In this document: positions 1-64,000 of the stretch, one piece after another
How the letters are laid out: the number at the start of each line of letters is the position of its first letter
Position numbering within the stretch: position 1 is the stretch's first letter
Assembly (NCBI RefSeq): GCF_037042905.1
Contig: NC_087245.1
Coordinates: 32,984,001 to 33,048,000, forward strand
Direction: 5' to 3'
Length of the DNA: 64,000 bases
From: Lytechinus pictus
Lineage: Eukaryota
The notes under the pieces: model-generated
The model's database searches: none
The model's input: only the letters and a program-made list of their open reading frames with translations
What the model was told of the DNA's origin: nothing
Translations under genes and position numbers: made by a program

Positions 1-99
1 TCAGTCGCTTATAACAGTTGTCAGTGACAACTGCCTACTACATGTATCTGTTTCGTGAAATGCTCTAAAGGATTGGATGGAGCAAGTGCTATGACTGAC

Positions 100-264
100 C
101 TTGAATTTATTTTCTTTCCTGTTGACGATGACGGCCGTGATCTGCTGGTCCATGAAGATGAGGATGGTTGCAAGGAGGGCCGGTAAGACACCAGCTATCG
201 CCGTCCACCAGGGGTTGCCGTTGAACGGATCGATGAACCAGCTCTTGCGCTCATCAGACGTGGG
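100..264 (-). CDS. SLC4A10: SLC4 exon (TM8 region) [20 protein letters not shown]...[20 protein letters not shown]
   Basis: TTCCAG| acceptor, |GTCAGT donor, 165 nt, phase 0-0, conserved [11 protein letters not shown] motif. Confidence 0.95.
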
Positions 265-3200
265 CTGGAAAGAAGAGATTTCTACATTATTCATATTTAT
301 CCACGTAAGACCGTAAAAAAGTAAGAGATTCTGGAGCGTTCCAAAGTAACAGAAAAGTTGCTATTTAAGTCAAATAGTAAGGGTTAATTGCCGCATGGTC
401 TACACCCCCTTTGTCCACTTTCTGCTTGGTCTCATCTCACATGGACTAGTCCTAGTTATTGTACAACGCCTACTTCACTTGTTGTACGCGAGCAAATGGG
501 AGGCTGAATGTCAAACATTCTTACCGTTGCACACAAGACATACCATCCAAAATGTACCTTTGCACGGCTTAAGGAGGCGACATCACAATACGATTTAATT
601 CATTGCGCTCAGTAAAAATGAAGGTGAAATACGCGTATAAGCCTGCTGGTTAAATACGCAATGCTGCACAAGGTTTTCATAGATTACTACAGGATAAACT
701 CTTGTTTTTTTTTATTTTCGCTAAATTCTGAGGAGTTGTACAACACAAATAGCGAATATTCTTATTCATGCAATGGTGCGAAATTTCACATTCGGTGAAA
801 GAAAGAAACGCTCTATTCAACTCGGCTAACGCCTCGTTGAATAGAGCATCTTTCTTTCACCTCATGCACAATCTCGCACCATCGCACTCATGCCTATTCA
901 CTCTTTGTATACTCTACAACCACATCATCAACTAAATCAGTGCAATAGTGGGAGATCTCGCAACTCGGCTAACGCCTCGTTGAATAGAGCATCTTTCTTT
1001 CACCTCATGCTCAATCTCGCACCATCGCACTCATGCCTATTCACTCTTTGTATACTCTACAACCACATCACCAACTAATCATTCAGACTAATTGCCATTA
1101 AGATAATTTACAAATTTGTCCAATTGAGGCTATGCATACCTATTTTTGTCCACTTGGTCTAATACCACTTATATTTTAGGATAAGTTAAACTGCGTACAA
1201 ACATAATTTTTATTTGGCAATGTGCAAAATAAACAGACGAAGTGGAAGTCAGAACATCTGGACATTAGGCTAAATGACAATGAGACTTGGTGGATAACAG
1301 ACCAGGTTTAGTGGAGACGAAAGAACAAATAGACCAAGTGAATATTAGTAATAATAATTATGTGCTTCAGGATAATCATAACAATTCACTTGTCCATCCT
1401 GAAGGTACACGTTTTTACACTGCACAGGGAAAGAAGTATATGGGAGTTGGGACAAAATACAAACATTGCATGAATTCCTGTCCCAATATTTTAGAATTTA
1501 TCATATGTCTAATATAATCATAAATATGCAACTTAACCCTAAAAGGACTGGGCTGTGGCCCCCCCCCCTCGATGCTACGCGCGATATTTCCGAAACGCAA
1601 AAAGATAGCGACGCAAAATTTTATAACTTTTTTCTTTGAAGCCTCGCCCAACTTTTGAGACCAAATTCGCGACATACCGATATAGCATCGCGACGTCACG
1701 TGACTTTTTACGAGACAATGTCATGCCGAAAATGGCTCATTTTTATACTTTGTGTACAAAGTCTACGGGAGATGAAATTCATAAAAGGATGATTATTTTT
1801 TTGTTCTAATTGGTCTGCTTGATTAATTTAGAGTTTAATTTAGTTGTTAAATGGTCTGTAATAATTTCCGTTGAAAAAAAACCAATGAAAAACAAAAGAT
1901 AAAAAACAAAGAAATGCATAAGAAATTCTAAAAACAAAGAAATACATAAGGAAAAATTGGCTTTCGCAATTTTTCTTTGTGGAAACCTTTAAATTAGATT
2001 ACAAAGATGAAATCTGCAAAAAAAAGAAGAAAATTTGAAGTGATATTGGGTGTTAAATATGCAAATAATGTTTTTCATGAATAAATCTGCATATTTTAAT
2101 CATAATAAATAAAAAATATTTATTTTAAGAATTTTTAAAAATACTATTAGTTTATGTGCTAAGGAATGTGCATGCCAAATTTCGGCGCAATCACGCAAAT
2201 GGCGGCCGAGATCAGAAGGGGGGCCATCATGCCCCCCCATCCTCAATACATCTCTAATAGCCCAGTCTTTTTAGGGTTAAAAAGCTTGTGTATCCACTTT
2301 GAAGAGTGATCAAGGCACTAATGCCCCCCCCCCCAAGGATAATAAAAAGCAAACCTTTCTGCAACACATAAGTTCAAGATCTAGTGAGGTTGACAAGCAT
2401 CAACATACCTTAAATTCTGACGGTACAAGTAGCTTAGGTGTATCAATGCCAAACAGTTTGTCCACTCCTACCATAACCAGAACAGCGATAAGAACGGCAA
2501 AGTCACTCAGTGTTTGCCTTACCTAATATGAGAAAGAGAGAATGAGATCAAAGAATGTAAACGCAAGGTGCATGATGGCGGGACCTCCATCAATAAGGAG
2601 AAAGGAATCTGCTTGTTTAAATGAAAATTGTGGGTTTCCCAGTGGATGGCTCGAACTTACACCAAGTTGATTTAAAGTAGTGTGTTGACCTTTTGGTGTT
2701 GACCTATTCTGGTGTAGGTGTTTGGCACCTTAATTCAAATAAAACAGGCCAAGAACAAATCCCTCATCAGGTGTTTAGCTAACAATTATTTGATGTAAAT
2801 AATATTTCTAAACACACATAATGTTGGATCTTCCAAAATTAATCTCTCTTTTCCCTATTTCAACTGAAACAAATCTCTCCCTTTAAAGGTTAAAATGGGA
2901 ACCTCCAATGAAGACTTAGGCGAATTTGGATCAAAGTAACATACAATTGAGAATAGAAGCAGCATCCACAATCAAAACCTTATCAATGTTATCAATTAAA
3001 TTGTCACATGATGGTAGTGTTGCAGATGATTTTGACATAACTGCTACAAGCACAATTGCTTAAAAGCAAGCAACCAGAGGACCGATAGCGCACCAATCGG
3101 GAATCAAACCTTTGTAAAGGGAATCCAAAATCCCCACTCAATTAAATTTTCATGCAAAATCACTAGCTCTTAATTTCGCAATTTTTATTTTACTTTGATC

Positions 3201-6200
3201 AAGTCATGTCAGTTCAAGGGCGAACTCATTCATATACATGTAGTCTAGTGACAAATTGAAATAGCGACATCCCAATTTTTTTTTTTTTGGGGGGGAAGGA
3301 TTTACCAAAACTAAAAAATAGGCTTTTAACAGATACTCACAATGGTCGGGAAGTACCCTGTTGTTTTGAATTCCTTGAGACTGTAAGCGATGGTGAACGT
3401 TCCGATCATCAAGAGAAGAGACATTAGGAAGATATCCGACTGCGGAACATGCTTCCCACAATAGTTACCCACGAGCGTCCCGTTCATGCGTTCACAATCT
3501 TTCGCTGCTTCCTCATAGAAATCTTCTTCGTGATACTCGTACAAGCTGGATGCTGTCTGACACATGCATTCGTACGTTGTGTTTTCATTCGTATATCTAG
3601 GACAAAACATTCACAATGGACACAATAATACAAGCCTGTACGAGAATTTGTTTGAAAGGGGGGGGGGGTCACTTAATGAAAATATTTGAATCCTGTTGAC
3701 ATAAACTGTTGACCATTTGCTTCAGCAAGAATTACACATGTAATGTTTAATAAATTCCTAAACGGTTGTGGTTGACATTTGCCTCATTGAAATTAAACCA
3801 CCCAAAAAAGTTTGAAGGATGAAAATTGTTGAGATTAGGATAGTTTTTGGTATTTACTGTCCTAAGGGGGAAGGGTGCGAGAACTCCCTGGACCCATGTT
3901 TTGCATGGGCCTATAATAGGTGGTCAGATGTTAAGTTCAGATTCTTAATTTATGTATTTCAATATTGCCTCCAACAGGGAAACATTAAAATGAAGTCTTT
4001 GTTATAAGATTTCACATGTCCAGCCAAACATCAAACAATTAATATAAAAATACAAGGTAAAACACATGTAATACAAAAGACCAACAATCAAGTACAATTT
4101 ATCAATTATTTTAGAAAATAATTAATAATTATTGATTTCAAGATTTAGATTGGTTGCAAATTTCTTGATATGTTTCAAAAGACTCACCCTTCCACAGGGT
4201 TTTGCTTGTAGATCTTGATAAGTTTGTGAACAGACTCGTAGATGAAGATAAAGGAAATGAGGCTGGAGAAGCTCTCCTCGATAAAACGGGTGAAGTACTT
4301 GACGAGAGAACTAGCATCCGTAGCAACTAAGATGATACAGAGTAACATCGTCCAAAGGCCGATCCAGAAACGAAATGATAGGTAATCTAGACCAGCGGTT
4401 CTGAAAGAGACAAAATCAGGGCCCAAATACACAAAACTTTTAATAGGGACTGATTGTATAGGGACAGTGATATTCTGTTTAGCAGTAAATCCATTTATGT
4501 GAAAATTCATTAAATCTATCTATGCAAAATGGAATTCACGTTTTGCTGTGTACATTTTCTATGACAAAACTGAATTTTCATTTTCGATCAAGTTCGAAAT
4601 GGTACCACCGGTTTCAGTGGCGGACCGTGACCCGGAGGAGACAAAGCATTGGAGGGGCACAGCATTGTTCATAAACAATACAGTGCCCCTCCAATGCTTT
4701 GTCTCCTCCGGGTCACGGTCTGCCACTGACCGGTTTTCAGAAAAGCAAAAAATATCTTTTGAAATGAAAATCATTGACCCTAACTGATTTTCATGATTAA
4801 ATGTACACATTGTAGTCATTCCAATCAATCGTACAATTTGTTCCAGGATCAATTGCTAACCGTTGTGTTAAACCCCCTGGGGCCCGTTTCTCAACACCGT
4901 CATAAGTCTAACTTCTTGACTAAATCGGAGATAGTGAGCTACTTGTCCGCTAACCGTTTCACGAAGCCCTCTTTACCAAGATCGGGTACAACAACCTCAC
5001 TAAATATTTATGACACCTCCGAACCTGTCATAACTTCTTTCTTAATGACGTAGAGGCATCACGTGGGTAGACTATGACATGCAAAAGTGCCTCGAAATTT
5101 GAAAATTGTAATCTTACGTAATCATTCATAGAAGTTGAAATTACATTGCAAAACAGGTGTGATAGATCATTCAATAATAATTGTTATGCACAGAAACTAT
5201 CAAAACTGTTGGTAAAACGCAACAAAACCACTCATTTTAAAATAGTAAAGTAATTGAATCGATAAAGATTCTACCACGGCAGGTCATCCATAACTGGACT
5301 CGTATTCGTCGTTTTCAAACACTTATCAACATTTTTGATAAATTCTATCTCTAATTTATGCAAAGAATTTGTCAAATCGTGTGTTTCGGTATGTAAAAAA
5401 ATAAAAAAATAATAATTTAAACTATATTTTGATGATGTTTGGAACCATAAATAAACGTATAATTATCATTATTTTACAAAGATAACAATTGTGGTTTACT
5501 TTCGTAAACTATCAAAATTTACTATCCCGGGGATACCCATCTCATTGTCCCCATGTGATTTTTTAGTCATGAAATGATATATTCATAATTTGATTTTCTC
5601 AGCAATTAGATGCTCAAGTCTTCATGGTTTAAGTATGCATGGTTCATATTTTGCCTCTGCTATTATTTTTATTAGATGTATTTCCAAATTAATCACAATA
5701 ATTGCAGTTTTATCACATTTTTGCTTTTCAAAAATGATGCTATTTTGTGACTAAGGCTACGTCTCGTCTGCTCTTTCTACCGATAGTATCGATATCAAGG
5801 TATTCTAGTTAGGAAGCCTTTCGAGAAACAGGTTTAGTAAGATTGGAACTAACTCCGTGGTTGGTGGATAAAGATATGACTAACTTGTCCAGGTGTTGAG
5901 AAACGGGCCCCTGGGCGCCGTAACACAAAGTCTAGTGTTTGATTGTGGGTATGGTTTTTCACAATTGATCATACATAATTATCAATGCAATCAATCATAG
6001 AAATCACCCCTACGATAGGCCCCAGGCGACACAAATCTCTACTACCTACGATTACTGGATGGTTAGTGTATATGGGAACAGGGGGCCGTTTCATGAAGCT
6101 GATCATAAGTTAAGAGCAAATTTAAGACCGACTGGTGATCCTTTCTTGTGGTAAATGATACTGACCATTAAATGTTCATTGGTGATTATTTAGAGCGTAT

Positions 6201-9200
6201 GAAAAGTTCACCAGTCGTTCTTAAAGTCGCTCTTACCTTACGAACAGGTTTATGTAACCACCCCCAGGTTACTTTAGAATGGTAATGAAGAATAAGACAA
6301 TGCAAAAACATAAAAAGAAATAACAAGCAGAATATAAAGTATTGTGATTCTCAATATTTTGTTATAAAAACATAAATATTTAAAAAAGAAGTAAAAACAG
6401 TTTTAATAAATAATGTTCTTTTTTCTTTTTTTTTATCATAGTAATACTACATTGGGTTGGAGTTAATATCAAATAAGTAAAGGCCTGGTCCCACTGGCAG
6501 ACAGACACAAACGTATTCATAACGGATATAGCGGACAAGCGAAATTTCGGGTGGCTTCATCTGTTTTCATCCAATCAAGACAATGGACAAAACGGGCTAA
6601 CAATGAAATCACAGTGGACGGATGCTCTATGGAAATAGAGCGTAAGAAACATGTACGCAAAAAGTACACAACGGATACATAATGATTTCCAACGGATGGC
6701 AAGGTTCTTTTCCGTTTTACATCCTCTCTGCATCCGTAAGTGCAGTTGGACCAAGCCTTAAACCTCTATTTGGGCAAAAAGGGCATCATTACAAGGGAAA
6801 CGGAAAGAGAGAGAGAATAACTCACTCGCAGAAGCCGACCAATATCTTCTCATAGACTAGAATAGGACCCGTTGATCCCAAGATGGTAAGAGGTTGACCC
6901 GCAAAGAGATGAAATGCTACACCACATATGGAAGCCCCAAGTAGACTCTCTAACGCACTCTGTTCATAAGGAAACAAATAGGGATGGAGGATGGAGGTTA
7001 GGACCGAGAGAAAGTTTGGATCTTAAAAAGGCAAATTTCAACCCAACACCAAGGTGGTTCACCGGTAAATAAAAGCAGAAACATAAAGAGATTATTACCT
7101 ATACAAGGTATCTTAGCAGATGAATTTCATATTTCTCTCGCTACTTTTGATCTGAGACCAACGGGATAAACATTTGCCATTTTGCCCTCTCCGAGCTTTG
7201 CCCATAAGAATACTGTACACAAAAAGGGCAACATTGGCCATATTTCTGCTAGTGCGCTTATGCAGTAGGAGCCTATTTTGATCACTAATTTCAGTATTTG
7301 CGATATCTGGTTGGAACCAGTTTGTGAACCAACGCATTGTAGATAATGCACGGTGTGGCCAGTGCATATGCATTCCCAGCTAATCAACCAGTGCAACATT
7401 TGTACGCGTATGTATGTGCGCGCCAAGCATGATGCGCGACTACGGGGTAACAATTACGTCACAATTGCTTAGCAAGGATCACTTCGCCAAGTTTGTGAAT
7501 AACCTGATATCAGAAGTAGTGATAAGCAAAGAGGCATGTGTATTGTTCTAAATAATAGCTTGAATTACACATTATACAGCTGTAGGTAATAATATTAAAA
7601 ATTGACTGGCCCTTGGAAGAACTATATAGCCCTCGTCTAAAGACTCGGGCCAATATGATTCTGTTGCGGGCAACATATTTTATGTTCCCCTCAAGGCCAG
7701 TCAATATAATATAAATGTTTGATTCAATAATTCAATTCCGCTCATAAAGAAAACATATAGGGTTGGGGAATGGAAGTTAGGAAACTTGTCAAAGGTCTGT
7801 GCCCCATCTTCTATCAGGAATCCTCCAATAGAGTCATTATACATCTTTTCATAGTGACAATCCTGCATTCCCCATTATATAGTCTATGATGTTATGTGAG
7901 GTTTGGTAATGAAATGCCACTCTCCAGATTCCTGCAGGAAGATAAAGCTATGAATTCTGACAAGGTTTAGTATAACTTATATGGGAAAGTTCACCCTGAC
8001 AATGAGGGGGTTAATATAACAGTACATAAATGAGAGAATAAAGTTTGTTTCAATAATTTAATTCTAAGTCAATTTATTTGCTATTGAAAAATATATAATG
8101 CCAAAGAATGTTTATGCCACCACCCGTCAAAGGTTGGAAGCATATATTGAGGTCTTAATACAAGGCAAACAAAACATTACAAAATATGTTAATCAACACA
8201 TAAAATCTTTCAATAACATTGATTTCAGAAATTCCCACAAACTCTGATGGCTTCTCTAAATATTCATGATCATTTCGACCAGCTTTTTACAACATTAAAC
8301 ATCTACATTCTACAAAAAGTGACCACATGTATGATGTGACCCCATTAAATCTCAACCCATGTGGCATACCATTTTGTTGTCTGTAGCCTCGCCTAGTAGT
8401 CCACCAAACGTAATGACAGGAGTTATACAAGCAAAGTACATAAAGATGAACGAAGCCAGACACTGCAGGTGGAACGCATCTTTGAAGTCACTCAGAAAGA
8501 AAGGGAAGCGACGCTTACAGTCCTGAACCAGACCACCAAATATCCTAGGAAACAAGGCAAGAGGAGTGAATTTGAAGCTTAGTACATGTATATGCAGTTG
8601 TAGCAAACAATGACATTAAAGGGGTACTCCAGACTGAAAATATTTATATCTAATTAAATAGAGTAAAATTCACAGAGCAAATTTGCTGAAAATCCCATCA
8701 AAATCTGATAATAAATAACAAAGTTATCAAATTTTAAAGTTAAGCAATATTTTGAGAAGATAGTTAAATGCACGTCGTCGTGAATATTCATTAGTTCGGC
8801 TAATGATGTCACGTCCCCACTTTTCTTTTTTTATATAATTACATGAACTCATAATCATTTCATATTCTTGTAACCTGTGTATGATATATCTCCCTTATAA
8901 TGATATCAGTTACAGCAATGATTGTTCATTTGTCAATCCTACTTTTTTTTATTCTTGGAAAACAACATTTGAATAAACACAATTTCATCATATAACAAAA
9001 TATAAAAGAACAAGTGGGGATGTGACATCATCAATTTGCTCATTGAATATTCATGAAAACATGCAAGAATAATGCAAATCTTTAAAATTTTATAGCTACT
9101 GTATGTTAATTCTTGTCCGATTTTGATCAAATTTTCAGTGTTTTGTTTGTGTGATTTTTCTTTATCTGTTCAAAAAATATTATTTTCAGCATGGAGTATC

Positions 9201-12200
9201 CCATTAAGAGAGAGTTTAAAAATCAATATCCTCAGATAAAGAAGAATCAATCTCTGGAAAGAAAACTTTACTTGTTTTTTTTTTACAAAACTGTTAAAAT
9301 CCCAAACCTTCTTTATCTTCTTCATCTATCTCTTCTGGGGCCCGTTGCAGAAAGAGTAAAAAACGTAAGTAAAAAAATAAATCGCAAGTCCAAAATGCGC
9401 GCTGTTGATTGGTTGAAAATCAAGTTACACATGATTTTTAGAGTTGCGATTGATTGCAACTCTTTCTGCAACGGGCCCCTGACCATTCTGATCCTTGTTA
9501 ACTTACTTTCCTGTTCTCTCCAGCCCTTCGTGCTCTCCGTTATGTCCTCCACCCCCTCCTCCTCCTCCTCCTCCATCTTCTTCATCTATCCCTTCTGCGT
9601 GTCCATTGGGAGTTTGGAAGTGGGACAATCTCTTGGCCTGCGACGGTACCGTCTTGGGCGGCTCAATTCTGATGTTCGGATCCCATGCACCTACAGACAG
9701 AAAAGTATTTTTTAATTAGCTCTTGGGCAACTCATCGCAAATAACCTTAACTTTTTTTTTTATTGGATAGGCACTTAATTGTTAATATGTAAAAGAAGAT
9801 GCTATGTGTACATCACATGTATAATAACTTCTTTTACATAAATATAAAAAAAGCAAAACCGTAAGAGTAATTTTGTAATCTCTGAGTAGAAAAGGAGAAT
9901 GTTACAAGGACACACTGGAGAACCATGCCATATAAATTTTACATGAAGGTATATACAATGTACCAGGGTGATAATGCAACAACATCCATATGTAACTTAC
10001 CAGGTGGAAGAACTGTAACAGAGTCAATGAATTCATCGATGCCTGCAAGAAGGTCCTTGACGTTCTTGGCTTTGTAAGCAACATCATGGAAAATCTAGAG
10101 ATACAGTAGAAAACATTGGATATTTGGGATTTAATCATCTATAGCTTAATTTGCTCTATTTATTCTCAAGCTTCTTGAAAGAAAATAAATATATATGACT
10201 TAACTAAAATGTGCACACACAGAGAAGAAACCTTGAGATTTAACAAACATTGTCTGGTTATTAACATTTTATAAGAGCAGGTTATACTGTTTCGCCTGAT
10301 GCTAGAATATAAGTTTGCAATTCATGACTTTTCTTCAAGAAATTGCAATTCAATTTGTTGTTAGGATCCATACCTTATCTGACATGAGAGTTGCAACGCA
10401 TCTCCCGATCTCATGGTATCGCTTGGTTCCCCCGGACTGCGGGCCGAGGAGGATGAAAAGGAACCTGGTCGGGATGGGGACTTCCGTCAGGTCACCGAGG
10501 GACACCGCCGTCTGGAGGCGAACGAAAGCAATGATCGGACGTGACAGGAAATCCACCTCGCCGATCAAGACGTTGGAGGCCTCCGCACCCTGGGGGATCT
10601 TCCGCATGAAACTGTGCCTGGCCTGGATGTGACGAGAGGGGATAGGAAGAAAAATGAACAAAGCTAAAGGATGTGCCGGTGATTTGACCCTTCTTTCAAG
10701 GGTGTTAGCAAACTGGATAGCATTTGATGAAACCAAGTATCAGTGATTTTTCATTGTACGGTATATGTACTAATCTCCTTGCATTTGATTGGCTCGAAGC
10801 ACGAGTGCCAATGAAAATCACTATGTGTTTACTGAAATGCTTCTCAGATGAAGAAAGAAATTAAAACACAATGTTCTTTCTTTAATCAGGGGCCACTGAA
10901 CTGTTTTGAAAGTTTGGGGGGTGTCTGAAGTCCCCTAAGCTCCCCCTGTTTTGGGGACCCTATAAGTTTATCAAACAACTGCAATGGGGGCAAGCAAGCA
11001 AGCAATGTTCTGAATTTTGCAACTATTATTTAAAGTGATGTTATCTCTTTTTCATATCCCAATGATTTTGTTAATGATCATTTCACTTCATCATTTGAGT
11101 TAAATAAAGCTATCATCTCAAGATTAGAATATGTAAAGCATTATTTGGCCTTGCTTATAAACGGTATTTTAATAGAACAGTCAATGAGTACCTTATCCAG
11201 TCGATATACTCTCCAAAACATCAGTATTACTACTACTACTACAGTTATTAGTATTATTATTACTGTTATTGTTGTTGTTCTTATTATTATCATCATCATT
11301 ATTGCACTGTGTGTAAGCAAGGCCTCAATGTTAACAAAGAGCACATAACATGTTAGTATTGCCATATTCCAACACAAGACACAAATGTAGCAATGCAAAG
11401 ATCATTAGTAAACCCTTTCCCACTCCATGGCGGGTTATACCACATGAAAGAGCTTAATATGTACATGATGATTAAATACATAATTCAGTGCTAGTATGTA
11501 ATGATAACCAAGTGCATGATTGTTAGTATTAATGACAGCAAAAAAAGATTTGTTAGAAATACCCAATCACCAATATGAATATTAAAATGGATATGAAAAG
11601 GAAGAAAGTCACACATTAACAACTAATTACACAGAATTAAAGCGATATATGTGGTAAAATCACCTAGTCAAAAGGAAGAAATGAGCATGAATATGGTTAG
11701 GTATTCAGTTGAATAGGTTCTTTTGTAGATGACCAAGAAATCCTGCGAGTTGGAGGAGGCATTGGTACATGCAGAGAGACATACGATGTGAAACATTGTA
11801 TATTCTTCCCCAGAACCATGACAATACTGAAATCACTATGAGAAGGCAGTACAGTGTACATCAAAGAAAGGAAATAAACACCAAACCAGATATAGGCACA
11901 ACAGTCATGACTACACATTTAAGCAAAGTAATTAGTCATAGAGTTGATGTTTATGATTGATTGCAAATTATCAATACGATCAAACACTCAAACCATCTCC
12001 TCATGGACAATCAATCGCTAAGCTTCATGTTATAGACCCTGGTGGGTGTTTTATAAAGCTGTTCGTAAGTTCGGAGCAACTTTACAAACGGCTAGTGATC
12101 CCCTCTTGTGGTAAATTTTGCGCACCCAATTTTCATAGGTGTTAAAATCAGCTCTTCGGAAAGGATCACCGGTCGTTTGTAAATTCGCTCGTAACTTACG

Positions 12201-15200
12201 AACAGCTCTATGAAACACCCATCGATTTCTCATTTCACAATAATGGTTAACTCTATCACTATGGTAACTACCATAGTGACAGGACACAGCAGCCATTTGA
12301 CACCAAGGTTTCCATGGTAGTTACCATACCCATAATCATAGCTCTTTATTAATCGGGGGCCTCGTGGTTACATAATCCAGGTCAGATTGTATGTTCATTG
12401 CAAGATACATAATTAACCTACCGTAAAAAAAAAGAGACAGAGAGCGTAAAGGTCATAAGAAGTTCTCTCTGAACATCTTATTGTTCCGAAAATTAATTAC
12501 TGTACCTAAACACAGAGCTTGGTTAAAAGAAACATTTCAAAAAAGAAAATCTCTTGAAGAAGTACTGCTTTAAATAAAGAAAGACAAATAGGTGTCACAC
12601 CATCCAGTTGTTAGATCACATCAATATCATCATAAAAAAAGGAAAGGAGAAATGGAAAAAATATATTAAAGAGAAAGAAAATATGAATTAGACAAAGATA
12701 TCAAATTGAATAAGACTAAATGTTACAGGTTGGTGTTCCATAAAGCTTTTCATAAGTTACGAGCAACTGTATGAACGACTGGTGATCCTTTCTTAGAAGC
12801 TTAATCAACACCCAGGAAAATTTGCAGTATATCATTTACCACAAGAAAGAATCACCAGTCGCACGTAAAGTTGCTTGTAGCTTAAGAACAGTTTTAAGAA
12901 CGACTGGTAAACCTTTCTTATGCGCTAAACCATTGCCAGTGAACATTTTGGTGTCTACCATTCACCACAAGAAAGGATCACCAGTCGAACTTAAAGTCGC
13001 TCTTAACTTACAAACAGCTTTATGAAACACCCATCAGGTAAGCACTTGTAAACAAGATTTGCATACTATTGCAAAGTATAAGAAATACAATGCAGCCGTA
13101 CATGTGAAGGTTGCATGAATGTTTCCTGATGGACGAAAGCTTTCTTTTGAAATTTCCATGAACTGTTGCAATTAGTTTTGTAAAGCAAATCCAAAACTTG
13201 TCATCAATATACTCAAAATTCATGTATTACCCAATGTAAGAGTCGTCAACTGCAAACAAACAAATCTATTTTTTTTTTAATGAACATGTTTCAGATTCAC
13301 AAAGATGTAGGTCAATTGTTGATTTGTTTTTGAGGTCTGAGTGGGTGCACTCTAATACAATTGGGACTTTCACACAAGTGCAAGGAAGTAACGCTGTTGA
13401 CGTAGTACCATACCTTTGATGATCGTTTTAATTTAAACGAGTTCTCTGATTTATTAGAATGGAGGGATCCGGATTTACTTGGGACGGAATGGACAGACTT
13501 TGAAAAGTAAAATAAAAAAGGAAGTCATGAAGAAGAAAAAAGAGGCAAACATCAATAAATAAACTATACATCAATCCAGTAATGAAATAGACAGATCTTT
13601 TTGGCAAAATAAACCTGGATCTTTCCCCTTCCCTTTTTTTTTGGGGGGGGGGTATTCTCATACATTGTAAATGTCCAGATGTGAAATTTTATAATCAGCT
13701 TTAATAATATACGTTCATATAAATGTATTAATATTCTTAATATGAACTATTTCTAAGTGCCCCCCCCCCCCCGTTCTGTATTTACTCTGGCAACTTGATT
13801 ATGGCCTGTCCCTGCATTTCCTCTTTTGATCATGGCTATATAATCTTATTTGTTTATTACTAATTTTTCTTACATCAATTAAACAGATAATGGTGTGCTC
13901 TTTATACAAGTGTATTTGATCATTTTTTAGCATGAATAACATGCAATATGACCTCTATCAAAACACATTTTCATATTACTTACTTATTTAAATCTGCCAA
14001 TATTCATGATGAAAAATCTAGATATATTGTAATGTGATTCTAATTAAGTATACAACTTACATGTACAGTGATCTTTTCCAACATGGAAGATAGATAAACC
14101 AAAAATCATATTAATAGTCATTGAATATCAATGAAATTATTAAGTGCAGATGTATATAAAATCACATCAGTGCAGTGTGTACCGTATATAAAAAGAGATT
14201 CAGTCTGTTTATTGATAGAGAAATAGGAAGAATCAACAGCAAACAGTGTGATTACACAAAATATCGTGAATTGTACAAATTAACTGTATTCATTCAATAC
14301 CTTAATGAAAAAAAAAACATTATCTGGAGATATAAGCAAAACACCATATGAACATTAATTCCGCTATTGAGCTTCATATTTTCCATTACTTTGAATTTTA
14401 CGGGTGAGGTCCTCTGGAGACACGACCAGGGTCCCGTTGCATAGTAACTTTGCCATCCAATGGTAACTGCCATGGTAACAAGGCTCAACAGCCAATCAAA
14501 ATCAAGGATTCCATGCGAGTTACCATAGGATAGCAAAGTTACCATAATGGTAACTTTTATTCAATGGGGCCTTTGTGTCGGTTTTAACATCCAAGTTTTG
14601 TACAGTGTATTAAAGGTATCAATTAAACACTTATTTTGATTGGCTAGCTCGCTACATGAATATATTCATTCAAACCAAGGTCACATTACTAGACGCTATT
14701 CCAATAACTTTCTACCACTTAGTCACATTAGCTTACCGTAAACTAGTTACAACTTAATAACTTAATGACTAATAACTAGATAACCTGGAAGTTATTTTAC
14801 TTCATCAATTTTCGCAAGTGAAGGTCATTAAAACAGTTTCCCTCCTTTTTGATGGCACATGTATTTTCAAACTAAACAACAATTACGGTACTGAAAATAT
14901 AGATAAAGTAACACCTTACAAAAACAAAAATACAAAACTGATTTATCTGCCTACCAATATGATAATTCTTAGCAACACCATCAGAGAAGAATAAAAGTAA
15001 AAGTAAGGAATAAGCAGCGAGGATTATAGATTTACAGTCAGACATTGACATTAAGATTTCAAAGGTGTTCAAATAATCACTCATCACAGATAGGAGTGCA
15101 GAATATAGAAATCTGACATTGAAAGTAAATCTAAGTATTAAGTAGGTTTTGAAAGTTGCTTTCGTTATATTCAAAAGTGTGTTTTTTCTTAATAATATTC

Positions 15201-18200
15201 ATTTATACAAAGTAGGAATATCTTTTACCCATTAATAGGTTATATTCAAAAGTGTGTTTTTTCTTAATAATATTCATTTATACAAAGTAGGAATATCTTT
15301 TACCCATCAATAGTTTTTTTTTAGATAATAATTTTGGAGTGAAATAGCCAAGGTAAAAAAAAAATGTTGGTTTTCAATGTAAATTGTATCATGAAATTTC
15401 TTTAGCTCTAGTCATTGACCGGGGGGGGGGGGTAGATAAGAATGGAGTATGAATTATCATGAATGGAGCATGAATTATCAAGATATTAGATTAGGCGATA
15501 ATTTGAATATTTCAACCCCAACCACCATCACTGCAAACGTTGTGTCAGAAAACACATCCCATTATAAGTGCTTTCTAAAAATATACTGTTTAGAACCACA
15601 AATACAATTCTTAACATTTTGCCACACACATTTTCGCTCATAAAACCAAACTTTCACTTTTTCAATCCTTTTGAGAATATTGAGCGTGATAGCAGATGGG
15701 TAATTAGTGTTCCTGAACCAAGAATATCACAAAAATATGTGCCATGTAAACAAAGCGATTGCCATGACAACATACCTTGGACCTCTCAAACCTATCAATA
15801 AGATGCGCTCTGTAAAGTCTTGGTGAATCCACTTTGACCGAGTGGAAAGACTAAAAGTAAACGAACAAATTGTAGGTCAGTAGACATGGATCACAATTTT
15901 TATAATGATCATAAATCAACGATGGATAGAACAAAAATATCATGGACCATGTTGGAACCTTCCGGCATAATCCTGGGATTGCCGTGCGGATCAATTAGGG
16001 TTGTGTTTATACGTGGGTGGTGCTTAAGACAGTTCAGGGAATTTCAATGTTTGATGTATTTTGTCTTTATCAAATCACTGAGTATTGTGTGTGATGGAAG
16101 ATATCTATAAATCCTACTCTAGTGCATTATATGAATTGTGAAATTAAAAAAGTAATGCTTCAACTATTGTTATCTTCTTCTTATAAAATCACTTAAAGCC
16201 AACATGTAAATGTTGCGGTCACCGGTAATGATTGTTTCATGTTCTCTCAAGTATTACACAACCCACATTATCAATCATGTCTATATTTATTTTCTCTGCT
16301 TAAATTTATTGGTTGTTTATCTGTGTATTTATCTTCCTTTTAAAGGTCAAGTCCACCCCAGTGAAATATTGATTTGAATAAATAGAGAAAAATCAAACTA
16401 GCATAACACTGAAAATTTCATCAAAATTGGTTGTAAAATAAAGAAAGTTATGGCATTTTAAAGTTTCACTTATTTTTCACAAAACAGTGATATGCACAAC
16501 TCTGTGACATGCAAATGAGTCAGTCGATGATGTCCATCACTCACTTTTTCTTTTGTTTTGTTATTGTTTGAATTACCGGTATACAATATTTCATTTTTTA
16601 CAGATTTGACCATAGGGACCGACTTGACTGAATCACATAGTATTAAACAATGCTAATTCCACATTTTCAGGGAGAAATTGATCACTGTTTCACTTGACAA
16701 TGAGGAGAAACTTAGGATATTTCATATTTCATGTAATAAAATACAAAAGAAATAGTGAGTGGATGACGTCATCAGTCTCCTCATTTGCATACCAACCAGG
16801 ATGTGCATATAACTGTTTTGTGAAATTAAGCGAAACTCTAAAATGTCATAACTTTCTTATTTTACATCCGATTTTGATGAAATTTTCATTGTTATGGGTG
16901 TTGGATTTTTTACTTTTTACTCAAATCAATTTTTTATTTGGGTGGATTTGTCCTTTAATGTTCTATCAATTATTATTATTACAGACCAATTCTGGGTACA
17001 TGTAGCTTGGTCGGGGAGGGAGACCCTCGGGTCACAGTTATCAAGTTAGCTTTTCCCATACCCAGGCAGCTAAGCTACATGTACCCATCTACGGCTCTGC
17101 TTTTATTCATACTTTGTTGAAATTTTATTGTATATTGTAATTGCCGAATTGATAATAAATAAATAAATGAGATGAAAGTTTTCCCAATACAATCCTATAC
17201 ACTGTAGATGTCTGTAGTACAACTGAAATACACAATACTTCTTTAAAAGGCATGTCTTGAAAAAAAAAAACAATTATAAAAAAATCCCATCCAACTCTGA
17301 CCTGACATTGAGAAACATTTTGGCAGTGTTGTAAATTCAATATTTAACACACTCATGATTAATTTGATAATTAAGACAATAATAAAGGGATAACGTACAC
17401 CCATTACATTTATCTGAACTTGTCAATTGAATTAGTTTTGTGCCCCACAGCAAACTCTGCACAAATCTAGTTATTGTTTTCTTTGAAAGTTGCCTATTTT
17501 TTTTCACTGACATCATTTAACAATATTGTATAAAAGAGTCATGTCACATCATAACAACACACTGAAATGAGAGATAAGGATTCAAGAAATGAAGCAAATG
17601 TGAACTAAAGATGGTAGATTAATTTCTTTTGTTTTATCTCTTTTGTTTTATCTTTTGTTTTATCTCTTCCTAGTTCACTTGTTTTATTTTATTGTGCTCA
17701 ACATCAAACACCATTGAGGTGATACCAGTCTTTGTTTTAGCATAGTGTGGTGCCAAATAAGAAACCCTTGAACAATGCATCTATGAGAGGATTGAAGCCC
17801 GGACTTGTATTGTTAGTAATCATTGTAATCTGAGACAGTTGGGCTATTTGGAACTGTTGAGAGCAAGTTTCTATAGTTAATATCTGTATCACAAAGGCTA
17901 TTGTAATGGTGTTGAAGAAAAGCAAGTTATATACAGAGTACCATATATGGCACTTCAAAAGTATAAAAAGAGACTGTGCCATTAGGTCATTGAAAGTTTT
18001 CCAAACGGATCTATATTGTGGTCAGTAGAGAGACACCCTGTGCAGCAAATCAACTCGTTACCATGGCAACACATACCTTAGATCTTCCATGTCTAAAATC
18101 CAGCTTATGTTTAATGGATTCTGGTTTACCTCTATGATAGGATTCAAGAGACTAAAAAAAAAATGAAATAAAAAAAAGCAAAGATGAATGGTTTATCCCA

Positions 18201-21200
18201 CCAATTCTAATCAATTACCATAAAAGAATAATTGACATCATCAATTCTTAAACAAGAAGCGAGACATCTTGTTCAAATCATCACCTTTTTCAGGAAGAAA
18301 TTGTGATATAAACACATTTCATGAAGGACCAACATGTATGTTACTCAATAAGTCTTGTTGACAGCAAGGGAGTGCATTCCCTAGGGAATCGAGTAAGAAC
18401 ATTCAAGAGTATGAAATTTTATGATAGATGTCTAATTTGAATATCAAAACAATTTTTTTTCTGTCATTGATATTGGTCTCTTAGGACAATTTGTGAAAAC
18501 TATAATGAAATGAATCAATAGAGTAGCAAAGTGATGCCTCACAAAATATTGTTTTTGCATTTCAGCATTTTTTATACCATATCTTGGCAAGGCATGATGA
18601 AAAACACCCACTACCAAAAATTTGTTGGGAATCGGTCCATGGGGGCCTTAGATATGACCTCCTGAATACATAATTAGCCCCACTGAAGTCGATGTATTGG
18701 TTCCTGACGTTTAGAACCAGGCCAATTATACATTTGATGTCAATTGGGCTAATTATTAATTCATGACGTCATATCTAAGATATCCAAGGCCCCCATGGAC
18801 CGATTTCAACCAAATTTGGGTTGTAGAGGTACATGTATTTCATCATGCTCTATTAACATATGGTATCAAAAACGCTGACATGCACAAAACAAAAATTAAT
18901 GACGTCACACTTCGGTACTCTATGGCAATGACAAAATCATAATAAGGGAGAATCAGAAGAATGAATAAAAATGGCCGGAAACAAAGAAATAAGTCTCCCA
19001 TCCACTTGAAGAAAAAGAATAGACATATGTAGCTTTCCTCTTGTCTATAAAAATATAAAATATTTTGGACAAAATATATAAAATACAAAATATTTTGACC
19101 AATCCCAGTTATGTATGTAGGCGTGTACATGACTAATCACTTCCTTTCCATAATGTCTCACTTCAGAAATTTATCGACCGAACAGTTTTATTTTGCATGC
19201 ATCTATTTCCACTTATCATATCAGGTTTCCAAATTAATCATATCAAAATATATTTCAAGTTAATTACAGCTGGTGGAAAACACAAACATCATTTCGTTAT
19301 ATCATTAACGGAGGAGTACAGAGTATGTTATTTACGAATAGTGTGCTGTGGCTATTCATCTTGTACTTTCATTGCACAAAATGCGCAAAATCTACAAATA
19401 ACGAATAAATTTTCAGTGGAAATTTCTCAGTTAATAAAATGGAAGTCACTGTTATCTACCTACTAGCTGAAATTTCAACTTATACCTCCTACCACCACAA
19501 AAAAAATCAAATAAACTCTTCCGACACCCCACCCTATATTTATGAGGATTGCTATGCTAATACAAACGTGCCCTCAGCAAAGTAAATGCTGAGATACATC
19601 ATATAGGCCTGCCATATAACATCTGGCAATGCAAAACACAGACAATGACACAAAAGTTATGTAATCATTCATTCATGAAACATAAGCAGTTTAACGTTAG
19701 TCAAACTCAATCAAAAGGGTAGAGACCTTCTCCACTTCCGCAGTAATTCCTTTTAAAGTAGAATTTATCTATGCATTAAAAGAATGGGAGATATTTGAGG
19801 GTTATTCTGCTCATTTACTAATGCTAGAATCAATTGTAGATCTGTTTGTACAGGTGAAGTGCATGCACCAAGTGCTTTTCGAGTGTTTGATAAAAAGCAG
19901 CTGTTGAGGTCATAGCACAGGTGCGAATGTGAAATTTGATCCAATGTTATTAAGAAGAGCTTTACAAATTAGATCTCTGGGTGCAATAACTTTTTGCATG
20001 ATTTAAATGTCCATTTGCTTATTTAGTATAGCTCTAACAAAAAAATATTGGGTAATTTTGCATAATTCAGTATATTCTAAAGTTACAATTTTAATCACCA
20101 GTCACAATAATGAATTCTGTATCAAGAAAATGTAGTGATGCGTATTGCTAATGAGCTTTACCATATCAATAAATAATTGCAAATTTGATTAGAAAATTGA
20201 AATTTTCTCAGAATAATGAAATGCACAGGAAAATGCAGCAATTTTAATTGATTTTTTGTTCCTTTGCAAGCCTTCCAAGGAGTGAGACGTGAATATTTAA
20301 AGCGAATGTGCTTATTTCATGAAATAAATGTCAATTTGGGATTTCTGAATTCACCAGCCATTATACAATCACACTGTGTCAAGACAACTTGTCAAGATAT
20401 AATTTCAGTCAGCGGTTAGGAATCATTTCACAATAATTGATCCACATTGTGCTGCACTCAACCCAAGTGAGGTAAATGGGTACCCAGCAGGATATGCTTG
20501 TGTGCTGTACAAAAAGGCTGGCTGGATAGGGTAATATCTAGACTCTATTTGGACATTGGATATCTGTTATATGAGAACTTGCTATTATCATTATCAATAG
20601 TAAGGATAGTGAATTGTTTCTACATTGTTTACATGGTTGACTTTCTGTTATGAAAATGAATAAATTGCAATTGATTTCTTAATGCAATATGAAAATGTCA
20701 ATCGAACTGATATGAGAGTATGTCTAAATGAAAATTGCATGTATTTGTTTAGCGTTGGAAGGGACCCGGTAAGTCTAAATGCAAGTTCATGAACATTTTT
20801 CTCAATTTTTTTAAATAAATATTTATAACAAATGAATAAGCCCAACTTCAAAGCACATCTATCCATGGAATATCATAATTATATATAAAGTTGTGTCTTA
20901 CTGATTCCATTGCAATGATTACGACCAAAAAATATTCCTGGCAAATTAATGGTTTGTTGTTGATATGGGCTAAAGGAAAACTGAGATATCACAGAATAAC
21001 GCATTTAACATCCTACTGAGCAGTAAAATCATTAAGCAGATCTAAAACTATTTAGAAATGGAATACTTAACAGATGAAGGAATAGACTAAATATCAGAAA
21101 GAAATAAGCACAGATTAGTAAGCAGTTTGCAAGTGAGTAGAGCAAGAATGATGTATCACACGCACAAACACAACATCTCGTTAAAATGGACATGCAGCTG

Positions 21201-22826
21201 GCACTATATTGTTTTTTTACAAGTCATATAAAGAGCAGCGAATTCAAAAAAATAAACACCATGATACCCATTTAAAGCAGAGAAAAGGGTTAAATAATCA
21301 TGCAACAATTGTCAAAGCTGTTATAAACATGAGTAAATATTAGTAAGGTGAAAATTGCATTTATTTTATTTTTAATTATTCATGGCTATCATTTCTAATT
21401 TCATCTTATCATTTTTTTTAAGAGGGGAGTACTGAAACTTGATTCTCGTTTTCTATTTAAGACATTTCAGAATTCAGATGATACATTTTCAACTGCACAT
21501 TTTAATTCAAAATGTTGTTGTGCTAAATATATTATGGTAGAGAAAAGAAACATTTTCTCTAACTGCGAATACAAAGAGATCACTGATGCAACATTAAGAA
21601 ATGCAAGAGGTTTGTAATGGCAACTGGGACTGGTTGCACAAGAAGTCACATTTAAATGCAAATAAAAGCAAATTGAACACAAGTCCTTGCTTCACACTGG
21701 ATGAGAAACAAGTGAAGTTGATTTTCTTCAGGGGCATGTTGTAGAAAGAGTTGTGCTCAAACGCAACTAAAAAAATCAAACGCAATTGTCCCATACCAAC
21801 ATTTCATTGGTTGAAAATTAAGTTTGTGATTGATTTTTGGAGTTACATTTGATCGCAACTCTGTCAGCAACCGGACCCTAAGCGGCATATAAATGCAAGT
21901 TTATGCAGGAGAGCCCTGGACCCTTGACTTATCGTAACTATGGAAATCCTGCAATAATTATCCTCATAATGTTTGTAGAGAGGTTCACTGAAATGATCAT
22001 CATTCATATAATTAATTGATTATGTACATCACTATTTTGGTCAACCATACATGTACATATGTTTCTAATAATATGTCGATAGACTCCAATAGTTGATATT
22101 AAGTGGATCAATCGAAAGTTAGATCTCAGATGTGTGAATGCACATACCAGTCACATTTTTATAGCAAATCTGTAGTCATCTGAACCTGCACAAGCCACTC
22201 ACAAATGCCTGCTGACAGCTCAACAAAAGGGCGTTGAACTTATCTCTTAAAGTTATTAGTATGTCATCGTGAAACATGGAGGTAGAATTATGTAAAGCTG
22301 CATCAATTCTGAACTTCTTACACAGCAGAAACTGCGGTGTTGATTGGTGTATACATAGAGGACATCACCAGTCATTTTACTCTGGTGTTTAGTATTCAGC
22401 GTTAGTTCAACACCCATCATGTTATGACAACACCATTGGCAGTTATTTTACACACTTTGGTGTTATGTTCAACCTCTAGGGTGAAGTTTTGACACCTCAG
22501 GGTGTGATTACAACACCTTTGGTGTTATGTATAATCTCTAAGGTGCAATTTTAACACCTCAGGGTATGGTCCTCTACCAAATGGTGTCAATTTTAACACC
22601 GCAGGGTTTACAATGTGCAATCAGGGGAGTGTTACAAGTGCTACAGTAGCGAATGGTATATTTGTGCTTATAAACACCCATGTTGTCTGCTAGTTTCACG
22701 ATGACATACTACCTTTACAGCTAGCCGAATGAATGCCTTTTCTTATTTTATCGGTAAAAACAGAAGACAACAGTAACGGGACAATACATACAGCCATGCA
22801 GATGGGCATGCAATATCAGAAGGTAA

Positions 22827-22861
<35 letters not shown>

Positions 22862-25800
22862 CACAAACAATTCACATAATGCACATTGAGTGCCATGCAA
22901 ATATATTGGTAGTAGATACAAGAGAGGAAGGGTATATTACAAAGAAGTATTTGAAGAAGAAGTTTTATGGGAAAAATATGACTTTTTTTTTCATTAAACC
23001 ATATGGATGACGTAATAATATTATGAGGAGCTCAGCATTATGGGGAGGGAGGAAGCTGAAATAATTTTATAACATAGGTAGGCATGAACAGGGGCCTGGA
23101 GATTTGATCTACTTTGTATTCAATTTTGCTATCATCTGTAGAAAGAGAATAAATCTCGTATAATGGAGTAAAAGCTAGCAGTTTCCCTTTCACTAAAAAA
23201 AAAATATGTTGCTAAAGTCAGCAATGAATTCCTTTCACTTTTGATCAGACAAAATTCATCTTCCACAGTAAATTACATTATGATATTAGAGCCTATCGAG
23301 AGAAAGGTACATGTACCCCACTTTCATGGCACCACAAATGGTGGAAAAGTAGAAATGAAAACTTTAAATTAGCCTCCAAAATTATCAAGGATGGGAAATA
23401 TTATCTGTTTTGTTTTTGTCGAACTTTGTTTATATTCGCTCGCAAAGGCATGAATCGTGTAGAATTATAATCGAGAATCTGAACTAAATATGAAGATAAA
23501 TTCTGCAAGATTTCGATGGAATTCCCAAGTTATGTCTAGTTTCTTAAGATGTCTGTGAGACCCAGGGAGGGGAAATTTGTAAAACTTCTGGTTCTAAATC
23601 AACCACCTGGGGATAATGGGAGGGTCCCATCAAAATGTTGCAGAATTTATCTTCACAAACTTCAGATTCTTGATTCACAATTCTGTATAATTTGAACAAA
23701 GACTAAATAAAAATAAATAATCTTACTGCTTTTAAAGACATAACCAGTTTGATTTTTCATTTCTAATGATTAAAACATAATTCAATGGGCTTTCGCAATC
23801 GTTTGGTCACAATATATGTTGCACTGAGTCGTACCACCAATTGTGAAAGGGGCTTCAATGGAGGCTCAGAAGCAAGGAAATTGGGGGGGGGGGGGGCGAG
23901 GTCGAAGAATGAATGAGGGGGAGCATGGAGGGGGAAATCAGGATGAGGAAGAGGCACAGAGGAAGGCAGGAGGGGGAACAACAAGCACATATATCATGTA
24001 AAATCCAAGAGCAGTTATCATCTTTAAGAATAAAAAAAAAGATAAATAAAAAGATAAATAAAATTTGTCGAACCGTCATACTAAGACCCTGGAGGTTTTG
24101 CGGCAGAGACATTCTAGCTTCACTCAGTCTTTTCTGTGAGAGGGGGAAAAACGACGCCACAAAAAGCAGCAGCGGAGAAAGAAAAACCATGTCACATCAA
24201 ACAGAATTATATATAGCAAACATCAATATAACACCAAGACCATGCAAATAAATAATGTTAGAATGGAAGTCCTATATATACTAAATAGTGTAGCATCAGT
24301 ATACCGTGATCGACTCCATTCAAATATGATGATAAATACAGGATCTTAAAGGTAGGATATTCATGATATTTCTATTCAATGGAATGATAAAATCTATGGG
24401 AAAATAATTCAAACTTAGTGATGAACTCATTATAGCTTAGCTAACATATTAGTGCATCTAAATTTTTAAAACTGTTTCAATTGTAGGATAATTTGCAGCT
24501 AATTTCTTACTTTTTTTCAGTGAAAGTTTTAGTGAAATGCTTGAATGCATTTAACTATTACATACACTCTTTTAGCAATACATTATAAACAAAACGTTTC
24601 TTTTTAATTGGCAACAGTGAAATTAGCTCACTCTTTTTTAAAACATTCTTTTCATGGTGACATTTCTTGGTCATAATCTGACATACCTGCAAGCATTTTT
24701 TACAAGGATGAAATTTATTAACAACCTTGATGAAAAATGCTTTGTAGAAATTATTTCATTTAGCTTTAATTATTTAATGTCACTTTTCATAGCTGCTTCA
24801 TGAAATTTTTGCAAAAATAAATCAATAAATCGACAACTTAGCAATGATTTATAAAAGCTGATCACCAATTCAATGTGACCAGTGCATTGTGACGAGTTTC
24901 ACTTTAAATCAAAGACTTAAATATTTTCCAAATTATTACGAAAATGGAGTTATGAAAACTTAATGAACAATTTAAAACCAAATAACAAAATCAAAGCTTC
25001 ATCAAAACAGTGCATATAAACATGAAAAGTTTTAAATTCAAAATTCAGGTGCCATTGCTGGATTAGGAGTTCTCACCAAAGCAGGATGGAGGACTTTTTC
25101 ACGAAATGTATTAGTGAATGAAATGACAATGGATACACATGAATGAAAATGTTGTTAGTTACAAATAATGATGCAATGGGCAGATTGTGATGATAATGAT
25201 AAAATGGTGGCAGAGGTGGTTATGATTGAGCATGACGAAAAAGATGATGATGAAAATGATGACAACTACAACAACGATGTTTATGACGAATATTATGACG
25301 ATGATGACTATGACGACAATAATTATGATGACAATGATTATTAAAATTACGATGAAAGTGATGATGATGGTGGTGGGGAAGAGGAAGATGATGATGATGA
25401 TGATCAGATGAAGATGATGATTGATGATACATATATGATGGTGTTGATGTTAATGTTAATGTTAATAAAGCTATCATTTTCTTGGTGATGGTGGCAATGA
25501 AATCATGATTTGAATAGTCATTATCATTCTAACAGCGCTCAAAATAATGCTGTGAAATTTACTCCATATTGTTATATTCATGTTATATATTGTTTCAATG
25601 ATTTCTGAAAGATTCACAAGATTGTGCAATGTCATAATAATGTGATATCTGTGATGAGTTCATCTGCATCACAGAAGATGGTCAGAAGAATGCAAAAATG
25701 TGATGAAATTAAAAAGATAAGTTAACACGATAACTATGCAGGTGAAATGTACATGACCACTGACAGAAGAAAGAGAAGGACATGCACGTACATGTATGAG

Positions 25801-28800
25801 GGTTTATGAAATTAACAAAGGCAGAATGAAACTAAATAAGTTCTTTGTCAATTCTCAGTAATATTCATCCAATGAATACATCACCTTATGAATAACTTCA
25901 ATAGACTATAATTAGATTATACTGTTTTTATGCCCTTTTCTCATCTCATATTGAATTTCAATTATAGAAACCAAAGAAAACCATAATTTAATCCAAAATG
26001 ATATGTTTGAAATTAGCAGGTTGATTAATTACCAAGACAGTTGGTTAAAGTTGATAGAGGATAACTAATTTTCAACTAACAACTCTGATAGGAGCTGGGA
26101 AAGTGGAATGTGACTATTATTAAGTGCATGGAGATGACTAGTGAATGATAAGAGAAAAGAAACAATAAATATCAATCAATGCATCTCATACCTATTTAAA
26201 CACATTTAAAAAAATCAAGTCTGAGAATCAAATTTGTCTGAAATGACAGTATCAATAAAACTGGCACTATTGACAATGAGCAGGGAAAAACTGAAACGGG
26301 TGCTCGGGATAATCTCGCACCTGAAATGGTCAAAAGAGCCATGGAGACTCAAAAGGATGCCCTGGAGCTCCATCCATTGCAATGATATTAAGCTTATCCA
26401 AAGTTGCAGATTTAGGCAGTAAATTGTTGAAGTAACCTCGAAAAGATATATATATATTTATTTTTTTGTAACAATGAGGTATGTGACACATTGAAGAAAT
26501 GAATTGTGGGTGAACACATAAACAAGATGACATGGTGATCACATGGTGAAGTGAGCATGAAAGGAGGGCCAGAATGGAATCCTCAAAAGATGACAAAGAA
26601 CAGAAGGAAAAGTAGAGTGACATGAAAAGGCTCGGCAGAAACAGCAGCTTGGTGCTTTTTCTTTTTCATGACTATGACCACTGAGAGAAAAAATAAATCG
26701 GCTATGACCAGAGAGAAAACGTAATCCAGCCTGCTTTAAAACAGCAAAATTCACCACTAACACCTTCAAAACATCATCAAAAACTCATCAAAACAAGGAT
26801 AACCAACATCAAAACACCTGCAAAACAAGATGACATCTTGACCAAGAAAATGAATTAAATAAATAAAAAAATCATGAAATGGATGGTTACAGCCAGTATG
26901 GTTGCAGGTTGCACGTTGGGGAATAAAAAGGAAAGCAAGGCACAACACCTTTATGGATTTTTATTAAAAAGAATAAACACCGTAAAATAAACGATAAGGG
27001 GAAAAAATGAAATTGGAAGCCAACCGAGAGACTATGTCCGTGTAGGTTGTGCGGGATGGAGAGACGTGCTTCACTGAATCTTTTCTGTGGGGGAGAGAGA
27101 CAAGAAAAAAAAGCCAAGATACATAGAGGGCAGGTGTGTTTGCACTACTACACATTATCCACATCAGGGGTGCTACCACACTTGGTATAAAAAACAAACA
27201 GTGTGGATGAATATACAAAGCACAGTCAAATCAGACTTGCACAGCTCAATGGACAAAAGATGTCACAAGAATTCATGTTTTACATTCATGAATTTTTTTT
27301 CTTCTCCTAAATAACATGTTCCAAAATCAATGCAGAAATTTATTGATATTCAGTTGCTGCACATACATGTTAAAGTATCGCTGCTATGCCAGCTCAATTA
27401 TCTGCGTTAGTTTGGGTTATTCCGTGAAATATTTGTAAATGTAAAATCTGATTTATGAATAAGTGCTGTGTTTATTCATAGGACAGTGTACTTTCAAGTA
27501 AATTCCACACAAGAAAAGTGACATTTCAACAACAGAAATTAGCCTGTTGAATAACAATTGGAAAAGGTACGAGGTGTAGGTTCGTTGTCAAAAAGCGTTT
27601 ACTTGCAAACGTAATTCAGTCCCGCTTCATGTAAGTGAAGGACCATGCATCATTTAATACTGCCCAAAAGTTGCATGAATTGTACCATTCATATTATCTA
27701 CATGTAAATTGATTTCAGACTTGTTAATCATGAGAACGTCATTTCTTCCCATATGGAATTGACTCAAACTAATATTTCAAAACCAACAATAACCAGGAAA
27801 TTTTACATTTACATGTACAGGGCACAAGATATTACACTACAAAGAAGTGATATTTGATGGGGACATTGACAAATTAACAGGTGTAAATATGGGAGCAAAC
27901 TAGAAATCATATTTTACTACTAATATGTTGATAATGACATTACAACATAATGAACAATAGAGGGCAGTATATCCACATTTTTTGTGCAAAGACATGAGAC
28001 TGCATGTATTTCACAACAATTTTTGCTATACAAATCTTCATGAATCTGTATCTACCCAGTACTAAAGGCGATTATAAAAATTACATATCTACATGTAAAA
28101 ACACACAAATGTTCACACAACAATGAAATATGTATTAGAGGGAATTTTGGATTCTTATGAGCAAAAATATTTAAATATATACGACACAATTAATCAGTAT
28201 ACATTAAATTGTTCTTAACTATTATTCCATAAGTAAATGCTTCTACCAAAATAAAAGCCTACTGCAACTAAAATAAAAAGGCCACTTCAATATGATTTTA
28301 ACAGTCAAATAAACAATGCATAAATATCTACACTCGTCATGCATGAAGTTTAAACACTATTATGTATTGTAAAGTACAGAATATACATGTACCACACTAC
28401 CACATAAATTTTAGGCATTTTTTAAATATATCTTATTCATACTAAAACTTAATAGGAAGTAAAGATTAATTCTCACAATAAAAAAAAATCTAATCCATTC
28501 ACAGGCTATTATTGGTGGTTATGATTATGATTATATTTTCCAATTCAATTTTTTAATACTTCACATCGAAACTGTCTGATAACACAGTCAATATAAATAA
28601 TCATTACCTGTATCAGACATCAGGGTCCTGTTTCATAAAACACTTGTTGCAACAACAAATAGACAACAAATTCATTATCAACCAATCAGATTGAACGATT
28701 TCAGTAGCTTTTTACTGTGTTGCAAATTTGTTATCATAACAAGTTTTATGAAACGGGTCCCTGGGCAGGTAATTTACAAAACTGTATTGCCATAGTATTT

Positions 28801-31800
28801 TACGAACATTAGGAATGAATGGGTTAAATGGTTTGTATTTTGCTTAGTCACTCTGCACGCTCTGACTCTGCATGCAGAGACGATGCAAAATATACCTTTG
28901 AATTTTCCATGGATTCGCTTCCGGGAACCTGAAGACGTGTGCAAAGGGATACGCATCAGTTTGAAACAGTTACGTGCAGTAACAACATGCGTCACAATGA
29001 TTGATAAATACGTCACAAAGGTAAAGCTATGAGATATTGGTATAAACATCAATAGTAAAATATCTCCAGGCATCTTTATTATTTTGCTCTATACTGACTA
29101 GCTCTACTTTCAGGGAGCATCAAATATAAAAGAACTTTGTTGCCCTCATCTAAAGACTCGGAACAATATGATTCTGTTCGGAAAACATATTTGGTGTTCC
29201 CCTCAGGCCTTATTCGTCTATTCACATGATGAATTTTATATTACAATTTACATAAGGTAAACTTTGATTTGTATTTTTTAACCTTTGCAATGACTAAATA
29301 TTAAGTGCAAATACACAAATACATGTACAGGTATTCTTGAAATAGATTCTCTTACCAGCTACATTCAAATATGTATTCATTTTCTTCCAATTCAATACAA
29401 ACTTACAAAGTGGTTTGTCAATCGTTTGCCACTGCTGGTAGTGATTACTTTATCCACACATATTTCACAGAGATAAGCCCATCAGGACGTTTCCTTTCCA
29501 AAAATGTCTAGGTTTATAACGATCCCATTCCTTTATCTACTGATGTACATGTAGTATTACATTACTCTCATGTTTTTAAATACTGCACTTTAGAAATATG
29601 TAGGTATATGAGCTGTCCTCTGATTAAAGATTTGTGTTTGTCTTTAAAGAAAGCGTGTAAGCTCCCTCTTTTTATCAAATTTAAGTAACATTAAAGAAAT
29701 TGTGTCAAATGCACTCTTAATAAATTGATGTTACCTTTATAGAAAGCATGCTAACTTCATTCCTCTTTTAATCAAAGTTACCATTGTAAAAAAAACATTG
29801 TTTTTTTAAAAAAACCTTTATAATAAGCATGTGATCTGCCCTCTGTCAATAATTAAGGTTACTTTAAATCCTTAACAAGAAAATGGGGACTAGATCGAGG
29901 TTGGCATAGAGTCAACTTATAAAAGACCTTCCTGGTTATTCCGAACATCGATGAAAGAATCAGGAAAGAGGGCGAGAAACATTAATGTGAAAGAGGATTC
30001 CAATTTTTTTCTCTCTTCATAAAATGACATGATCAATTTTTCATCAGGGACTTTTATAAAAGTCGAAACCAGTTGCTTCTTTTGGGGGTACAGGTGGGTG
30101 ACTCATGATAGCGAATCGATTGTCGGAAAAAACAAAATGTGGTTTGGACCACAACCAAGTGTCTTTAAAGCACCTACATCTCACCAACCTCATTTCCAAA
30201 TGACTATATTTTTTAATGTTCTACAACTTAGAATATAATATCCATTGGAGTATTTCCCACCTGATTGTCATGCAGTATCCTAAATATAACTGATCATTAC
30301 AATATCAAGATATTTTATGTTTAATGTGTATTTAACGTCTGATTTAAACTTGACTTGGAAATCAAACAATTTATTGGCTACACTAACATAATGGATAACT
30401 TCTAGCCGTGTAATGTAAAATTGCACCAATTTACTCATCTCATACCCTACTCTTTGACTAATTTCCAATATTTCACAAAAACAAATTATATATATGTTAA
30501 ATACCAACAGACCCTTAATAGTTCTTTACTGACAACCATTCCTTTTAATGTGTCTTTTCACGCAATATGATCTAGAGCATGAGATAGTTCTAAATGACTC
30601 ACTTCTAATTCACACAAATGTCATAACATGTTTAGGCTTTCCCTGTCAATGTACTGGCAATGCTGTGTTTCATTGTTCATTTCAATGATTCATTGTTGTT
30701 TTTCAATAGTACAGGTCATGACACACACTACCACCTTACAAAAATGTCTGAGAACAAATGTGAACACTTATTTTAACCTTGGTTCTCATTTTCATGTCAA
30801 CGAAAACCTGAAGACATTTTCTATCTACTTCTTGATATTAGTGGCAAAACGATTAAGTACACACTTTAAATTGACTGCATAAATCACCTCATACATCTCT
30901 TTAAAGAGCATCAATTACCTTTTCTACTTTGTGGCTTATAATCACCTCTCATTATATATACGAGCAAGGACATATATCGCCATGGTAGCCAAATCTATAT
31001 CCATGGCAACCTAACAAGCACTAATATCGGTGCGTGGAGATCCTTGGGCAATACAATATTCTTGGTAGAAAAAGATGAAATTCTAACCTCCGTCAACACC
31101 TTGTACAAGAACAGAAAGAGAGAGAGATAAAATGAGATATCAATTATGGTTAGTATTCATCAATCACCATGGTAACGTACCTTTAGACTGTGATGACTTG
31201 AGACCTTGGGGAGACTCCCGGATGCACATGTATCTGACTTGCCTAGTTCACCGGAGCTGGTCTTGACCATGAGTGAGCTAGGGGAGGTTTGGCTGTTCTG
31301 TATGTTAGGGGATGACCCATGGGACGTATGTAGTGCCCCTTGAGCAGCTGGTGGAGTAAAACAAAATAATCATAAAAATAAACAACCATCACAAAATATT
31401 TCTTTAACCCTCCATATATTGTTACAATGATTTTGAAAATATCTTCCAAGTGTGGACCAGGGAGCATTCCATCAACCTGACAAGTTGTCAGATCTGACAA
31501 GTATCCTTGATTGTGACTGACTGAGAAGCAAATGTCTGACTGTTACTATGGTAATCGTCAGAGAATGACATCTTATCAGTCCTGACAACTTTCATGAAAT
31601 GGAATCATGAAGTGATGATGATGATGATAACTTCATAATTATCATCATCATCACCATCATCATCACCATCAATCATCATCATCTATCATCATCATCACCA
31701 TCATCATCATCCTCATCATCATTTATCATCATCATCATCATCTATCATCACCATCATCAATCATCATCATAATAATTTTTTTTAATCTGTAGTAAGAATT

Positions 31801-31973
31801 AAATGTTATTTCATTTCTTAAATCGAAGAAAGAAATGAAATAAGATATGGAATTTTTCACTAAATGTTTGTTCATATTCACAAAAAAAAATCTTCATCCC
31901 TTTCTAAATTTCTTTTCCTACAATTGTTTTCCTTACCCTTCCGGTTTCTAATTCCTCTTCATTCCTTCCTTCA

Positions 31974-32010
<37 letters not shown>

Positions 32011-35000
32011 ATTTCTATGACTTTGTCTTTCGTTCTCTCTCTCTTCCTCCCTCCCATTCCCTCTCTCCCTCTCCCTACAATTCAATTAGTTCAAACCTTG
32101 TTGTTCCATGCTTGTATTGTGAGCGCCACCCTGTGAGAGACTGCGTCCGATGTCCGTCAGTGATCTGATCATGGGCAGGAGACTGCTACCCCTCTTGTCG
32201 CGGTGTTTCTTGTGGCTCTGATGATGATGCTTGCGTAGAAGAGCCTCCCGGACCTGTTCTCTCTTGCTCTCATCCAACTGTTCTGACATAATTAACTTGT
32301 CCAGGACAAGATCTAAGGAGGACACAAAAGAGGAGTTCATTTTCACCCACACAAGATAGACACCTACATGTATTTATTTTCTCAGTAGCATCCACTTTAT
32401 GCATATTGGAAGCACTTGGACAGTAGAACTATACAGTTTTTTTTTTTTACTGTATAGCGTGTTGAGCATGTTTAAACAAAAATGTGCTCTATAATGGCAA
32501 AAATGTATGTACAGTATGTTTGCAGGCTTGTCAACTTTTGGGACCAATAGCACCTCTTTAAAAATATCCTGGACCCGCAGCTGTATCTTTGTGTAATGAA
32601 TTTATCACAGAAATTGAAAATAATTGAGGATACCATTATGGGTATCTCCAATCAGAAGTATAACTTAAAATTGACAATCCTCACAATTCAGGTCAAAATG
32701 GGGACAATTTCACATGGCTCACCTGCAATCTGGACTATGTTGTCTGCCTCCATGTCCAGACACACTGTACCGTTAATCAGGCAGTTCCTCAGTTCAAACA
32801 GACTATGAAGAGGCAGTGTCGCTACGTGAGGTTTACTCCATCTGTCTGCATCCACATCTACATCCTCCTCGTACTTTATCCACCTGTTTACAAAGAAGAT
32901 TTTGAAGAAAGGACTTCATCCTGGGTAACCTATTAACAGTTCTCGTGACTTATAATGATTCCACTTTCCCCTACTTAACTTCACCTAAACTTATCTTCAT
33001 CCTGAACATATGAAACTGGTGTCCATCTTGTATCTCTTCTCCATTTGATTTTACCACTCCTAACCTGAGTCTGACCAATCCTCTCTGAAGTCTTATCTAA
33101 AGTCCCCAGCCAGCTTAAGTGTTGTCTTCCCCCTCGACTCTATCCATTCCATTTTATCTGACTAAGCCTAACCAAAAACAACCTGTAACCTTAACCAGAA
33201 GATCATATCCTCAGCATGCTAAACTGTTGCCTACATTGATGTTCTACTCCATCTCATCCCTGACCCTTGATTCATCTTAACCATAGGGCTACAGTGAGGA
33301 CCACTTCCTCAGCATGCTAAAACTATTGCCCAAATTGTCGTCTCTTTTGATTCCCTACTCCCACTTATCCCTGACCCTGATCCATCCTAGCCATAGGGCC
33401 TAATGGAGGGCCACATCCGCAGAATGCTTAACTGCTGGCTACATTGTTACCTCCTCTGATTCCCTACTCCCACTTATCCCTAACCTTGATCTATTGTAGC
33501 CTTGGGCTTCACGGAAGACTACATCCTCAGCATGCTAAACTGTTACCTACCTTGCCATCTCTTTCCACTCAAGCTCTTCCCCGTCAGACCCAACGCAAAG
33601 CTCCTCCATCTCTGTGAAGATCTCATGAGACTCATGACCCTCCTCGGCTTCATCACCAAGGATGAACTTGACCCTCTGAGAAGCATCTCCTGCAAGCAAA
33701 GACAGCATAAGGATTGTGAAAGGATTAAAGGAGTTGTTTCACAAATGGTTTAATGTGACTTCAAGTCATGCATCATACCAATGAACAACCTGCAAGTCAT
33801 TCCAAGTGTGATCTCATTGCTTGACTACCCTTCATCGCCCAAGATGAACTTGACCCTCTGAGAAGCATCCTCTGCAAGCAAAGAAGAGTCAGAGGGGGTT
33901 TCACAAGAGTCCAAAGTCATGCATCATACCAAAGAAAATACAAGTCATTCCAAGTGTAATCTTATCCGTAGACTGCCGTTCATCATCGTGGATGAACCTC
34001 ACTCCCTGTGAAACATCTCCTGTAAGTACGCAGGATATTAAAGATCCAGAGAGGTGTTTCATATAGTCCACAGTGACTTCAAGTCATGCATCATACCAAT
34101 GAACAAACTGTAAGTTACAAGTATTCCATGGGTAATCTACCCGTCATCGCCAAGGATGAATTCAACTTTCTGAGATTGCATCTCCTGCAAGCAAAGAAGG
34201 TATCAAGGACCAAAAGGGTATTGTACTAAGGGATCAAATGAACTTGAAGTCATGCATCATACCAATGAACATACTGTAAGTCATTCCATGGGTAATCTCA
34301 TTGTTAGACTACCCTTCATCACTAAGGATGAACTTAATTTTGTGAGATTGCATCTCCTGCAAGCAAAGAAGGTATCAAGGTCCAAAGGGGTTGTTTATTA
34401 AGGGTTCAAGGTAACTTGAAGTCATGCATCATTCCAATGAACATACTGTAAGCCATTTCTTGTATAAACTCATTGTAACCAGACTCTTCATCACCAAGGA
34501 TAAACTTGACCCTTTGAGAAGCATCTTCTGCAAGCAAAGACGGTATAAGGATTAAATGTGGTGTTTCACAAATGGTTCAAAGTGACTTCAAGTCATGCAT
34601 CATACTAATTAACAAATTGTAAGTCATTCCATGTGTAATATCATTGTTAGACTACCCTTCATCGCCAAGAATGAACTTGACGATCTGTGAAGCATCTGCA
34701 AACACATGGGATATCAAGGATCAAAGGGGTCTTTCAAGGGTTCAAACTGCATGCATAGAGTGAATCCTGACTATGAAGACATCCAAGTGGATATAAATAA
34801 AATAAATAAAAGTTCCTAAAATCTCATTAAGAGACTACCCTATTGTATACTCTACCAAAATTAGGTTTAGGTAGTATTATCAGAAGTCAGGTCCATATGG
34901 GATCATGATCAACAATTGTTTTGTGAATTGTCTATACAGAAACTAGATTGGATAGGATTGGATAGGAATAGCAAAATTCCTACTAAGATTTTTGCTGAGA

Positions 35001-38000
35001 TACCTGTACTCATTGTCTTCTGACAATGTAAGAAAGAACTTCTATTCTAGTTCACATCAATGTAAAAAAAGGAAAGGTGCCGATTCCCAGTCTAAGCTAT
35101 GACTAAACATGGCTTAAACTTTCGCCAAGGATCCATTCCAATTACTTATAATATACATGTAGGCAAGAGCTTGTTTTTTTAAAAAGTAATATTGATGTTC
35201 TTCTCTTATCATTACCGGTACCGTTTTTATCGAGGAGAAGGGCATCTGGTCTTGCATCCGGGTCGCTGTTTGGAGAGAACGCATCAGAGGTGGAGCTACT
35301 GTTGTTGGCGCTACTGTGTGAGCCGTTCTTTTTACCCTTGCTTTTGTGTCGGTGTTTGTGGTGGTGGTGATGATGGTGCTTCTGTGGCTGCTCTTCGCTG
35401 TGTGGGACATGGACACCTACATAGATGGCATGGTGACCTGCATGAAAGAAAGGCAGAGGGCACAAAGAGTGTTGCTGGTCAATTCACTATCTTCAGAATA
35501 AACCGTTTGGGTTAAAATATACAAGATAGACATCTTTGAGGTAATGGGGATGGAAATGTTCACTGCAGCTCTATTCAACTGTTAGATTTCAAAAAAAAAA
35601 AAAATTTGTAAAGTTATCATCTACAGTATCTATAGATGATAACTAAATAGCCAGAAGATTGACTTATTGAATTTATTTACACATCGTAAAGCGAAGGAAT
35701 CGATTTCTTAATGGAATGAGCAAGAAAGAACAGTACGGTATCTCTTTATGAATAAATTTATTTTGTGTCAATAATCATTTTATTTTCCATAACTTATGAC
35801 AACACAATACTTTTTTTTTTTAAGATCATCTTGAAAAATGTATGTCTATGATTATCAAGTTTGCATTCATTCTATCACCCACCCTCTCTCCCTGATGTTC
35901 TTATTAAACTGTTTCCATTTGTTACTATTATTCAATCATTGTTATCTTCATTTAGTTATTTTAATGATTTGCCCTATTTGCTCTTTTTATTCTCCACGAA
36001 ATACCATTGAACCTCTAGCGAACTGCTCCTCATACAAATCTGATGCAATCACAGACCAAAGTCTAACTTTTCTCATCTACAAGTCTAAAACGGAAATATA
36101 AAAAAAATATGCTTTGAAATATAGTTTCCTCCGAACCTTTGTACCAGCAAACGGAAAAGAGCTAGTCATAATCATCCGCATGAATACAAATCATCATCAT
36201 AAAACATGAACTTGTGTATACTGAATATGTTGAAATCATGAAGTATCCAGAAAAGAAATTCAAGATCTTTACAGTGCTGGTAACTTGACTTCTAACAAAT
36301 CAAAGACAATCTTCAGGTAAGAAATCAAGATATATTTCTTTCCGAAATTCTGTCTCGTTTACTTATATTTATATAAATTGCTTGACGTTTGGCAGACAGG
36401 ATGCTGAGGAAAGGTCAAAGGATCAAGAACACCATGCAACGAGCCGAGTCAGATGGTTTAATGATATTATGGATTGCGAGATGGGGCAGAAGGAAGAAGG
36501 GTTCGTCGTAAGTGCTCATGTTCCTCATGTGCATGAACATGAAGAAAGCGTGTTTCCAAGAATGTCTGTGTCTTACTCATTTGTGAACACAAAGAGTGTA
36601 CACATGACCTGGTATCCTTTGGAGAAAGAAATGCATTAGATCGCAAATGAAAAATATCACGCCGTACTGTCCCCGATATGCGCTTTTGATTGTTTGAAAA
36701 TCAAGTTGCAATTGATATATATGGTAAGTTGCATTTGATTGTAACTCATTCTTGGTATAGGGGAGTCACAACCTATGCAGGGTAAAACCAATACATTTTG
36801 GTGCAGCCAGTGACTGGTACTACAATACTGCAAGAAATTTCAAAACTGAGAGAGGCAACGTAGCCCAAAGAAATAACAACATTTCAAAGGAATTAAATTA
36901 TTTTCAGCATCCGACTCCATTTGCCCATAGATCATCTCAGCAGATAATGAGCTTTAAACATGATAATCCAGCTGGAAAATTGAGATGATATCATTTAACA
37001 GTTGCTTTGTGTCTCCCTGCTGAAATGACATACCACAAAAAATAGATAAACTAAATAAATTAGCATGGCTAATACATATACACATTTAATTCATCAAAAT
37101 ATTCATAAGGAAAGATATACAATACTTTGGAACTCGTGGGAACCCAGACACCCACACAGCAAGTAGGATGACTGATAATTTGCCTACATGTAAATAACCC
37201 TGTAATAAATGTACCGAAGTAAGATTTAATAAAGCAGGACCGAAATAGATTCTTTTAATCAGAGATTATCAATCAATCTAGAGTAGATGTTGAAGCACTC
37301 AGTCACACATTAAATCACAACGGAATGAGAGAAGATTATGGATAATGGAGAAACAATAACAAATTGATGAGGGAGAGAAAAGAAAAGATGTAAAATCTTT
37401 ATAGGATTGTAGAAAGTAAGAAAAAGAAAAAAAATTGGAATTATGAAATTTAAACATGAATATCTTAAATTTCAAAACTAGACCATCATAACATTAAAAA
37501 ATCAAAATTATCAGAGGTTGGAGAACTGTTATGCAATACCAATAACATAACACATGGAGCCAAGGATATGTTCAAACAAAAATAAATTTCTATACTTTAC
37601 ACCCCAATAGACGCCAAACAGGCTTTTTTCTTCCAAAGTTTTGTTTTCTTGTTTGTGTCATCAGAAGTAGATGTAGAATTAGCTGTATTAAAACTATTAT
37701 GAAAGGACCTGTGTAAACAGAAGAGGCACCAGAATTCTGTGCAAATTGAATAGAAAGTGATTTGACAGAAAGAGCAAGATAGAGGGAAGTCTCCCTCTGG
37801 GGTCAATAAAAAACTGTTATACACGTAAATACAGTACATAAATCTTAAGTAGATGTAGAACTAGTCGATATGACAAGGACCAAATGTTTCATGTAATCTA
37901 CAAGTTGAAATAAACAGCAGCAATCTATCAAGATATCAAGATTTCATAGGAATGCTCACTGATTCTCCAATCGTTAATGTTGTTTTATTTTTTATTGTTT

Positions 38001-41000
38001 TTGTTTGTCTTACTGCTGATCAGGACCCCTATAACTTAAAGCTTCGGTTTATTGTGCATGATTAATTGCAAACAATCAGCATCCGTGATTAATCTCTACG
38101 GCTTACTTTACGAGGCTCTGTTATGATCAGTGGATAATATGTTTGTTTATCAATATCAGAACTGAAAATCTGTTTTTGGTTCTCGAATTTACCTTTTGCA
38201 AAACAGAATTTGTGTTTTTGCTGTGTACAGTTTTTATGTTTATGGCAAAATGTAATTCCATTTTAGATCAAGTTTGAACTTCAAACTGAACAGGTTTTCA
38301 GAAACAGAAAACACTTTTTTTTCATAATGGAAAATCACTGTCACTATTTCATCAATACTTAAGAGAGGAATGTGGTGATATATGGATAAAAAGTTATAAC
38401 CAGTATTCACCTACTCAAACACGGCCTATGGACAATCCAATTCAACCCAAATGCCATGGCCAATGCAACGTCTCATTTACTCATAAATGTATCAGACCTC
38501 CTAGTACTTAGACCAATTATCAAATCAATGTCAGGCGGTACAGAGATTGTGCGTACCAGACGATGAGAGATAGCGAGAGAAAATGAGAGAGAGATAAAGA
38601 GAGGAAGAGAGCTACTGCACTACATATTCTCTGGAGTGGAAAATGGGGTCAATCGAAGGCATCAAAGCCCTCTGTGTCCCTGCCTCTAAGCAGTTATTAA
38701 AACAAGCCAGATTTCCCCCCTCCTTTCAATAATTTCCTCCAACATGAAGTAAAAATCTGTGGTGTTAGCCAAAATTAACGGGAACACTTTATTTTTGTGG
38801 TAAAAGGGCAATGTAGAAAATTGAAATAATTCATTTGAAATAAAGAAAACTGTGAAAAGCAATCAAAAAAGAAAAATCTAAACACACCTGTAGCAATTTA
38901 ATCTCCTTCAATAGGGAATATGTTCACATGCAACAGTATTCCATCATGTGAGCCAAAAAATTGTTTGCACGGATGTACTTTCTTCTTGATGAATCAATAT
39001 GTGAAATTACATTTCTGCTGGCTGTAGTGCAGGTAAACAGACTAATAAAAAAATGATCATAATAAATCTTTCTTAGTTTCCAAAATATCACGGTCATAGT
39101 GATTCATCCGAAACAGTTTCATCTTATTGACTACATACATGTATCTATTCTTTAATTGTATAAAGTATTGTACAACAGGAATTCTTGCATTATGTATTGC
39201 CTATTCCAGGGATATTTTTTTAATTGCATGAATGTCCTTGGCCTCATAAATAAACATCTATGGAATATTCGATTGACCAAGAGCATTGCTAAGAAACCAA
39301 GAGGTGTGGTTACAACTATTCAATGATACATGTACATATTATGCACCCCCCCCCCCTCTTTGAAATCAATGTGTATTCCCCTGCCCAAAACTGACAATAT
39401 AAGCTGTAATACTAATGATAATAATGCTCACAGATTGTTTGTCTACATCTTGGAAATTTCTCGGAAAAAAACCAAATGTTTTTTTTTTTTTTTTTTGAGG
39501 ACACTAGCAGAAGAGAAGATATATACCTGCAAATAATTATCAATTTGAACTTCCACCTGATGCAGTATAGATTAATGGATATGCCATTTCCTGTTGGTTC
39601 ATTCATATAAAATTAACTTCTAAAAATGAAAGATATATATTAACATACAGGAAACGCGTTACAAAATAGGCTATGTATACCAGTAACATTCTCAAATAAA
39701 ACACTGTTCACATTTGGTTTTAAGTCTCGTACCATGAACATTCACAAGCAATTAATTTGTCAGTCTTTTGGTTCATGATATAAATTGGAAAGTGAATACA
39801 CAAAAAGGTAGATTGCAATCCACAATGCACTGTTTGCCTACCACTTCCTCAACAACAAATTACCCATGAAGAATGAACAAGTGATGATACATAATTTGAA
39901 GATGATGTGCTATGAGCGGGGAGCGTTGTGGCCCAGTGGATTAGTCTTCTGACTTTGAAACAGAGGGTCGTGGGTTGGAATCCCAGCCATGGTGTGATTT
40001 CTTTAAGCAAGTTTATCCACATTGTGCTGCACTCAACCCAGGTGAGGTGAATGGGTACCCGGCAGGATTAATTCCTTGAATGTACTGAGAGCTGAAAGGC
40101 AGCTCGAGCGAAAGCCAGGGTAATAATAACAACAATGCGCCTCGGAATACATTATTTCTAGATAGATGGCGCCATACAAATGCCTATTATTATTATTATG
40201 ATGATGGTGGCGTACTAATGGCACCCTTTGAGATGGCTTACACAGCGAAATGTGTGTCATTTGCCATAATGTCTTTTTCAGATTGATGAATCCCTTGGTA
40301 CCGACACTGTTGCCAATTTGCATGATAGCATATGCAGAAAGATCAAGGGTGTATTGGGAACTTGGTAATGGTACATGTATGATACTTCCATCTAGACATG
40401 TGTGGTTCCATATTGACAATATCGTGGTCTAATTTTGATAGACTGCAAGAAGGTTGCAACTGCTTCACTAAGGTACTTCTTGCAACAACAAAATGAAATA
40501 TGAATAATCTTCGCAAATTCGAAGACATAACAAAGATAAATGATGTAATATTGTATAACGTCAGCAGATATTTTTCAGTCTTTGGTGTCGACTCCTATTT
40601 AAAATTTGATAGTTTTTATACTGATTTTGATTTTTTTTTCATATGCAGCAATGGCAATATGATAAAGAGCAAATAGGAAATTCTTGTGATGTCTGGCTTG
40701 GCTTGCAGGATAAGCTAACAAAAAGAAAAAAATCAGCTAGTTCAGTATTAAAAAGGAGAGGAAAATAAACTGTACAATTCAATATGTATCTTGTTTAATG
40801 TAACATTATTAATTTTGCATAATCTTTTATAACATGTTAGAGAAAAAAATTCTTCTACATGTATAACTGACTATGACTCTATCAGCAACAGAGTTTTAAA
40901 GTGACTTATCTTTTGCTACTGTTATTCAAATATCAATCCAAACAATCTGTAATAAAAATAAACAATAAAAAAAACTACAGCATAATATTGTATTATGTTC

Positions 41001-44000
41001 TGTATTAGCCTGGTGTATTATATAGAGTGATTAACATCAATTCACAGCCTGAATTCCTGAAAGCTGGCGTTTCATCTGGAGCAGCAGTGGAATCAGGTCA
41101 TTCACATGGGGAGGGAAGGGGAAGGGAGAGGGGTAGGAGGGAGGCAAGACGGCATGAAGATGACATCATTTTCATTTTCAATTGAAAAGGAACGAATTAC
41201 AATCTCTCATTTTTAAACCCTGCTATTTTTAATAAACTTCCTCATCTTCCCTTTCTTCTCACTACTTGAAAATTTATACAGGTTCAGGTTGGTTGCCCCT
41301 CTACCTCTACCTTTTAGTGCCAGCGTTGGTATCAAGAAATCAGATTCAGACCTTTCCACACTCAAGCACTTGGTTATGTATGCTCACAGGCTTGCTCAGG
41401 TGCACTGCTCTTTTTATCACCAGATTTCAATCGCACCTCATCATCAAAACATAAGTAGAGATAGGAAGGGAAGGAGAGAGGGAGAGAGAGAGAAGAGAAA
41501 GAAAAGAAGAAGAGGGAGAGCAAAAGACATAGAGGAGATCAAGAGAAGGGACATCAGGAGCCCGTAACACAAAGTTTAGCAATGATCGTAGAACAAATTT
41601 TCATGATTGATTGCATTGACTATAATGTACAATCAATCGTAAAAATCAAGCGTATGACCAATCATTATGCTTTGTGAATTGGAGCCCTGATGTGATGAAG
41701 AAGTGAGAAAGAAATAGATATAGGGAGGGAGAGAGAGAGAAGAGACAAAGGACAGAGGGAGGGATGAGATGATGTATGAGCAAGAGAGAAGAGGGAGAAT
41801 AAGATTAGACAGATAGAAAGAAAAAAACAGAGAAATAGAAAGTACTGGAGAGAAAGGAGGGAGGGGATAGAGTGTGAGAGGAGAAGTGAAGAGAGGAAAA
41901 GAGTGAGAGAAGACCAAGTCTAGCAATTTCTTGAGATTCTTTTTTGTCCCTTTCGGGAGATGGGAGCCCCTCTCCCAAGGGCTGCTCCCCCCTTAAAAAG
42001 TAAAATTGAAGTTCAAGAGGAAGGGGTCACTCCCCCTCCCCCCATCCCATCGATACCATTGGTTGAAGAGAGGTTGGCAGTAAAGAGAGAGAGAAAAACA
42101 AAGACAGAAAGAGGGAATGAATGAATGTGAAATGAGAAGACATCTGTAAACCGATCCCTTCCTCTTCACCGGCCGTCCTTTTAAGAATGCCTTACAGAGA
42201 GCCCCATACTGTAAAAACACATGGGTTTGTGTTCAGAATCAATACCATCCCGATGCCGACACCGGTTCTTACACGCACTTCTATGACGCACACTACTTAG
42301 GCTAGTTGTCTTTACAGTTCAATCTCTTTCTAAATAGAATGCGAAATGGGAGAAAATGGAGAGAAACCAAGGAGAAAAAGCAATGCCTCCCATGAATAAT
42401 GCTCGCTATACTTCACGTTTCAAGAATGACAGAAAAAGGTGGAAAAATCATTTCAAAATCAAGAAAGTATCATGCCTCCCTTTTTTCACTAATTTAGAAT
42501 TAGAGGGTGGGGGGCATATTACCCTTACTCCAATTATTATTTAAAGACATTATTTGGAAAAGTAGATGATATACAAATGAAAACTACATGAATTCTTAAC
42601 AGCACACATACACTAATCAAAAAGGTGATAAGCTACTTAGTACAACAAAGGAAGTTACATGCATTCAAACCGATAAGTATTTTGCTTCCACGTTGAAAGC
42701 TCAAAGCAGGTTTCAAAAAGAATCTTTAATTGAGCTTCTTACCCGCCTGAAGTCTGTGACATCATTCTATTTCAGTAGTGTTGTGATTACATAGAATTAT
42801 TTTTGTGTTTTTTTTTAGATTAGGCAAGGACTATTTCCAATATTTTGTTTGCTGCTTATTTGGTGCTGCTTTCTGTCTCTATTTGAATTCATATTGGGTG
42901 TAAGAACAATTTTTTTCAGACCAAAACAACTATGGCCAAGATTTTCTTCATTTGCAGATTACAAAATTGTTGTATATGGGGTTCCAATTAAGCACTAAAA
43001 ATTTTCAAGAGTTATTTTCCTCGGCAAATTGAAACTGACAAAATACTAATTTTTGAATCTGGAAATAAAGAAAATAATCACAACTTCCCTAACAAAGTAT
43101 GACATCAGGCTAGTGAGGCACAATTAAGACCATTTTTATAAATCCACTGATTTGAAATTTCCTCAAGTAAAATATGAATATATGTGCATTCTTGTGCTTT
43201 GTAGCTTATGTGGTTTTGATTGTTAAATCTCACTTTTAGTTTCAGATGGCTTCTTCAAATATACGGCAAATATCCCATGCTCCGCAGTGATTTTTATGTT
43301 TACCTCCTGATACTGTATCGACCTTCCACAGTAGAATATTCATAAAACGTAGACAACAGAGTGAAGCCTAAAAACAACTTTGCCAATATTTTAGAAGGCA
43401 AGATGCCAAGCAGTGTTTTATTAGGCTTTCTGGCACTGGATAAGACTGGAAAAAAAATGAAATCCTGACATAGAAAGAGAATGATATATAGATGCATCTT
43501 GAGTTTGAGATATTAAAAGAGATAGAGAGATTAAAGGATAATAAGACAAGGGAGAAAACTACACAGGGACTCTGGGTAAATTTTCCTTAAAAATGCCCAA
43601 AGGAGCTCCGGAAAACTAAAAAAGAGCCCACCCCCCCCCCTCCCTCCTGATATTCTCCACAACCTTCCAGTCTCCTAAATCCAGAAACCTCTATAAGGAG
43701 TTACAATTATATATCAAAGGCAGGCTGATAGTAAGCATTTTCCAAACCCCCTTTTATCTCACAACGCCTTAAACTTTTTCTCCTTCTTTAATCCTTAGAC
43801 CTCTAAGGAGTTGCCTTTATCCAAAGGCTAGCTGATACCTGGGTGGAAAATATACGCGTTAATCTAGAATTCATTACGCTGGCATGTTAAGGCTATTTTC
43901 ATTTCATGAAGTAGAGAGTAAATGCACTGGATACGAAAATCTGGGTCAGGATTTGTGTGTGATAATACTTTAAGATACTATCCATGGATTCATCGGAGAG

Positions 44001-47000
44001 GAAGAGAGATGAGGCGGTTCAAATCCCAAAGGGGCAGTTTACCTGGACTTCTAGTTTGCTTTCATAATAATAGAAATAATTAATGAATAATTCATACATA
44101 ATAAATCAGGAAAACAGTAATGAAGGTAATCTCTCATACAAGTACCTGCCTCAGATGCCATATCATACGCTGGTAAATTCCATAAATAACCAGGGCCCCG
44201 TCTTACAAAGAGTTACCATTGATCCAATCAATCGTAACTCTATGGAAATCCATCAGTGTCTTAATTTTTTCTACAGGAAATTTGCAAAATGTCCTTTTCA
44301 AACAAAGGAGAACACACCAAATTGTCAAGAAATCAATGAATTTATGGATATACATTCATAACTACAATTTTTTTTAAACAAACATGCATTTTATATGTTG
44401 ACTTTGCTGGCTTTCCATAGTTGCAATTGATCGGATCAATCACAACACTTTGTAAGACGGGCCCCAGTTTTTCATGTTTCAAGATTGCTGAAAATATTCC
44501 TCAAATAATCATGGATGAAATGGTGTTCCTCATACAATGCACAGATAAAAGGTAAATAATTTTCCTTTCAATTTAGTTTATTATAAAAGCAATAATAATA
44601 ACTACATCGACTTCCACCAATAAAAAAAATGATGACAATAACTTTGGAAATCATCACATTAAAGACATACATATAGCATGCTATAATCCATCCATGGGGC
44701 ATAATGATCTAAATATACTATGCTGTTGAAGCAAAGTCAAATTGTTTAATTCACATGATCTTTCTGGATTTTCTGCATAACAAGACAATGCCCTGGACAC
44801 TGCATTGTGAGGGGTCTTTTTTTTTTGGGGGGGGGGGGGGGGTATTATGCAATATACAAGCATTTTGATAGGGCATGATATTTTCACCATGGTCATATCA
44901 CCGTGACAGCATGCATACATGAAGAGCTGTTGCACTGAAACAATGAAAAAAAATCCCAATTTTTGTCTGATTTTGATTAAATTTTTACTGTTTAGATATC
45001 TAATTTTACCATAATTCTGGAGTAAAAACTCTTAATGACACACCACATACATACACTTGATGCTCTCACAAACCAGTTCTTGCACCCAGCTAAAATTATG
45101 AATGAAGATATCTATCACAAGGCATGAATGATCAAAGATCATCAAACTGGATTTACTCATTCAATAATGCATGATTTCTTAACCTGTGAAGCATAATTTA
45201 TCGATGAGAACTCATCAATCAAGAATCCAAGGATGGGGTATCTTGTTTGGCATAGGATGAAAATATTTGCCTGGTACATGCAGCAAAGCAGAAAGGAAAT
45301 CAAGCTGAGGAAAGCAAGCTATGGAAATGTCAATTTTTGCCAATTTTGAGGTTTGTTCAAACACAGTGAAATAGAGCTAACAATAGTGTTATAGTAGTTT
45401 TAGTAGTGGCACCAAGGGGGGGGGGGCATTAAGACATTCCCTTCCAAAAATTTTGGAATATGAAAAAAAAAAAGTAGAGTAACCTGTCTGCCCTTGCCCC
45501 TCCAATATTTTCTTAAGCCTGCAATTTGCCCCCCCCCCCCCCCACTTTAAAAATTCTGGTGCCGCCTCATGGAAAAGGCATCAAAACTAATGAGGTAAGA
45601 AATATATTTTTTCACAAAAGAGGCAAATATCAATAACAACAAAAAATAGCAAAAACATCATGTGCCTCTCCTTCTTCAGAGATATTCTTACTAATAGGCA
45701 GGAAGTCATTTCAATTCCAAGTAAATACATTAATGTTACTCTGGTGTACAGACTACTGCAACATTTGGACAAGGCATTTATTTGATTTTGGCACTCCATT
45801 TCCAGGTTAGAAATGGGGTCTTGCAGTAAGAGATACTGTGTTACTTGTTCTTTTTTTCTGAAAATTTATTTGGGGTTCTAGACACTTTTCTTTGCGCTTC
45901 TAACAGGTTCATTGCTCTCTCTCTGTCATGCTATTCATAAGCACTGCACTCATGGCATTATGATTGATCTGATCAACCTCCACAACTATGGAAATCCATC
46001 CATGTCACGTTTTTTTCATTAAGGAAAGTGGCACAATGCACTTTTGTAAAAATACAGAGAAGCACACTGAATTGGCAAGTCAAAACAATGATTTGTGCAT
46101 AAATATCAGTCCTAATACACATTTCCAAATCATTTTAACAGACAATATTTATTGTATTTTGCACGTTGGGGTTGCTGGCTTTCTTCAGTTGTGGTTTATC
46201 GGATAAGTTAGAACTCTTCGTAAGACGGGGGTCCTTGACAACAAAATATAGATACATTCAGTGAGCAGGATTACCCCTGAAAGCTTAGCCCCAAATTCCT
46301 TTTTATTTTGGAATGGTAGGATTCACTCGCCACGTTATATTAGACCTCCTACTACTCGTAAATTATCAAATGCGAAGGCTTATTTCTCTCCATGTCCTCT
46401 TCGGTCTTCAATTCTTTTCTGGATAGAATTACATTTCTTACGAAAACAACAGAAAAAATAACACATTACGCAAATGAATCTTGAAACCCAGGATGCCTCT
46501 GGTTATTCTGTCACAATCTGTATGAATAAACCGTGTTATCTCGTCAACAGCCCTCATCTCAATTCCTAGAAATGCCCTATTCACACTAAAATTCAAGTAA
46601 CATAATTATACCATTTTCATTAAAGGAAAGAGCATACAGACAACCCATGAACACGTATAAATGACACAAGTGTTTAGGAAGTCATTGACTAAACTTACAA
46701 TCCAGGAGAAATAAGTTATTTTAAAAATATAATTCCTAAGATAAAAATCTTATCGTTTTCATGTAGGCCTACAAATAGAACAGGTAGGTTTTCTACATTA
46801 AAAAAAAAATTTCTTAAGAGTTACGTCACCTATTAATCTTGTTATAAGAGAGATACAATTGTAGATATGTACTTGTAGCTAAAAAGAAGGCACAGACAAT
46901 GAAAAACATTAGATGATGACTAAGAAGAAACCATTACTTAGGAGGTCAACAGATGGCCAGTGAATAATACCCTCATCTTAAACCCAGCCAAATTGAATTT

Positions 47001-50000
47001 AAGAATATTAACTTATATTTGGACCTTGGCTAATTAATGTAATTTTCTCCCAAGCACTGATAAAACATGTGTCACCCGAACACCTTTTCCTAATGTTGGA
47101 TGTTGGATGTTGTGAGGGTGAAGTTGCCCGTCACACATTTGTGTATTTCATTTTCTGGTTTTGGCTAATTCATTTATCACAGAAATCAGCAACAAAATCG
47201 ATTGCTAAGCTTTATGTTTATACAGGGCCCTAGCTCCATGTAGATGGACTGATGGAGAACTTACACAAATTATCAGACTATAACCAATCAGACCCCGACA
47301 TTGTGTCACTACAAATATTGTGATTGAAAAATGAAACATTCATACCTGAAATATGGACGTACAGATATGCAATGAGAATTTCAGTCTGAATAAATTGTTA
47401 GATATTTTGAATCTCCCCTTGCCCTGATCTCATCCATTCAGAATTGTTAATATCCATTACCGCGCTGCCTTGGGGATTTCTCATTTCTGCGTTTATTCCA
47501 TCTCCTGTGTGCAAACGTTATTCTGTATCCCTGGGTAAATTACACGTACATGCAATTGATGCAAATCAACCATCGCACAGCTAAGGATAATAATCAAATT
47601 TGATAACAAACTCATGCAGGTAGCATGGAGTATATTTCTTTCAGAGAATGATATATAAGGCATATAGGCCTACAAAGGCCCTTGCTATGCTATTTCCTTC
47701 TCAAGTGTATTATGTGAAAGGAATGCTCCCCAGGGAGTGGATAATGAGCATACATTGGATGTAAGGCAGAATTGATTGTATATGAACAAGATTATATTCA
47801 AAAGCACTTGGATACTTCATACATTGAATAATTCTACAACCCCCCCCCCCCCCCTCCCCACCCATCTAAATGTATTTCCAGTTATTTTTCTGAATATAAA
47901 CATTGCTATATCCTTCTTTCTTTCTTGAAAAAAAAATTGACCTAGTCATCATATTAAAGTAAGCCTACTTATCACCTCCATTGCACTTATCAAAGGATTA
48001 GACGTGTCTTTTCCTAACAATCAACTGACCTTTTCACAAAATGAGGCCAGAGCTGTCATATTAGTCTGCAAGTAAGAGCAGGAATACAAGCCAGATAATA
48101 TCATTTTGTATTCAGACTAAACTGATAGCTTGATTCATATTGTATGGTGCTATACACCTGTAGCAGAGTTTTTTTTTAAAGTCTATATGTTCTTAAAGGG
48201 AAAATACCAGAAAAAAATATTGGGGGAGGTTTGAGGAAAATCCATTAAAGATTAAGTTATTAGAATTTTACATTTTGGATAAAATTGTGATATCAGAAAC
48301 AAGCAGCTGGCCCATATGTGATGTAATATAAATTGCATAAATTTCATTTTTTTAATGGTTCATGGTGACTTATTTTTGTTTTCTTTTTAGGAACGGGTGT
48401 TAAAAGAGTTTTCTAATAATATACTGAAGGTAGAGTAAAAACCATTTTCAATTTTCTGACAAAATGACATTTCAATGATTTTTCACCATATGATATGTAG
48501 GGAAGTTACTCAAATCTGACGTCACAAATCAAATAATTGAAATTTTGATAACTTCTTTATTCTTTGATGGATTTTTCTCAAACCTTCAGCAATATATTTT
48601 TATTATTTTTTTCTAATATTTTTATAACAAACTTTTTGTCAGGGTGAACTTCACCTTTAAGCATTCAATCAAATCTGGAGAATTGAGCTCTAGAAGTCAG
48701 TAGGCCTATTAGTCAATGAGGGATACCTACCATACCGGACTTATCTTTAACAAATCTCTATTCGATATGGGGCATATAATGATCAAGTTGATTGAATATC
48801 TGCCTTCTGTAATAAGTAGTGAGAATTCACGCTTACATGTCTGCCTTCGCCGTTCCCAGATAAGAGATACACTACACCTATCTTCTATTAAAAAAACGTT
48901 TCAAATAATAACAGGGGTGATCTGAAAAAAGATCTGAAAAAAGCTGAAGAGTGTTGAAAAAGTCTGAAATAAAAAGATCTCCCATACTTTTTGTACAGAG
49001 GAAGGCCAAAAATAAGCTGAAATTAAGCTGAAAATCAAAACAAAAAAATCTGAAATCAGATAAAAATCTGAACTCTCACACCCCTGTAATAACCTCTATA
49101 ACAGAGGCCATTAAATATTTTTTATGATTGATTGCACCGACTAAAATGTACAATTATTCGTTGAAATCAAGCGTACGATTAATCGCTAACCATCGTGTTA
49201 TTGAACCAGATTTCAGTCACGTCATCAACATGCATATATAGCCAAACAGGGTGAGGAATCTCTTTAATAAACTTTGAGGTACATATGTAAACTCCTTTTA
49301 TTCTCATTTCTATTGTTGTCTGCACTACGAGAGTCGTCCGAAGGTGGAAGCCCGTTCACATCAAGCCCAGCTGTTCACACTCCGTACACTCACAGATCTA
49401 CGCTTCAGCTCAGGAAATATTAACTAACCTAGTTGGTGCTTCGTAAAATCTCTAATTTCCTGCGTAGCCGTCAACTTTCACATATTCCCTGGTTCAAAAA
49501 TTAGGACATAAATCCCATTCCTAAGAGAAATAACCTATTTATGTCACATTAAGACAGCATCTTTCATTCCTAAACTCATACATTTCTCTTTTTTCTACCC
49601 CCCCCCCCATTTCCTCTAGCTCTATAGGTCTACATTCCAGTTAAGCATCTTTATACACTAATTTCCTAAAGCATTCGTTACTTATAAATAAAATACTAAA
49701 TTGCTCATCATAAAGATACAAATCGGATTCAAGCAATATTTCTTCCACAGCTGATAACAAGTAAAACACCATTCGTTATCATGAAGAAACAAAATTAATA
49801 ATAATAATCACCAGGAAATGCTGCTCTGTAAATATTCTGTTCGAGAATAATCATTAGCTTTCTGAATCATCAATCATTGTAGGCTCCCAAAATGTTTCTT
49901 TTTATCACATGTGAAATAAAGACAATGGCTATAATGAGGTGAAAATAGATTTGAATAGGGGGCTCTCCATATGCCTTGCCAAGGTGTATGATTCAATTCC

Positions 50001-51063
50001 GATAGGGGGGGGGGGGGGGACATACCGCAGTGACTGTAGAGTCTGGATAGACAAAACTCACATGTGAGAACCCATGGAGGTGCATTAATTCCTTTGACCT
50101 CAAAGACAATTTATACTAAGGAGTAGATCAAACCCTAGATCCCTTAAGACAATGATTGGATAGGAGCATTGAGGAGTGTATTGGCCTCAACCCTTGGCTT
50201 GGATATTTTAGGCAAACGAATTTCCTCCCAACTAGCCTTGGTCCTAGACTTTCTTTATGAAACAGTCATACAAATAGTTGAACATAAATAAATAATATAG
50301 GATTTGTATAGCGCACGTATCCACCTTGCTAGGTGCTTAAGGCATTCCTATATTACCCTGGCTAAGCTAGTCTGCCGATTCTGGTGCTCACAGCTTTTTG
50401 AGGAATTACTTCCTGCCGGTACCCATTAACCTCACCTGGGTCGAGTGCAGCAGTGCAGATAAATTTCTTGCTGAAGGAAAACATGCCATGGTTAGGATTC
50501 GAACCCACAACCTTCTATTTGAAAGGCGAGAGTCAGAACCTTGCATAATTAATAAGCACTATTACTGGGACACACTTTCTGGGTTATCTTTAGCTTTCCT
50601 TTAGCATACCCAGAAATTTGCTTTGAATGAATCTAGAGAAAAATTAAACAAGCATAGAACAGAAGAAATGAATCCAATGACCGGGGTAATGATATGCTGT
50701 AACGTGCTTTGAGCCATTCAGGGAAAAGCGCTTTATAAAAATTGGCTATTATTATTATTATTATTATCTTAAAATCATCTTTCATCTTCAGCGCCTACTG
50801 CACGGCGGCTCTGCTACAACCAAGGTAATACTATGATACAAGTCCACGTATTAAGCGCAGTTGGAGCTGCACGGTATTTAAATAATGGACCCATTATTCT
50901 TAACTATGTAAAATAAGAAAATTTGATGAAACTTTCAAGTTTGTTTATTTTAGTTTAGGTGATTTAAAAAGACAAAGATCTTACCTGATATTTCACTTTC
51001 ATCAGCTTCCCTCAGACTGTGATAGTTACCCTGATCTACCACTACATCTGATTCGTCCATCTT
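100..51063 (-). CDS. SLC4A10: Multi-exon SLC4 Na+-coupled bicarbonate transporter (SLC4A7/8/10-like); 3' part lies outside the window
   Basis: 15 GT-AG exons join in frame and give hallmark motifs [107 protein letters not shown]. The symbol marks the closest recalled vertebrate family member; one-to-one orthology within SLC4A7/8/10 is not established. Confidence 0.95.
750..1078. repeat. Foldback MITE-like element with a ~118-bp local duplication of its right half
   Basis: gctctattcaac (810-821) and gttgaatagagc (836-847) core inverted repeat extending outward; 818-935 nearly identical to 961-1078. Confidence 0.8.
1537..2276. mobile_element. Non-autonomous piggyBac-like element
   Basis: TTAA|CCCTAAAAGGACTGGGCT ... 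AGCCCAGTCTTTTTAGGG|TTAA: 18-bp TIR with 1 mismatch, TTAA TSD, no transposase. Confidence 0.85.
2409..2522 (-). CDS. SLC4A10: SLC4 exon (TM7) [38 protein letters not shown]
   Basis: TTAG| and |GTATGT, 114 nt, phase 0-0; SDFAV and TPKLxVP motifs; missed by the ORF track. Confidence 0.93.
3341..3596 (-). CDS. SLC4A10: SLC4 exon: extracellular loop 3 plus TM6 ([12 protein letters not shown]...[13 protein letters not shown]...[10 protein letters not shown])
   Basis: CTAG| and |GTGAGT, 256 nt; four EL3 cysteines and N-glycosylation sequons typical of Na+-coupled SLC4s. Confidence 0.93.
4188..4400 (-). CDS. SLC4A10: SLC4 exon (TM4-5) [16 protein letters not shown]...[21 protein letters not shown]...QNPVEG
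   Basis: TTTCAG| and |GTGAGT, 213 nt, phase 2-2. Confidence 0.95.
4615..4728. mobile_element. hAT-like palindromic MITE
   Basis: CAGTGGCGG...CTGCCACTG, 46-bp arms with 1 mismatch, 8-bp TSD ACCGGTTT on both sides. Confidence 0.88.
4880..5910. mobile_element. PIF/Harbinger-like non-autonomous element (~1 kb)
   Basis: Perfect 19-bp TIR GGGCCCGTTTCTCAACACC, CTG TSD. Confidence 0.85.
6079..6268. mobile_element. Harbinger-like MITE; related copies at ~12042-12223, 12727-13037, 53907-54105
   Basis: GG..GTTTCATGAAGCTG..TAAGTT termini and internal cgactggtga/tcaccagtcg inverted repeats shared between copies. Confidence 0.7.
6481..6758. mobile_element. Harbinger/Tourist-like MITE
   Basis: TAA|AGGCCTGGTCCCACTG ... 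CAGTTGGACCAAGCCT|TAA, imperfect TIR with TAA TSD. Confidence 0.7.
6826..6959 (-). CDS. SLC4A10: SLC4 exon (TM2-3) [45 protein letters not shown]
   Basis: ACAG| and |GTGAGT, 134 nt; [12 protein letters not shown] motif; missed by the ORF track. Confidence 0.95.
8370..8544 (-). CDS. SLC4A10: SLC4 exon (TM1) [58 protein letters not shown]
   Basis: CCTAG| and |GTATGC, 175 nt. Confidence 0.95.
8620..9203. mobile_element. Kolobok-like non-autonomous element
   Basis: TTAA|AGGGGTACTCCA..CTGAAAAT ... ATTTTCAGCATGGAGTATCCCA|TTAA with long imperfect subterminal inverted repeats. Confidence 0.7.
9338..9478. mobile_element. Harbinger-like MITE 28 nt from an exon donor
   Basis: 20-bp TIR GGGCCCGTTGCAGAAAGAGT, CTG TSD; degenerate relatives near 21730-21860 and 36680-36760. 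Confidence 0.82.
9507..9690 (-). CDS. SLC4A10: SLC4 exon (Nt-TMD linker) [17 protein letters not shown]...G10...EGLERTGK
   Basis: GTAG| and |GTAAGT, 184 nt; WDPxIRIEPP and LxRTG motifs. Confidence 0.93.
10001..10094 (-). CDS. SLC4A10: SLC4 exon [32 protein letters not shown]
   Basis: CTAG| and |GTAAGT, 94 nt. Confidence 0.95.
10374..10622 (-). CDS. SLC4A10: SLC4 exon [21 protein letters not shown]...[15 protein letters not shown]...[15 protein letters not shown]
   Basis: ATCCAG| and |GTATGG, 249 nt, phase 0-0; conserved N-terminal core. Confidence 0.95.
12042..13037. mobile_element. Cluster of Harbinger-like MITE copies
   Basis: Repeated gggtgtttcataaagctgttcgtaagtt / aacttacgaacagct..tgaaacacc termini. 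Confidence 0.65.
13414..13497 (-). CDS. Putative cassette exon [28 protein letters not shown]
   Basis: Pyrimidine tract TTACTTTTCAAAG|, AAG|GTATGG donor, 84 nt open, phase 0-0. Confidence 0.7.
14428..14571. mobile_element. Harbinger-like MITE with internal gttaccat repeats
   Basis: cagggtcccgttgcatagtaact ... aacttttattcaatggggcc; relatives near 12240-12360 and 61020-61160. Confidence 0.55.
15164..15313. repeat. Recent 75-bp tandem duplication
   Basis: gttatattcaaaagtgtg...ttttacccatYaatag twice, one mismatch. Confidence 0.9.
15776..15850 (-). CDS. Putative cassette exon [25 protein letters not shown]
   Basis: TTTACTTTTAG|, AAG|GTATGT, 75 nt open, phase 0-0. Confidence 0.7.
16344..16954. 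mobile_element. Kolobok-like non-autonomous element
   Basis: TTAA|AGGTCAAGTCCACCCCA ... TGGGTGGATTTGTCCT|TTAA; subterminal aaatttcatcaaaa/ttttgatgaaattt inverted repeats. Confidence 0.78.
18057..18070. promoter_or_regulatory. Consensus RFX X-box-like palindrome GTTACCATGGCAAC, 6 nt from a cassette-exon donor
   Basis: Matches GTTRCCATGGYAAC; function not shown. Confidence 0.4.
18077..18151 (-). CDS. Putative cassette exon [25 protein letters not shown]
   Basis: T-run + TAG|, AAG|GTATGT, 75 nt open, phase 0-0. Confidence 0.7.
18593..18847. mobile_element. Foldback (palindromic) MITE-like element
   Basis: aatcggtccatgggggcctt / aaggcccccatggaccgatt and ataattagccc / gggctaattat nested inverted repeats. 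Confidence 0.72.
22319..22612. repeat. Interspersed repeat rich in aacacc/ggtgtt; related copies at ~56870-57100 and ~57469-57712
   Basis: 57469-57712 reads as an approximate reverse complement (atagaggacatcaccagtcattt vs aaatgactggtgt..tcctctctat). Confidence 0.6.
24074..24133 (-). CDS. Putative cassette exon [20 protein letters not shown] (paralogue of 27025-27084)
   Basis: TTTTTCCCCCTCTCACAG|, ACG|GTTCGA, 60 nt, phase 0-0; protein-level similarity to the second copy. Confidence 0.72.
25185..25470. repeat. Degenerate (GAT)n microsatellite
   Basis: Seen directly; produces spurious Met/His-rich ORFs. Confidence 0.9.
27025..27084 (-). CDS. Putative cassette exon [20 protein letters not shown] (paralogue of 24074-24133)
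   Basis: TCTCTCTCCCCCACAG|, TCG|GTTGGC, 60 nt, phase 0-0. Confidence 0.72.
28624..28760. mobile_element. Harbinger-like MITE
   Basis: cag|ggtcctgtttcataaaa..cttgtt ... aacaagttttatgaaacgggtcc|ctg. Confidence 0.65.
28896..28928 (-). CDS. Putative 33-nt microexon [11 protein letters not shown]
   Basis: CGTCTTCAG|, AAG|GTATAT, phase 0-0, ends in SK like neighbouring cassettes; TGCATG about 20 nt downstream. Confidence 0.55.
31016..31099 (-). CDS. Possible cassette exon [28 protein letters not shown] (or only a 12-nt microexon VLTE, 31088-31099)
   Basis: Long pyrimidine tract + AAG|; candidate donors GAG|GTTAGA or CTT|GTTAGG; 84 nt open; weak similarity to the 60-nt paralogous exons. Confidence 0.4.
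31181..31347 (-). CDS. SLC4A10: SLC4 exon (N-terminal variable region) [16 protein letters not shown]...[11 protein letters not shown]
   Basis: CCAG| and AAG|GTACGT, 167 nt, phase 1-0; needed to bridge the phase-1 donor at 32097 to phase-0 downstream exons. Confidence 0.85.
31610..31775. repeat. (CAT)n microsatellite
   Basis: Seen directly. Confidence 0.9.
32097..32312 (-). CDS. SLC4A10: SLC4 exon [32 protein letters not shown]...[15 protein letters not shown]...MEQQ
   Basis: TTAG| and |GTTTGA, 216 nt; VREALLxxHHHQ and IRSxxDIG motifs. Confidence 0.92.
32723..32883 (-). CDS. SLC4A10: SLC4 exon [53 protein letters not shown]
   Basis: ACAG| and |GTGAGC, 161 nt; band-3 cytoplasmic domain signature. 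Confidence 0.95.
33197..33570. repeat. Minisatellite of 4 units (~100-110 bp) containing the donor region of exon 33551-33689
   Basis: cctcagcatgctaaactgtt-like core at 33209, 33307, 33417, 33525. Confidence 0.85.
33551..33689 (-). CDS. SLC4A10: SLC4 exon [46 protein letters not shown]
   Basis: TTGCAG| and |GTAGGT, 139 nt, phase 1-2; SQRVxFILG and EWxExAR motifs. Confidence 0.95.
33649..34790. repeat. Minisatellite of 7 units (~150-180 bp), each containing the acceptor and first ~40 nt of exon 33551-33689
   Basis: Units start near 33649, 33831, 33979, 34143, 34315, 34487, 34658 with ttcatc..ggatgaacttgacc..gcatctcctgcaagcaaag..aagtcatgcatcataccaa. Confidence 0.92.
35216..35437 (-). CDS. SLC4A10: SLC4 exon [31 protein letters not shown]...LLDKNGT
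   Basis: ATGCAG| and G|GTAATG (alternative in-frame donor at 35222), 222 nt, phase 1-1; YxGVHVP plus His/basic cluster. Confidence 0.9.
39918..40199 (+). mobile_element. tRNA-derived SINE, near full length
   Basis: A-box TGGCCCAGTGG, B-box-like GGTTGGAATCC, body tgctgcactcaacccaggtgaggt..aatgggtacc, (ATT)n tail; fragment at ~20439-20595. Confidence 0.85.
41460..41920. repeat. GA-rich low-complexity tract interrupted by a Harbinger-like MITE (~41556-41688)
   Basis: Purine tract; caggagcccgtaacacaaag ... ctttgtgaattggagccctg. Confidence 0.65.
44194..44464. mobile_element. Harbinger-like MITE; decayed copy at ~45950-46232
   Basis: CAG|GGCCCCGTCTTACAAAG ... CTTTGTAAGACGGGCCC|CAG. Confidence 0.8.
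48197..48656. mobile_element. Kolobok-like element, decayed
   Basis: TTAA|AGGG ... CACCT|TTAA; internal ggtttgaggaaaatccattaaag / ctttgatggatttttctcaaacc inverted repeat. Confidence 0.55.
48912..49086. mobile_element. Short CAGGGGTG-ended MITE with internal CTGAAA repeats
   Basis: CAGGGGTG ... CACCCCTG flanked by taataa. Confidence 0.55.
50284..50540 (-). mobile_element. tRNA-derived SINE, 5'-truncated
   Basis: B-box GGTTCGAATCC on the minus strand; close match to 52848-53103. Confidence 0.82.
50985..51063 (-). CDS. SLC4A10: SLC4 N-terminal exon [27 protein letters not shown]
   Basis: (CT)n tract + TTTGCAG|, G|GTAAGA, 79 nt; resembles the vertebrate DEEAVVDxG exon; ATG at 51060-51058. Confidence 0.85.
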
Positions 51064-52847
51064 CTGCAAAGTCAAACAAAGAGAGAGAGAGAGAGAACAA
51101 AAAAAAACATTTAATTTCATAACAATATTAAATAGTAGTACCGGCAATGCCAGTTTAATAATGCATGATATAGTGAGAACATACAGAGCATAAAAAAGTT
51201 ACTTTTTGGCAACTCTGTCCATGTAGCTTGGGTTACATAACAGGTGCAGCCACAATGCAAAGTAATACAATCTTGGGGGAGATCTGTACATGAGGGCGCT
51301 TTCAACCATGATATGAATGCTACAAAAATGTTTGTCAGGATATACGAGGGGGGGGGGGACTAATCATCCCTGAGCACCTATGAATAGAAATCTTTAGATA
51401 GATAGCACTGAAAGGCCTGTAATTGGGCCAACTCAACTTATCTTTAAAAGTTTTGAATTTGCAACAATTTTGGCAACAATTCAAATTGCTGCTGTGTTGA
51501 TTTACATGTACAATTCAAGAAAAAATCTTGCATAAAAATTACGACTGCAATGTTCCTGCTTTTTATGAAGCTAGTCAAAATATTTCCTTATTGCTTTTAT
51601 CATACCAAAGAACTACATTGTAACCTTTTTGGCATAATCAATTAAACTAATAGGTAATACTGTAGTTTGAACTGGCATTTGGCAACCACAGTTATGGCCA
51701 AATGAGTGACTGGGCATGACCACCAAAAGGCATAATGGGATGATTCAACGTCGTGTGGAGCGGTGGTAATTTCCGTCCTCATGTAAGTCGTCATGTTACC
51801 TCATAATTCAAAAACTATTTAAAAACACAACGCATTAAAAAAGGTGATGTTATCTATACTATCTATACGCATCTGTGGTTTGGCAACATGTGCACTGTTG
51901 TGTCAGACTCATTTCAATAAAAAGATAAAAGAAGGGAGACACAATGGAAGTTCGTCATTCAGGTCTATAAATAAAAGACCTTCCAATATTACGACACTTG
52001 CTGATGTGATCCATGAAATAAAGGACATTAGTAACTTTATTTCAGGATGAATAATACTTCTTGAAGTGAAAGCAGACAACCCGTCTCAATTCTGAGTTCT
52101 ACAAAATGCTGACCTGAGAGGTTTTCCTGGGGGTATTTTTTTCAAGTGAAGTATTCAAATAAATATATCATTCTCACTTTACATGTAGAACAAAAAGAAA
52201 CAAAAGGATTGACTGAATAAAAATTATTGCTTATTTGAGAGGATGTACAAGGAGGAGAGAAAATTTTTGATTTGGATGGGGAAGCCTGCAAAACTTTAAG
52301 ACTGAGTAAATCAATTTTTAAAAGAGCTTGTAAAGGGGAGATAAAGGGGGGTGAATACATTGATGCATTCTAGGCTGTGCTGATAAAGATGTTAATACAG
52401 CGAAGGAATACAGCTAATCATAATTCAACAAGCGATGCTCCATTCCTCAGACACAATCAATAGAATTACCTTGCTACAGTACACTTATCATAGTGTACTA
52501 CACTATGATACCAACCAATCTAACTTGAACTGATATAAACAGAGGCCCAGATGAAATTACCAAAGAAGCTTGGCCTATTAACAAAAACCAGTCGCTGGCG
52601 ACTCACACCGCAGTTGGATGAATAAAAAAATATACTGGTTTTGAGGCAAGAAATTTAGACACCTCAGTTTTTTTGCTTCAGCGCTTGCACGTGAGCAAGA
52701 GAAAAGAATACATTGTGGTGAAAGCTAATTACACCGACGCTACTTACAAACATTATGATTTGTTTAATTTGTTCATAATCCGACTATGCAACAATAGATT
52801 TCCATTATAGTCACTATTGACTAAAACATTGATTATAATAATAATGA

Positions 52848-53103
52848 ATAATAATAAAGGATTTGTATAGCGCACATATCCACCTTGCTAGGTGCTCAAG
52901 GCGCTCCTATGTTACCCCAGCTAGCTAGTCTACCGATTCTGGTGCGCACAGCTTTTTGAGGAATTACCCATTTACCTCACCTGGGTCGAGTGCAGCAGTG
53001 TGGATAAATTTCTCGCTGAAGGAAAACATGCCATGGCTAGGATTCAAGCTCACGACCCTCTGCTTGAAAGGCGAGAGTCAGAACCACGAGACCACGACGC
53101 ACC
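52848..53103 (-). mobile_element. tRNA-derived SINE
   Basis: Minus strand begins GGTGCGTCGTGGTCTCGTGG (A-box), shares the body with the 39918 and 50284 copies, (TTA)n tail. Confidence 0.85.
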
Positions 53104-54242
53104 AATTATACGTATCATGAAGAAAATTTTCAAGGTGAATCTTGTTATCGCAACAAATGAATACTAACCCACATTTTCTCTCTGTTTATCATGAAAAAAA
53201 AAATTACTGTCAAAATCAAGGATCTATTTTCAAATGACTTTATACACAGAAAATAAAAATCATAAATCTGAAAAGTACAGATATCACAAAATACCAATTC
53301 GCTTGAGTTATTTCAATCACTGAAGATGACAGAGACCATGACGCATGGGCTTAGCCGAAGACACCCTGAAATATACATGGTGGTTAAGTGTTAGAGCGCA
53401 TCCGCAGACACTAATCTTCTGTTCAATGACCCCCCGTCTGAATAAATATATTATTATGTGCAAGAACCTGGCACGCATCCAGTTGCCTGCATGATCATGA
53501 CTGTGCTGAACAAGTGCCAAAATGATGCATACCATGATCGCTAATGTTGACTTCCATCATCACATTAAAAATAAATTCAAAGAGGTTCAAAGTATATTGG
53601 GAATATGAATGACATGGATCTCTCAAAACTGGCATCAAATATAAAGTTCTCACAATGTCTATTCAATACAAGAAAAAATGCTACTATGCATGATCAATTT
53701 CACCATAATCAACATACTACATTGTAGATATCAGTCAACAATATGTAATTGTAGTGCTCATAAAAATAGCCATTTACATGTATGTGTTTATCAGTCTCTG
53801 CAATAAATACTCCATGGCATTTAAAAAAAAATATTTTGTATGATACTAGGACATGCAACACCGGTAATTGTCCCTAGAAGCACTAACACAAACTGGAAAA
53901 GCAGACCTGGTGAGTGTTTCATAAAAAGCTGTTTGCAAGTTATGAGTGAATCTGGAACGAGTGGTAACCATTTTCGTGTGGATAATGATAAACATTAGAT
54001 TTGTATTTAAGTGTTAATTTAGTTTCTACAGTTGTGAGAAAGGATCGTCAAACATTAGTAAAGTCACTCATAACTTTACAAACAGCGTTCTGAAACACCC
54101 ATCAGGTCTCTTGAGGGTATTTCGGAGGCAATCAGTCCATCCCCCCTTTATGGAATTTTTCCCCGTTGTGAAGGGGCATACAGACTAGGTGGTTTCAAAG
54201 AATTGCGATTGATTCGATCAATTTGGAAATCCATGTTATTAA

Positions 54243-54695
54243 AAACAAGAATGTCGTCAAGGCGAGCACATAATACGCCCGTCTGTAACGCGGAAAATGG
54301 AGTTATTGGTCAAGCAAGAAAAGTGGAAGGTGGCAACTTCATCTTTGACCTTCTGACCTCAAAATCAATAGAATTGCTAGAATCTATGCTAGTATCGTAC
54401 ACACCATATTATATGAGCCTAGGTTAAGTTCAACTACAGTTATCGCCTTAACAAGGACTTCAAAAGGGTAAGATGAAAACATGTCAGTGTGACCTTGACC
54501 TTTGACCTTTTGACCTCAAAATCATTAGGCTTCTTGGGATCCATGCTAGTATCATACACACCAAATTATATGAGCCTAGGTTAAGTCAAACTGAAATTAT
54601 CATGTTTACAAGGAAGAGTTAACGGATGGACAGACCAGACGGACGGACGGCGAGCATGATACCATAATACGTCCCATCTGGGACGGGCGTATAAA
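54243..54695 (+). mobile_element. Helentron/DINE-1-like non-autonomous element
   Basis: AACAAG start in an A-run, subterminal atacgcccgtc matched by terminal gacgggcgtat, internal tandem tgaccttt units, (GGAC)n microsatellite, 3' stem-loop. Confidence 0.7.
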
Positions 54696-55828
54696 AGAGG
54701 AAGCACATTTAATTGTTGAGACAATGATGAATATATGACTATACATAAAAGTCTCTTAGCCTGAATGGGTCCACATGTAGTTAAAATTTGGACTAATGAG
54801 AATGGATCTCAAGAGAAGCCGGCCTGTCACTTTCTACCTTCAGGGAATGGCGAAAAGGTGATACAAAAATACTGGCCATGGAGAGGAAACATATTATTGA
54901 TTAGGATGTTAATAATGATGTCACGATAGTGATGAAAGACAAATATGTGATACAGGGATTAACCACTCGTACAGTATGGTGTAAAATATATTAGACTGAA
55001 CCATGTCAAGGACTTAAGCTGCCAATTTGTTTTTACACACGGATGTACCACTTATCCATGCAGCCTTTTTTTTTATATGACAAATGTTCGTAATGATCAT
55101 CACATTGGAATAAAGTCCTTTTTTTTCAAAGTAATGATCATCAAACTTTACATGTATATGCTATTTAAAAAATATTTTTATTGCTACTCGAAAATTAAGC
55201 AGGTAAGTGTCACTTACACATGGAGGCCACATAAAAAACAATGGCAATTAGTTTATGAACATTCAGAGACACAATTATGCAAAGAAGACACTGAATTAAT
55301 TGAGCGCCGGTATGCTGCTCATTATGGAGTAATAATTTAGCATTTTCTCTAATTCAGAATAACACTAAACTCTAATGTAAGTTACTCTGTTTTTAATGTT
55401 TAGAGGTGGAAATAGGTATAGATACAACTGATTTTTATATTTAATAAACTTCCAAGTTAACAAGTTGATCATAGCGTAATTTAATGTGAAAACTCTATCT
55501 TTTCCAAATTGAGTTTCAAAGGTTTTAAAATACCTCTGCCCAGGTCCTGAAATGTACATTACATACATGTAGCAAAATACTTCAAATTACAGAATTTATA
55601 CCTAGCCTAATTATAACAATACATCAAATGATACCGTTGAGATAACTCAAGCAGAGTAAAACAAAGAAAATGATATATATATTCTGTGCAGTGTACATGT
55701 ACTTCATCTCGTTATAAAGTATTAATAGCCTGACGACTGAACAGCACACCAAAGATCTAAAGATATCCAACACTCTGAATAATTTGTTGCTTTGGAGCAG
55801 GTGGTTTTTCTCATCGAATTATTCCTAC

Positions 55829-55855
55829 CTCTTCCTCTTTAGTTATACCATCCAT
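55829..55855 (-). CDS. Candidate first coding exon MDGITKEEE
   Basis: GGGATGG start context, phase-0 donor GAG|GTAGGA compatible with the 51063 acceptor; no homology support. Confidence 0.35.
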
Positions 55856-58800
55856 CCCACAGTTTTACTACAGGTTCCGTGAGCTCCTTTGTACGTCGTC
55901 GTGGCAGCGAGAGAGATAGAGAGATTGACCCAACAAAATGCAAGTGTAAAGTAAAACCTAATATCGCAACGCGCAATAAATCAAATCATGGTTACAAAGT
56001 GTCAGTATTTTCGTCATATCATTGCATTGTAAACGATAGTGATTATCTTTTCATTTTCATGTTCATTGAATATTAATTGAAGACAATGGTCATGCTTCAA
56101 AGTGCACGCAACAAGTCCTAAATATATCTTTTATGTTTACCAGGCCTACTTGAATTCTTGTATTACATAGAGGAATAAGCATTTGGTCACGCAGTGCTGA
56201 TGTTTATTCTCTATCAATATGTGATAAGATTTTTCTAATAAAGTTTATCCACACTATATACTGATAAAATATTGAACTTATTATTATCATATAGAACTGG
56301 CCTAATTGTTGTTCCATTCTTCACCTACATGTAAGACCAGTCATATGAAATATGTTCACCTTTAACTTGGATACACCTATAAATTGTAGAAATAGAAATC
56401 TGATCATCGGATTCCAGATAACCTCGACAAGAAAAGTTTGTAAAGAAGTTTTCCATCAACGTTTAATACCAATTACCAAGGAATATAGATTTTAATTGGA
56501 ATCTTTAATCATGAAATTTAAAAAATCTGAAAATTTTCTGAGAGTCATACAACAGTGTCGTTATCATGCATGCTGTACAAGTTCAGAATTGCATAATTAT
56601 GAAACTCCATACAAAACTATAAAATTCCGGTATAAACTGCAAGATTATTGTTAATTCTATACATGAATGTTTTTCAATTTTCTACATTTTCTTGCATCCT
56701 GATCTGTCAACAATCCCCGAGTGTTGAGCTTGTTTCACTTTCAATTTTTTAATCTATTTTTAATTCTCAGATTTGAAAGCAAAAAAGAAAGAATATAAAA
56801 ATATACGGCCCATACATGTAGATCTGAAATTGATACATGTAGTGTCAAATTACCTGCTTTGTAGGTGTGCAGTGCTAAAAACAACACAAGTTGGTGCTCT
56901 GAGAGGGCCACACCCTCTGGTGTTAGAAATACACCACAGTGTTTGAATATAACACCAAATAGTGTTTAACTATAAAATTACAAAGAGAAGGTGTTACAAT
57001 AAAACCAATGGGTGTTCAACTATAACACCTTAAATTTAACACTGGTATAAACTACTCTCAGAACACTGACTGATATACATGCAGATATAACACCAATGTT
57101 TATGTATGTGCAAAATCATCGAAGCTTTCACTCACGACTGTTGAATTTTAATGTGTTTCTGATAACGTGTGCAATGAGAGAAGTCCCTAATGATCAGTTT
57201 TGACCTACATGTATGTGACATGTAGGTCACATTGCCAAGACACAATCGGCAGGTATGACCTGTATCAACGCTTAAGCAGTTGGTAATATGGACTCGTTTG
57301 TATTGGACTGGGACATTAATGCCAAGGACAAATGCACTTCGCCTCTCATTTATCAATTATTCATCGAAAAGCAAAACACCTTCACAGTACATGTAACTTG
57401 CTGTAGTTCTCGATTTGTCTCGCTACCAACATTTTCAAGCCGTAAACTAAAATCTGAAACAAGTCAACACTGAAAAATACTTGGGTGTTAAAACTAACAC
57501 CACTGGTGTTCCTGGAGCACCACATCCTGAGGTGTTAAAATAAAACCATTTAGTTTGAACATACATGTAACACCAAGGAGTGTTACAGTAACAGCTAATG
57601 GTGTTATAAGACCCTATGGTGTTGAACTAACACTTAAAATCTAACAATGTTTTAAATGACTGGTGTACATGTACTCCTCTCTATGTAAACGGGTTAACAC
57701 CAGTTTTTGCTTTGATACAAAAACTAGATAGACTTGGGCTTCAATAGTCTTTTTATGATGAAAATATAATCATTATCAAAGGAAAATTAAGACAGCAAAA
57801 TAAATATAAAACAAGGATGTATTGAAGTCTACTGGAAGATCATTTTGTAGATAACCGGTAATACATCACAATGCTACTCTCAACAACTTATGAACAGGTG
57901 ATTTGCGGCAGCTCAGCTAACATCATAAGTTGATGCGTAGTTGCGTACATTTATATATTTACAATTCAGAGTAATTCTAGGTTCATGGGATAATGTGCAA
58001 TCAATTTAGGGTAGAAGAAAATACATACACATCACAGAATAAATCAATTTAAACCTTTGAACCAAAGGTATGTGAGTTTCAAAGAGCAATTTATATTCTG
58101 ATAGAAACTAAAATGTATGCAAGCTTTCCATTAATTCCATAATTAATCTTTTTGGGCCTTTTGAGCAGGTATTCACATACACGCTCTATCAGTATACTGC
58201 AGTGCATGGATATAGTATTAACTCCTTTTCTCTTAGACTTTCAATATCTAAAATTGTATGAGGTCTATCATGTTTTGCAAGTCACCAATAACACTGAATC
58301 ATTAGGAATTTGCATTTTAGAAGGCAGACATCTGCAGACTTTACCCTATGCCCCATTTACGGTTATCTCCATTGCCACAGACATGAAAGATGTATAGAAT
58401 ATAAAAACAACCATTAATCATCTGTACATGGACAGAGAAAAATAACAAGAGTTTCATTTTTAAATTGGCAGAGATTAGTGTAAAGTCCAACATGCAATCA
58501 CGAAATGGCCATTCCCAATAAATCACAATCTTATGGGGATTATGGGGGTTGCAACGAACTTGGGATTGATCGCAAATTTATTTGAGGTTCGCGAATCGAT
58601 CATATATCCTTTACAAATTGCCAATGTGTAATTGATTGCTGATGTGCTTCTGGCAATGCACAAAAAATGTCTATTCAATGTAAAATTGCAACAAAAATCA
58701 GCAATGATTTTTATATATCATTACATATATTATCGAATATTTTCTTGCATCACCCTCTAATAAAGGAAACTATTGCTCTCTTCATCTATTAAACTGATTT

Positions 58801-60821
58801 TCACAACTGTGTCTCTTATAAATCAAAAGTAAACTCTATGGTTTTCCAAATGAAAATTTTAAAAATGATACAATATAAATCTTCCAACAATTCTTTTGGA
58901 ACTATCGCAGCGATTTCAATTTCGTACGTCCATCATTTTGCATCTCCAACATCAGAGAAACTTGATTCTGATAGCACTGTGGGTAATTGAAATCACTAAA
59001 TTTTCCAATTTTTTTTTTTTAATCATGGAATAATAATAATGTACACAGTTTTTATAAGACACCGCTGTCTCCTGCGATACACATTGATTGGGAGGAAGGA
59101 TGCTCTGCTTTATACATTGACAAGGTTTCATTAGTGTCAGCACGTAGCACTGCATGCATGTTGAATGCAGATAGTGGCCTGCTGAGTCACAAGTACACAC
59201 CATAGTCCCACCTTATTATGAGCCACGCTGGGATTACACCAAATACTAGATCAACATCTGGAGTAGATAGTCAGCTCTTGTGTTTTAGTGCCTATTTGCT
59301 TGGAATCATTCTCCCCTTCACACACTCACACTAACTTGATATTTTCTCCAACACTCTCCACTGCACCTTTTCAAAATTCCTCTCCCTTTCCTCTTTCCTT
59401 TGTTTGTACCTGTATCATTGCAACATTACATTTCATACACTGTATTCCCCTTTGTGTGATTTTTTTTTGGGGGGAGTGATAATATTTAATATCATTTGTT
59501 TCTTTCACTGACATCAATAATGACAAATATGACCATAAAATAATCATGACAAATAAAATGTCAAGGTACCATAAAAATCAAAGAATAAACAAATTGGTTT
59601 CTTTCTCTCTCCTCCCCCCCCCCCCTTCTGCCCACCTTCTCTTTTCCTCATCTTTTCTCTCTTGCATGAATTTAGAAGGCAACATCTCTGCAAACTATTT
59701 AAAAAATCTTAACATCTAGCTCCGTCTTAGTTTTCGAACAAACTATCTCATTTCCATTTTTAATCAATTTTCATCCTAAAAATCGTGCCTCGATCCGTCC
59801 CACTTTTCACATCACTCACACAGATATCATCTTTCCATCTCAATAACCTCATCCAGAGTATGCTCAAGTAAACAATCAGAAGAACATTTCATGAAACACA
59901 TCTTTCACTGACAACTGTTATAAGCTCCTGAAATCCTTGCTTCTGATTGGCTAAGAATAAATTAGCCAGTGAAAGTCACTCACTATTTGCTTCAGGAAAC
60001 GCACACCCAGCCATCACAAATATTCTCCATTTTCCATTTGTGACCATCTTTTTCATTAGAAGCAAAAAAATCATGAAGGCGATAGATGATGTCACAGAAC
60101 CAACATGTATCTAATTATTCATCACAAATGATGTCCATCATCATCAATCTCTGGACACGCACGTCAGTGGCCTTCATTTGTACAAAACAAAACACTTAAA
60201 TGGCTTCATAATCATTATTTTCTGCCTACAGAAACAATAACAAGGATAACGATCTGTTTGAAGATATAGATTTTAAAAAATACATGACACAAAAGCAAGG
60301 TATACTGTACATAATGAAAACTGTCAAACACACACATAATAGGCAAAATGTAATTAATATAAAGGGACAAAAACTGATTTGGTGTTCCACAGTTGTACGT
60401 GTACATGTATATTCAACAATATCAGTGAAAACTGTATTATTTATTAATAAAACAGCCCGAAAATATAACAATAAAAATTGAATATTTCAAAAGGAAAATT
60501 TTGGGTTTACATAGTATTATGTGCTTGTCTGGCAACTTTCATAACCGTTACAATTTATACTTGTCCTTGTACAAGCATTTTTACTTGAAATGATTGATTC
60601 AATTAATTCCTTTTTTTTTAAAGAGTTCAATATGAATTGAAATTTATCACTGATAATAAATTAGGTGAATGAACTATGCACTCACCATACTGTAAGTGGA
60701 TCTGAACTATGCACTCACCATAAGTGGATCTAAACATGACTTTGCTCATTTTTATCCTTTAATGACAAAGGAGTTTAATATAAATGTATGTTTCACTTGT
60801 GCTTTTAAAACAATGGTTTAC

Positions 60822-60892
60822 CTCAATTGAACAATCACACAGGTGAATTGTCTATTTAATAGACAATTCACCTGTGTGATTGTTCAATTGAG
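60822..60892. repeat. Perfect 71-bp palindrome
   Basis: 35-bp arms ctcaattgaacaatcacacaggtgaattgtctatt around a single T. Confidence 0.92.
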
Positions 60893-62228
60893 AAATGGTA
60901 GTAGAATGTATTTCATTAATAATGAAATACATTCTACTACAGTTGCTATCTTTTAATCTAAACTTCATGCATGTTTTGGGTAATTGTAATGTCACTGTTT
61001 TTTCGTTTTTTGTTCATTTCAGACCCTTTTTGCATAAAAGTTACTATTGTAATCAACTTGCCACCAAATCCATGAACTCCTTGATTGTGATTGGCTGGTG
61101 ATAATCAATGCCATGGTAATTACCATTGAAAGGCAAAGACCCCATAATGGTAACTGTAGGCATCGTACAACCAAACCCTGATACATGTATGGCCAATAAA
61201 TCATTGTTTCTCCCCTCTCCCGTATCTGAAGTGCCATGCAATTCATAACCCTACTTTCTTCTATGAATTCTTCTGTGTCATGGTCATGGACAATGTGGAG
61301 AGTACTAAATGCCGGTCAAGTGAATGGATTTTTATCAAATTTAGATTTATTGCCAAATTTCACTCTTCCGGGTCTCTCAGCATCAAATACATGTACTTTG
61401 TCCATAACTCTATGAAGCCAGTAGTAATTTTTTCAAAATACAATATGACAAGTGTTCCCAAAGACTGCTTCTCCATGCTGTAAATTGTGTCCAGCCCAAA
61501 CCTACAAAACAAACATGGGTGAAAGTAAGCTGGTACTGACTGATACTTTTGAGAAAAATATGCACCCTCACAGCCAGTTTTCACTGAACTTTACAAACAA
61601 ATATTAGCACAAATAACTCATGAAAGGAAAGTCAACAATACACACTTCTCACTTGGAAACCTTGCACAACATACCTTCAAATTTTTCCTAAAAAAAGATA
61701 TATACTTCAGTGCTAATACATTCAATTCCCTGCACCTTGATTCAAGAGGAATTTCTTTTTGTCAGAGAGAGCTAAAAGTTCTTTGATCTTCCTTGGTCAA
61801 AGTATAATTCAACAACAATAAAAAAGAACATACTCCTGTACTCACAAGGATCATTGTTTACAGTTGATCCGGGTCACAGGTCGTTAAAATACCTGACTTT
61901 GTCATTTCAAAGATATCAAAGAATTACATTTAAGTAGAAATTGGCTGTTTCATGTGAATAAATATCCTGTTTCCAATGGTTATCCCGTTTCATGGTTAAT
62001 AGGGTAGATTCTGTCTATTCATCATTCTCTTGGTAAACAAGGATTATTTCGCATCAAATCTACATGTACCTATGCCTAGTGTATATATAGCATATTTACA
62101 AAGAATATATACAAAGGATTCGCCAAGTTTCAGCTTCGATATAATCATGAGAAGAAACAGAAACAGGAAGTCTGTATTTATACCTGATACATACATGTAC
62201 ATATTTCTAGGAGATGCTGTTTTGCTTA

Positions 62229-62392
62229 TACCTCGGTCACATTTGCTCTAAGGCGGCCGTACGGCGAGTTGAAAACAGCCGTTTTATTCATTTTTATTCA
62301 AACCCCACTATTATGTAGCTGGTACAAAACATTTTAGAACGGCTGTTTTCGACTTGCCGTACGGCCGCAGTAGAGCAAATGTGACTGAGGTA
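62229..62392. mobile_element. Palindromic MITE with ~50-bp TIRs
   Basis: tacctcggtcacatttgctct..gcggccgtacggc..gaaaacagccgtt mirrored at the right end. Confidence 0.8.
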
Positions 62393-64000
62393 GTACTTGT
62401 GACTTTGTAAGGTTTCCGGTTATACATGTAGGCAAGAAGGAAGGAGGTTACACCCCTCCCAATTAACATTAAAAAGTGAAATACATGTAAAAAATATAAC
62501 AAAAAAGTAAAATAAAATAGCTTTCAGGGAAATGTTGATCAATGGATACAACTCCAGACTTTGGACCACAAAGTCCAAGGTTCAAGTCTCACTATAAACT
62601 GCTCATTCATTTGCCACTATCCACCCAGGAGAAAATAAATCGGGGCATGGTACCTTGGTACATGTATGTAGCTAGGGTAACAATAAGCAGCACTAACATT
62701 TATTTTCAGCACTTTGTAAACATTGCAAGATTATAATCAATAGAATGCTAACCAATTATTTGAGGGAAGAAACCGTACTCACAACCCAAATTGTTTTACC
62801 ATCACTGCACATTTTCTCCTATTAAGAGAATTAAGAGACACCATAAACAAGATGCATTCGTGTAGACTGCTAAATAAAAAAGAAAAATCTTCAAATTTAT
62901 GGTACATTAGAAACATATGCTAGAAATCAATAAATTATCTTTTACCCCCTCCCCCTCTATAAGATGAAATTGGATTTCTCGATAAATTTTCATCTGGACT
63001 GATCTTTAAAATCAAAATCGATTTCAAAATGCTGGTACATGTACCTAGCTGGCAAAGGTATGTTATTGACAATTTTCTTATTTACAACTAGAGCAATGTC
63101 TGAACTCTACAAAAAAAAAACTTTGTAATCCTTCTTTGATGAACTTATTTTGAATAATTTAACAGTCTGCTGCAATTGGTATGGCACAAAGAAGCCAACA
63201 CTACTTGGCAAACCATACACAAAGAATAGCAATCACGTCTCGTCTTTCCTAGTATTTAAAGTATCTTTATCTGTCATTATATACTACATCCTCTGGCTCG
63301 AGGCCCAACAAAGCAGTCTGAATGCCATTACCAATGCCAACCCACCTAATGAGCACAGGGGCATATACGCTAGCTTAGCATGAAAAGGCATGAAAGAAAG
63401 CCAGCACTAAAGGCATAATAAACTCACTCAAATTCTGTATCTCCGCTTCCAACCGGCCTCCAACACATAAATAAATCCTGCGTACAAGTATAGGTCCAAG
63501 TAGCTAGTCAAACATCACTTCTGCCAAACAGCTTTGAATAAATATATGCCTATCTTTATATAAATTTATCCTGTCTGCACTGGTAGTAGGTTGCTATCCG
63601 CTTCTCAGTATCGAGCCGGTGTTCTGTATTGTTGTACAGCTCACTCCGCTATGCCGGTAGATCTGTCTGTATTTTAAAGCCCCATCTCACCGTGTCGTCA
63701 ACAAACGAACTCGGATAACTGACTGGCAGTCTGATAATGTTTAGCTCAGGGAAGGATTGCCTCCTTGCCAGCGTTTAGTAATTGGAACTCTGGCTTTGCT
63801 GAATGCAGTTTAGCTTCTAATGGCTTTGTTTATCGTTCTCCAGTGAGCAGTGGGCATTTTAAAGTACAGTGAAAAAGAAACAAATCTAGCATCGCTTTGT
63901 CAAAGACAAGTTTTGCTTGAATGGCTGCATAAGCACTGACAATGAGTTTTGAGATTAGATTCTCTGTCTATGTTGAAACTAGGCTTATTTACTTTACTTT

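What the first reader, a model, noticed from the sequence alone, without database searches (positions are those of the whole stretch)
10623..31180. Hidden array of up to seven symmetric cassette exons in the N-terminal variable loop of the SLC4 transporter
Seen: between core exons 31181-31347 and 10374-10622 (a phase-0 junction) lie short stop-free segments with pyrimidine tract/AG and GT sites. All are multiples of 3 and phase 0-0: 31016-31099 (84 nt), 28896-28928 (33), 27025-27084 (60), 24074-24133 (60), 18077-18151 (75), 15776-15850 (75), 13414-13497 (84). The peptides are Ser/His/Lys/Arg-rich and four end in SK with AAG|GTAT. Established: vertebrate NBCe1, NBCn1 and NBCn2 carry only one or two optional cassettes in this loop, just before the HFMKKIP motif. 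Inference: a lineage-specific combinatorial or mutually exclusive splicing module (up to 2^7 in-frame combinations) tuning a pH/bicarbonate transporter, a family implicated in sea urchin skeleton calcification.
Basis: partly seen in the sequence, partly recalled or inferred. Interest (0 to 1): 0.85.

Follow-up and report, generated by a model that had tools for sequence, protein, structure and literature searches.

The report
Alternative cassette exons in urchin bicarbonate transporter
Five of the seven proposed small exons, plus a sixth minor one derived from a repeat, are real optional exons that lengthen a floppy loop of a sea urchin sodium-bicarbonate transporter, but public gene models already contain them and the seventh is not an exon.

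Summary
The sequence features are exactly as described. The window matches the Lytechinus pictus RefSeq isoforms at 100% in most exons.

**Cassettes A-E are real.**
- A is 27025-27084, B 24074-24133, C 18077-18151, D 15776-15850 and E 13414-13497.
- RefSeq models of L. pictus, L. variegatus and S. purpuratus use them in at least 14 loop combinations. They are combinatorial, not mutually exclusive.
- They are 98-100% identical between the two Lytechinus species, against 87% for the surrounding intron.
- Reading frame and splice sites are kept in S. purpuratus (pN/pS about 0.35).
- A/B and C/D/E are two families of tandemly duplicated exons.

**The other two candidates.**
- The 33-nt exon (28896-28928) lies inside a dispersed repeat. 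It appears only in one L. variegatus model.
- 31016-31099 is not an exon: its frame and acceptor are broken in S. purpuratus, it diverges like intron, and it has no RNA depth.

**Context.**
- Starfish have a 1.4-kb intron here with no cassettes.
- The cassettes lie in a loop predicted to be disordered. They are rich in Ser, Lys, Arg and His and carry KRxS/RxS motifs.
- This gene is the orthologue of the cloned S. purpuratus NBC cDNA. It is not the skeleton-forming SpSlc4a10, which is the tandem paralogue.

The result is an ordinary, already-annotated elaboration of known SLC4 cassette splicing.

The parts
31181..31347 (-). Constitutive exon upstream of the array (...[13 protein letters not shown]), ending in phase 0
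   Evidence: RNA contigs of three runs end exactly at 31181.
31016..31099 (-). Candidate 'X': not an exon. Conserved non-coding intron sequence or a decayed exon relic, with a weak donor CTT|GTTAGG.
   Evidence: In S. purpuratus the frame is broken by indels and the acceptor AG is lost. Lp-Lv identity is 90.5%, like intron, and 6.5 of 8 changes are non-synonymous. It is absent from all 28 protein models inspected. RNA depth is zero in 4 runs. Its words occur in only 2 runs, both from a study whose library also holds intron contigs.
28896..28928 (-). Mini-cassette ([11 protein letters not shown], 33 nt), an exonised piece of a dispersed repeat
   Evidence: Present in L. variegatus isoform X15. 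It lies wholly inside a repeat with at least 347 candidate copies in the genome. There is no S. purpuratus counterpart. No splice joint was seen in 4 runs.
27025..27084 (-). Cassette A ([20 protein letters not shown]), with a weak conserved donor CG|GTTGG
   Evidence: Present in RefSeq isoforms and in the cloned S. purpuratus cDNA NP_001073019.1. An RNA contig joins 31181 to 27084. It is conserved down to Diadema.
24074..24133 (-). Cassette B ([20 protein letters not shown]), a paralogue of A, with donor CG|GTTCG
   Evidence: The peptide is identical in S. purpuratus despite several nucleotide changes, mostly synonymous (pS 0.29, pN 0.02). It is present in Diadema.
18077..18151 (-). Cassette C ([25 protein letters not shown])
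   Evidence: RefSeq isoforms. It matches L. pictus X1 at 100%. It forms a conserved island against S. purpuratus (86%).
15776..15850 (-). Cassette D ([25 protein letters not shown]), a paralogue of C and E
13414..13497 (-). Cassette E ([28 protein letters not shown]), a paralogue of C and D
   Evidence: An E-like candidate exists in Diadema at L003:27754-27810.
10374..10622 (-). Constitutive exon downstream of the array ([19 protein letters not shown]...), where the folded N-terminal core resumes
   Evidence: Matches NBCe1 6caa_A residues 227-307 with E 7e-33, and also NBCn1 and NDCBE.
31167..31176 (-). Copy of the donor-flank motif GTTRYCATGG, about 5 nt into the intron after the upstream exon. 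Further copies are at 31001-31010, 18061-18070, 15762-15771 and 14470-14479.
   Evidence: 5 hits on the gene strand against 0.16 expected. The same positions carry it in L. variegatus, and the upstream-exon and C copies also in S. purpuratus.
27830..28002 (-). Conserved non-coding intronic island. A second one lies at 29929-30033.
   Evidence: Alignable to S. purpuratus at 72-74% while the rest of the intron is not. Neither island has a conserved reading frame.

Best explanation
The 20.5-kb intron holds a lineage-specific module of optional exons in an SLC4 Na-coupled bicarbonate transporter gene. The gene is the L. pictus orthologue of the cloned S. purpuratus 'sodium bicarbonate cotransporter' cDNA.

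**Shown:**
- Five phase-0/phase-0 cassettes (A-E; 20, 20, 25, 25 and 28 residues) are included or skipped largely independently of one another.
- The optional part of the loop therefore ranges from 0 to 118 residues.
- A sixth exon of 33 nt was recruited from an interspersed repeat and is minor.
- The array grew by tandem exon duplication: A gave B, or the reverse, before the Diadema split. C, D and E are copies of one ancestral exon together with its donor flank.

**Inferred:**
- Each cassette adds Ser-rich, strongly basic sequence carrying basophilic-kinase consensus sites (KRxS, RxS, and RSK|S formed across exon joints).
- Splicing would thus set how many regulatory phosphorylation or docking sites the transporter carries. 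It would tune activity or surface expression as the NBCn1 cassettes do, without touching the transport domain.
- Conserved weak donors of A and B, near-invariant synonymous sites and conserved flanking intron suggest that inclusion is regulated.
For: **Identity of the gene.**
- The window's exons translate at 100% to L. pictus RefSeq isoforms.
- Those proteins carry PF07565 and PF00955.
- The downstream exon matches NBCe1, NBCn1 and NDCBE structures.

**Use of the cassettes.**
- 28 models or cDNAs show 14 different loop compositions, from none to A+B+C+D+E.
- The cloned S. purpuratus cDNA NP_001073019.1 and two full-length transcript contigs carry A only.
- One RNA contig joins 31181 directly to 27084. 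Contigs of two other runs leave 31181 without touching A.

**Selection.**
- Between L. pictus and L. variegatus, A-E have 2 differences in 354 nt. Intron background is 87.3% identical, and only 0.35% of 75-nt intron windows reach 98.7%.
- Against S. purpuratus, the frames and AG/GT sites of A-E are kept, with summed pN/pS about 0.35 (0.098/0.28).
- Otherwise unalignable introns show conserved islands around each cassette.

**Duplication.**
- A and B share 70% identity over 110 nt, reaching into the intron.
- C, D and E align across acceptor, exon ends and about 45 nt of donor flank.

**Age.**
- Diadema has A, B and an E-like candidate.
- The Asterias intron is about 1.4 kb with no cassette.
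- Starfish and sea cucumber models join the two flanking exons directly.

**Loop properties.**
- In the AF2 model, residues 134-330 have pLDDT below 50, between confidently folded cores.
- [RK][RK]x[ST] motifs number 3 in 127 loop residues against 2 in 1080 elsewhere. The loop is 21% Ser, with 25 K+R against 9 D+E.
Against: - Most combinations come from automatic Gnomon models. These chain junctions that were each seen in RNA but not necessarily together in one molecule.
- I saw only one splice joint directly (upstream exon to A).
- The single raw-read RNA run laid had no reads on the gene.
- No phosphorylation, binding or transport data exist for any cassette. The motifs are short and common in basic Ser-rich sequence.
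- pN/pS of 0.3-0.5 for A, C, D and E is only moderate constraint.
Confidence: 0.85

Rival explanations
1. All seven segments, including 31016-31099, are cassette exons, giving up to 2^7 forms.
For: 31016-31099 has AG/GT flanks and an open frame in both Lytechinus species. The region aligns to S. purpuratus at 73%. Its words occur in two runs of unknown kind from the same species.
Against: - In S. purpuratus the frame is destroyed by several indels and the acceptor is lost.
- Its 9.5% Lp-Lv divergence is intron-like and mostly non-synonymous.
- It is absent from all 28 models and cDNAs.
- It has zero depth in four runs, including ones where the gene is well covered.
- Its peptide is hydrophobic, unlike the other cassettes.
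- The two runs holding it belong to a study whose libraries also hold plain intron contigs.
Confidence: 0.05
2. The duplicated exons form mutually exclusive clusters, one of A/B and one of C/D/E per transcript, as in arthropod Dscam-type arrays.
For: The exons are tandem duplicates of equal or similar length. A-only and B-only forms exist. Self-complementary motifs sit at several donors.
Against: A+B together occur in models of all four echinoids. C+D, D+E, C+E and C+D+E also occur. All exons are phase 0-0, so joint inclusion keeps the frame, and there is no frame-based exclusion.
Confidence: 0.03
3. The variants are splicing noise or annotation artefacts. One loop form is functional and the others are rare by-products.
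For: Gnomon combinations are inferred. The cloned cDNA and two transcriptome contigs all show the same A-only form. The mini-exon is repeat-derived and seen in one model only.
Against: Every one of A-E has kept its frame, its splice sites and near-invariant sequence, including synonymous sites, over the Lytechinus-Strongylocentrotus distance. A and B have done so back to Diadema. Contigs with and without A both occur at appreciable depth.
Confidence: 0.07

Closest known systems
Vertebrate NBCn1 (SLC4A7) optional cassettes I, II and IV in the cytoplasmic N-terminal domain
   Same: It has optional in-frame cassettes in the N-terminal cytoplasmic region of a Na-coupled bicarbonate transporter, used combinatorially (16 functional variants). 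They alter activity and surface expression, and cassette II binds calcineurin (PMC4464172). The urchin array sits just before the same FMRKIP motif, which is NFMRKIP in NBCn1 9ovr_B.
   Different: The urchin has five short paralogous cassettes (20-28 residues) made by tandem exon duplication. NBCn1 has unrelated cassettes of 13, 123/124 and 20 residues. No sequence similarity to cassette II was seen in the loop alignment. No calcineurin-type PxIxIT motif was noted. No functional data exist for the urchin.
NBCn2 (SLC4A10) 30-residue cassette A and the NBCe1 (SLC4A4) 9-residue cassette
   Same: Each is a single optional cassette in the N-terminal cytoplasmic region of a close relative (PMC4464172).
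   Different: They are single cassettes, not an array, and they are not duplicated exons.
S. purpuratus 'sodium bicarbonate cotransporter' cDNA NP_001073019.1 / ABC00768.1
   Same: It is the orthologous gene. It is 89% identical over residues 230-440 of the L. variegatus X14 query, and its loop contains cassette A. By date and name it is probably the clone of Gunaratne et al. 2006, Gene 375:37. That reference is cited in PMC13218627; I did not read the paper itself.
   Different: The cDNA shows one isoform only (A-only). The other cassettes were not part of it.
SpSlc4a10, the skeleton-forming transporter of primary mesenchyme cells (PMC5986267)
   Same: It belongs to the same family and is the tandem neighbour on the same chromosome.
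   Different: It is a different gene. Its epitope maps to G000:C1:32890282-32890362, about 94 kb before the window's start. There the distance from the epitope exon to the FMRK exon is only about 1.3 kb, leaving no room for such an array.
Exonisation of transposable-element fragments (for example Alu exons in primates; from general knowledge)
   Same: The 33-nt exon with both its splice sites lies inside a dispersed repeat. It is lineage-restricted and rarely included.
   Different: The repeat family was not classified here.

Membership tests
SLC4 Na-coupled bicarbonate transporter (NCBT) | Band_3_cyto (PF07565) N-terminal domain plus HCO3_cotransp (PF00955) membrane domain | tested here: met
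   The RefSeq isoforms whose exons the window encodes at 100% carry both Pfam domains.
SLC4 Na-coupled bicarbonate transporter (NCBT) | Closer to NBCe1, NBCn1 and NDCBE than to the anion exchangers | tested here: met
   For the downstream exon: NBCe1 E 7e-33, NBCn1 1e-31, NDCBE 4e-31, against AE2 2.5e-24 and AE1 about 1e-18. This rests on one exon only.
SLC4 Na-coupled bicarbonate transporter (NCBT) | Na-dependent HCO3- transport | not testable with these tools
   Needs expression and pHi or current measurements.
Alternative cassette exon | AG...GT flanks and a length that keeps the frame whether the exon is included or skipped | tested here: met
   All candidates are phase 0-0 multiples of 3.
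Alternative cassette exon | Transcripts both with and without the exon | tested here: met
   For A this is direct: the joint 31181-27084 occurs in one run, and contigs of two other runs skip A. For B-E and the mini-exon it rests on RefSeq models and cDNAs only. For 31016-31099 it is not met.
Alternative cassette exon | Exon conserved above the surrounding intron, with frame and splice sites kept in related species | tested here: met
   Met for A-E. The mini-exon is conserved only within Lytechinus. 31016-31099 is not met.
Mutually exclusive exon cluster | Exactly one member of the cluster per transcript | tested here: not met
   A+B, C+D, D+E and all five together occur in models of several species.
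SpSlc4a10 (biomineralisation transporter) | Encodes the published antibody epitope LTRHRHHKQKKKKEPENKAYNKGRRKS | tested here: not met
   The epitope maps at 100% to the tandem paralogue. This gene has [20 protein letters not shown] at that place.
Transposable-element-derived exon (mini-exon only) | Exon and both splice sites lie inside a dispersed repeat copy | tested here: met
   A 161-nt query centred on the exon gave 347 candidate copies. The 40 scored were 75-82% identical and mostly covered query positions 3-129/157; the exon is at positions 33-65.

The most novel reading that the evidence does not exclude
The self-complementary 14-mer GTTRYCATGGYRAY may be a coordinating splicing element. 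It sits about 5-8 nt into the intron after the constitutive upstream exon and after cassettes C and D. A degenerate copy follows E, and further copies lie at 31001-31010 and 14470-14479. Copies could pair with one another, or bind a dimeric factor, to decide which donors are used. That would be a docking/selector-like logic applied to a combinatorial cassette array in a deuterostome.
Probability: 0.1. Interest if true: 0.6.

Novelty: new member of a known kind. Interest (0 to 1): 0.3.

Why it matters
Optional cassettes in the N-terminal loop are a main way in which vertebrate NBCn1, NBCn2 and NBCe1 are regulated. The urchin gene shows that the same intron position was independently expanded, by tandem exon duplication, into a five-unit module of disordered, basic, Ser-rich segments.

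That makes it a convenient natural series, from 0 to 118 extra residues, for asking how loop length and phosphosite number affect an NCBT. L. pictus is a tractable system for this, being a genetic model urchin whose embryos allow microinjection. (Both points are from general knowledge.)

The result also corrects a likely confusion. The calcification gene SpSlc4a10 is the neighbour, not this gene.

Because the exons are already in RefSeq and the phenomenon is expected for the family, the finding is useful but not surprising.

Tried and rejected
1. **31016-31099 as an exon.** Rejected.
2. **Further hidden cassettes.**
   - The conserved islands 29929-30033, 27830-28002, 24942-25466 and 11310-11359 have no conserved frame.
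   - Three other pattern-matching ORFs (23835-23864, 17712-17780, 14345-14413) are no better conserved than intron.
3. **Raw RNA reads of the sister species (run X24).** No reads fell on the gene, so nothing was learned about junction counts.
4. **Search for short transcript-derived protein fragments spanning the loop.** It returned no urchin fragments.
5. **Looking up L. variegatus isoform X14 as an encoded gene.** Not on record. The longest isoform had to be used instead.
6. **Homology of the cassettes to vertebrate NBCn1 cassette II.** None is visible in the loop alignment.
7. **Hairpin reading of the donor motif.** Pairing of positions 4/11 and 5/10 is not consistently kept between species. 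I checked this by eye on the sequences, so I make no claim of covariation.
8. **Three literature searches.** They found no paper describing these urchin cassettes. The library is incomplete, so this is weak evidence of absence.
9. **Earlier notes of this scan.** They held nothing on this gene.
Full report
**1. Observation.**
On the minus strand, all seven segments have the stated lengths, an open frame 0, a pyrimidine tract plus AG upstream and GT downstream. Four end in ..SK with AAG|GTAT. The upstream exon 31181-31347 ends in phase 0 with ...SSHHSLK. The downstream exon 10374-10622 begins [10 protein letters not shown].

The pattern alone is weak evidence. A strict AG/ORF/G|GTR filter gives 8 hits in the intron against 2.2 +/- 1.7 in shuffles, and half of those 8 are false.

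**2. What the gene is.**
- The downstream exon matches NBCe1 (6caa_A residues 227-307, E 7e-33), NBCn1 and NDCBE.
- An exhaustive search with it found a 1218-residue protein identical over that exon. This is L. variegatus 'sodium bicarbonate cotransporter 3-like isoform X14', carrying PF07565 and PF00955.
- L. pictus RefSeq isoforms match most window exons at 100%. The window is therefore L. pictus or an equivalent assembly.
- The first coding exon ([10 protein letters not shown]...) lies at 50983-51060, and the gene runs off the low end of the window.
- The S. purpuratus orthologue includes the cloned cDNA NP_001073019.1 / ABC00768.1. This is probably the sperm NBC of Gunaratne et al. 2006, a reference I saw only as a citation in PMC13218627.
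- It is not SpSlc4a10, the skeleton-forming transporter of PMC5986267. That protein's antibody epitope maps at 100% to G000:C1:32890282-32890362. This is a tandem paralogue whose FMRK exon is 63% identical to this one.

**3. Which candidates are exons.**
I extracted the loop between ...HHSLK and ARHSF... from 28 models and cDNAs. I name the cassettes A (27025-27084), B (24074-24133), C (18077-18151), D (15776-15850), E (13414-13497) and mini (28896-28928).

The compositions found are:
- none
- A
- B
- mini
- A+B
- B+D
- D+E
- C+E
- A+B+D
- B+D+E
- A+B+C+D
- A+B+C+E
- B+C+D+E
- A+B+C+D+E

L. pictus's own models show B+D, A+B+D, A+B+C+D, B+C+D+E and all five. The use is therefore combinatorial, not mutually exclusive. 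No model contains 31016-31099.

These are mostly Gnomon models, so the individual junctions are RNA-supported but the full combinations are partly inferred. The cloned S. purpuratus cDNA and two full-length transcript contigs from Logan assemblies (6.7 and 6.3 kb) carry A only.

**4. Direct RNA evidence (stretch 25450-31400).**
- Contigs from two runs of the window's species and one run of the sister species end exactly at 31181.
- One contig joins 31181 to 27084 (skips 4096 nt, CT..AC on the plus strand, which is GT..AG on the gene strand). Cassette A is therefore spliced directly to the upstream exon.
- The contigs of the other two runs leave 31181 without touching A, the mini-exon or X.
- Depth over 31016-31099 is zero in all four runs.
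- Depth near the mini-exon is only short repeat-like fragments, with no joint.
- The raw-read run had no reads on the gene.
- Words of 31016-31099 occur in just two runs. Both belong to a study whose libraries also contain unspliced intron contigs.

**5. Conservation.**
I fetched the orthologous loci of L. variegatus, S. purpuratus, Diadema setosum and Asterias rubens.

*L. pictus against L. variegatus.*
- Intron background is 87.3% identical.
- Only 0.35% of 75-nt intron windows reach 98.7%.
- A-E are 98.3-100% identical, with 2 differences in 354 nt.
- Synonymous sites are almost invariant, as is typical of regulated alternative exons.
- 31016-31099 is 90.5% identical, like intron, and 6.5 of its 8 changes are non-synonymous.

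*L. pictus against S. purpuratus.*
- The introns are unalignable except for islands around each of A-E, the upstream exon, and a few non-coding blocks.
- A-E keep frame, AG and GT.
- pN/pS is 0.08 for B and 0.3-0.5 for the others. Summed, pN is 0.098 and pS is 0.28.
- 31016-31099 has several frame-breaking indels and no acceptor.
- The mini-exon has no counterpart.

**6. Origin.**
- A and B are paralogues: 70% identity over 110 nt, including about 42 nt of downstream intron.
- A and B share an unusual donor, CG|GTTGG or CG|GTTCG, in all four echinoids.
- C, D and E align through the acceptor (TTTTAG|TCT), both exon ends and about 45 nt of donor flank.
- Diadema has A, B and an unannotated E-like candidate (NEFANHSRSNSFKSKKFSK, L003:27754-27810, tag|...AAG|gtatgtg).
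- In Asterias the corresponding intron is about 1.4 kb with no cassette-like sequence.
- Starfish and sea cucumber models join the two flanking exons directly.
- A crinoid model has an unrelated 11-residue insert at the same junction.
- The array was therefore built within echinoids by tandem exon duplication.
- The mini-exon lies wholly inside a dispersed repeat with at least 347 candidate copies. It is an exonised repeat fragment.

**7. Likely function (inference).**
- An AF2 model of the N-terminal domain with all cassettes gives pLDDT below 50 for residues 134-330. This sits between well-folded cores: 41-100, and 331 to about 430.
- The cassettes occupy residues 202-319. They therefore lengthen a disordered loop.
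- The optional segment is 21% Ser, with 25 K+R against 9 D+E and 10 His.
- [RK][RK]x[ST] occurs 3 times in the loop against 2 times in the other 1080 residues. RxS occurs 6 times against 11. RSK|S sites are created at the exon joints that follow C and D.
- In NBCn1, cassettes change activity and surface expression, and cassette II docks calcineurin (PMC4464172). By analogy, I infer that splicing sets the number of regulatory phosphorylation or docking sites.
- Nothing here tests that inference.

**8. An unexplained extra.**
- The 10-mer GTTRYCATGG is the core of a self-complementary 14-mer. It occurs 5 times on the gene strand against 0.16 expected.
- Four of the copies lie within about 5-8 nt after the donors of the upstream exon, X, C and D.
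- The L. variegatus copies are in the same places. S. purpuratus keeps the copies after the upstream exon and C.
- Predicted duplexes between these flanks reach -20 to -27 kcal/mol, against -6.9 +/- 2.9 for random intron pairs.
- This may simply be a retained relic of exon-plus-donor duplication that acts as a splicing signal. Inter-site pairing is possible but untested.

**9. Verdict.**
Five conserved, duplicated, combinatorially used cassettes are real, the repeat-derived mini-exon is minor, and the seventh candidate is rejected. The exons are already in public annotation of this genome, and the phenomenon is a known habit of the family. I found no paper describing the urchin array, but the library searched is incomplete.

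Noticed in passing
window 31167-31176, 31001-31010, 18061-18070, 15762-15771, 14470-14479 (minus strand): A self-complementary motif GTTRYCATGG(YRAY) lies a few bases after several donors of this array. There are 5 hits against 0.16 expected. The positions are conserved in L. variegatus and partly in S. purpuratus. Strong duplexes are predicted between copies.
   Followed up: partly
window 28800-28960: The 33-nt mini-exon and both its splice sites lie inside a dispersed repeat with at least 347 candidate copies in the genome. Its donor flank contains UGCAUG within the palindrome CTCTGCATGCAGAG.
   Followed up: partly
window 33914-34746 and exon 33580-33687: A 172-nt tandem repeat (5 copies) lies just upstream of the exon encoding [13 protein letters not shown]... 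It carries decayed copies of that exon's first part, at 33813-33869, 34143-34175 and 34658-34702.
   Followed up: no
G000:C1:32888742-32890362 (outside the window, about 94 kb before its start): A tandem paralogue encodes the published SpSlc4a10 epitope at 100%. It has only about 1.3 kb between the epitope exon and the FMRK exon, so it cannot hold a cassette array.
   Followed up: partly
window about 31222-31227: L. pictus has a 6-nt insertion in the upstream exon (DTCASGS against DTSGS) relative to L. variegatus and S. purpuratus. The RNA contig of the sister species lacks these 6 nt.
   Followed up: yes
L003:27754-27810 (Diadema setosum): An unannotated 57-nt phase-0 candidate exon (NEFANHSRSNSFKSKKFSK) lies between cassette B and the FMRK exon. 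Its donor flank is homologous to those of C, D and E.
   Followed up: partly
P0002 (Anneissia japonica) against P0169 (Antedon): A crinoid model has an unrelated 11-residue insert (KRVKTIHMSHE) at the same phase-0 junction. This suggests the intron is a recurrent site for cassette gain.
   Followed up: no
P0226 (Lineus longissimus) loop: A nemertean NCBT loop carries three KRRFS/MRRFS repeats at the equivalent place. This may be a convergent multiplication of basophilic-kinase motifs.
   Followed up: no
L002 about 43930-43969 (S. purpuratus): The S. purpuratus assembly has a 1-nt deletion in the FMRK exon, which shifts the frame. This fits the 'LOW QUALITY PROTEIN' label of XP_030830414.1.
   Followed up: no
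window 29929-30033 and 27830-28002: Two intronic islands are conserved down to S. purpuratus (72-74%) without any conserved reading frame. They may be splicing or transcriptional regulatory elements.
   Followed up: partly
window 16735-16958 and 16340-16565: An 82%-identical inverted repeat pair of about 225 nt lies within the C-D intron. Other palindromic blocks are at 18518-18923 and 12732-13031. These look like inserted mobile elements.
   Followed up: no

What the first reader, a model, noticed from the sequence alone, without database searches (positions are those of the whole stretch)
13414..18151. Second paralogous exon family: three S-x-x-S...RS(S)K cassettes spaced ~2.3 kb apart
Seen: all three start with codon TCT (SVHSV, SFHSV, SLESY), end R-S-(S)-K with AAG|GTATG, are 84/75/75 nt, and start 2362 and 2301 bp apart. 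Two share the TTACTTTT acceptor context. Inference: an old tandem exon triplication with diverged interiors and conserved ends, as in mutually exclusive exon clusters.
Basis: partly seen in the sequence, partly recalled or inferred. Interest (0 to 1): 0.7.

Follow-up and report, generated by a model that had tools for sequence, protein, structure and literature searches.

The report
Optional exon trio in urchin bicarbonate transporter
The three short segments are real, conserved, optional coding exons in the flexible regulatory loop of a sea-urchin sodium-bicarbonate transporter gene, already present in public gene models, and they are mixed freely rather than used one at a time.

Summary
On the minus strand, 18151-18077, 15850-15776 and 13497-13414 are open, phase-0 AG|TCT...AAG|GTATG segments of 75, 75 and 84 nt.

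They lie in a Lytechinus pictus SLC4 Na+/HCO3- cotransporter gene. Their position is the disordered variable loop (Nt-VR2), just before the FMRKIP exon.

All three are already in RefSeq isoform models of L. pictus, L. variegatus and S. purpuratus. They are isolated islands of conservation in otherwise unalignable introns, with only in-frame indels and dN/dS about 0.3.

The mutually exclusive reading fails. The models hold C3+C2+C1, C3+C2, C3+C1, C2+C1, C2 alone and none. All lengths are multiples of three and the introns are 1.3-2.4 kb.

Common ancestry is plausible but only moderately supported. Similarity sits at the ends (SFHS.../...RSK), is stronger in S. purpuratus, and is absent in the interiors and flanks. 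The 2.3-kb spacing is specific to L. pictus.

The upstream constitutive exon and the cassettes share a conserved donor-adjacent near-palindrome (GTTRYCATGGYRAY). Its copies can pair strongly as RNA. Its role is unknown.

My own read evidence is thin: only the middle cassette shows depth.

Other first-reader notes of this scan cover the same stretch.

The parts
18077..18151 (-). Cassette C3, 75 nt, [25 protein letters not shown]. Optional phase 0-0 exon.
   Evidence: It is in L. pictus models X1/X4/X5/X10. Identity to S. purpuratus is 91%.
15776..15850 (-). Cassette C2, 75 nt, [25 protein letters not shown]. Optional phase 0-0 exon.
   Evidence: It is the only cassette with stranded RNA depth: bin 15700-15899 at 0.7-6.5x, first mate on + only. 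The block is unique in the genome.
13414..13497 (-). Cassette C1, 84 nt, [28 protein letters not shown]. Optional phase 0-0 exon with a weak AAG acceptor in Lytechinus.
   Evidence: The S. purpuratus orthologue is 81 nt, SFHSYPSKSESLRSNKSDSSYRFKRSK.
18057..18070 (-). Near-palindrome GTTGCCATGGTAAC at intron positions +7 to +20 after the C3 donor. It opens a ~60-nt conserved intronic block.
   Evidence: (the +1..+60 stretch is 83% identical to S. purpuratus).
15758..15771 (-). Near-palindrome GTTGTCATGGCAAT at intron positions +5 to +18 after the C2 donor.
13396..13409 (-). Degenerate copy GGTACTACGTCAAC after the C1 donor. The S. purpuratus orthologue keeps GTTACCATAGCAAC.
31163..31176 (-). 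The same element, GTTACCATGGTGAT, after the donor of the upstream constitutive exon.
   Evidence: It is also present in Diadema (GTTACCATAGCAAC) and absent in the sea star Asterias.
31181..31347 (-). Constitutive exon ending ...[14 protein letters not shown]. It is the 5' neighbour of the whole cassette array.
28896..28928 (-). Optional 33-nt microexon [17 protein letters not shown] lies about 20 nt into the downstream intron.
   Evidence: (L. variegatus X15).
27025..27084 (-). Optional 60-nt exon [21 protein letters not shown].
24074..24133 (-). Optional 60-nt exon [21 protein letters not shown], a paralogue of A.
10374..10622 (-). Constitutive exon [19 protein letters not shown]..., the start of the second conserved part of the Band 3 cytoplasmic domain. 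It is the 3' neighbour of the array.

Best explanation
The three segments are genuine, independently optional cassette exons of a Lytechinus pictus SLC4 Na+-coupled bicarbonate transporter gene on the minus strand.

Together with three further optional exons upstream (a 33-nt microexon and the 60-nt pair A and B), they fill the last intron of the intrinsically disordered variable region Nt-VR2. This region lies between the two conserved halves of the N-terminal cytoplasmic domain.

Every cassette is a multiple of three in phase 0, so any subset can be spliced in. Each adds 25-28 residues rich in Ser, Lys, Arg and His.

Because each cassette ends R-S-K and begins S-x-x-S, two adjoining cassettes write an R-S-K-S site across the exon junction. 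Inclusion of all three raises the number of [RK]xxS/T motifs in the loop from 3 to 9.

The likely function (inferred) is to tune the length and the kinase or partner-binding content of a regulatory linker. This is what optional cassettes do in vertebrate NBCn1 and NBCn2.

The three cassettes probably descend from one ancestral cassette by tandem duplication in the urchin lineage. I put this sub-claim at about 0.55.

Shown: exon status, position in the protein, frame compatibility, conservation, and co-inclusion in gene models.

Inferred: the phospho-regulatory role, the common ancestry, and any role of the donor-adjacent palindromes.
For: Gene identity and position:
- Pfam finds HCO3_cotransp and Band_3_cyto.
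- The FMRKIP exon aligns to human NBCe1 residue 225 and NBCn1 residue 417.

Species and exact models:
- The window encodes L. pictus XP_063956771 exactly across 16 resolved junctions, including C3, C2 and C1.

Combinatorial use:
- RefSeq isoforms contain C3+C2+C1, C3+C2, C3+C1, C2+C1, C2 alone and none.

RNA:
- Stranded depth in the C2 bin only, in the gene's orientation, in three runs.

Selection:
- The cassettes are identical, or differ by 1 aa, in L. variegatus, and are intact with in-frame indels in S. purpuratus.
- Exon identity to S. purpuratus is 78-91%, against 42-58% in distal flanks. dN/dS is 0.32.
- The cassettes are isolated blastn islands in the intron.

Lineage restriction:
- The sea-star intron is 1.4 kb and holds no cassettes. 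Diadema has A and B and at most one C-like 57-nt candidate.
- No similarity to 141 non-echinoid SLC4 proteins.

Motif counts and composition.

Ancestry: end similarity and donor-flank ranks.

Background: Nt-VR2 is disordered and carries optional cassettes in vertebrate Na+-coupled bicarbonate transporters (PMC4664831).
Against: - RefSeq XP models are automatic predictions, and I could not see their supporting reads.
- My single read-laying run was swamped by repeats. It listed no cassette-cassette junctions. C3 and C1 had essentially no depth, and the faint C1 depth in run X24 is no higher than that run's intronic background.
- A search for transcript-derived protein fragments carrying the cassettes found none.
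- Two transcript-derived full-length proteins and the S. purpuratus 1214-aa protein skip all three cassettes, so they may be minor forms.
- The phosphorylation role rests on motif reading alone.
- For common ancestry, the interiors are not significantly similar and the flanks show no collinear similarity.
Confidence: 0.8

Rival explanations
1. A mutually exclusive exon cluster: exactly one of the three paralogous exons enters each mRNA, enforced by competing RNA pairing or some incompatibility.
For: - The cassettes have similar length and phase, and similar ends.
- Self-complementary elements follow the donors, with strong predicted mutual pairing.
Against: - At least nine RefSeq models in three species carry two or three of the cassettes together, and others carry none.
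- All lengths are multiples of three, so co-inclusion is not punished by a frameshift.
- The introns are 1.3-2.4 kb and all GT-AG, so there is no steric or spliceosome-type incompatibility.
- No docking site distinct from the selectors was found.
Confidence: 0.03
2. Real optional exons, but not paralogues. They arose independently, and their similar ends reflect shared constraints: the AAG|GTATG donor context, a junction-encoded R-S-K-S motif, and a shared intronic regulatory element.
For: - Interior similarity is not significant.
- No collinear flank similarity.
- AAG|GT is the usual donor context.
- The donor-adjacent element also follows the non-homologous upstream constitutive exon.
- The same 14-mer occurs in dispersed repeats of this genome, so it can arise or be delivered independently.
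Against: - The S. purpuratus orthologues are clearly more alike: C2 and C1 share SFHS, K, S, R, F and RSK, with p = 0.0002.
- C2 and C1 share 12 of the first 15 exon nucleotides.
- The three lie adjacent in one intron, and Diadema has at most one C-like candidate. That pattern suits a later expansion.
Confidence: 0.35
3. The cassettes, or at least their 3' ends and donors, were recruited from copies of a dispersed repeat that carries GGTATGTTGCCATGGTAAC. Their likeness would then come from the repeat, not from exon duplication.
For: - That 19-mer class occurs 55 times in the genome against 0 for the reversed control, nearly all as one exact sequence inside a repeat of at least 600 bp.
- It contains a donor-like GGTATGT next to the palindrome.
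Against: - The repeat consensus matches the cassette loci only over the 14-16-nt palindrome.
- The cassettes and their palindromes predate the Lytechinus-Strongylocentrotus split.
- The palindrome after the upstream constitutive exon is shared with Diadema.
Confidence: 0.08
4. Splicing noise or annotation artefacts: intronic pseudo-exons without function.
For: - Low or absent read depth on C3 and C1 in four runs.
- Several full-length transcript-derived proteins skip the cassettes.
Against: - Frames stay open over the Lytechinus-Strongylocentrotus divergence, with in-frame indels only.
- dN/dS is 0.32, and exon identity is far above that of the flanks.
- Intronic blocks next to each donor are conserved.
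Confidence: 0.04

Closest known systems
Optional cassettes of vertebrate Na+-coupled SLC4 transporters in Nt-VR2: NBCn1/SLC4A7 cassettes I, II and IV; NBCn2/SLC4A10 cassette A; NBCe1 cassette I
   Same: - Same gene family.
- Same disordered variable region between the two conserved parts of the N-terminal cytoplasmic domain.
- In-frame optional inclusion that gives many isoforms.
- In vertebrates, some of these cassettes carry partner-binding sites, for example calcineurin on NBCn1 cassette II (PMC4664831 and PMC4115197).
   Different: - No detectable sequence similarity.
- Here there is an array of six small exons of 33-84 nt, rather than one large or one small cassette.
- Three of them look like tandem paralogues.
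- The array is restricted to sea urchins among the echinoderms examined.
- No function has been tested.
Mutually exclusive tandem exon clusters (Dscam, 14-3-3 zeta and srp types, with docking and selector RNA pairing)
   Same: - Tandem, similar-sized, same-phase exons of probable common origin.
- Conserved intronic elements with strong RNA-RNA complementarity next to each variable exon.
   Different: - The exons are co-included and also skipped altogether.
- The complementary elements lie after the donors and are self-complementary copies of one motif, not selectors matched to a separate docking site.
RFX X-box (GTNRCC N0-3 RGYAAC); the consensus is recalled from general knowledge, not tested here
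   Same: The C3 element GTTGCCATGGTAAC, and GTTACCATAGCAAC of S. purpuratus C1 and the Diadema upstream exon, fit the consensus letter for letter.
   Different: - They sit 5-20 nt inside introns directly after splice donors, not in promoters.
- The C2 copy and the copy after the upstream exon each depart from the consensus at two positions.
- No binding or expression evidence exists.

Membership tests
SLC4 Na+-coupled bicarbonate transporter gene | Band 3 cytoplasmic domain plus HCO3- transporter membrane domain | tested here: met
   PF07565 at E = 6e-41 and PF00955 up to 2e-28. The best solved relatives are NBCe1, NBCn1 and NDCBE.
Optional Nt-VR2 cassettes of SLC4 transporters | Located between Nt-CR1 and Nt-CR2 of the cytoplasmic domain | tested here: met
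   The cassettes lie between ...[16 protein letters not shown]... and [10 protein letters not shown]. FMRKIP opens the second conserved block. The region is defined in PMC4664831.
Optional Nt-VR2 cassettes of SLC4 transporters | In-frame exon present in some transcripts and absent in others | tested here: inconclusive
   Met at the level of RefSeq models in three species. My own reads show depth on C2 only and no listed junctions.
Optional Nt-VR2 cassettes of SLC4 transporters | Sequence homology to a named vertebrate cassette | tested here: not met
   The best BLASTP E-value is 0.68 against 141 non-echinoid SLC4 proteins. The resemblance is positional and functional, not one of descent.
Mutually exclusive exon cluster | Tandem exons of like size and phase with sequence similarity | tested here: inconclusive
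   Sizes are 75, 75 and 84 nt, all phase 0. The ends are similar and the interiors are not.
Mutually exclusive exon cluster | Exactly one exon of the cluster per mRNA | tested here: not met
   Models exist with three, two, one and none of the cassettes.
Mutually exclusive exon cluster | A mechanism enforcing exclusivity: frameshift on co-inclusion, intron too short, U2/U12 mismatch, or docking-selector pairing | tested here: not met
   All lengths are multiples of three. The introns are 1.3-2.4 kb and all GT-AG. Only mutually complementary palindromes after the donors were found, with no separate docking site.
Tandem exon duplication (paralogous exons) | Similarity beyond what composition and splice consensus give | tested here: inconclusive
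   Shuffle p-values range from 0.0002 to 0.07 for whole cassettes. Donor flanks rank first to fourth of 78-136 pairs. The interiors and the wider flanks show nothing.

The most novel reading that the evidence does not exclude
The near-palindromic element placed 5-20 nt after the donors of the upstream constitutive exon and of C3, C2 and C1 may be a splicing selector of a new kind. Every copy is complementary to every other, so any two copies can pair in the pre-mRNA. Predicted energies are -24 and -20 kcal/mol for the best pairs, against -7.7 +/- 2.9 for other donor pairs. Such pairing would loop out whatever cassettes lie between the two copies and so produce the observed free combinations. 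Alternatively, the same sequence, a letter-perfect RFX X-box in some copies, may act on the DNA as a protein roadblock that slows the polymerase and favours inclusion of the weak exon just upstream.
Probability: 0.1. Interest if true: 0.7.

Novelty: new member of a known kind. Interest (0 to 1): 0.3.

Why it matters
Sea-urchin bicarbonate transporters of this family matter for intracellular pH control and for building the calcite larval skeleton (SpSlc4a10, PMC5986267). I did not establish whether this gene is that one: a second SLC4 gene lies about 105 kb away.

An array of six optional exons could give dozens of isoforms of the regulatory linker. That offers a route to cell-type-specific control of acid-base transport in calcifying cells, gut, sperm and neurons.

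The finding also shows that the variable loop of SLC4 transporters has gained optional cassettes independently in urchins and in vertebrates. The loops of a crinoid and a nemertean protein suggest the same.

For the scan, the main value is corrective. The exons are real and already annotated, and the mutually exclusive reading is wrong.

Tried and rejected
- Read laying (one call allowed). The 6-kb stretch contains several dispersed repeats, which took nearly all the reads and all the listed joints and loose ends. No cassette junction could be read, so this gives neither support for nor evidence against co-inclusion.
- Run X24's depth of about 1x over C1 equals that run's intronic background, so I do not count it.
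- A search for short transcript-derived protein fragments spanning the cassettes found only three hits, all to the FMRKIP part.
- Pairwise local alignment of the L. pictus peptides alone was not significant (p = 0.08-0.4). Significance appeared only with global alignment and with the S. purpuratus orthologues.
- A dot-plot style blastn of 2.3 kb around each cassette showed no collinear similarity.
- Repeat-derived origin: the repeat consensus matches the cassette loci only over the palindrome.
- Covariation in the palindromes is not convincing. C3 G4 to A keeps a pair. S. purpuratus C2 has a double change to a C.A mismatch. Position 11 of the copy after the upstream exon varies freely.
- The motif is not a general donor feature of the genome. 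AAGGTAYGTTRYCATGG occurs 4 times against 1 for the control, and two of the four are in this gene. One other hit is a real exon donor in a spectrin-repeat-like gene, and one is not an exon.
- Papers: I found no mention of splice variants of the urchin gene.
Full report
**What is in the sequence**

Read on the minus strand, the three segments are exactly as described:

- C3, 18151..18077, 75 nt: [25 protein letters not shown].
- C2, 15850..15776, 75 nt: [25 protein letters not shown].
- C1, 13497..13414, 84 nt: [28 protein letters not shown].

Each is preceded by AG, begins TCT, ends AAG and is followed by GTATG. All are open in phase 0.

**The host gene**

ORFs at the low-coordinate end of the window match the SLC4 membrane domain. 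The exon at 10374-10622 matches the Band 3 cytoplasmic domain. Its sequence ...[15 protein letters not shown]... aligns to residue 225 of human NBCe1 and residue 417 of human NBCn1.

A library-wide search returned a 1218-aa Lytechinus variegatus 'sodium bicarbonate cotransporter 3-like' protein at 99% identity.

The window itself is Lytechinus pictus. Protein XP_063956771 maps onto it with 16 splice junctions that reproduce the protein exactly, and C3, C2 and C1 are three of its exons. The window is G000:C1:32984001-33048000.

**Position in the protein**

The cassettes lie between the constitutive exon ending ...[14 protein letters not shown] (31181-31347) and the FMRKIP exon. This is the variable region Nt-VR2, which separates the two conserved parts of the N-terminal domain.

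The region is intrinsically disordered. In vertebrate Na+-coupled SLC4 transporters it carries optional cassettes: I, II and IV of NBCn1, A of NBCn2 and I of NBCe1 (PMC4664831).

The same 20-kb intron holds three more optional exons:

- a 33-nt microexon at 28896-28928;
- exon A, 60 nt, at 27025-27084;
- exon B, 60 nt, at 24074-24133, a paralogue of A.

**How the cassettes are used**

RefSeq models of L. pictus, L. variegatus and S. purpuratus show the loop in many forms:

- A+B+C3+C2+C1
- B+C3+C2+C1
- A+B+C3+C2
- A+B+C3+C1
- B+C2+C1
- A+B+C2
- B+C2
- C2+C1
- C3+C1
- A alone, B alone, the microexon alone, or nothing

This is free combination, not mutual exclusion. All lengths are multiples of three, the introns are 1.3-2.4 kb, and all are GT-AG. 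So nothing in the anatomy would enforce exclusivity.

These models are automatic predictions whose supporting reads I could not inspect. My own read evidence is thin.

- Only the C2 bin showed depth clearly above background: 0.7-6.5x, first mate on the + strand only, as expected for a minus-strand RNA, in three rRNA-depleted runs sampled at about 6%.
- C3 and C1 had essentially none, and no cassette junctions were listed.
- A search for transcript-derived protein fragments with the cassettes found none.
- Two transcript-derived full-length proteins and the 1214-aa S. purpuratus protein skip all three.

The cassette-bearing forms may therefore be minor or tissue-restricted.

**Are the cassettes functional coding sequence?**

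I fetched the orthologous genes of L. variegatus (L001), S. purpuratus (L002), Diadema setosum (L003) and the sea star Asterias rubens (L004).

- In L. variegatus, C2 and C1 are identical at the nucleotide level and C3 differs by one base.
- In S. purpuratus all three are intact, with in-frame length changes only: C2 is 78 nt and C1 is 81 nt.
- Against S. purpuratus the exons are 78-91% identical. The first 60 intron bases after each donor are 67-83% identical. Flanks further out are 42-58% identical, which is effectively unalignable.
- dN/dS is 0.32 for the three cassettes and 0.17 for A+B.
- In a blastn of the whole interval, the three cassettes stand out as isolated conserved islands.

This is the signature of coding exons under purifying selection with conserved regulatory sequence next to the donor.

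**Age and spread**

The sea star joins the two constitutive exons across a 1.4-kb intron with no cassettes. The sea star, sea cucumber and crinoid proteins retrieved lack these cassettes; one crinoid protein (Anneissia) carries an unrelated 11-residue insert at the same point.

Diadema has A and B. For the C family it has only one candidate, a 57-nt phase-0 segment with good splice sites. It encodes NEFANHSRSNSFKSKKFSK, which resembles the C-terminal half of C1.

The cassettes show no similarity to 141 non-echinoid SLC4 proteins. They are a sea-urchin innovation. The pattern fits one cassette expanding to three before the Lytechinus-Strongylocentrotus split, but this rests on one unverified candidate.

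**Are the three paralogues?**

- With the L. pictus peptides alone, local alignment is not significant, and the 2.3-kb neighbourhoods share no collinear similarity.
- Global alignment against shuffles gives p = 0.004 (C3-C2), 0.07 (C3-C1) and 0.003 (C2-C1).
- The S. purpuratus orthologues are more alike, at 0.019, 0.0002 and 0.0002. C2 SFHSVSCKVDSPRLHRMHHNKFERSK and C1 SFHSYPSKSESLRSNKSDSSYRFKRSK are the clearest pair.
- Stripped of five N-terminal and three C-terminal residues, little remains.
- At the DNA level, the exon-end and donor regions of the upstream exon, C3, C2 and C1 take the top ranks among all donor pairs of the gene in all three species.

So 'conserved ends, diverged interiors' is accurate. 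Common descent is the simplest account, but convergence under shared constraints is not excluded.

The 2.3-kb periodicity is not evidence for duplication. It is 1344/2132 bp in L. variegatus and 1427/1602 bp in S. purpuratus.

**The donor-adjacent palindrome**

Directly after four consecutive donors lies GTTRYCATGGYRAY:

- upstream exon: GTTACCATGGTGAT
- C3: GTTGCCATGGTAAC
- C2: GTTGTCATGGCAAT
- C1: GTTACCATAGCAAC in S. purpuratus, degenerate in Lytechinus

A and B lack it. The copy after the upstream exon is also present in Diadema and absent in the sea star.

In the 812-Mb genome, AAGGTAYGTTRYCATGG occurs four times, two of them here.

Because the motif is nearly self-complementary, the copies can pair with one another as RNA. 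Predicted energies are -24.1 kcal/mol (upstream exon with C3) and -20.2 (C3 with C2), against -7.7 +/- 2.9 for other donor pairs. The same tendency holds in the other two species.

Substitutions between species do not show convincing compensation.

The same 14-mer also sits in dispersed repeats of this genome. Those repeats match the cassette loci only over the palindrome.

I therefore record the element as real, conserved and unexplained. RNA looping and a DNA-level X-box are both speculative.

**Likely function (inferred)**

The cassettes are 23% Ser, 14% Lys, 10% Arg and 9% His. Including all three raises the [RK]xxS/T motifs in the loop from 3 to 9.

Two R-S-x-S motifs are written exactly across the C3|C2 and C2|C1 junctions, so they exist only when neighbouring cassettes are co-included.

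This suggests a splice-tunable, phosphorylation-rich linker. The parallel is with vertebrate cassettes, where NBCn1 cassette II binds calcineurin (PMC4115197, PMC4664831).

**Verdict**

- The exons are real and already annotated.
- The triplication idea is plausible.
- The mutually exclusive reading is rejected.
- This is a lineage-specific new member of a known kind of feature.

Noticed in passing
window 24074-24133 and 27025-27084 (minus strand): The 60-nt exon pair A and B, noted elsewhere as candidate mutually exclusive exons, is co-included in many RefSeq models and also used singly. Both have unusual GTT donors (TCG|gttggc and ACG|gttcga), conserved in L. variegatus and S. purpuratus and of the same GTTGG type in Diadema.
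   Followed up: partly
window 14400-14580; similar sequence at 12250-12340: A ~130-bp element that matches on both strands, with more than 2700 first-look candidates in the genome. It is rich in CCATGGTAAC-like half-sites and heavily covered by 90-95%-identical RNA reads.
   Followed up: partly
G000, 55 places; copies fetched as L007-L018: A separate dispersed repeat of at least 600 bp carries the exact 19-mer GGTATGTTGCCATGGTAAC, a donor-like GGTATGT fused to a perfect X-box-like palindrome. It matches the cassette loci only over the palindrome.
   Followed up: partly
window 31135-31150 (minus strand, about +28 after the donor at 31181): A perfect branch-site-like TACTAAC lies about 28 nt downstream of the upstream constitutive exon's donor. 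It is conserved in L. pictus, L. variegatus and S. purpuratus.
   Followed up: no
window 11310-11616 (minus strand): Conserved non-coding blocks lie 700-1000 nt upstream of the FMRKIP exon. They contain several conserved CTAAC/TACTAAC motifs, possibly distant branch points for the many alternative donors. There is no open frame.
   Followed up: partly
window 28896-28928 (minus strand): A 33-nt microexon, [11 protein letters not shown], is used in L. variegatus isoform X15. TGCATG lies about 20 nt downstream. No S. purpuratus counterpart was found by tblastn or blastn.
   Followed up: partly
L003:27254-27310 (Diadema setosum): A candidate unannotated 57-nt phase-0 cassette, NEFANHSRSNSFKSKKFSK, has a good acceptor and a GTATGT donor. 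It resembles the C-terminal half of C1.
   Followed up: partly
G000:C1:32888742-32888981: A second SLC4 gene lies on the same strand about 105 kb away, 63% identical over the FMRKIP exon. It may be a tandem paralogue.
   Followed up: no
P0180 (Lineus longissimus) and P0002 (Anneissia japonica), loop before FMKKIP: A nemertean SLC4 loop holds repeated ...KRRFS... units, and a crinoid has an 11-residue insert at the same point. This hints that the loop gains basic, Ser-containing cassettes repeatedly in different phyla.
   Followed up: no
L006 (G000:C17:27527900-27528700, minus strand): A 111-codon open exon of a spectrin-repeat-like gene ends ...EETK|GTACGTTGTCATGGAG. This is the same donor-plus-motif arrangement as in this gene.
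   Followed up: no

What the first reader, a model, noticed from the sequence alone, without database searches (positions are those of the whole stretch)
24074..27084. Duplicated 60-nt exon pair with protein-level conservation: candidate mutually exclusive exons with a basophilic kinase site
Seen: [20 protein letters not shown] and [20 protein letters not shown] align without gaps (12/20 identical). Several differences are synonymous (GCT/GCA, AGA/CGT, TCT/TCC, CTC/CTA, GGT/GGA). Both have CACAG| acceptors and weak CG|GTT donors, and similarity fades in the introns. That pattern suggests purifying selection on a coding duplicate. KRxS fits a PKA-type consensus (established motif). Mutual exclusivity is an inference.
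Basis: partly seen in the sequence, partly recalled or inferred. Interest (0 to 1): 0.75.

Follow-up and report, generated by a model that had tools for sequence, protein, structure and literature searches.

The report
Duplicated optional exons in urchin bicarbonate transporter
Two 60-base copies of one small exon in a sea-urchin sodium-bicarbonate transporter gene are real, conserved and alternatively spliced, but each is included or skipped on its own rather than in an either/or way, and gene models already contain them.

Summary
On the minus strand, exon B (27025-27084) and exon A (24074-24133) are 60-nt paralogues (42/60 nt, 12/20 aa). Both have CACAG acceptors and the two weakest donors among 16 exons of the gene. 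They are the only two copies in the 812-Mb genome.

They lie in the disordered variable loop (Nt-VR2) of the N-terminal cytoplasmic domain of an SLC4 Na+-coupled HCO3- transporter. The window's exons are 100% identical to Lytechinus pictus RefSeq isoforms. The S. purpuratus counterpart is NP_001073019, not the SpSlc4a10 studied in biomineralisation.

Mutual exclusivity is refuted:
- RNA reads join B to A (9 reads in 3 runs).
- RNA reads join B straight to the next constitutive exon, skipping A (27 reads).
- An RNA contig joins the upstream exon straight to A, skipping B.
- RefSeq models of four urchin species show both, A only, B only and neither, all in frame.

The pair is old. It is present in Diadema, and orthologues are more alike than paralogues. 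Selection is purifying: B against a distant urchin gives pN 0.04 and pS 0.85.

The KRxS motif is invariant, but phosphorylation is untested.

Verdict: tandem-duplicated independent cassette exons, an ordinary kind that is already annotated. The scan noted this same stretch once more (s1-311608) and nothing like it on other DNA.

The parts
27025..27084 (-). Exon B, a 60-nt phase 0-0 cassette exon encoding [20 protein letters not shown]. It is the upstream copy in transcription order.
   Evidence: Translation and splice sites. Spliced mapping of L. pictus isoform X5 at 100% identity. N4->B junction reads 5/28/23, and B->N5 junction reads 13/14.
24074..24133 (-). Exon A, a 60-nt phase 0-0 cassette exon encoding [20 protein letters not shown]. 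It is the downstream copy.
   Evidence: B->A joint 27025/24133 in 9 reads. An X1 contig of 2,726 nt (depth 123) covers 24073-24135 and continues into N4 sequence, skipping B.
24134..27024 (-). Intron between B and A (2,891 nt, GT..AG). It holds an (ATG/GAT)n-type simple repeat at about 25170-25480.
   Evidence: Joint 'skips 2891, CT..AC' on the + strand. Direct-repeat families D3/D4.
31181..31347 (-). Exon N4, the upstream exon that donates to B, to A, or further downstream. It ends ...SSHHSLK.
   Evidence: Spliced mapping. Loose-end consensus at 27086 and 24135 maps to 31183-31212.
10374..10622 (-). Exon N5, the first exon of the conserved Nt-CR2 region ([22 protein letters not shown]...). 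It accepts from B directly in the main form seen in runs X15 and X16.
   Evidence: Loose-end consensus at 27024 maps to 10592-10621.
28896..28928 (-). 33-nt candidate micro-exon encoding [11 protein letters not shown], between N4 and B.
   Evidence: AG/GT-flanked open frame. The identical peptide stands alone between N4 and N5 in L. variegatus isoform X15. It lies outside the stretch where reads were laid, so it is untested here.
18077..18151 (-). Cassette exon C1 (75 nt, [25 protein letters not shown]), from a second, unrelated cassette family downstream of A.
   Evidence: Optional in RefSeq isoforms.
15776..15850 (-). Cassette exon C2 (75 nt, [25 protein letters not shown]).
13414..13497 (-). 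Cassette exon C3 (84 nt, [28 protein letters not shown]).

Best explanation
A and B are tandem-duplicated cassette exons that are each included or skipped independently. The host gene is a sea-urchin SLC4 Na+-coupled bicarbonate transporter on the minus strand, the orthologue of S. purpuratus NP_001073019.

Both exons are 60 nt and phase 0-0. They sit in the intrinsically disordered variable loop (Nt-VR2) of the cytoplasmic N-terminal domain, just upstream of the conserved Nt-CR2 exon. Strong acceptors combined with very weak donors make inclusion optional. Splicing therefore yields transporters with 0, 1 (A or B) or 2 copies of a 20-residue serine-rich basic module, KR-x-S-[ED]-A-R-x-S-x-P-x-N-L-x-G-x-S-x-[ST].

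Shown: the exons, the four inclusion patterns, the age of the duplication and the purifying selection.

Inferred: the module is a short linear regulatory motif, most likely phosphorylated at the KRxS serine by a basophilic kinase. Its copy number and type (A or B) would tune transporter regulation, as optional cassettes do in vertebrate NBCn1/NBCn2.
For: Gene identity:
- Window ORFs are SLC4-like.
- L. pictus isoform X5 maps exon by exon at 100% identity.
- Relatives carry Pfam PF07565 plus PF00955, and the best vertebrate hits are SLC4A7/8/10.

Splicing, with loose ends mapped:
- N4->B: 5/28/23 reads.
- B->A: 2/1/6 reads.
- B->N5, skipping A and C1-C3: 13 and 14 reads.
- An X1 contig (depth 123) joins N4->A, skipping B, and X1 has no depth on B.

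RefSeq and cDNA isoforms:
- Both exons: L. variegatus X1, X2, X5, X6, X9; L. pictus X4, X5, X9, X10; S. purpuratus X1, X2; Diadema X1, X2.
- A only: L. variegatus X8, X14; L. pictus X1, X13.
- B only: L. variegatus X13; S. purpuratus cDNA NP_001073019; two Logan transcript contigs.
- Neither: L. variegatus X10, X11, X15, X17.

Splice sites: the weakest donors of 16 exons, with pyrimidine content 0.89 before the acceptors.

Selection and age:
- A against B gives dN/dS of about 0.27.
- B against a distant urchin transcript gives pN 0.04 and pS 0.85, matching the core-domain exon N5 (pN 0.05, pS 0.78).
- Orthologues are 16-19/20 identical and paralogues 12-15/20, Diadema included.

Known framework: Nt-VR2 is disordered and hosts optional cassettes that modulate activity or bind partners in vertebrate NCBTs (PMC4664831).
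Against: - Junction counts are small. Only about 6% of each raw run was read.
- The N4->N5 all-skipped junction could not be seen in the 6-kb stretch laid.
- Skipping of B in this genome rests on one Logan contig of a run whose RNA status is a guess, plus Gnomon models.
- Many RefSeq isoforms are combinatorial predictions, and not every combination need exist as a full-length mRNA.
- Nothing here shows phosphorylation, or any functional difference between isoforms.
- No similarity to vertebrate cassettes was found: best score 28-30, against a shuffled null maximum of 28 +/- 3.
Confidence: 0.85

Rival explanations
1. Strictly mutually exclusive exons. One and only one of A or B enters each mRNA, swapping two versions of a kinase-site module.
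For: The pair meets the usual predictor criteria for such exons: adjacent, same length, same frame and homologous (criteria in PMC5740500). Usage differs by sample. X1 shows A without B, while X14-X16 show mainly B without A.
Against: B->A junction reads occur in all three raw RNA runs, 9 in total. In-frame isoforms with both exons or with neither are annotated in four species. No enforcing mechanism applies: both exons are 60 nt, the intron is 2,891 nt, both introns are GT-AG, and no selector/docking pairing was found.
Confidence: 0.03
2. A soft switch. A and B are cassette exons whose use is anti-correlated between tissues or stages. One copy is chosen in most molecules, with some leakage to both or neither, so in practice they act as alternative versions. 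B carries His at positions 12, 15 and 17 where A has Gln, Gln and Leu.
For: In X15 and X16, B->N5 (13 and 14 reads) outnumbers B->A (1 and 6). In X1 the high-depth contig has A only, with no depth on B. B-only transcripts occur in three other urchins (the S. purpuratus cDNA and two Logan contigs), and single-exon RefSeq forms exist (L. variegatus X13 and X14). The A-type against B-type differences at positions 8, 10 and 12 are fixed in every species seen.
Against: Only two studies were sampled, and their tissues are unknown because the ids are coded. Contigs drop minor variants. Many annotated isoforms carry both exons. No regulator or RNA structure linking the two choices was found.
Confidence: 0.3
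3. Neutral splicing noise. The duplicated exon copies are tolerated in a disordered loop and have no function of their own.
For: The location is an intrinsically disordered variable region (PMC4664831). The donors are weak. Any combination of these exons keeps the frame.
Against: A is 20/20 identical across Lytechinus and Strongylocentrotus and 17/20 with Diadema. B has pN 0.04 at pS 0.85, as constrained as the conserved core exon N5. Both copies have been kept as distinct types since before the Diadema/camarodont split.
Confidence: 0.05

Closest known systems
Optional cassettes in Nt-VR2 of vertebrate Na+-coupled HCO3- transporters: NBCn1/SLC4A7 cassettes I, II and IV, and NBCn2/SLC4A10 cassette A
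   Same: Same protein family and same region, the disordered loop between Nt-CR1 and Nt-CR2. They are in-frame cassette exons used in combination. A mouse SLC4A7 isoform carries a 20-residue insert immediately before the ...FMRKIP exon, the position A and B occupy here. In vertebrates such cassettes stimulate activity or bind partners, for example calcineurin on cassette II (PMC4664831; PMC4115197).
   Different: No detectable sequence similarity to any vertebrate, sea-star, sea-cucumber or crinoid loop. Here two of the cassettes are tandem paralogues of each other. The module was seen only in echinoids.
Tandem-duplicated mutually exclusive exon clusters (human MXE atlas, Dscam-type arrays)
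   Same: Origin by tandem exon duplication. Equal length, same frame and recognisable homology, with similarity confined to the exon and its splice sites.
   Different: Joint inclusion and joint skipping both occur and are in frame. There is no frame, steric, U2/U12 or RNA-structure enforcement.
S. purpuratus 'sodium bicarbonate cotransporter' NP_001073019 / ABC00768 (Q1A708). From memory, this is the sperm transporter of Gunaratne et al. 2006, Gene 375:37. The paper is listed as a reference in PMC13218627, but the link to this accession was not checked.
   Same: Orthologue of the window's gene. Its loop carries the B-type exon ([20 protein letters not shown]) between the same flanking exons.
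   Different: That cDNA is the B-only form without A or C1-C3. It comes from another species.
SpSlc4a10 of Hu et al. 2018 (PMC5986267), the transporter of skeleton-forming cells
   Same: Same NCBT clade of SLC4, also from a sea urchin.
   Different: A different gene. The antibody peptide of that paper (LTRHRHHKQKK...) matches a fragment type (P0072) that maps to a tandem paralogue about 94 kb away at G000:C1:32890186-32890473, not to the window's gene. No A/B-like exon exists outside the window's gene.

Membership tests
SLC4 Na+-coupled bicarbonate transporters (NCBT clade) | Band 3 cytoplasmic domain (PF07565) followed by the HCO3- transporter membrane domain (PF00955) | tested here: met
   Precomputed Pfam for L. 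pictus and L. variegatus isoforms. Their exons map to the window at 100% identity. Both domains were also called on the Logan transcripts.
SLC4 Na+-coupled bicarbonate transporters (NCBT clade) | Closest vertebrate relatives are SLC4A7/8/10 rather than the anion exchangers or SLC4A11 | tested here: met
   After the echinoderm proteins, the ranked hits are SLC4A7, A8 and A10 at 45-48% identity over the loop-flanking region. No tree was built.
SLC4 Na+-coupled bicarbonate transporters (NCBT clade) | Na+-dependent HCO3- transport activity | not testable with these tools
   Needs heterologous expression and pHi or current measurement.
Mutually exclusive exons | Neighbouring exons of similar length, same frame, with sequence homology | tested here: met
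   60 nt each, phase 0-0, 42/60 nt and 12/20 aa.
Mutually exclusive exons | Exactly one of the exons in each mature mRNA: no joining reads, no double skipping | tested here: not met
   9 B->A joining reads in 3 runs. Isoforms with both exons and with neither exist in four species.
Mutually exclusive exons | An enforcing mechanism: frame incompatibility with NMD, steric hindrance, U2/U12 incompatibility, or competing RNA structures | tested here: not met
   Lengths are divisible by 3. The intron is 2,891 nt. Both introns are GT-AG with pyrimidine tracts. Only weak AT-rich inverted matches were found in 23000-31400. Protein-mediated coordination cannot be excluded.
Cassette (skipped) exons | Both an inclusion junction and a skipping junction observed for the exon, with the frame kept either way | tested here: met
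   For A: B->A against B->N5, in raw reads. For B: N4->B in raw reads, against N4->A in the X1 contig and in RefSeq models.
Basophilic (PKA-type) kinase phosphorylation site | Consensus [RK][RK]-x-[ST] | tested here: met
   KR[LF]S is invariant in all A and B orthologues. The preceding exon ends in K, giving KKRxS.
Basophilic (PKA-type) kinase phosphorylation site | The serine is phosphorylated in vivo, or by the kinase in vitro | not testable with these tools
   No phosphoproteome data were available. This is inference only.

The most novel reading that the evidence does not exclude
A and B are not redundant copies but two fixed flavours of one regulatory module, chosen in a tissue-dependent and largely anti-correlated way. 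B is the histidine-bearing version (His at positions 12, 15 and 17 where A has Gln, Gln and Leu). It could make kinase or partner binding sensitive to cytosolic pH in a transporter whose job is pH regulation. Module number (0, 1 or 2) would set the gain.
Probability: 0.1. Interest if true: 0.5.

Novelty: new member of a known kind. Interest (0 to 1): 0.25.

Why it matters
Optional cassettes in the disordered N-terminal loop are a known means of tuning vertebrate Na+/HCO3- transporters. This locus shows that echinoids independently built a cassette array at the same position, partly by tandem exon duplication, and have kept it for a long time.

It is also a clean counter-example for exon-pair predictors. 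Equal length, equal frame and homology do not imply mutual exclusivity when the length is a multiple of three.

For urchin physiology, in sperm and other tissues using this transporter, the 0/1/2-module isoforms are ready-made variants for testing kinase regulation of bicarbonate transport. The exons themselves are already in RefSeq models, so the gain is interpretive rather than a discovery of new sequence.

Tried and rejected
- Strict mutual exclusivity: rejected by junction reads and isoforms.
- Dispersed repeat family: rejected. Only two copies exist in the 812-Mb assembly by DNA and by protein search.
- A third copy in the window: none. The next-best ungapped match is 30/60.
- Competing RNA structure (docking/selector): only weak AT-rich inverted matches were found.
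- Homology of the module to vertebrate, arthropod, sea-star, sea-cucumber or crinoid loops: local alignment scores are no better than for shuffled peptides, and the motif regex hits echinoids only.
- Search for shorter transcript fragments carrying the loop: only the conserved N5 part matched, so no new echinoid fragments were gained.
- Identification with SpSlc4a10 of Hu et al. 2018: rejected. That protein belongs to the tandem paralogue.
- Canonical 14-3-3 (RSxpSxP), PxIxIT, RVxF and SPAK RFx[VI] motifs were compared by eye with the module, and none fits exactly. No tool test was run.
- Depth over exon A in the raw runs was not used for quantification. A neighbouring low-complexity stretch (24024-24063) and repeat-derived reads contaminate those bins.
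- The Gunaratne 2006 paper is not held in the library, and 'Sp-NBC' gives no hits.
Full report
**Observation.** The window has no N. On the minus strand, 24074-24133 (exon A) translates to [20 protein letters not shown] and 27025-27084 (exon B) to [20 protein letters not shown]. The ungapped match is 42/60 nt and 12/20 aa. Both exons follow a pyrimidine tract ending CACAG| and end CG|GTT. The 60-nt flanks are only 37-38% identical. The repeat unit found independently is 84 nt at 70%, with a spacing of 2,951 nt. Sliding either exon over both strands of the window gives a mean of 15 matches (SD 3.3) and a next-best of 30, so the pair stands alone. In the whole 812-Mb assembly, DNA and protein searches find only these two places.

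**The host gene.** ORFs on the minus strand of the window are plainly SLC4-like. A phmmer search with the exon at 32086-32352 found a 1,218-aa Lytechinus variegatus protein. A word-indexed search then listed echinoderm 'sodium bicarbonate cotransporter 3-like' and 'electroneutral sodium bicarbonate exchanger 1-like' isoforms carrying PF07565 and PF00955, followed by vertebrate SLC4A7/8/10. L. pictus isoform X5 (XP_063956771) maps to the window exon by exon at 100% identity. All junctions resolve to GT-AG introns.

Exon order in the loop, in transcription direction:

| Exon | Coordinates | Length |
|---|---|---|
| N3 | 32312-32097 | 216 nt |
| N4 | 31347-31181 | 167 nt |
| candidate micro-exon | 28928-28896 | 33 nt |
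| B | 27084-27025 | 60 nt |
| A | 24133-24074 | 60 nt |
| C1 | 18151-18077 | 75 nt |
| C2 | 15850-15776 | 75 nt |
| C3 | 13497-13414 | 84 nt |
| N5 | 10622-10374 | 249 nt |

N5 begins the conserved [22 protein letters not shown] block. Every exon between N4 and N5 has a length divisible by three and is phase 0-0. In the nomenclature of the SLC4 review PMC4664831, this is the variable region Nt-VR2 between Nt-CR1 and Nt-CR2. That region is disordered in crystal structures and hosts the optional cassettes of vertebrate NCBTs.

**Which urchin gene it is.** The S. purpuratus orthologue is the cDNA-derived NP_001073019 / ABC00768 'sodium bicarbonate cotransporter'. From memory, this is the sperm transporter of Gunaratne et al. 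2006, a paper I could only see as a reference. It is not the SpSlc4a10 of Hu et al. 2018. That paper's immunising peptide (LTRHRHHKQKK...) is of the type carried by fragment P0072, which maps to a tandem paralogue about 94 kb away on the same contig.

**RNA evidence.** Three ribo-depleted raw RNA-seq runs of the same species label (X14-X16) and one set of Logan contigs (X1) were laid on 22700-28699. Exon reads have the first mate on +, as expected for a minus-strand RNA in a stranded library.
- The only joint inside the stretch is 24133/27025 (skips 2,891, CT..AC on +, so GT..AG on the gene strand). This is B spliced to A, with 2, 1 and 6 reads.
- Loose ends at the B acceptor (5, 28 and 23 reads) map to the 3' end of N4 (31183-31212).
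- Loose ends at the B donor (13 and 14 reads in X15 and X16) map to the 5' end of N5 (10592-10621). This is B spliced directly to N5, skipping A and C1-C3.
- In X1, a 2,726-nt contig of depth 123 covers exactly A (24073-24135). Its continuation is the N4 sequence, so N4 is spliced to A with B skipped. X1 has no depth over B.

B-only, B+A and A-without-B transcripts therefore all exist in this species. In X15 and X16, B-only is the main form. Two limits apply. About 6% of each raw run was read, and the all-skipped N4->N5 junction lies outside what could be laid.

**Database isoforms.**
- Both exons: L. variegatus X1, X2, X5, X6, X9; L. pictus X4, X5, X9, X10; S. purpuratus X1, X2; Diadema setosum X1, X2.
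- A only: L. variegatus X8, X14; L. pictus X1, X13.
- B only: L. variegatus X13; the S. purpuratus cDNA; two assembled transcripts from other urchin RNA runs (SRR6173504 and SRR31798687).
- Neither: L. variegatus X10, X11, X15, X17.

All are in frame. Many of these are Gnomon models, but they agree with the junctions seen here.

**Mutual exclusivity.** The pair meets the predictor criteria used for human mutually exclusive exons: adjacency, equal length, same frame and homology (PMC5740500). It fails the defining one, because joining reads and double skipping both occur. None of the known enforcing mechanisms applies. Lengths are divisible by three, so there is no NMD penalty. The intervening intron is 2,891 nt. 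Both introns are GT-AG with pyrimidine tracts. Only weak AT-rich inverted matches occur in 23000-31400.

What does mark the two exons is splice-site architecture. They have strong acceptors (0.89 pyrimidine). Their donors are the two weakest of 16 exons scored: 4/9 matches to CAG|GTAAGT, and log-odds of -2.7 and -3.3 against -0.0 to +6.7. The position weights for that score were recalled from memory and are approximate. This is the usual signature of optional exons.

**Age and selection.** A is 20/20 identical in L. pictus, L. variegatus and S. purpuratus, and 17/20 identical to the Diadema copy. B orthologues are 16-19/20 identical. A against B is 12-15/20 in any comparison. Type-specific residues at positions 8 (M/L), 10 (L/I) and 12 (Q/H) are fixed in every species. 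The duplication therefore predates the Diadema/camarodont split. By general knowledge this is of the order of 200 My or more, which I did not date here.

Nei-Gojobori counts:

| Comparison | Result |
|---|---|
| A against B | dN 0.27, dS about 1.0 |
| B against the distant transcript L005 | pN 0.04, pS 0.85 |
| Core-domain exon N5 against the same transcript | pN 0.05, pS 0.78 |

With 20 codons the errors are large, but the direction is clear: B is about as constrained as the core-domain exon. The module was not found in annotated isoforms of sea stars, sea cucumbers or crinoids. One crinoid model has an unrelated 11-residue insert at the same junction. Local alignment to non-echinoid loops is no better than for shuffled peptides.

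**Mechanism.** Shown: two paralogous, frame-neutral, weak-donor exons are independently included, giving 0, 1 or 2 copies of a 20-residue module in a disordered regulatory loop.

Inferred: the invariant KRxS (KKRxS after N4) and ARxSxP serines make it a phospho-regulated short linear motif. Copy number and type would modulate the transporter, as cassettes II and IV stimulate NBCn1 and cassette II binds calcineurin (PMC4664831; PMC4115197). I put about 0.85 on the splicing description and about 0.5 on phosphorylation by a basophilic kinase being the function.

A variant worth testing is a soft switch. X1 shows A without B, whereas X14-X16 and three other urchin transcripts show B without A. B also carries histidines where A has Gln or Leu.

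**Novelty and verdict.** The exons and their combinations are already in RefSeq models, though I found no paper describing them. One search on sea-urchin Slc4a10 and biomineralisation surfaced Hu et al. 2018, whose text has no hit for 'splic' and nothing on transporter isoforms. Searches aimed at the S. purpuratus sperm transporter found only a citation of it. The kind is well known: optional cassettes in Nt-VR2 of an NCBT, and tandem exon duplication. The earlier scan notes on this window (the C1-C3 family, the palindromes after some donors, the SLC4 identification) are consistent with what I found. The scan holds the same stretch noted a second time (s1-311608) and nothing like it on other DNA.

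Noticed in passing
window 28896-28928 (-): 33-nt AG/GT-flanked open frame encoding [11 protein letters not shown]. The identical peptide is the sole insert between N4 and N5 in L. variegatus isoform X15, so it is probably a conserved micro-exon. It lies just outside the stretch where reads were laid.
   Followed up: partly
window 31160-31180, 18056-18076, 15755-15775 (-): Directly after the donors of N4, C1 and C2 stand near-palindromes of the GTTGCCATGG(T/C)AAC type: GTACGTTACCATGGTGA, GTATGTGTTGCCATGGTAAC and GTATGTTGTCATGGCAAT. The donors of A and B lack them. Because the copies are self-complementary, they could pair with each other in the pre-mRNA and loop out the exons between them. This is untested, and it is the subject of scan note s1-311687.
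   Followed up: partly
G000:C1:32888742-32890473 (-), about 94 kb beyond the window's low end: A tandem paralogous NCBT gene. It is 63% identical in the N5-equivalent exon. It carries the LTRHRHHKQKK-type sequence used as the SpSlc4a10 antigen in Hu et al. 2018. It has no A/B-like exon detectable by the genome search.
   Followed up: partly
window 26390-26421 and 23802-23855: Two short segments attract very deep read and contig coverage: up to about 2,600x word depth in X1, and 30-55 reads per raw run. Those reads fit only over about 30-50 nt and run on into unrelated sequence. At 26390-26421 they mostly lie in the orientation opposite to the gene. They are most likely pieces of a repeat or of an abundant RNA encoded elsewhere.
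   Followed up: no
window 28621-28763: MITE-like element with 21-nt terminal inverted repeats (CAGGGTCCTGTTTCATAAAAC / GTTTTATGAAACGGGTCCCTG, 90% complementary). Reads that end at 28665 and continue into sequence absent from the window suggest other, transcribed copies.
   Followed up: no
window 25168-25477: GAT/ATG-rich simple repeat inside the B-A intron. It creates long Asp-, His- or Met-rich ORFs on both strands. No read coverage was seen apart from a trace in X16.
   Followed up: no
mouse and squirrel SLC4A7 isoforms P0264, P0232: Mammalian NBCn1 isoforms carry a 20-residue insert (ESASWHCSCGTLGVGLK.PA) immediately before the VDMNFMRKIP exon. This is the junction where the urchin cassette array sits, so it appears to be a recurrent insertion point for optional exons.
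   Followed up: no

What the first reader, a model, noticed from the sequence alone, without database searches (positions are those of the whole stretch)
33649..34790. Minisatellite built from an exon's own splice acceptor: six upstream decoy or proto-microexons
Seen: the real acceptor plus codons [13 protein letters not shown] form the last unit of a 7-unit tandem array. Every upstream copy keeps a CAG acceptor and has GT (GC in one) at the unit junction. Candidate microexons: 33829-33871 ([13 protein letters not shown], only synonymous changes in full codons), 34485-34527 (same peptide, CAG>CAA and TTC>TTT), 34656-34695 ([12 protein letters not shown], 3-nt deletion), 33977-34019 ([15 protein letters not shown] donor), and two +1 frameshifted copies (34141-34184, 34313-34356). 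In-frame copies share the phase (1-2) of the real exon, so they could replace it but not precede it; replacement would delete ~32 conserved residues. Inference: exon birth in progress, competing decoy acceptors or an NMD switch; neutral recent amplification is also possible.
Basis: partly seen in the sequence, partly recalled or inferred. Interest (0 to 1): 0.8.

Follow-up and report, generated by a model that had tools for sequence, protein, structure and literature searches.

The report
Silent splice-site minisatellite in urchin SLC4
A 1.2-kb tandem repeat in an intron of a sea-urchin bicarbonate-transporter gene copies the intron-exon boundary seven times, but only the last, authentic splice site is used and the six upstream copies drift neutrally. 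This kind of repeat is already known from amphioxus, where it is called a "mirage".

Summary
On the minus strand, seven units of about 148-183 bp (33648-34839) each hold the 3' end of the intron and the first ~42 nt of the exon ([13 protein letters not shown]). The last unit is the real acceptor of exon 33689-33551 of an SLC4 Na+/HCO3- cotransporter gene, apparently of Lytechinus pictus.

- **RNA:** in two RNA-seq runs and one transcript assembly of the same species, all 32 junction reads from the upstream exon land on 33689. All 70 reads into the next exon leave from 33551. Depth over the decoys is zero.
- **Age:** L. variegatus has the same seven units in the same order (90.5% identity). Strongylocentrotus purpuratus has a single acceptor. 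The array is therefore old, not recent.
- **Drift:** between the two Lytechinus species the decoy exon parts change as fast as the intron parts (5.6% against 7.0%, p=0.56). The changes include amino-acid changes, a frameshift in u6 and an indel that removes u5's CAG.

Within-array synonymous bias is nominally significant for u1 and u6 only.

It matches the "mirage" minisatellites of amphioxus. One open lead remains: RefSeq models start at an ATG inside unit 3, and the reads gave this no support.

The parts
33648..34839 (-). Acceptor-side minisatellite ('mirage'): seven tandem units of 148-183 bp. Each holds ~106-144 nt of 3' intron and ~39-43 nt of the exon's 5' end.
   Evidence: TRF; motif scan and MAFFT; collinear ortholog in L. 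variegatus
34657..34839 (-). u1. Decoy acceptor AG ends at 34696. Exon-derived part 34695-34657 has a 3-nt deletion (peptide [13 protein letters not shown]).
34486..34656 (-). u2. Decoy acceptor AG ends at 34528. Exon-derived part 34527-34486 keeps the peptide with two synonymous changes. Closest unit to u7 (86% in the intron part, 93% in the exon part).
34314..34485 (-). u3. Decoy acceptor AG ends at 34357. Exon-derived part carries a +1 insertion (frameshift).
34142..34313 (-). u4. Decoy acceptor AG ends at 34185. Exon-derived part carries a +1 insertion (frameshift).
33978..34141 (-). u5. Decoy acceptor (cttacag) AG ends at 34020. Peptide is [13 protein letters not shown] and the junction is GC. 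The CAG is missing from one of the two L. variegatus loci.
33830..33977 (-). u6. Decoy acceptor AG ends at 33872. Exon-derived part keeps the peptide in this genome but has a 1-nt deletion (frameshift) in L. variegatus.
   Evidence: (deletion at 33838)
33648..33829 (-). u7, the last unit. It holds the authentic acceptor (AG ends at 33690) and the first 42 nt of the real exon.
   Evidence: junction reads
33551..33689 (-). Authentic exon, 139 nt, phase 1 to 2. It encodes [45 protein letters not shown](R), the start of the Band 3 cytoplasmic domain.
   Evidence: Junction reads 33689<-35216/35222 (32 reads) and 33551->32883 (70 reads); Pfam PF07565
35216..35437 (-). Upstream coding exon (His-rich). 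It has two donors 6 nt apart, after 35216 and after 35222, and both are used.
   Evidence: 10 and 22 reads; KNGTGDASQ and KNGDASQ isoforms annotated in two other urchins
32723..32883 (-). Downstream exon ([23 protein letters not shown]...).
33244..33570 (-). Second minisatellite on the donor side of the same exon: ~109-bp units, about 3 copies. The first unit appears to span the exon's last ~20 nt and its donor.
   Evidence: TRF; alignment; present in L. variegatus; absent in S. purpuratus
34447..34456 (-). ATGGCTTACA followed by GTATGT, inside u3's intron-derived part. It is the only minus-strand site in the window that can encode the 'MAYR' start of the annotated L. pictus isoforms and one L. 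variegatus model. No reads support it here.
   Evidence: zero depth
34447..34527 (-). Hypothetical 81-nt cassette from the u2 acceptor to the u3 GTATGT. It is open and in frame (phase 1 to 1) in both Lytechinus species. It is not seen in RNA.
   Evidence: Reading of the sequence; 4/81 substitutions between species; zero depth

Best explanation
This is a 'mirage' minisatellite. A ~170-bp segment spanning the intron/exon boundary of one exon of a sea-urchin SLC4 Na+/HCO3- cotransporter gene was duplicated in tandem, so six copies of the 3' splice site plus 42 nt of exon now sit in the intron upstream of the authentic one.

Shown:
- The array arose in the Lytechinus lineage. That was after the split from Strongylocentrotus and before the L. 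pictus / L. variegatus split.
- The six upstream copies are transcribed as intron and removed.
- Only the exon-proximal acceptor is used.
- The copies evolve at the intronic rate, with amino-acid changes, frameshifts and loss of splice signals.

Inferred:
- The copies stay silent because only the last acceptor is followed by the rest of the purine-rich exon and by a strong donor (AAG|GTAGGT). That favours exon definition and proximity.
- The GT or GC at the unit junctions is a weak, accidental donor inherited from the intron sequence GGTAGTC.
- The array grew by unequal exchange or slippage. Occasional conversion between units explains why u2, u6 and u1 resemble the real exon more than their flanks do.
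For: - Array anatomy.
- Gene identity: consecutive exons hit Pfam Band_3_cyto positions 1-24, 36-79 and 75-143. The nearest proteins are Lytechinus and Strongylocentrotus sodium bicarbonate cotransporters.
- Splicing, raw RNA reads 99% identical to the window:
  - 35216->33689: 2+8 reads.
  - 35222->33689: 12+10 reads.
  - 33551->32883: 23+47 reads.
  - No joint to any decoy, and zero sense-strand depth over the decoy acceptors and exon-derived parts.
- Annotation: none of the L. variegatus isoforms retrieved from the main locus carries a second FILGDE-type motif.
- Age: the L. variegatus locus aligns collinearly over 1,792 columns at 90.5% with all seven units. Paralogous units are at most 86% alike. 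S. purpuratus has one acceptor and no repeat.
- Neutrality between species: decoy exon parts 14/250 against array intron parts 51/733, Fisher p=0.56.
  - 2 synonymous and 4 non-synonymous codon changes.
  - A 1-nt deletion in u6.
  - Loss of the u1/u2 GT.
  - An indel of u5's CAG that differs between the two L. variegatus loci.
  - The real exon shows 4 synonymous and 1 non-synonymous change.
- The unit is not a dispersed repeat.
- Precedent: amphioxus mirages, with 150-160-bp units made of a 3' intron end plus a 5' exon part, do not disturb splicing (PMC3087553, PMC3902484).
Against: - In a within-array simulation the exon-derived parts of u6 and u1 are closer to the real exon, with fewer amino-acid changes, than their intron parts predict (P=0.006 and 0.002).
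- Averaged over all unit pairs, exon parts are 78% alike against 67% for intron parts.
- Decoy acceptor 20-mers changed a little less between species (3/117 against 51/733, p=0.10).
- RNA evidence is two runs of unknown tissue plus one assembly. Use below about 9% of transcripts, tissue-specific use, or products removed by NMD cannot be excluded.
- RefSeq models of two species start at an ATG inside u3.
Confidence: 0.8

Rival explanations
1. The array has started to supply real exons. Either a transcription start or first exon in u2/u3 ends at ATGGCTTACA|GTATGT and splices to 33689 (the 'MAYR' protein start), or an 81-nt in-frame cassette (34527-34447) adds 27 residues in tissues or stages not sampled.
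For: - Annotated L. pictus isoforms and one L. variegatus model begin MAYR|[13 protein letters not shown].
- The only matching minus-strand site in the window is 34456-34447, followed by GTATGT.
- The site is identical in L. variegatus.
- The 81-nt segment is open and a multiple of three in both species.
Against: - Depth is zero over 34443-34539 and no joint at 34447 appears in two RNA runs and one transcript assembly.
- No transcript-assembly protein in the collection starts this way.
- A 10-nt coding first exon is the usual look of an ab initio completion of a truncated model. The locus ranges returned are CDS ranges, so they say nothing about a 5' UTR.
- The L. pictus model may simply have been carried over from the L. 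variegatus protein.
- ACA|GTATGT scores weak on a crude donor matrix.
- An open 27-codon frame, half of it inherited from coding sequence, is not surprising.
Confidence: 0.1
2. The decoys act without being spliced in. As a row of competent 3' splice sites they bind U2AF/U2 unproductively and tune splicing speed, intron retention or NMD of this transporter's mRNA (a decoy-exon or NMD-switch model).
For: - Acceptor 20-mers of u2-u4 and u6 are 70-90% identical to the real one and keep pyrimidine tracts and CAG.
- They changed slightly less between species than the rest of the repeat (2.6% against 7.0%, p=0.10).
- The array kept seven units in three independent sequences.
Against: - There are no intronic sense reads at all in rRNA-depleted libraries, so no sign of intron retention.
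- u5's CAG is present in one L. variegatus locus and missing in the other, so the acceptors are not protected.
- The conservation excess is not significant.
- S. purpuratus does without the array.
Confidence: 0.07
3. The in-frame copies (u2, u6, u1) are kept by selection as coding microexons that can replace the real exon (exon birth in progress).
For: - u2 and u6 keep the peptide [13 protein letters not shown] with only synonymous changes in full codons, and u1 has one changed residue.
- The within-array test is nominally significant for u6 and u1.
Against: - No reads use them.
- In L. variegatus u6 is frameshifted, u2 has Ala to Asp, u1 has Glu to Asp and loses its junction GT.
- Replacement would remove 32 residues at the start of the conserved Band 3 cytoplasmic domain.
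- Part of the synonymous bias comes from the real exon's own synonymous drift. It differs from S. purpuratus at 5 of 13 codons, all synonymous.
- The three 'good' copies were picked after the fact out of six.
Confidence: 0.03

Closest known systems
'Mirage' minisatellites of amphioxus (Adh3; globin genes BflGb6 and BflGb9; troponin C; PGBD5). Sources: PMC3087553, PMC3902484, which cite Canestro et al. 2002, Nucleic Acids Res 30:2871.
   Same: - Tandem repeats whose terminal unit spans an authentic intron/exon boundary.
- BflGb6 units are 150-160 bp, made of the 3' end of an intron plus the 5' part of the next exon, in 3-6 copies.
- Many copies keep AG/GT signals, yet normal splicing is not disturbed.
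- Either boundary can be duplicated. Here both sides of one exon carry such an array.
   Different: - This one is in an echinoderm, not a cephalochordate.
- Units are old and diverged (50-86% alike in their intron-derived parts, against 81-100% overall in BflGb6).
- Copy number is the same in two species and three sequences. Amphioxus mirages vary between haplotypes and even somatically.
Human F7 intron 7 37-bp VNTR, whose first unit spans the exon 7 donor (PMC1557585)
   Same: A minisatellite built from a splice-site boundary gives a row of near-identical pseudo-sites. They are potentially functional but silent, and only the exon-adjacent site is chosen.
   Different: - F7 duplicates the 5' splice site, with short near-identical units.
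- Here the 3' splice site is duplicated in ~170-bp diverged units.
- Site choice has been tested with minigenes for F7 and not here.
Tandem exon duplication giving mutually exclusive or cassette exons, and intron gain by tandem duplication (PMC4974935; the model in Figure 7 of PMC3087553)
   Same: The raw material is the same: local tandem duplication that copies splice signals and coding sequence in the right phase.
   Different: Only the first 42 nt of the exon is copied, there is no proper donor, and no alternative use is seen. It is a possible precursor, not an example.

Membership tests
Mirage minisatellite (tandem duplication of an intron/exon boundary) | Head-to-tail tandem repeat with minisatellite-size units | tested here: met
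   TRF period 172, score 721; seven aligned units of 148-183 bp
Mirage minisatellite (tandem duplication of an intron/exon boundary) | A terminal unit contains the authentic boundary, so each unit is part intron and part exon | tested here: met
   u7 holds the acceptor that RNA reads show to be used. The units align across intron and exon parts.
Mirage minisatellite (tandem duplication of an intron/exon boundary) | Duplicated splice signals do not disturb normal splicing | tested here: met
   32/32 and 70/70 junction reads use the authentic sites, with zero depth on the decoys. Limited to two runs and one assembly.
Mirage minisatellite (tandem duplication of an intron/exon boundary) | Length instability between haplotypes or individuals | tested here: not met
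   Seven units in L. pictus and in both L. variegatus loci. Only small indels differ. Population data were not available, and this trait describes the young amphioxus arrays rather than defining the structure.
Mutually exclusive or cassette exons from tandem exon duplication | Each copy is a complete exon with both splice sites and is included in some transcripts | tested here: not met
   Copies hold only 39-43 of 139 nt. Junction GTs are weak or GC. No inclusion in reads or in the annotated isoforms retrieved.
Decoy or poison exon (NMD switch) | Detectable inclusion or intron retention, and sequence conservation above the intron background | tested here: not met
   No sense-strand reads in the intron. 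Between-species rate 5.6% against 7.0%, p=0.56. NMD-inhibited RNA could not be tested.
SLC4 bicarbonate transporter gene (host gene) | Band 3 cytoplasmic domain followed by the HCO3- transporter domain | tested here: met
   Window exons hit PF07565 in order. Orthologs with exon peptides 91-100% identical carry PF07565 and PF00955.

The most novel reading that the evidence does not exclude
A mirage caught turning into coding sequence. The array supplies either an alternative first exon (ATG at 34456, donor after 34447, the 'MAYR' start in RefSeq models of two Lytechinus species) or an 81-nt in-frame cassette (34527-34447). The cassette would duplicate the [13 protein letters not shown] motif of a bicarbonate transporter, in a tissue or stage not sampled here.
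Probability: 0.1. Interest if true: 0.6.

Novelty: new member of a known kind. Interest (0 to 1): 0.3.

Why it matters
It shows that boundary-spanning 'mirage' minisatellites are not confined to amphioxus. One can persist, with its unit count intact, across a speciation event while its splice-site copies stay unused.

It is also a natural test bed for 3' splice-site choice. Seven similar acceptors sit in a row, the last one wins, and this mirrors the donor-side F7 case. A sister species supplies natural mutants, and S. purpuratus supplies the state before duplication.

On the practical side, such arrays can mislead gene prediction. The annotated 'MAYR' start inside the repeat may be an example.

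Tried and rejected
- **Structured RNA in the conserved intron block:** an Rfam scan of 32500-35600 at E<=1 found nothing.
- **Unit as part of a transposon:** the genome holds no other copy of the unit. Only a 35-42-nt piece recurs, in two copies of a ~2.4-kb repeat on another contig. That piece explains the few opposite-sense reads at 34558-34595, which have unrelated ends on both sides.
- **Other individuals via exact-ORF look-up:** not on record.
- **Assembled transcripts starting MAYR or repeating the motif:** none found.
- **Earlier notes of this scan:** none.
- **Donor strength:** The used donor at 35222 scores -2.0, so strength alone cannot explain the silence.
- **Within-array conservation and dN/dS:** I rejected these as the main test. 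The real exon is constrained, units may convert each other, u1's intron part aligns poorly, and the 'good' copies were chosen after the fact. I used the between-species comparison instead.
- **Assembly artefact:** rejected.

Full report
**What is there**

The gene lies on the minus strand. Tandem Repeats Finder gives a period-172 array at 33914-34746 (74% matches, score 721). Reading the strand, scanning for the acceptor motif and aligning shows seven units between 34839 and 33648. Each unit holds 106-144 nt of 3' intron followed by 39-43 nt that match the start of the exon.

Acceptor AGs end at 34696, 34528, 34357, 34185, 34020, 33872 and 33690. The junction GT is simply the start of the duplicated intron segment.

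**The host gene**

The exons at 35437-35216, 33689-33551, 32883-32723 and the next one downstream encode consecutive parts of the Band 3 cytoplasmic domain (Pfam PF07565 positions 1-24, 36-79 and 75-143).

A search of protein representatives and a follow-up homolog search give sea-urchin sodium bicarbonate cotransporters as nearest relatives. The window's exon peptides are identical to annotated Lytechinus pictus isoforms over the compared stretches and differ by single residues from L. variegatus. I infer that the window is L. pictus or something very close, and that the coded 'organism B' of the read tools is L. variegatus.

**Is any copy spliced?**

- Upstream exon to 33689: 10 reads from the donor after 35216 and 22 from a second donor after 35222.
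- 33551 to 32883: 70 reads.
- No joint to or from any decoy reached the listing threshold.
- Sense-strand depth is 0 in every bin from 33764 to 35121, which covers every decoy acceptor and exon-derived part.

The bounds are below about 9% for use of a decoy acceptor and below about 4% for replacement of the real exon. The tissue of these runs is unknown, and NMD could hide poison isoforms.

None of the L. variegatus isoforms retrieved from the main locus contains a second copy of the motif.

**Age**

The longest L. variegatus isoform led to its locus. That locus aligns with window 35006-33244 in one collinear block of 1,792 columns at 90.5% identity, and all seven units are present in order. 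A second L. variegatus locus, 97% identical and 5.7 Mb away, has them too.

Paralogous units within a genome are only 50-86% alike in their intron parts. The whole array therefore predates the split of the two species. Contigs of the sister species' DNA run bridge neighbouring units independently.

S. purpuratus has the same exon, the same double donor and about 60 nt of recognisably orthologous intron before a single acceptor, with no repeat. The array arose in the Lytechinus lineage and is not recent.

**Constraint**

Within the array, exon-derived parts are on average more alike than intron-derived parts (78% against 67%). Another intronic block (TGTTCATTGGTATGATGCAT) is equally conserved.

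I ran a simulation in which the copy evolves neutrally and the real exon accepts only synonymous changes. It fits u2 and u5. It gives too few amino-acid changes for u6 (P=0.006) and u1 (P=0.002). This test is weak for four reasons:
- u1's intron part aligns poorly.
- Units may convert one another, as reported for amphioxus mirages (PMC3087553).
- The real exon itself drifts at synonymous sites. It differs from S. purpuratus at 5 of 13 codons, all synonymous.
- The 'good' copies were chosen after the fact.

The between-species comparison avoids these problems.

| Compartment, L. pictus vs L. variegatus | Substitutions | Rate |
|---|---|---|
| Decoy exon-derived parts | 14/250 | 5.6% |
| Array intron-derived parts | 51/733 | 7.0% |
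| Decoy acceptor 20-mers | 3/117 | 2.6% |
| Real exon | 5/139 | 3.6% |

Decoy exon parts against array intron parts give Fisher p=0.56. Decoy acceptor 20-mers against array intron parts give p=0.10.

In the four in-frame copies the changed codons are 2 synonymous and 4 non-synonymous. My script misframed u1, so I counted u1 by hand from the alignment. In L. variegatus u6 has a 1-nt deletion, also seen as 'left out' at 33838. The u1/u2 junction GT is lost. u5's CAG is present in one L. variegatus locus and absent in the other. The real exon shows 4 synonymous changes and 1 conservative change.

The decoys behave as intron.

**Mechanism**

The duplicated acceptors look competent, with pyrimidine tract, CAG and branch-like motifs. 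Why they are silent is inference.

- Only the last acceptor is followed by the remaining 97 nt of purine-rich exon and by a strong donor, AAG|GTAGGT.
- On a crude matrix recalled from memory that donor scores +6.0. Most junction GTs score -1.4 to -5.2, and the best reaches +0.5.
- The used donor at 35222 also scores low (-2.0), so weak donors are not unusable in this gene.
- Proximity and exon definition are the likeliest reasons for the choice of the last acceptor. This mirrors the human F7 intron-7 minisatellite, where only the exon-adjacent donor of a row of identical pseudo-sites is used (PMC1557585).

**What it is called**

Tandem minisatellites whose end unit spans an intron/exon boundary were named 'mirages' in amphioxus. 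They are described for Adh3, globins, troponin C and PGBD5.

The globin BflGb6 case has 150-160-bp units made of the 3' end of an intron plus the 5' part of the exon, in 3-6 copies. It keeps AG/GT signals and has no effect on splicing. The authors propose that such copies could become exons or seed new introns (PMC3087553, PMC3902484).

The present array fits this description. My literature searches found mirages only in amphioxus, so an echinoderm case with a diverged, copy-number-stable array shared by two species is a modest extension.

**A second array**

The only other long-period, multi-copy minisatellite in the 64-kb window sits on the other side of the same exon. It has ~109-bp units at 33570-33244. 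The first unit appears to include the exon's last ~20 nt and its donor. It is present with 3.1 copies in L. variegatus and absent in S. purpuratus. All 70 reads use the authentic donor.

**Open lead**

Annotated L. pictus isoforms and the model at the second L. variegatus locus start MAYR|DASQ.... The only minus-strand ATGGCTTACA in the window is 34456-34447, inside u3, followed by GTATGT. The L. variegatus model starts exactly there.

From u2's acceptor to this donor is an open 81-nt segment, a multiple of three, in both species. The reads show nothing there, and no assembled transcript in the protein collection starts that way. I think it is an ab initio completion of a truncated model, but more RNA data are needed.

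**Verdict**

This is an old, neutrally drifting, splicing-silent boundary minisatellite of a known kind.

Noticed in passing
window 33244-33570 (minus strand): A second minisatellite (~109-bp units, about 3 copies) starts at the donor side of the same exon. Its first unit seems to include the exon's last ~20 nt and the donor, so the exon is flanked by boundary repeats on both sides. It is present in L. variegatus (3.1 copies) and absent in S. purpuratus.
   Followed up: partly
window 35216-35222 (minus strand): Two donors 6 nt apart (ACG|GTACCG|GTAATG) are both used, with 22 and 10 reads. They add or drop Thr-Gly (KNGTGDASQ against KNGDASQ). Both forms are annotated in L. variegatus and S. purpuratus, so this small alternative is conserved across urchin families.
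   Followed up: partly
window 34447-34456 (minus strand); L010:3001: RefSeq-type models of L. pictus and of one L. variegatus locus start at an ATG inside repeat unit 3 (MAYR...). They omit the upstream exons ([10 protein letters not shown]... at about window 51060, and the His-rich exon 35437-35216), although RNA reads join the latter to this exon. This is probably an annotation artefact caused by the repeat.
   Followed up: partly
L009 and L010 (L. variegatus CM031015.1, about 65.22 Mb and 59.54 Mb): The L. variegatus assembly holds two ~97% identical copies of this whole SLC4 gene 5.7 Mb apart. They are either a recent segmental duplication or an uncollapsed haplotype. Their differences inside the array are confined to units u3-u5, while u1, u2, u6 and u7 are identical.
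   Followed up: no
window 34558-34595; L007/L008 (another contig of the same genome): A 35-42-nt piece of the unit (GCATGACTTGAAGTCAC...TTTGTGAAA) recurs in two copies of a ~2.4-kb repeat elsewhere in the genome. It attracts opposite-sense RNA reads whose both ends do not match the window, so these reads come from an expressed element elsewhere.
   Followed up: partly
window 34086-34555 (plus strand): The repeat creates three similar 43-49-codon ORFs on the opposite strand (MHHTNE.../MHHSNE...). No reads support them, and they look like a by-product of the repetition.
   Followed up: no
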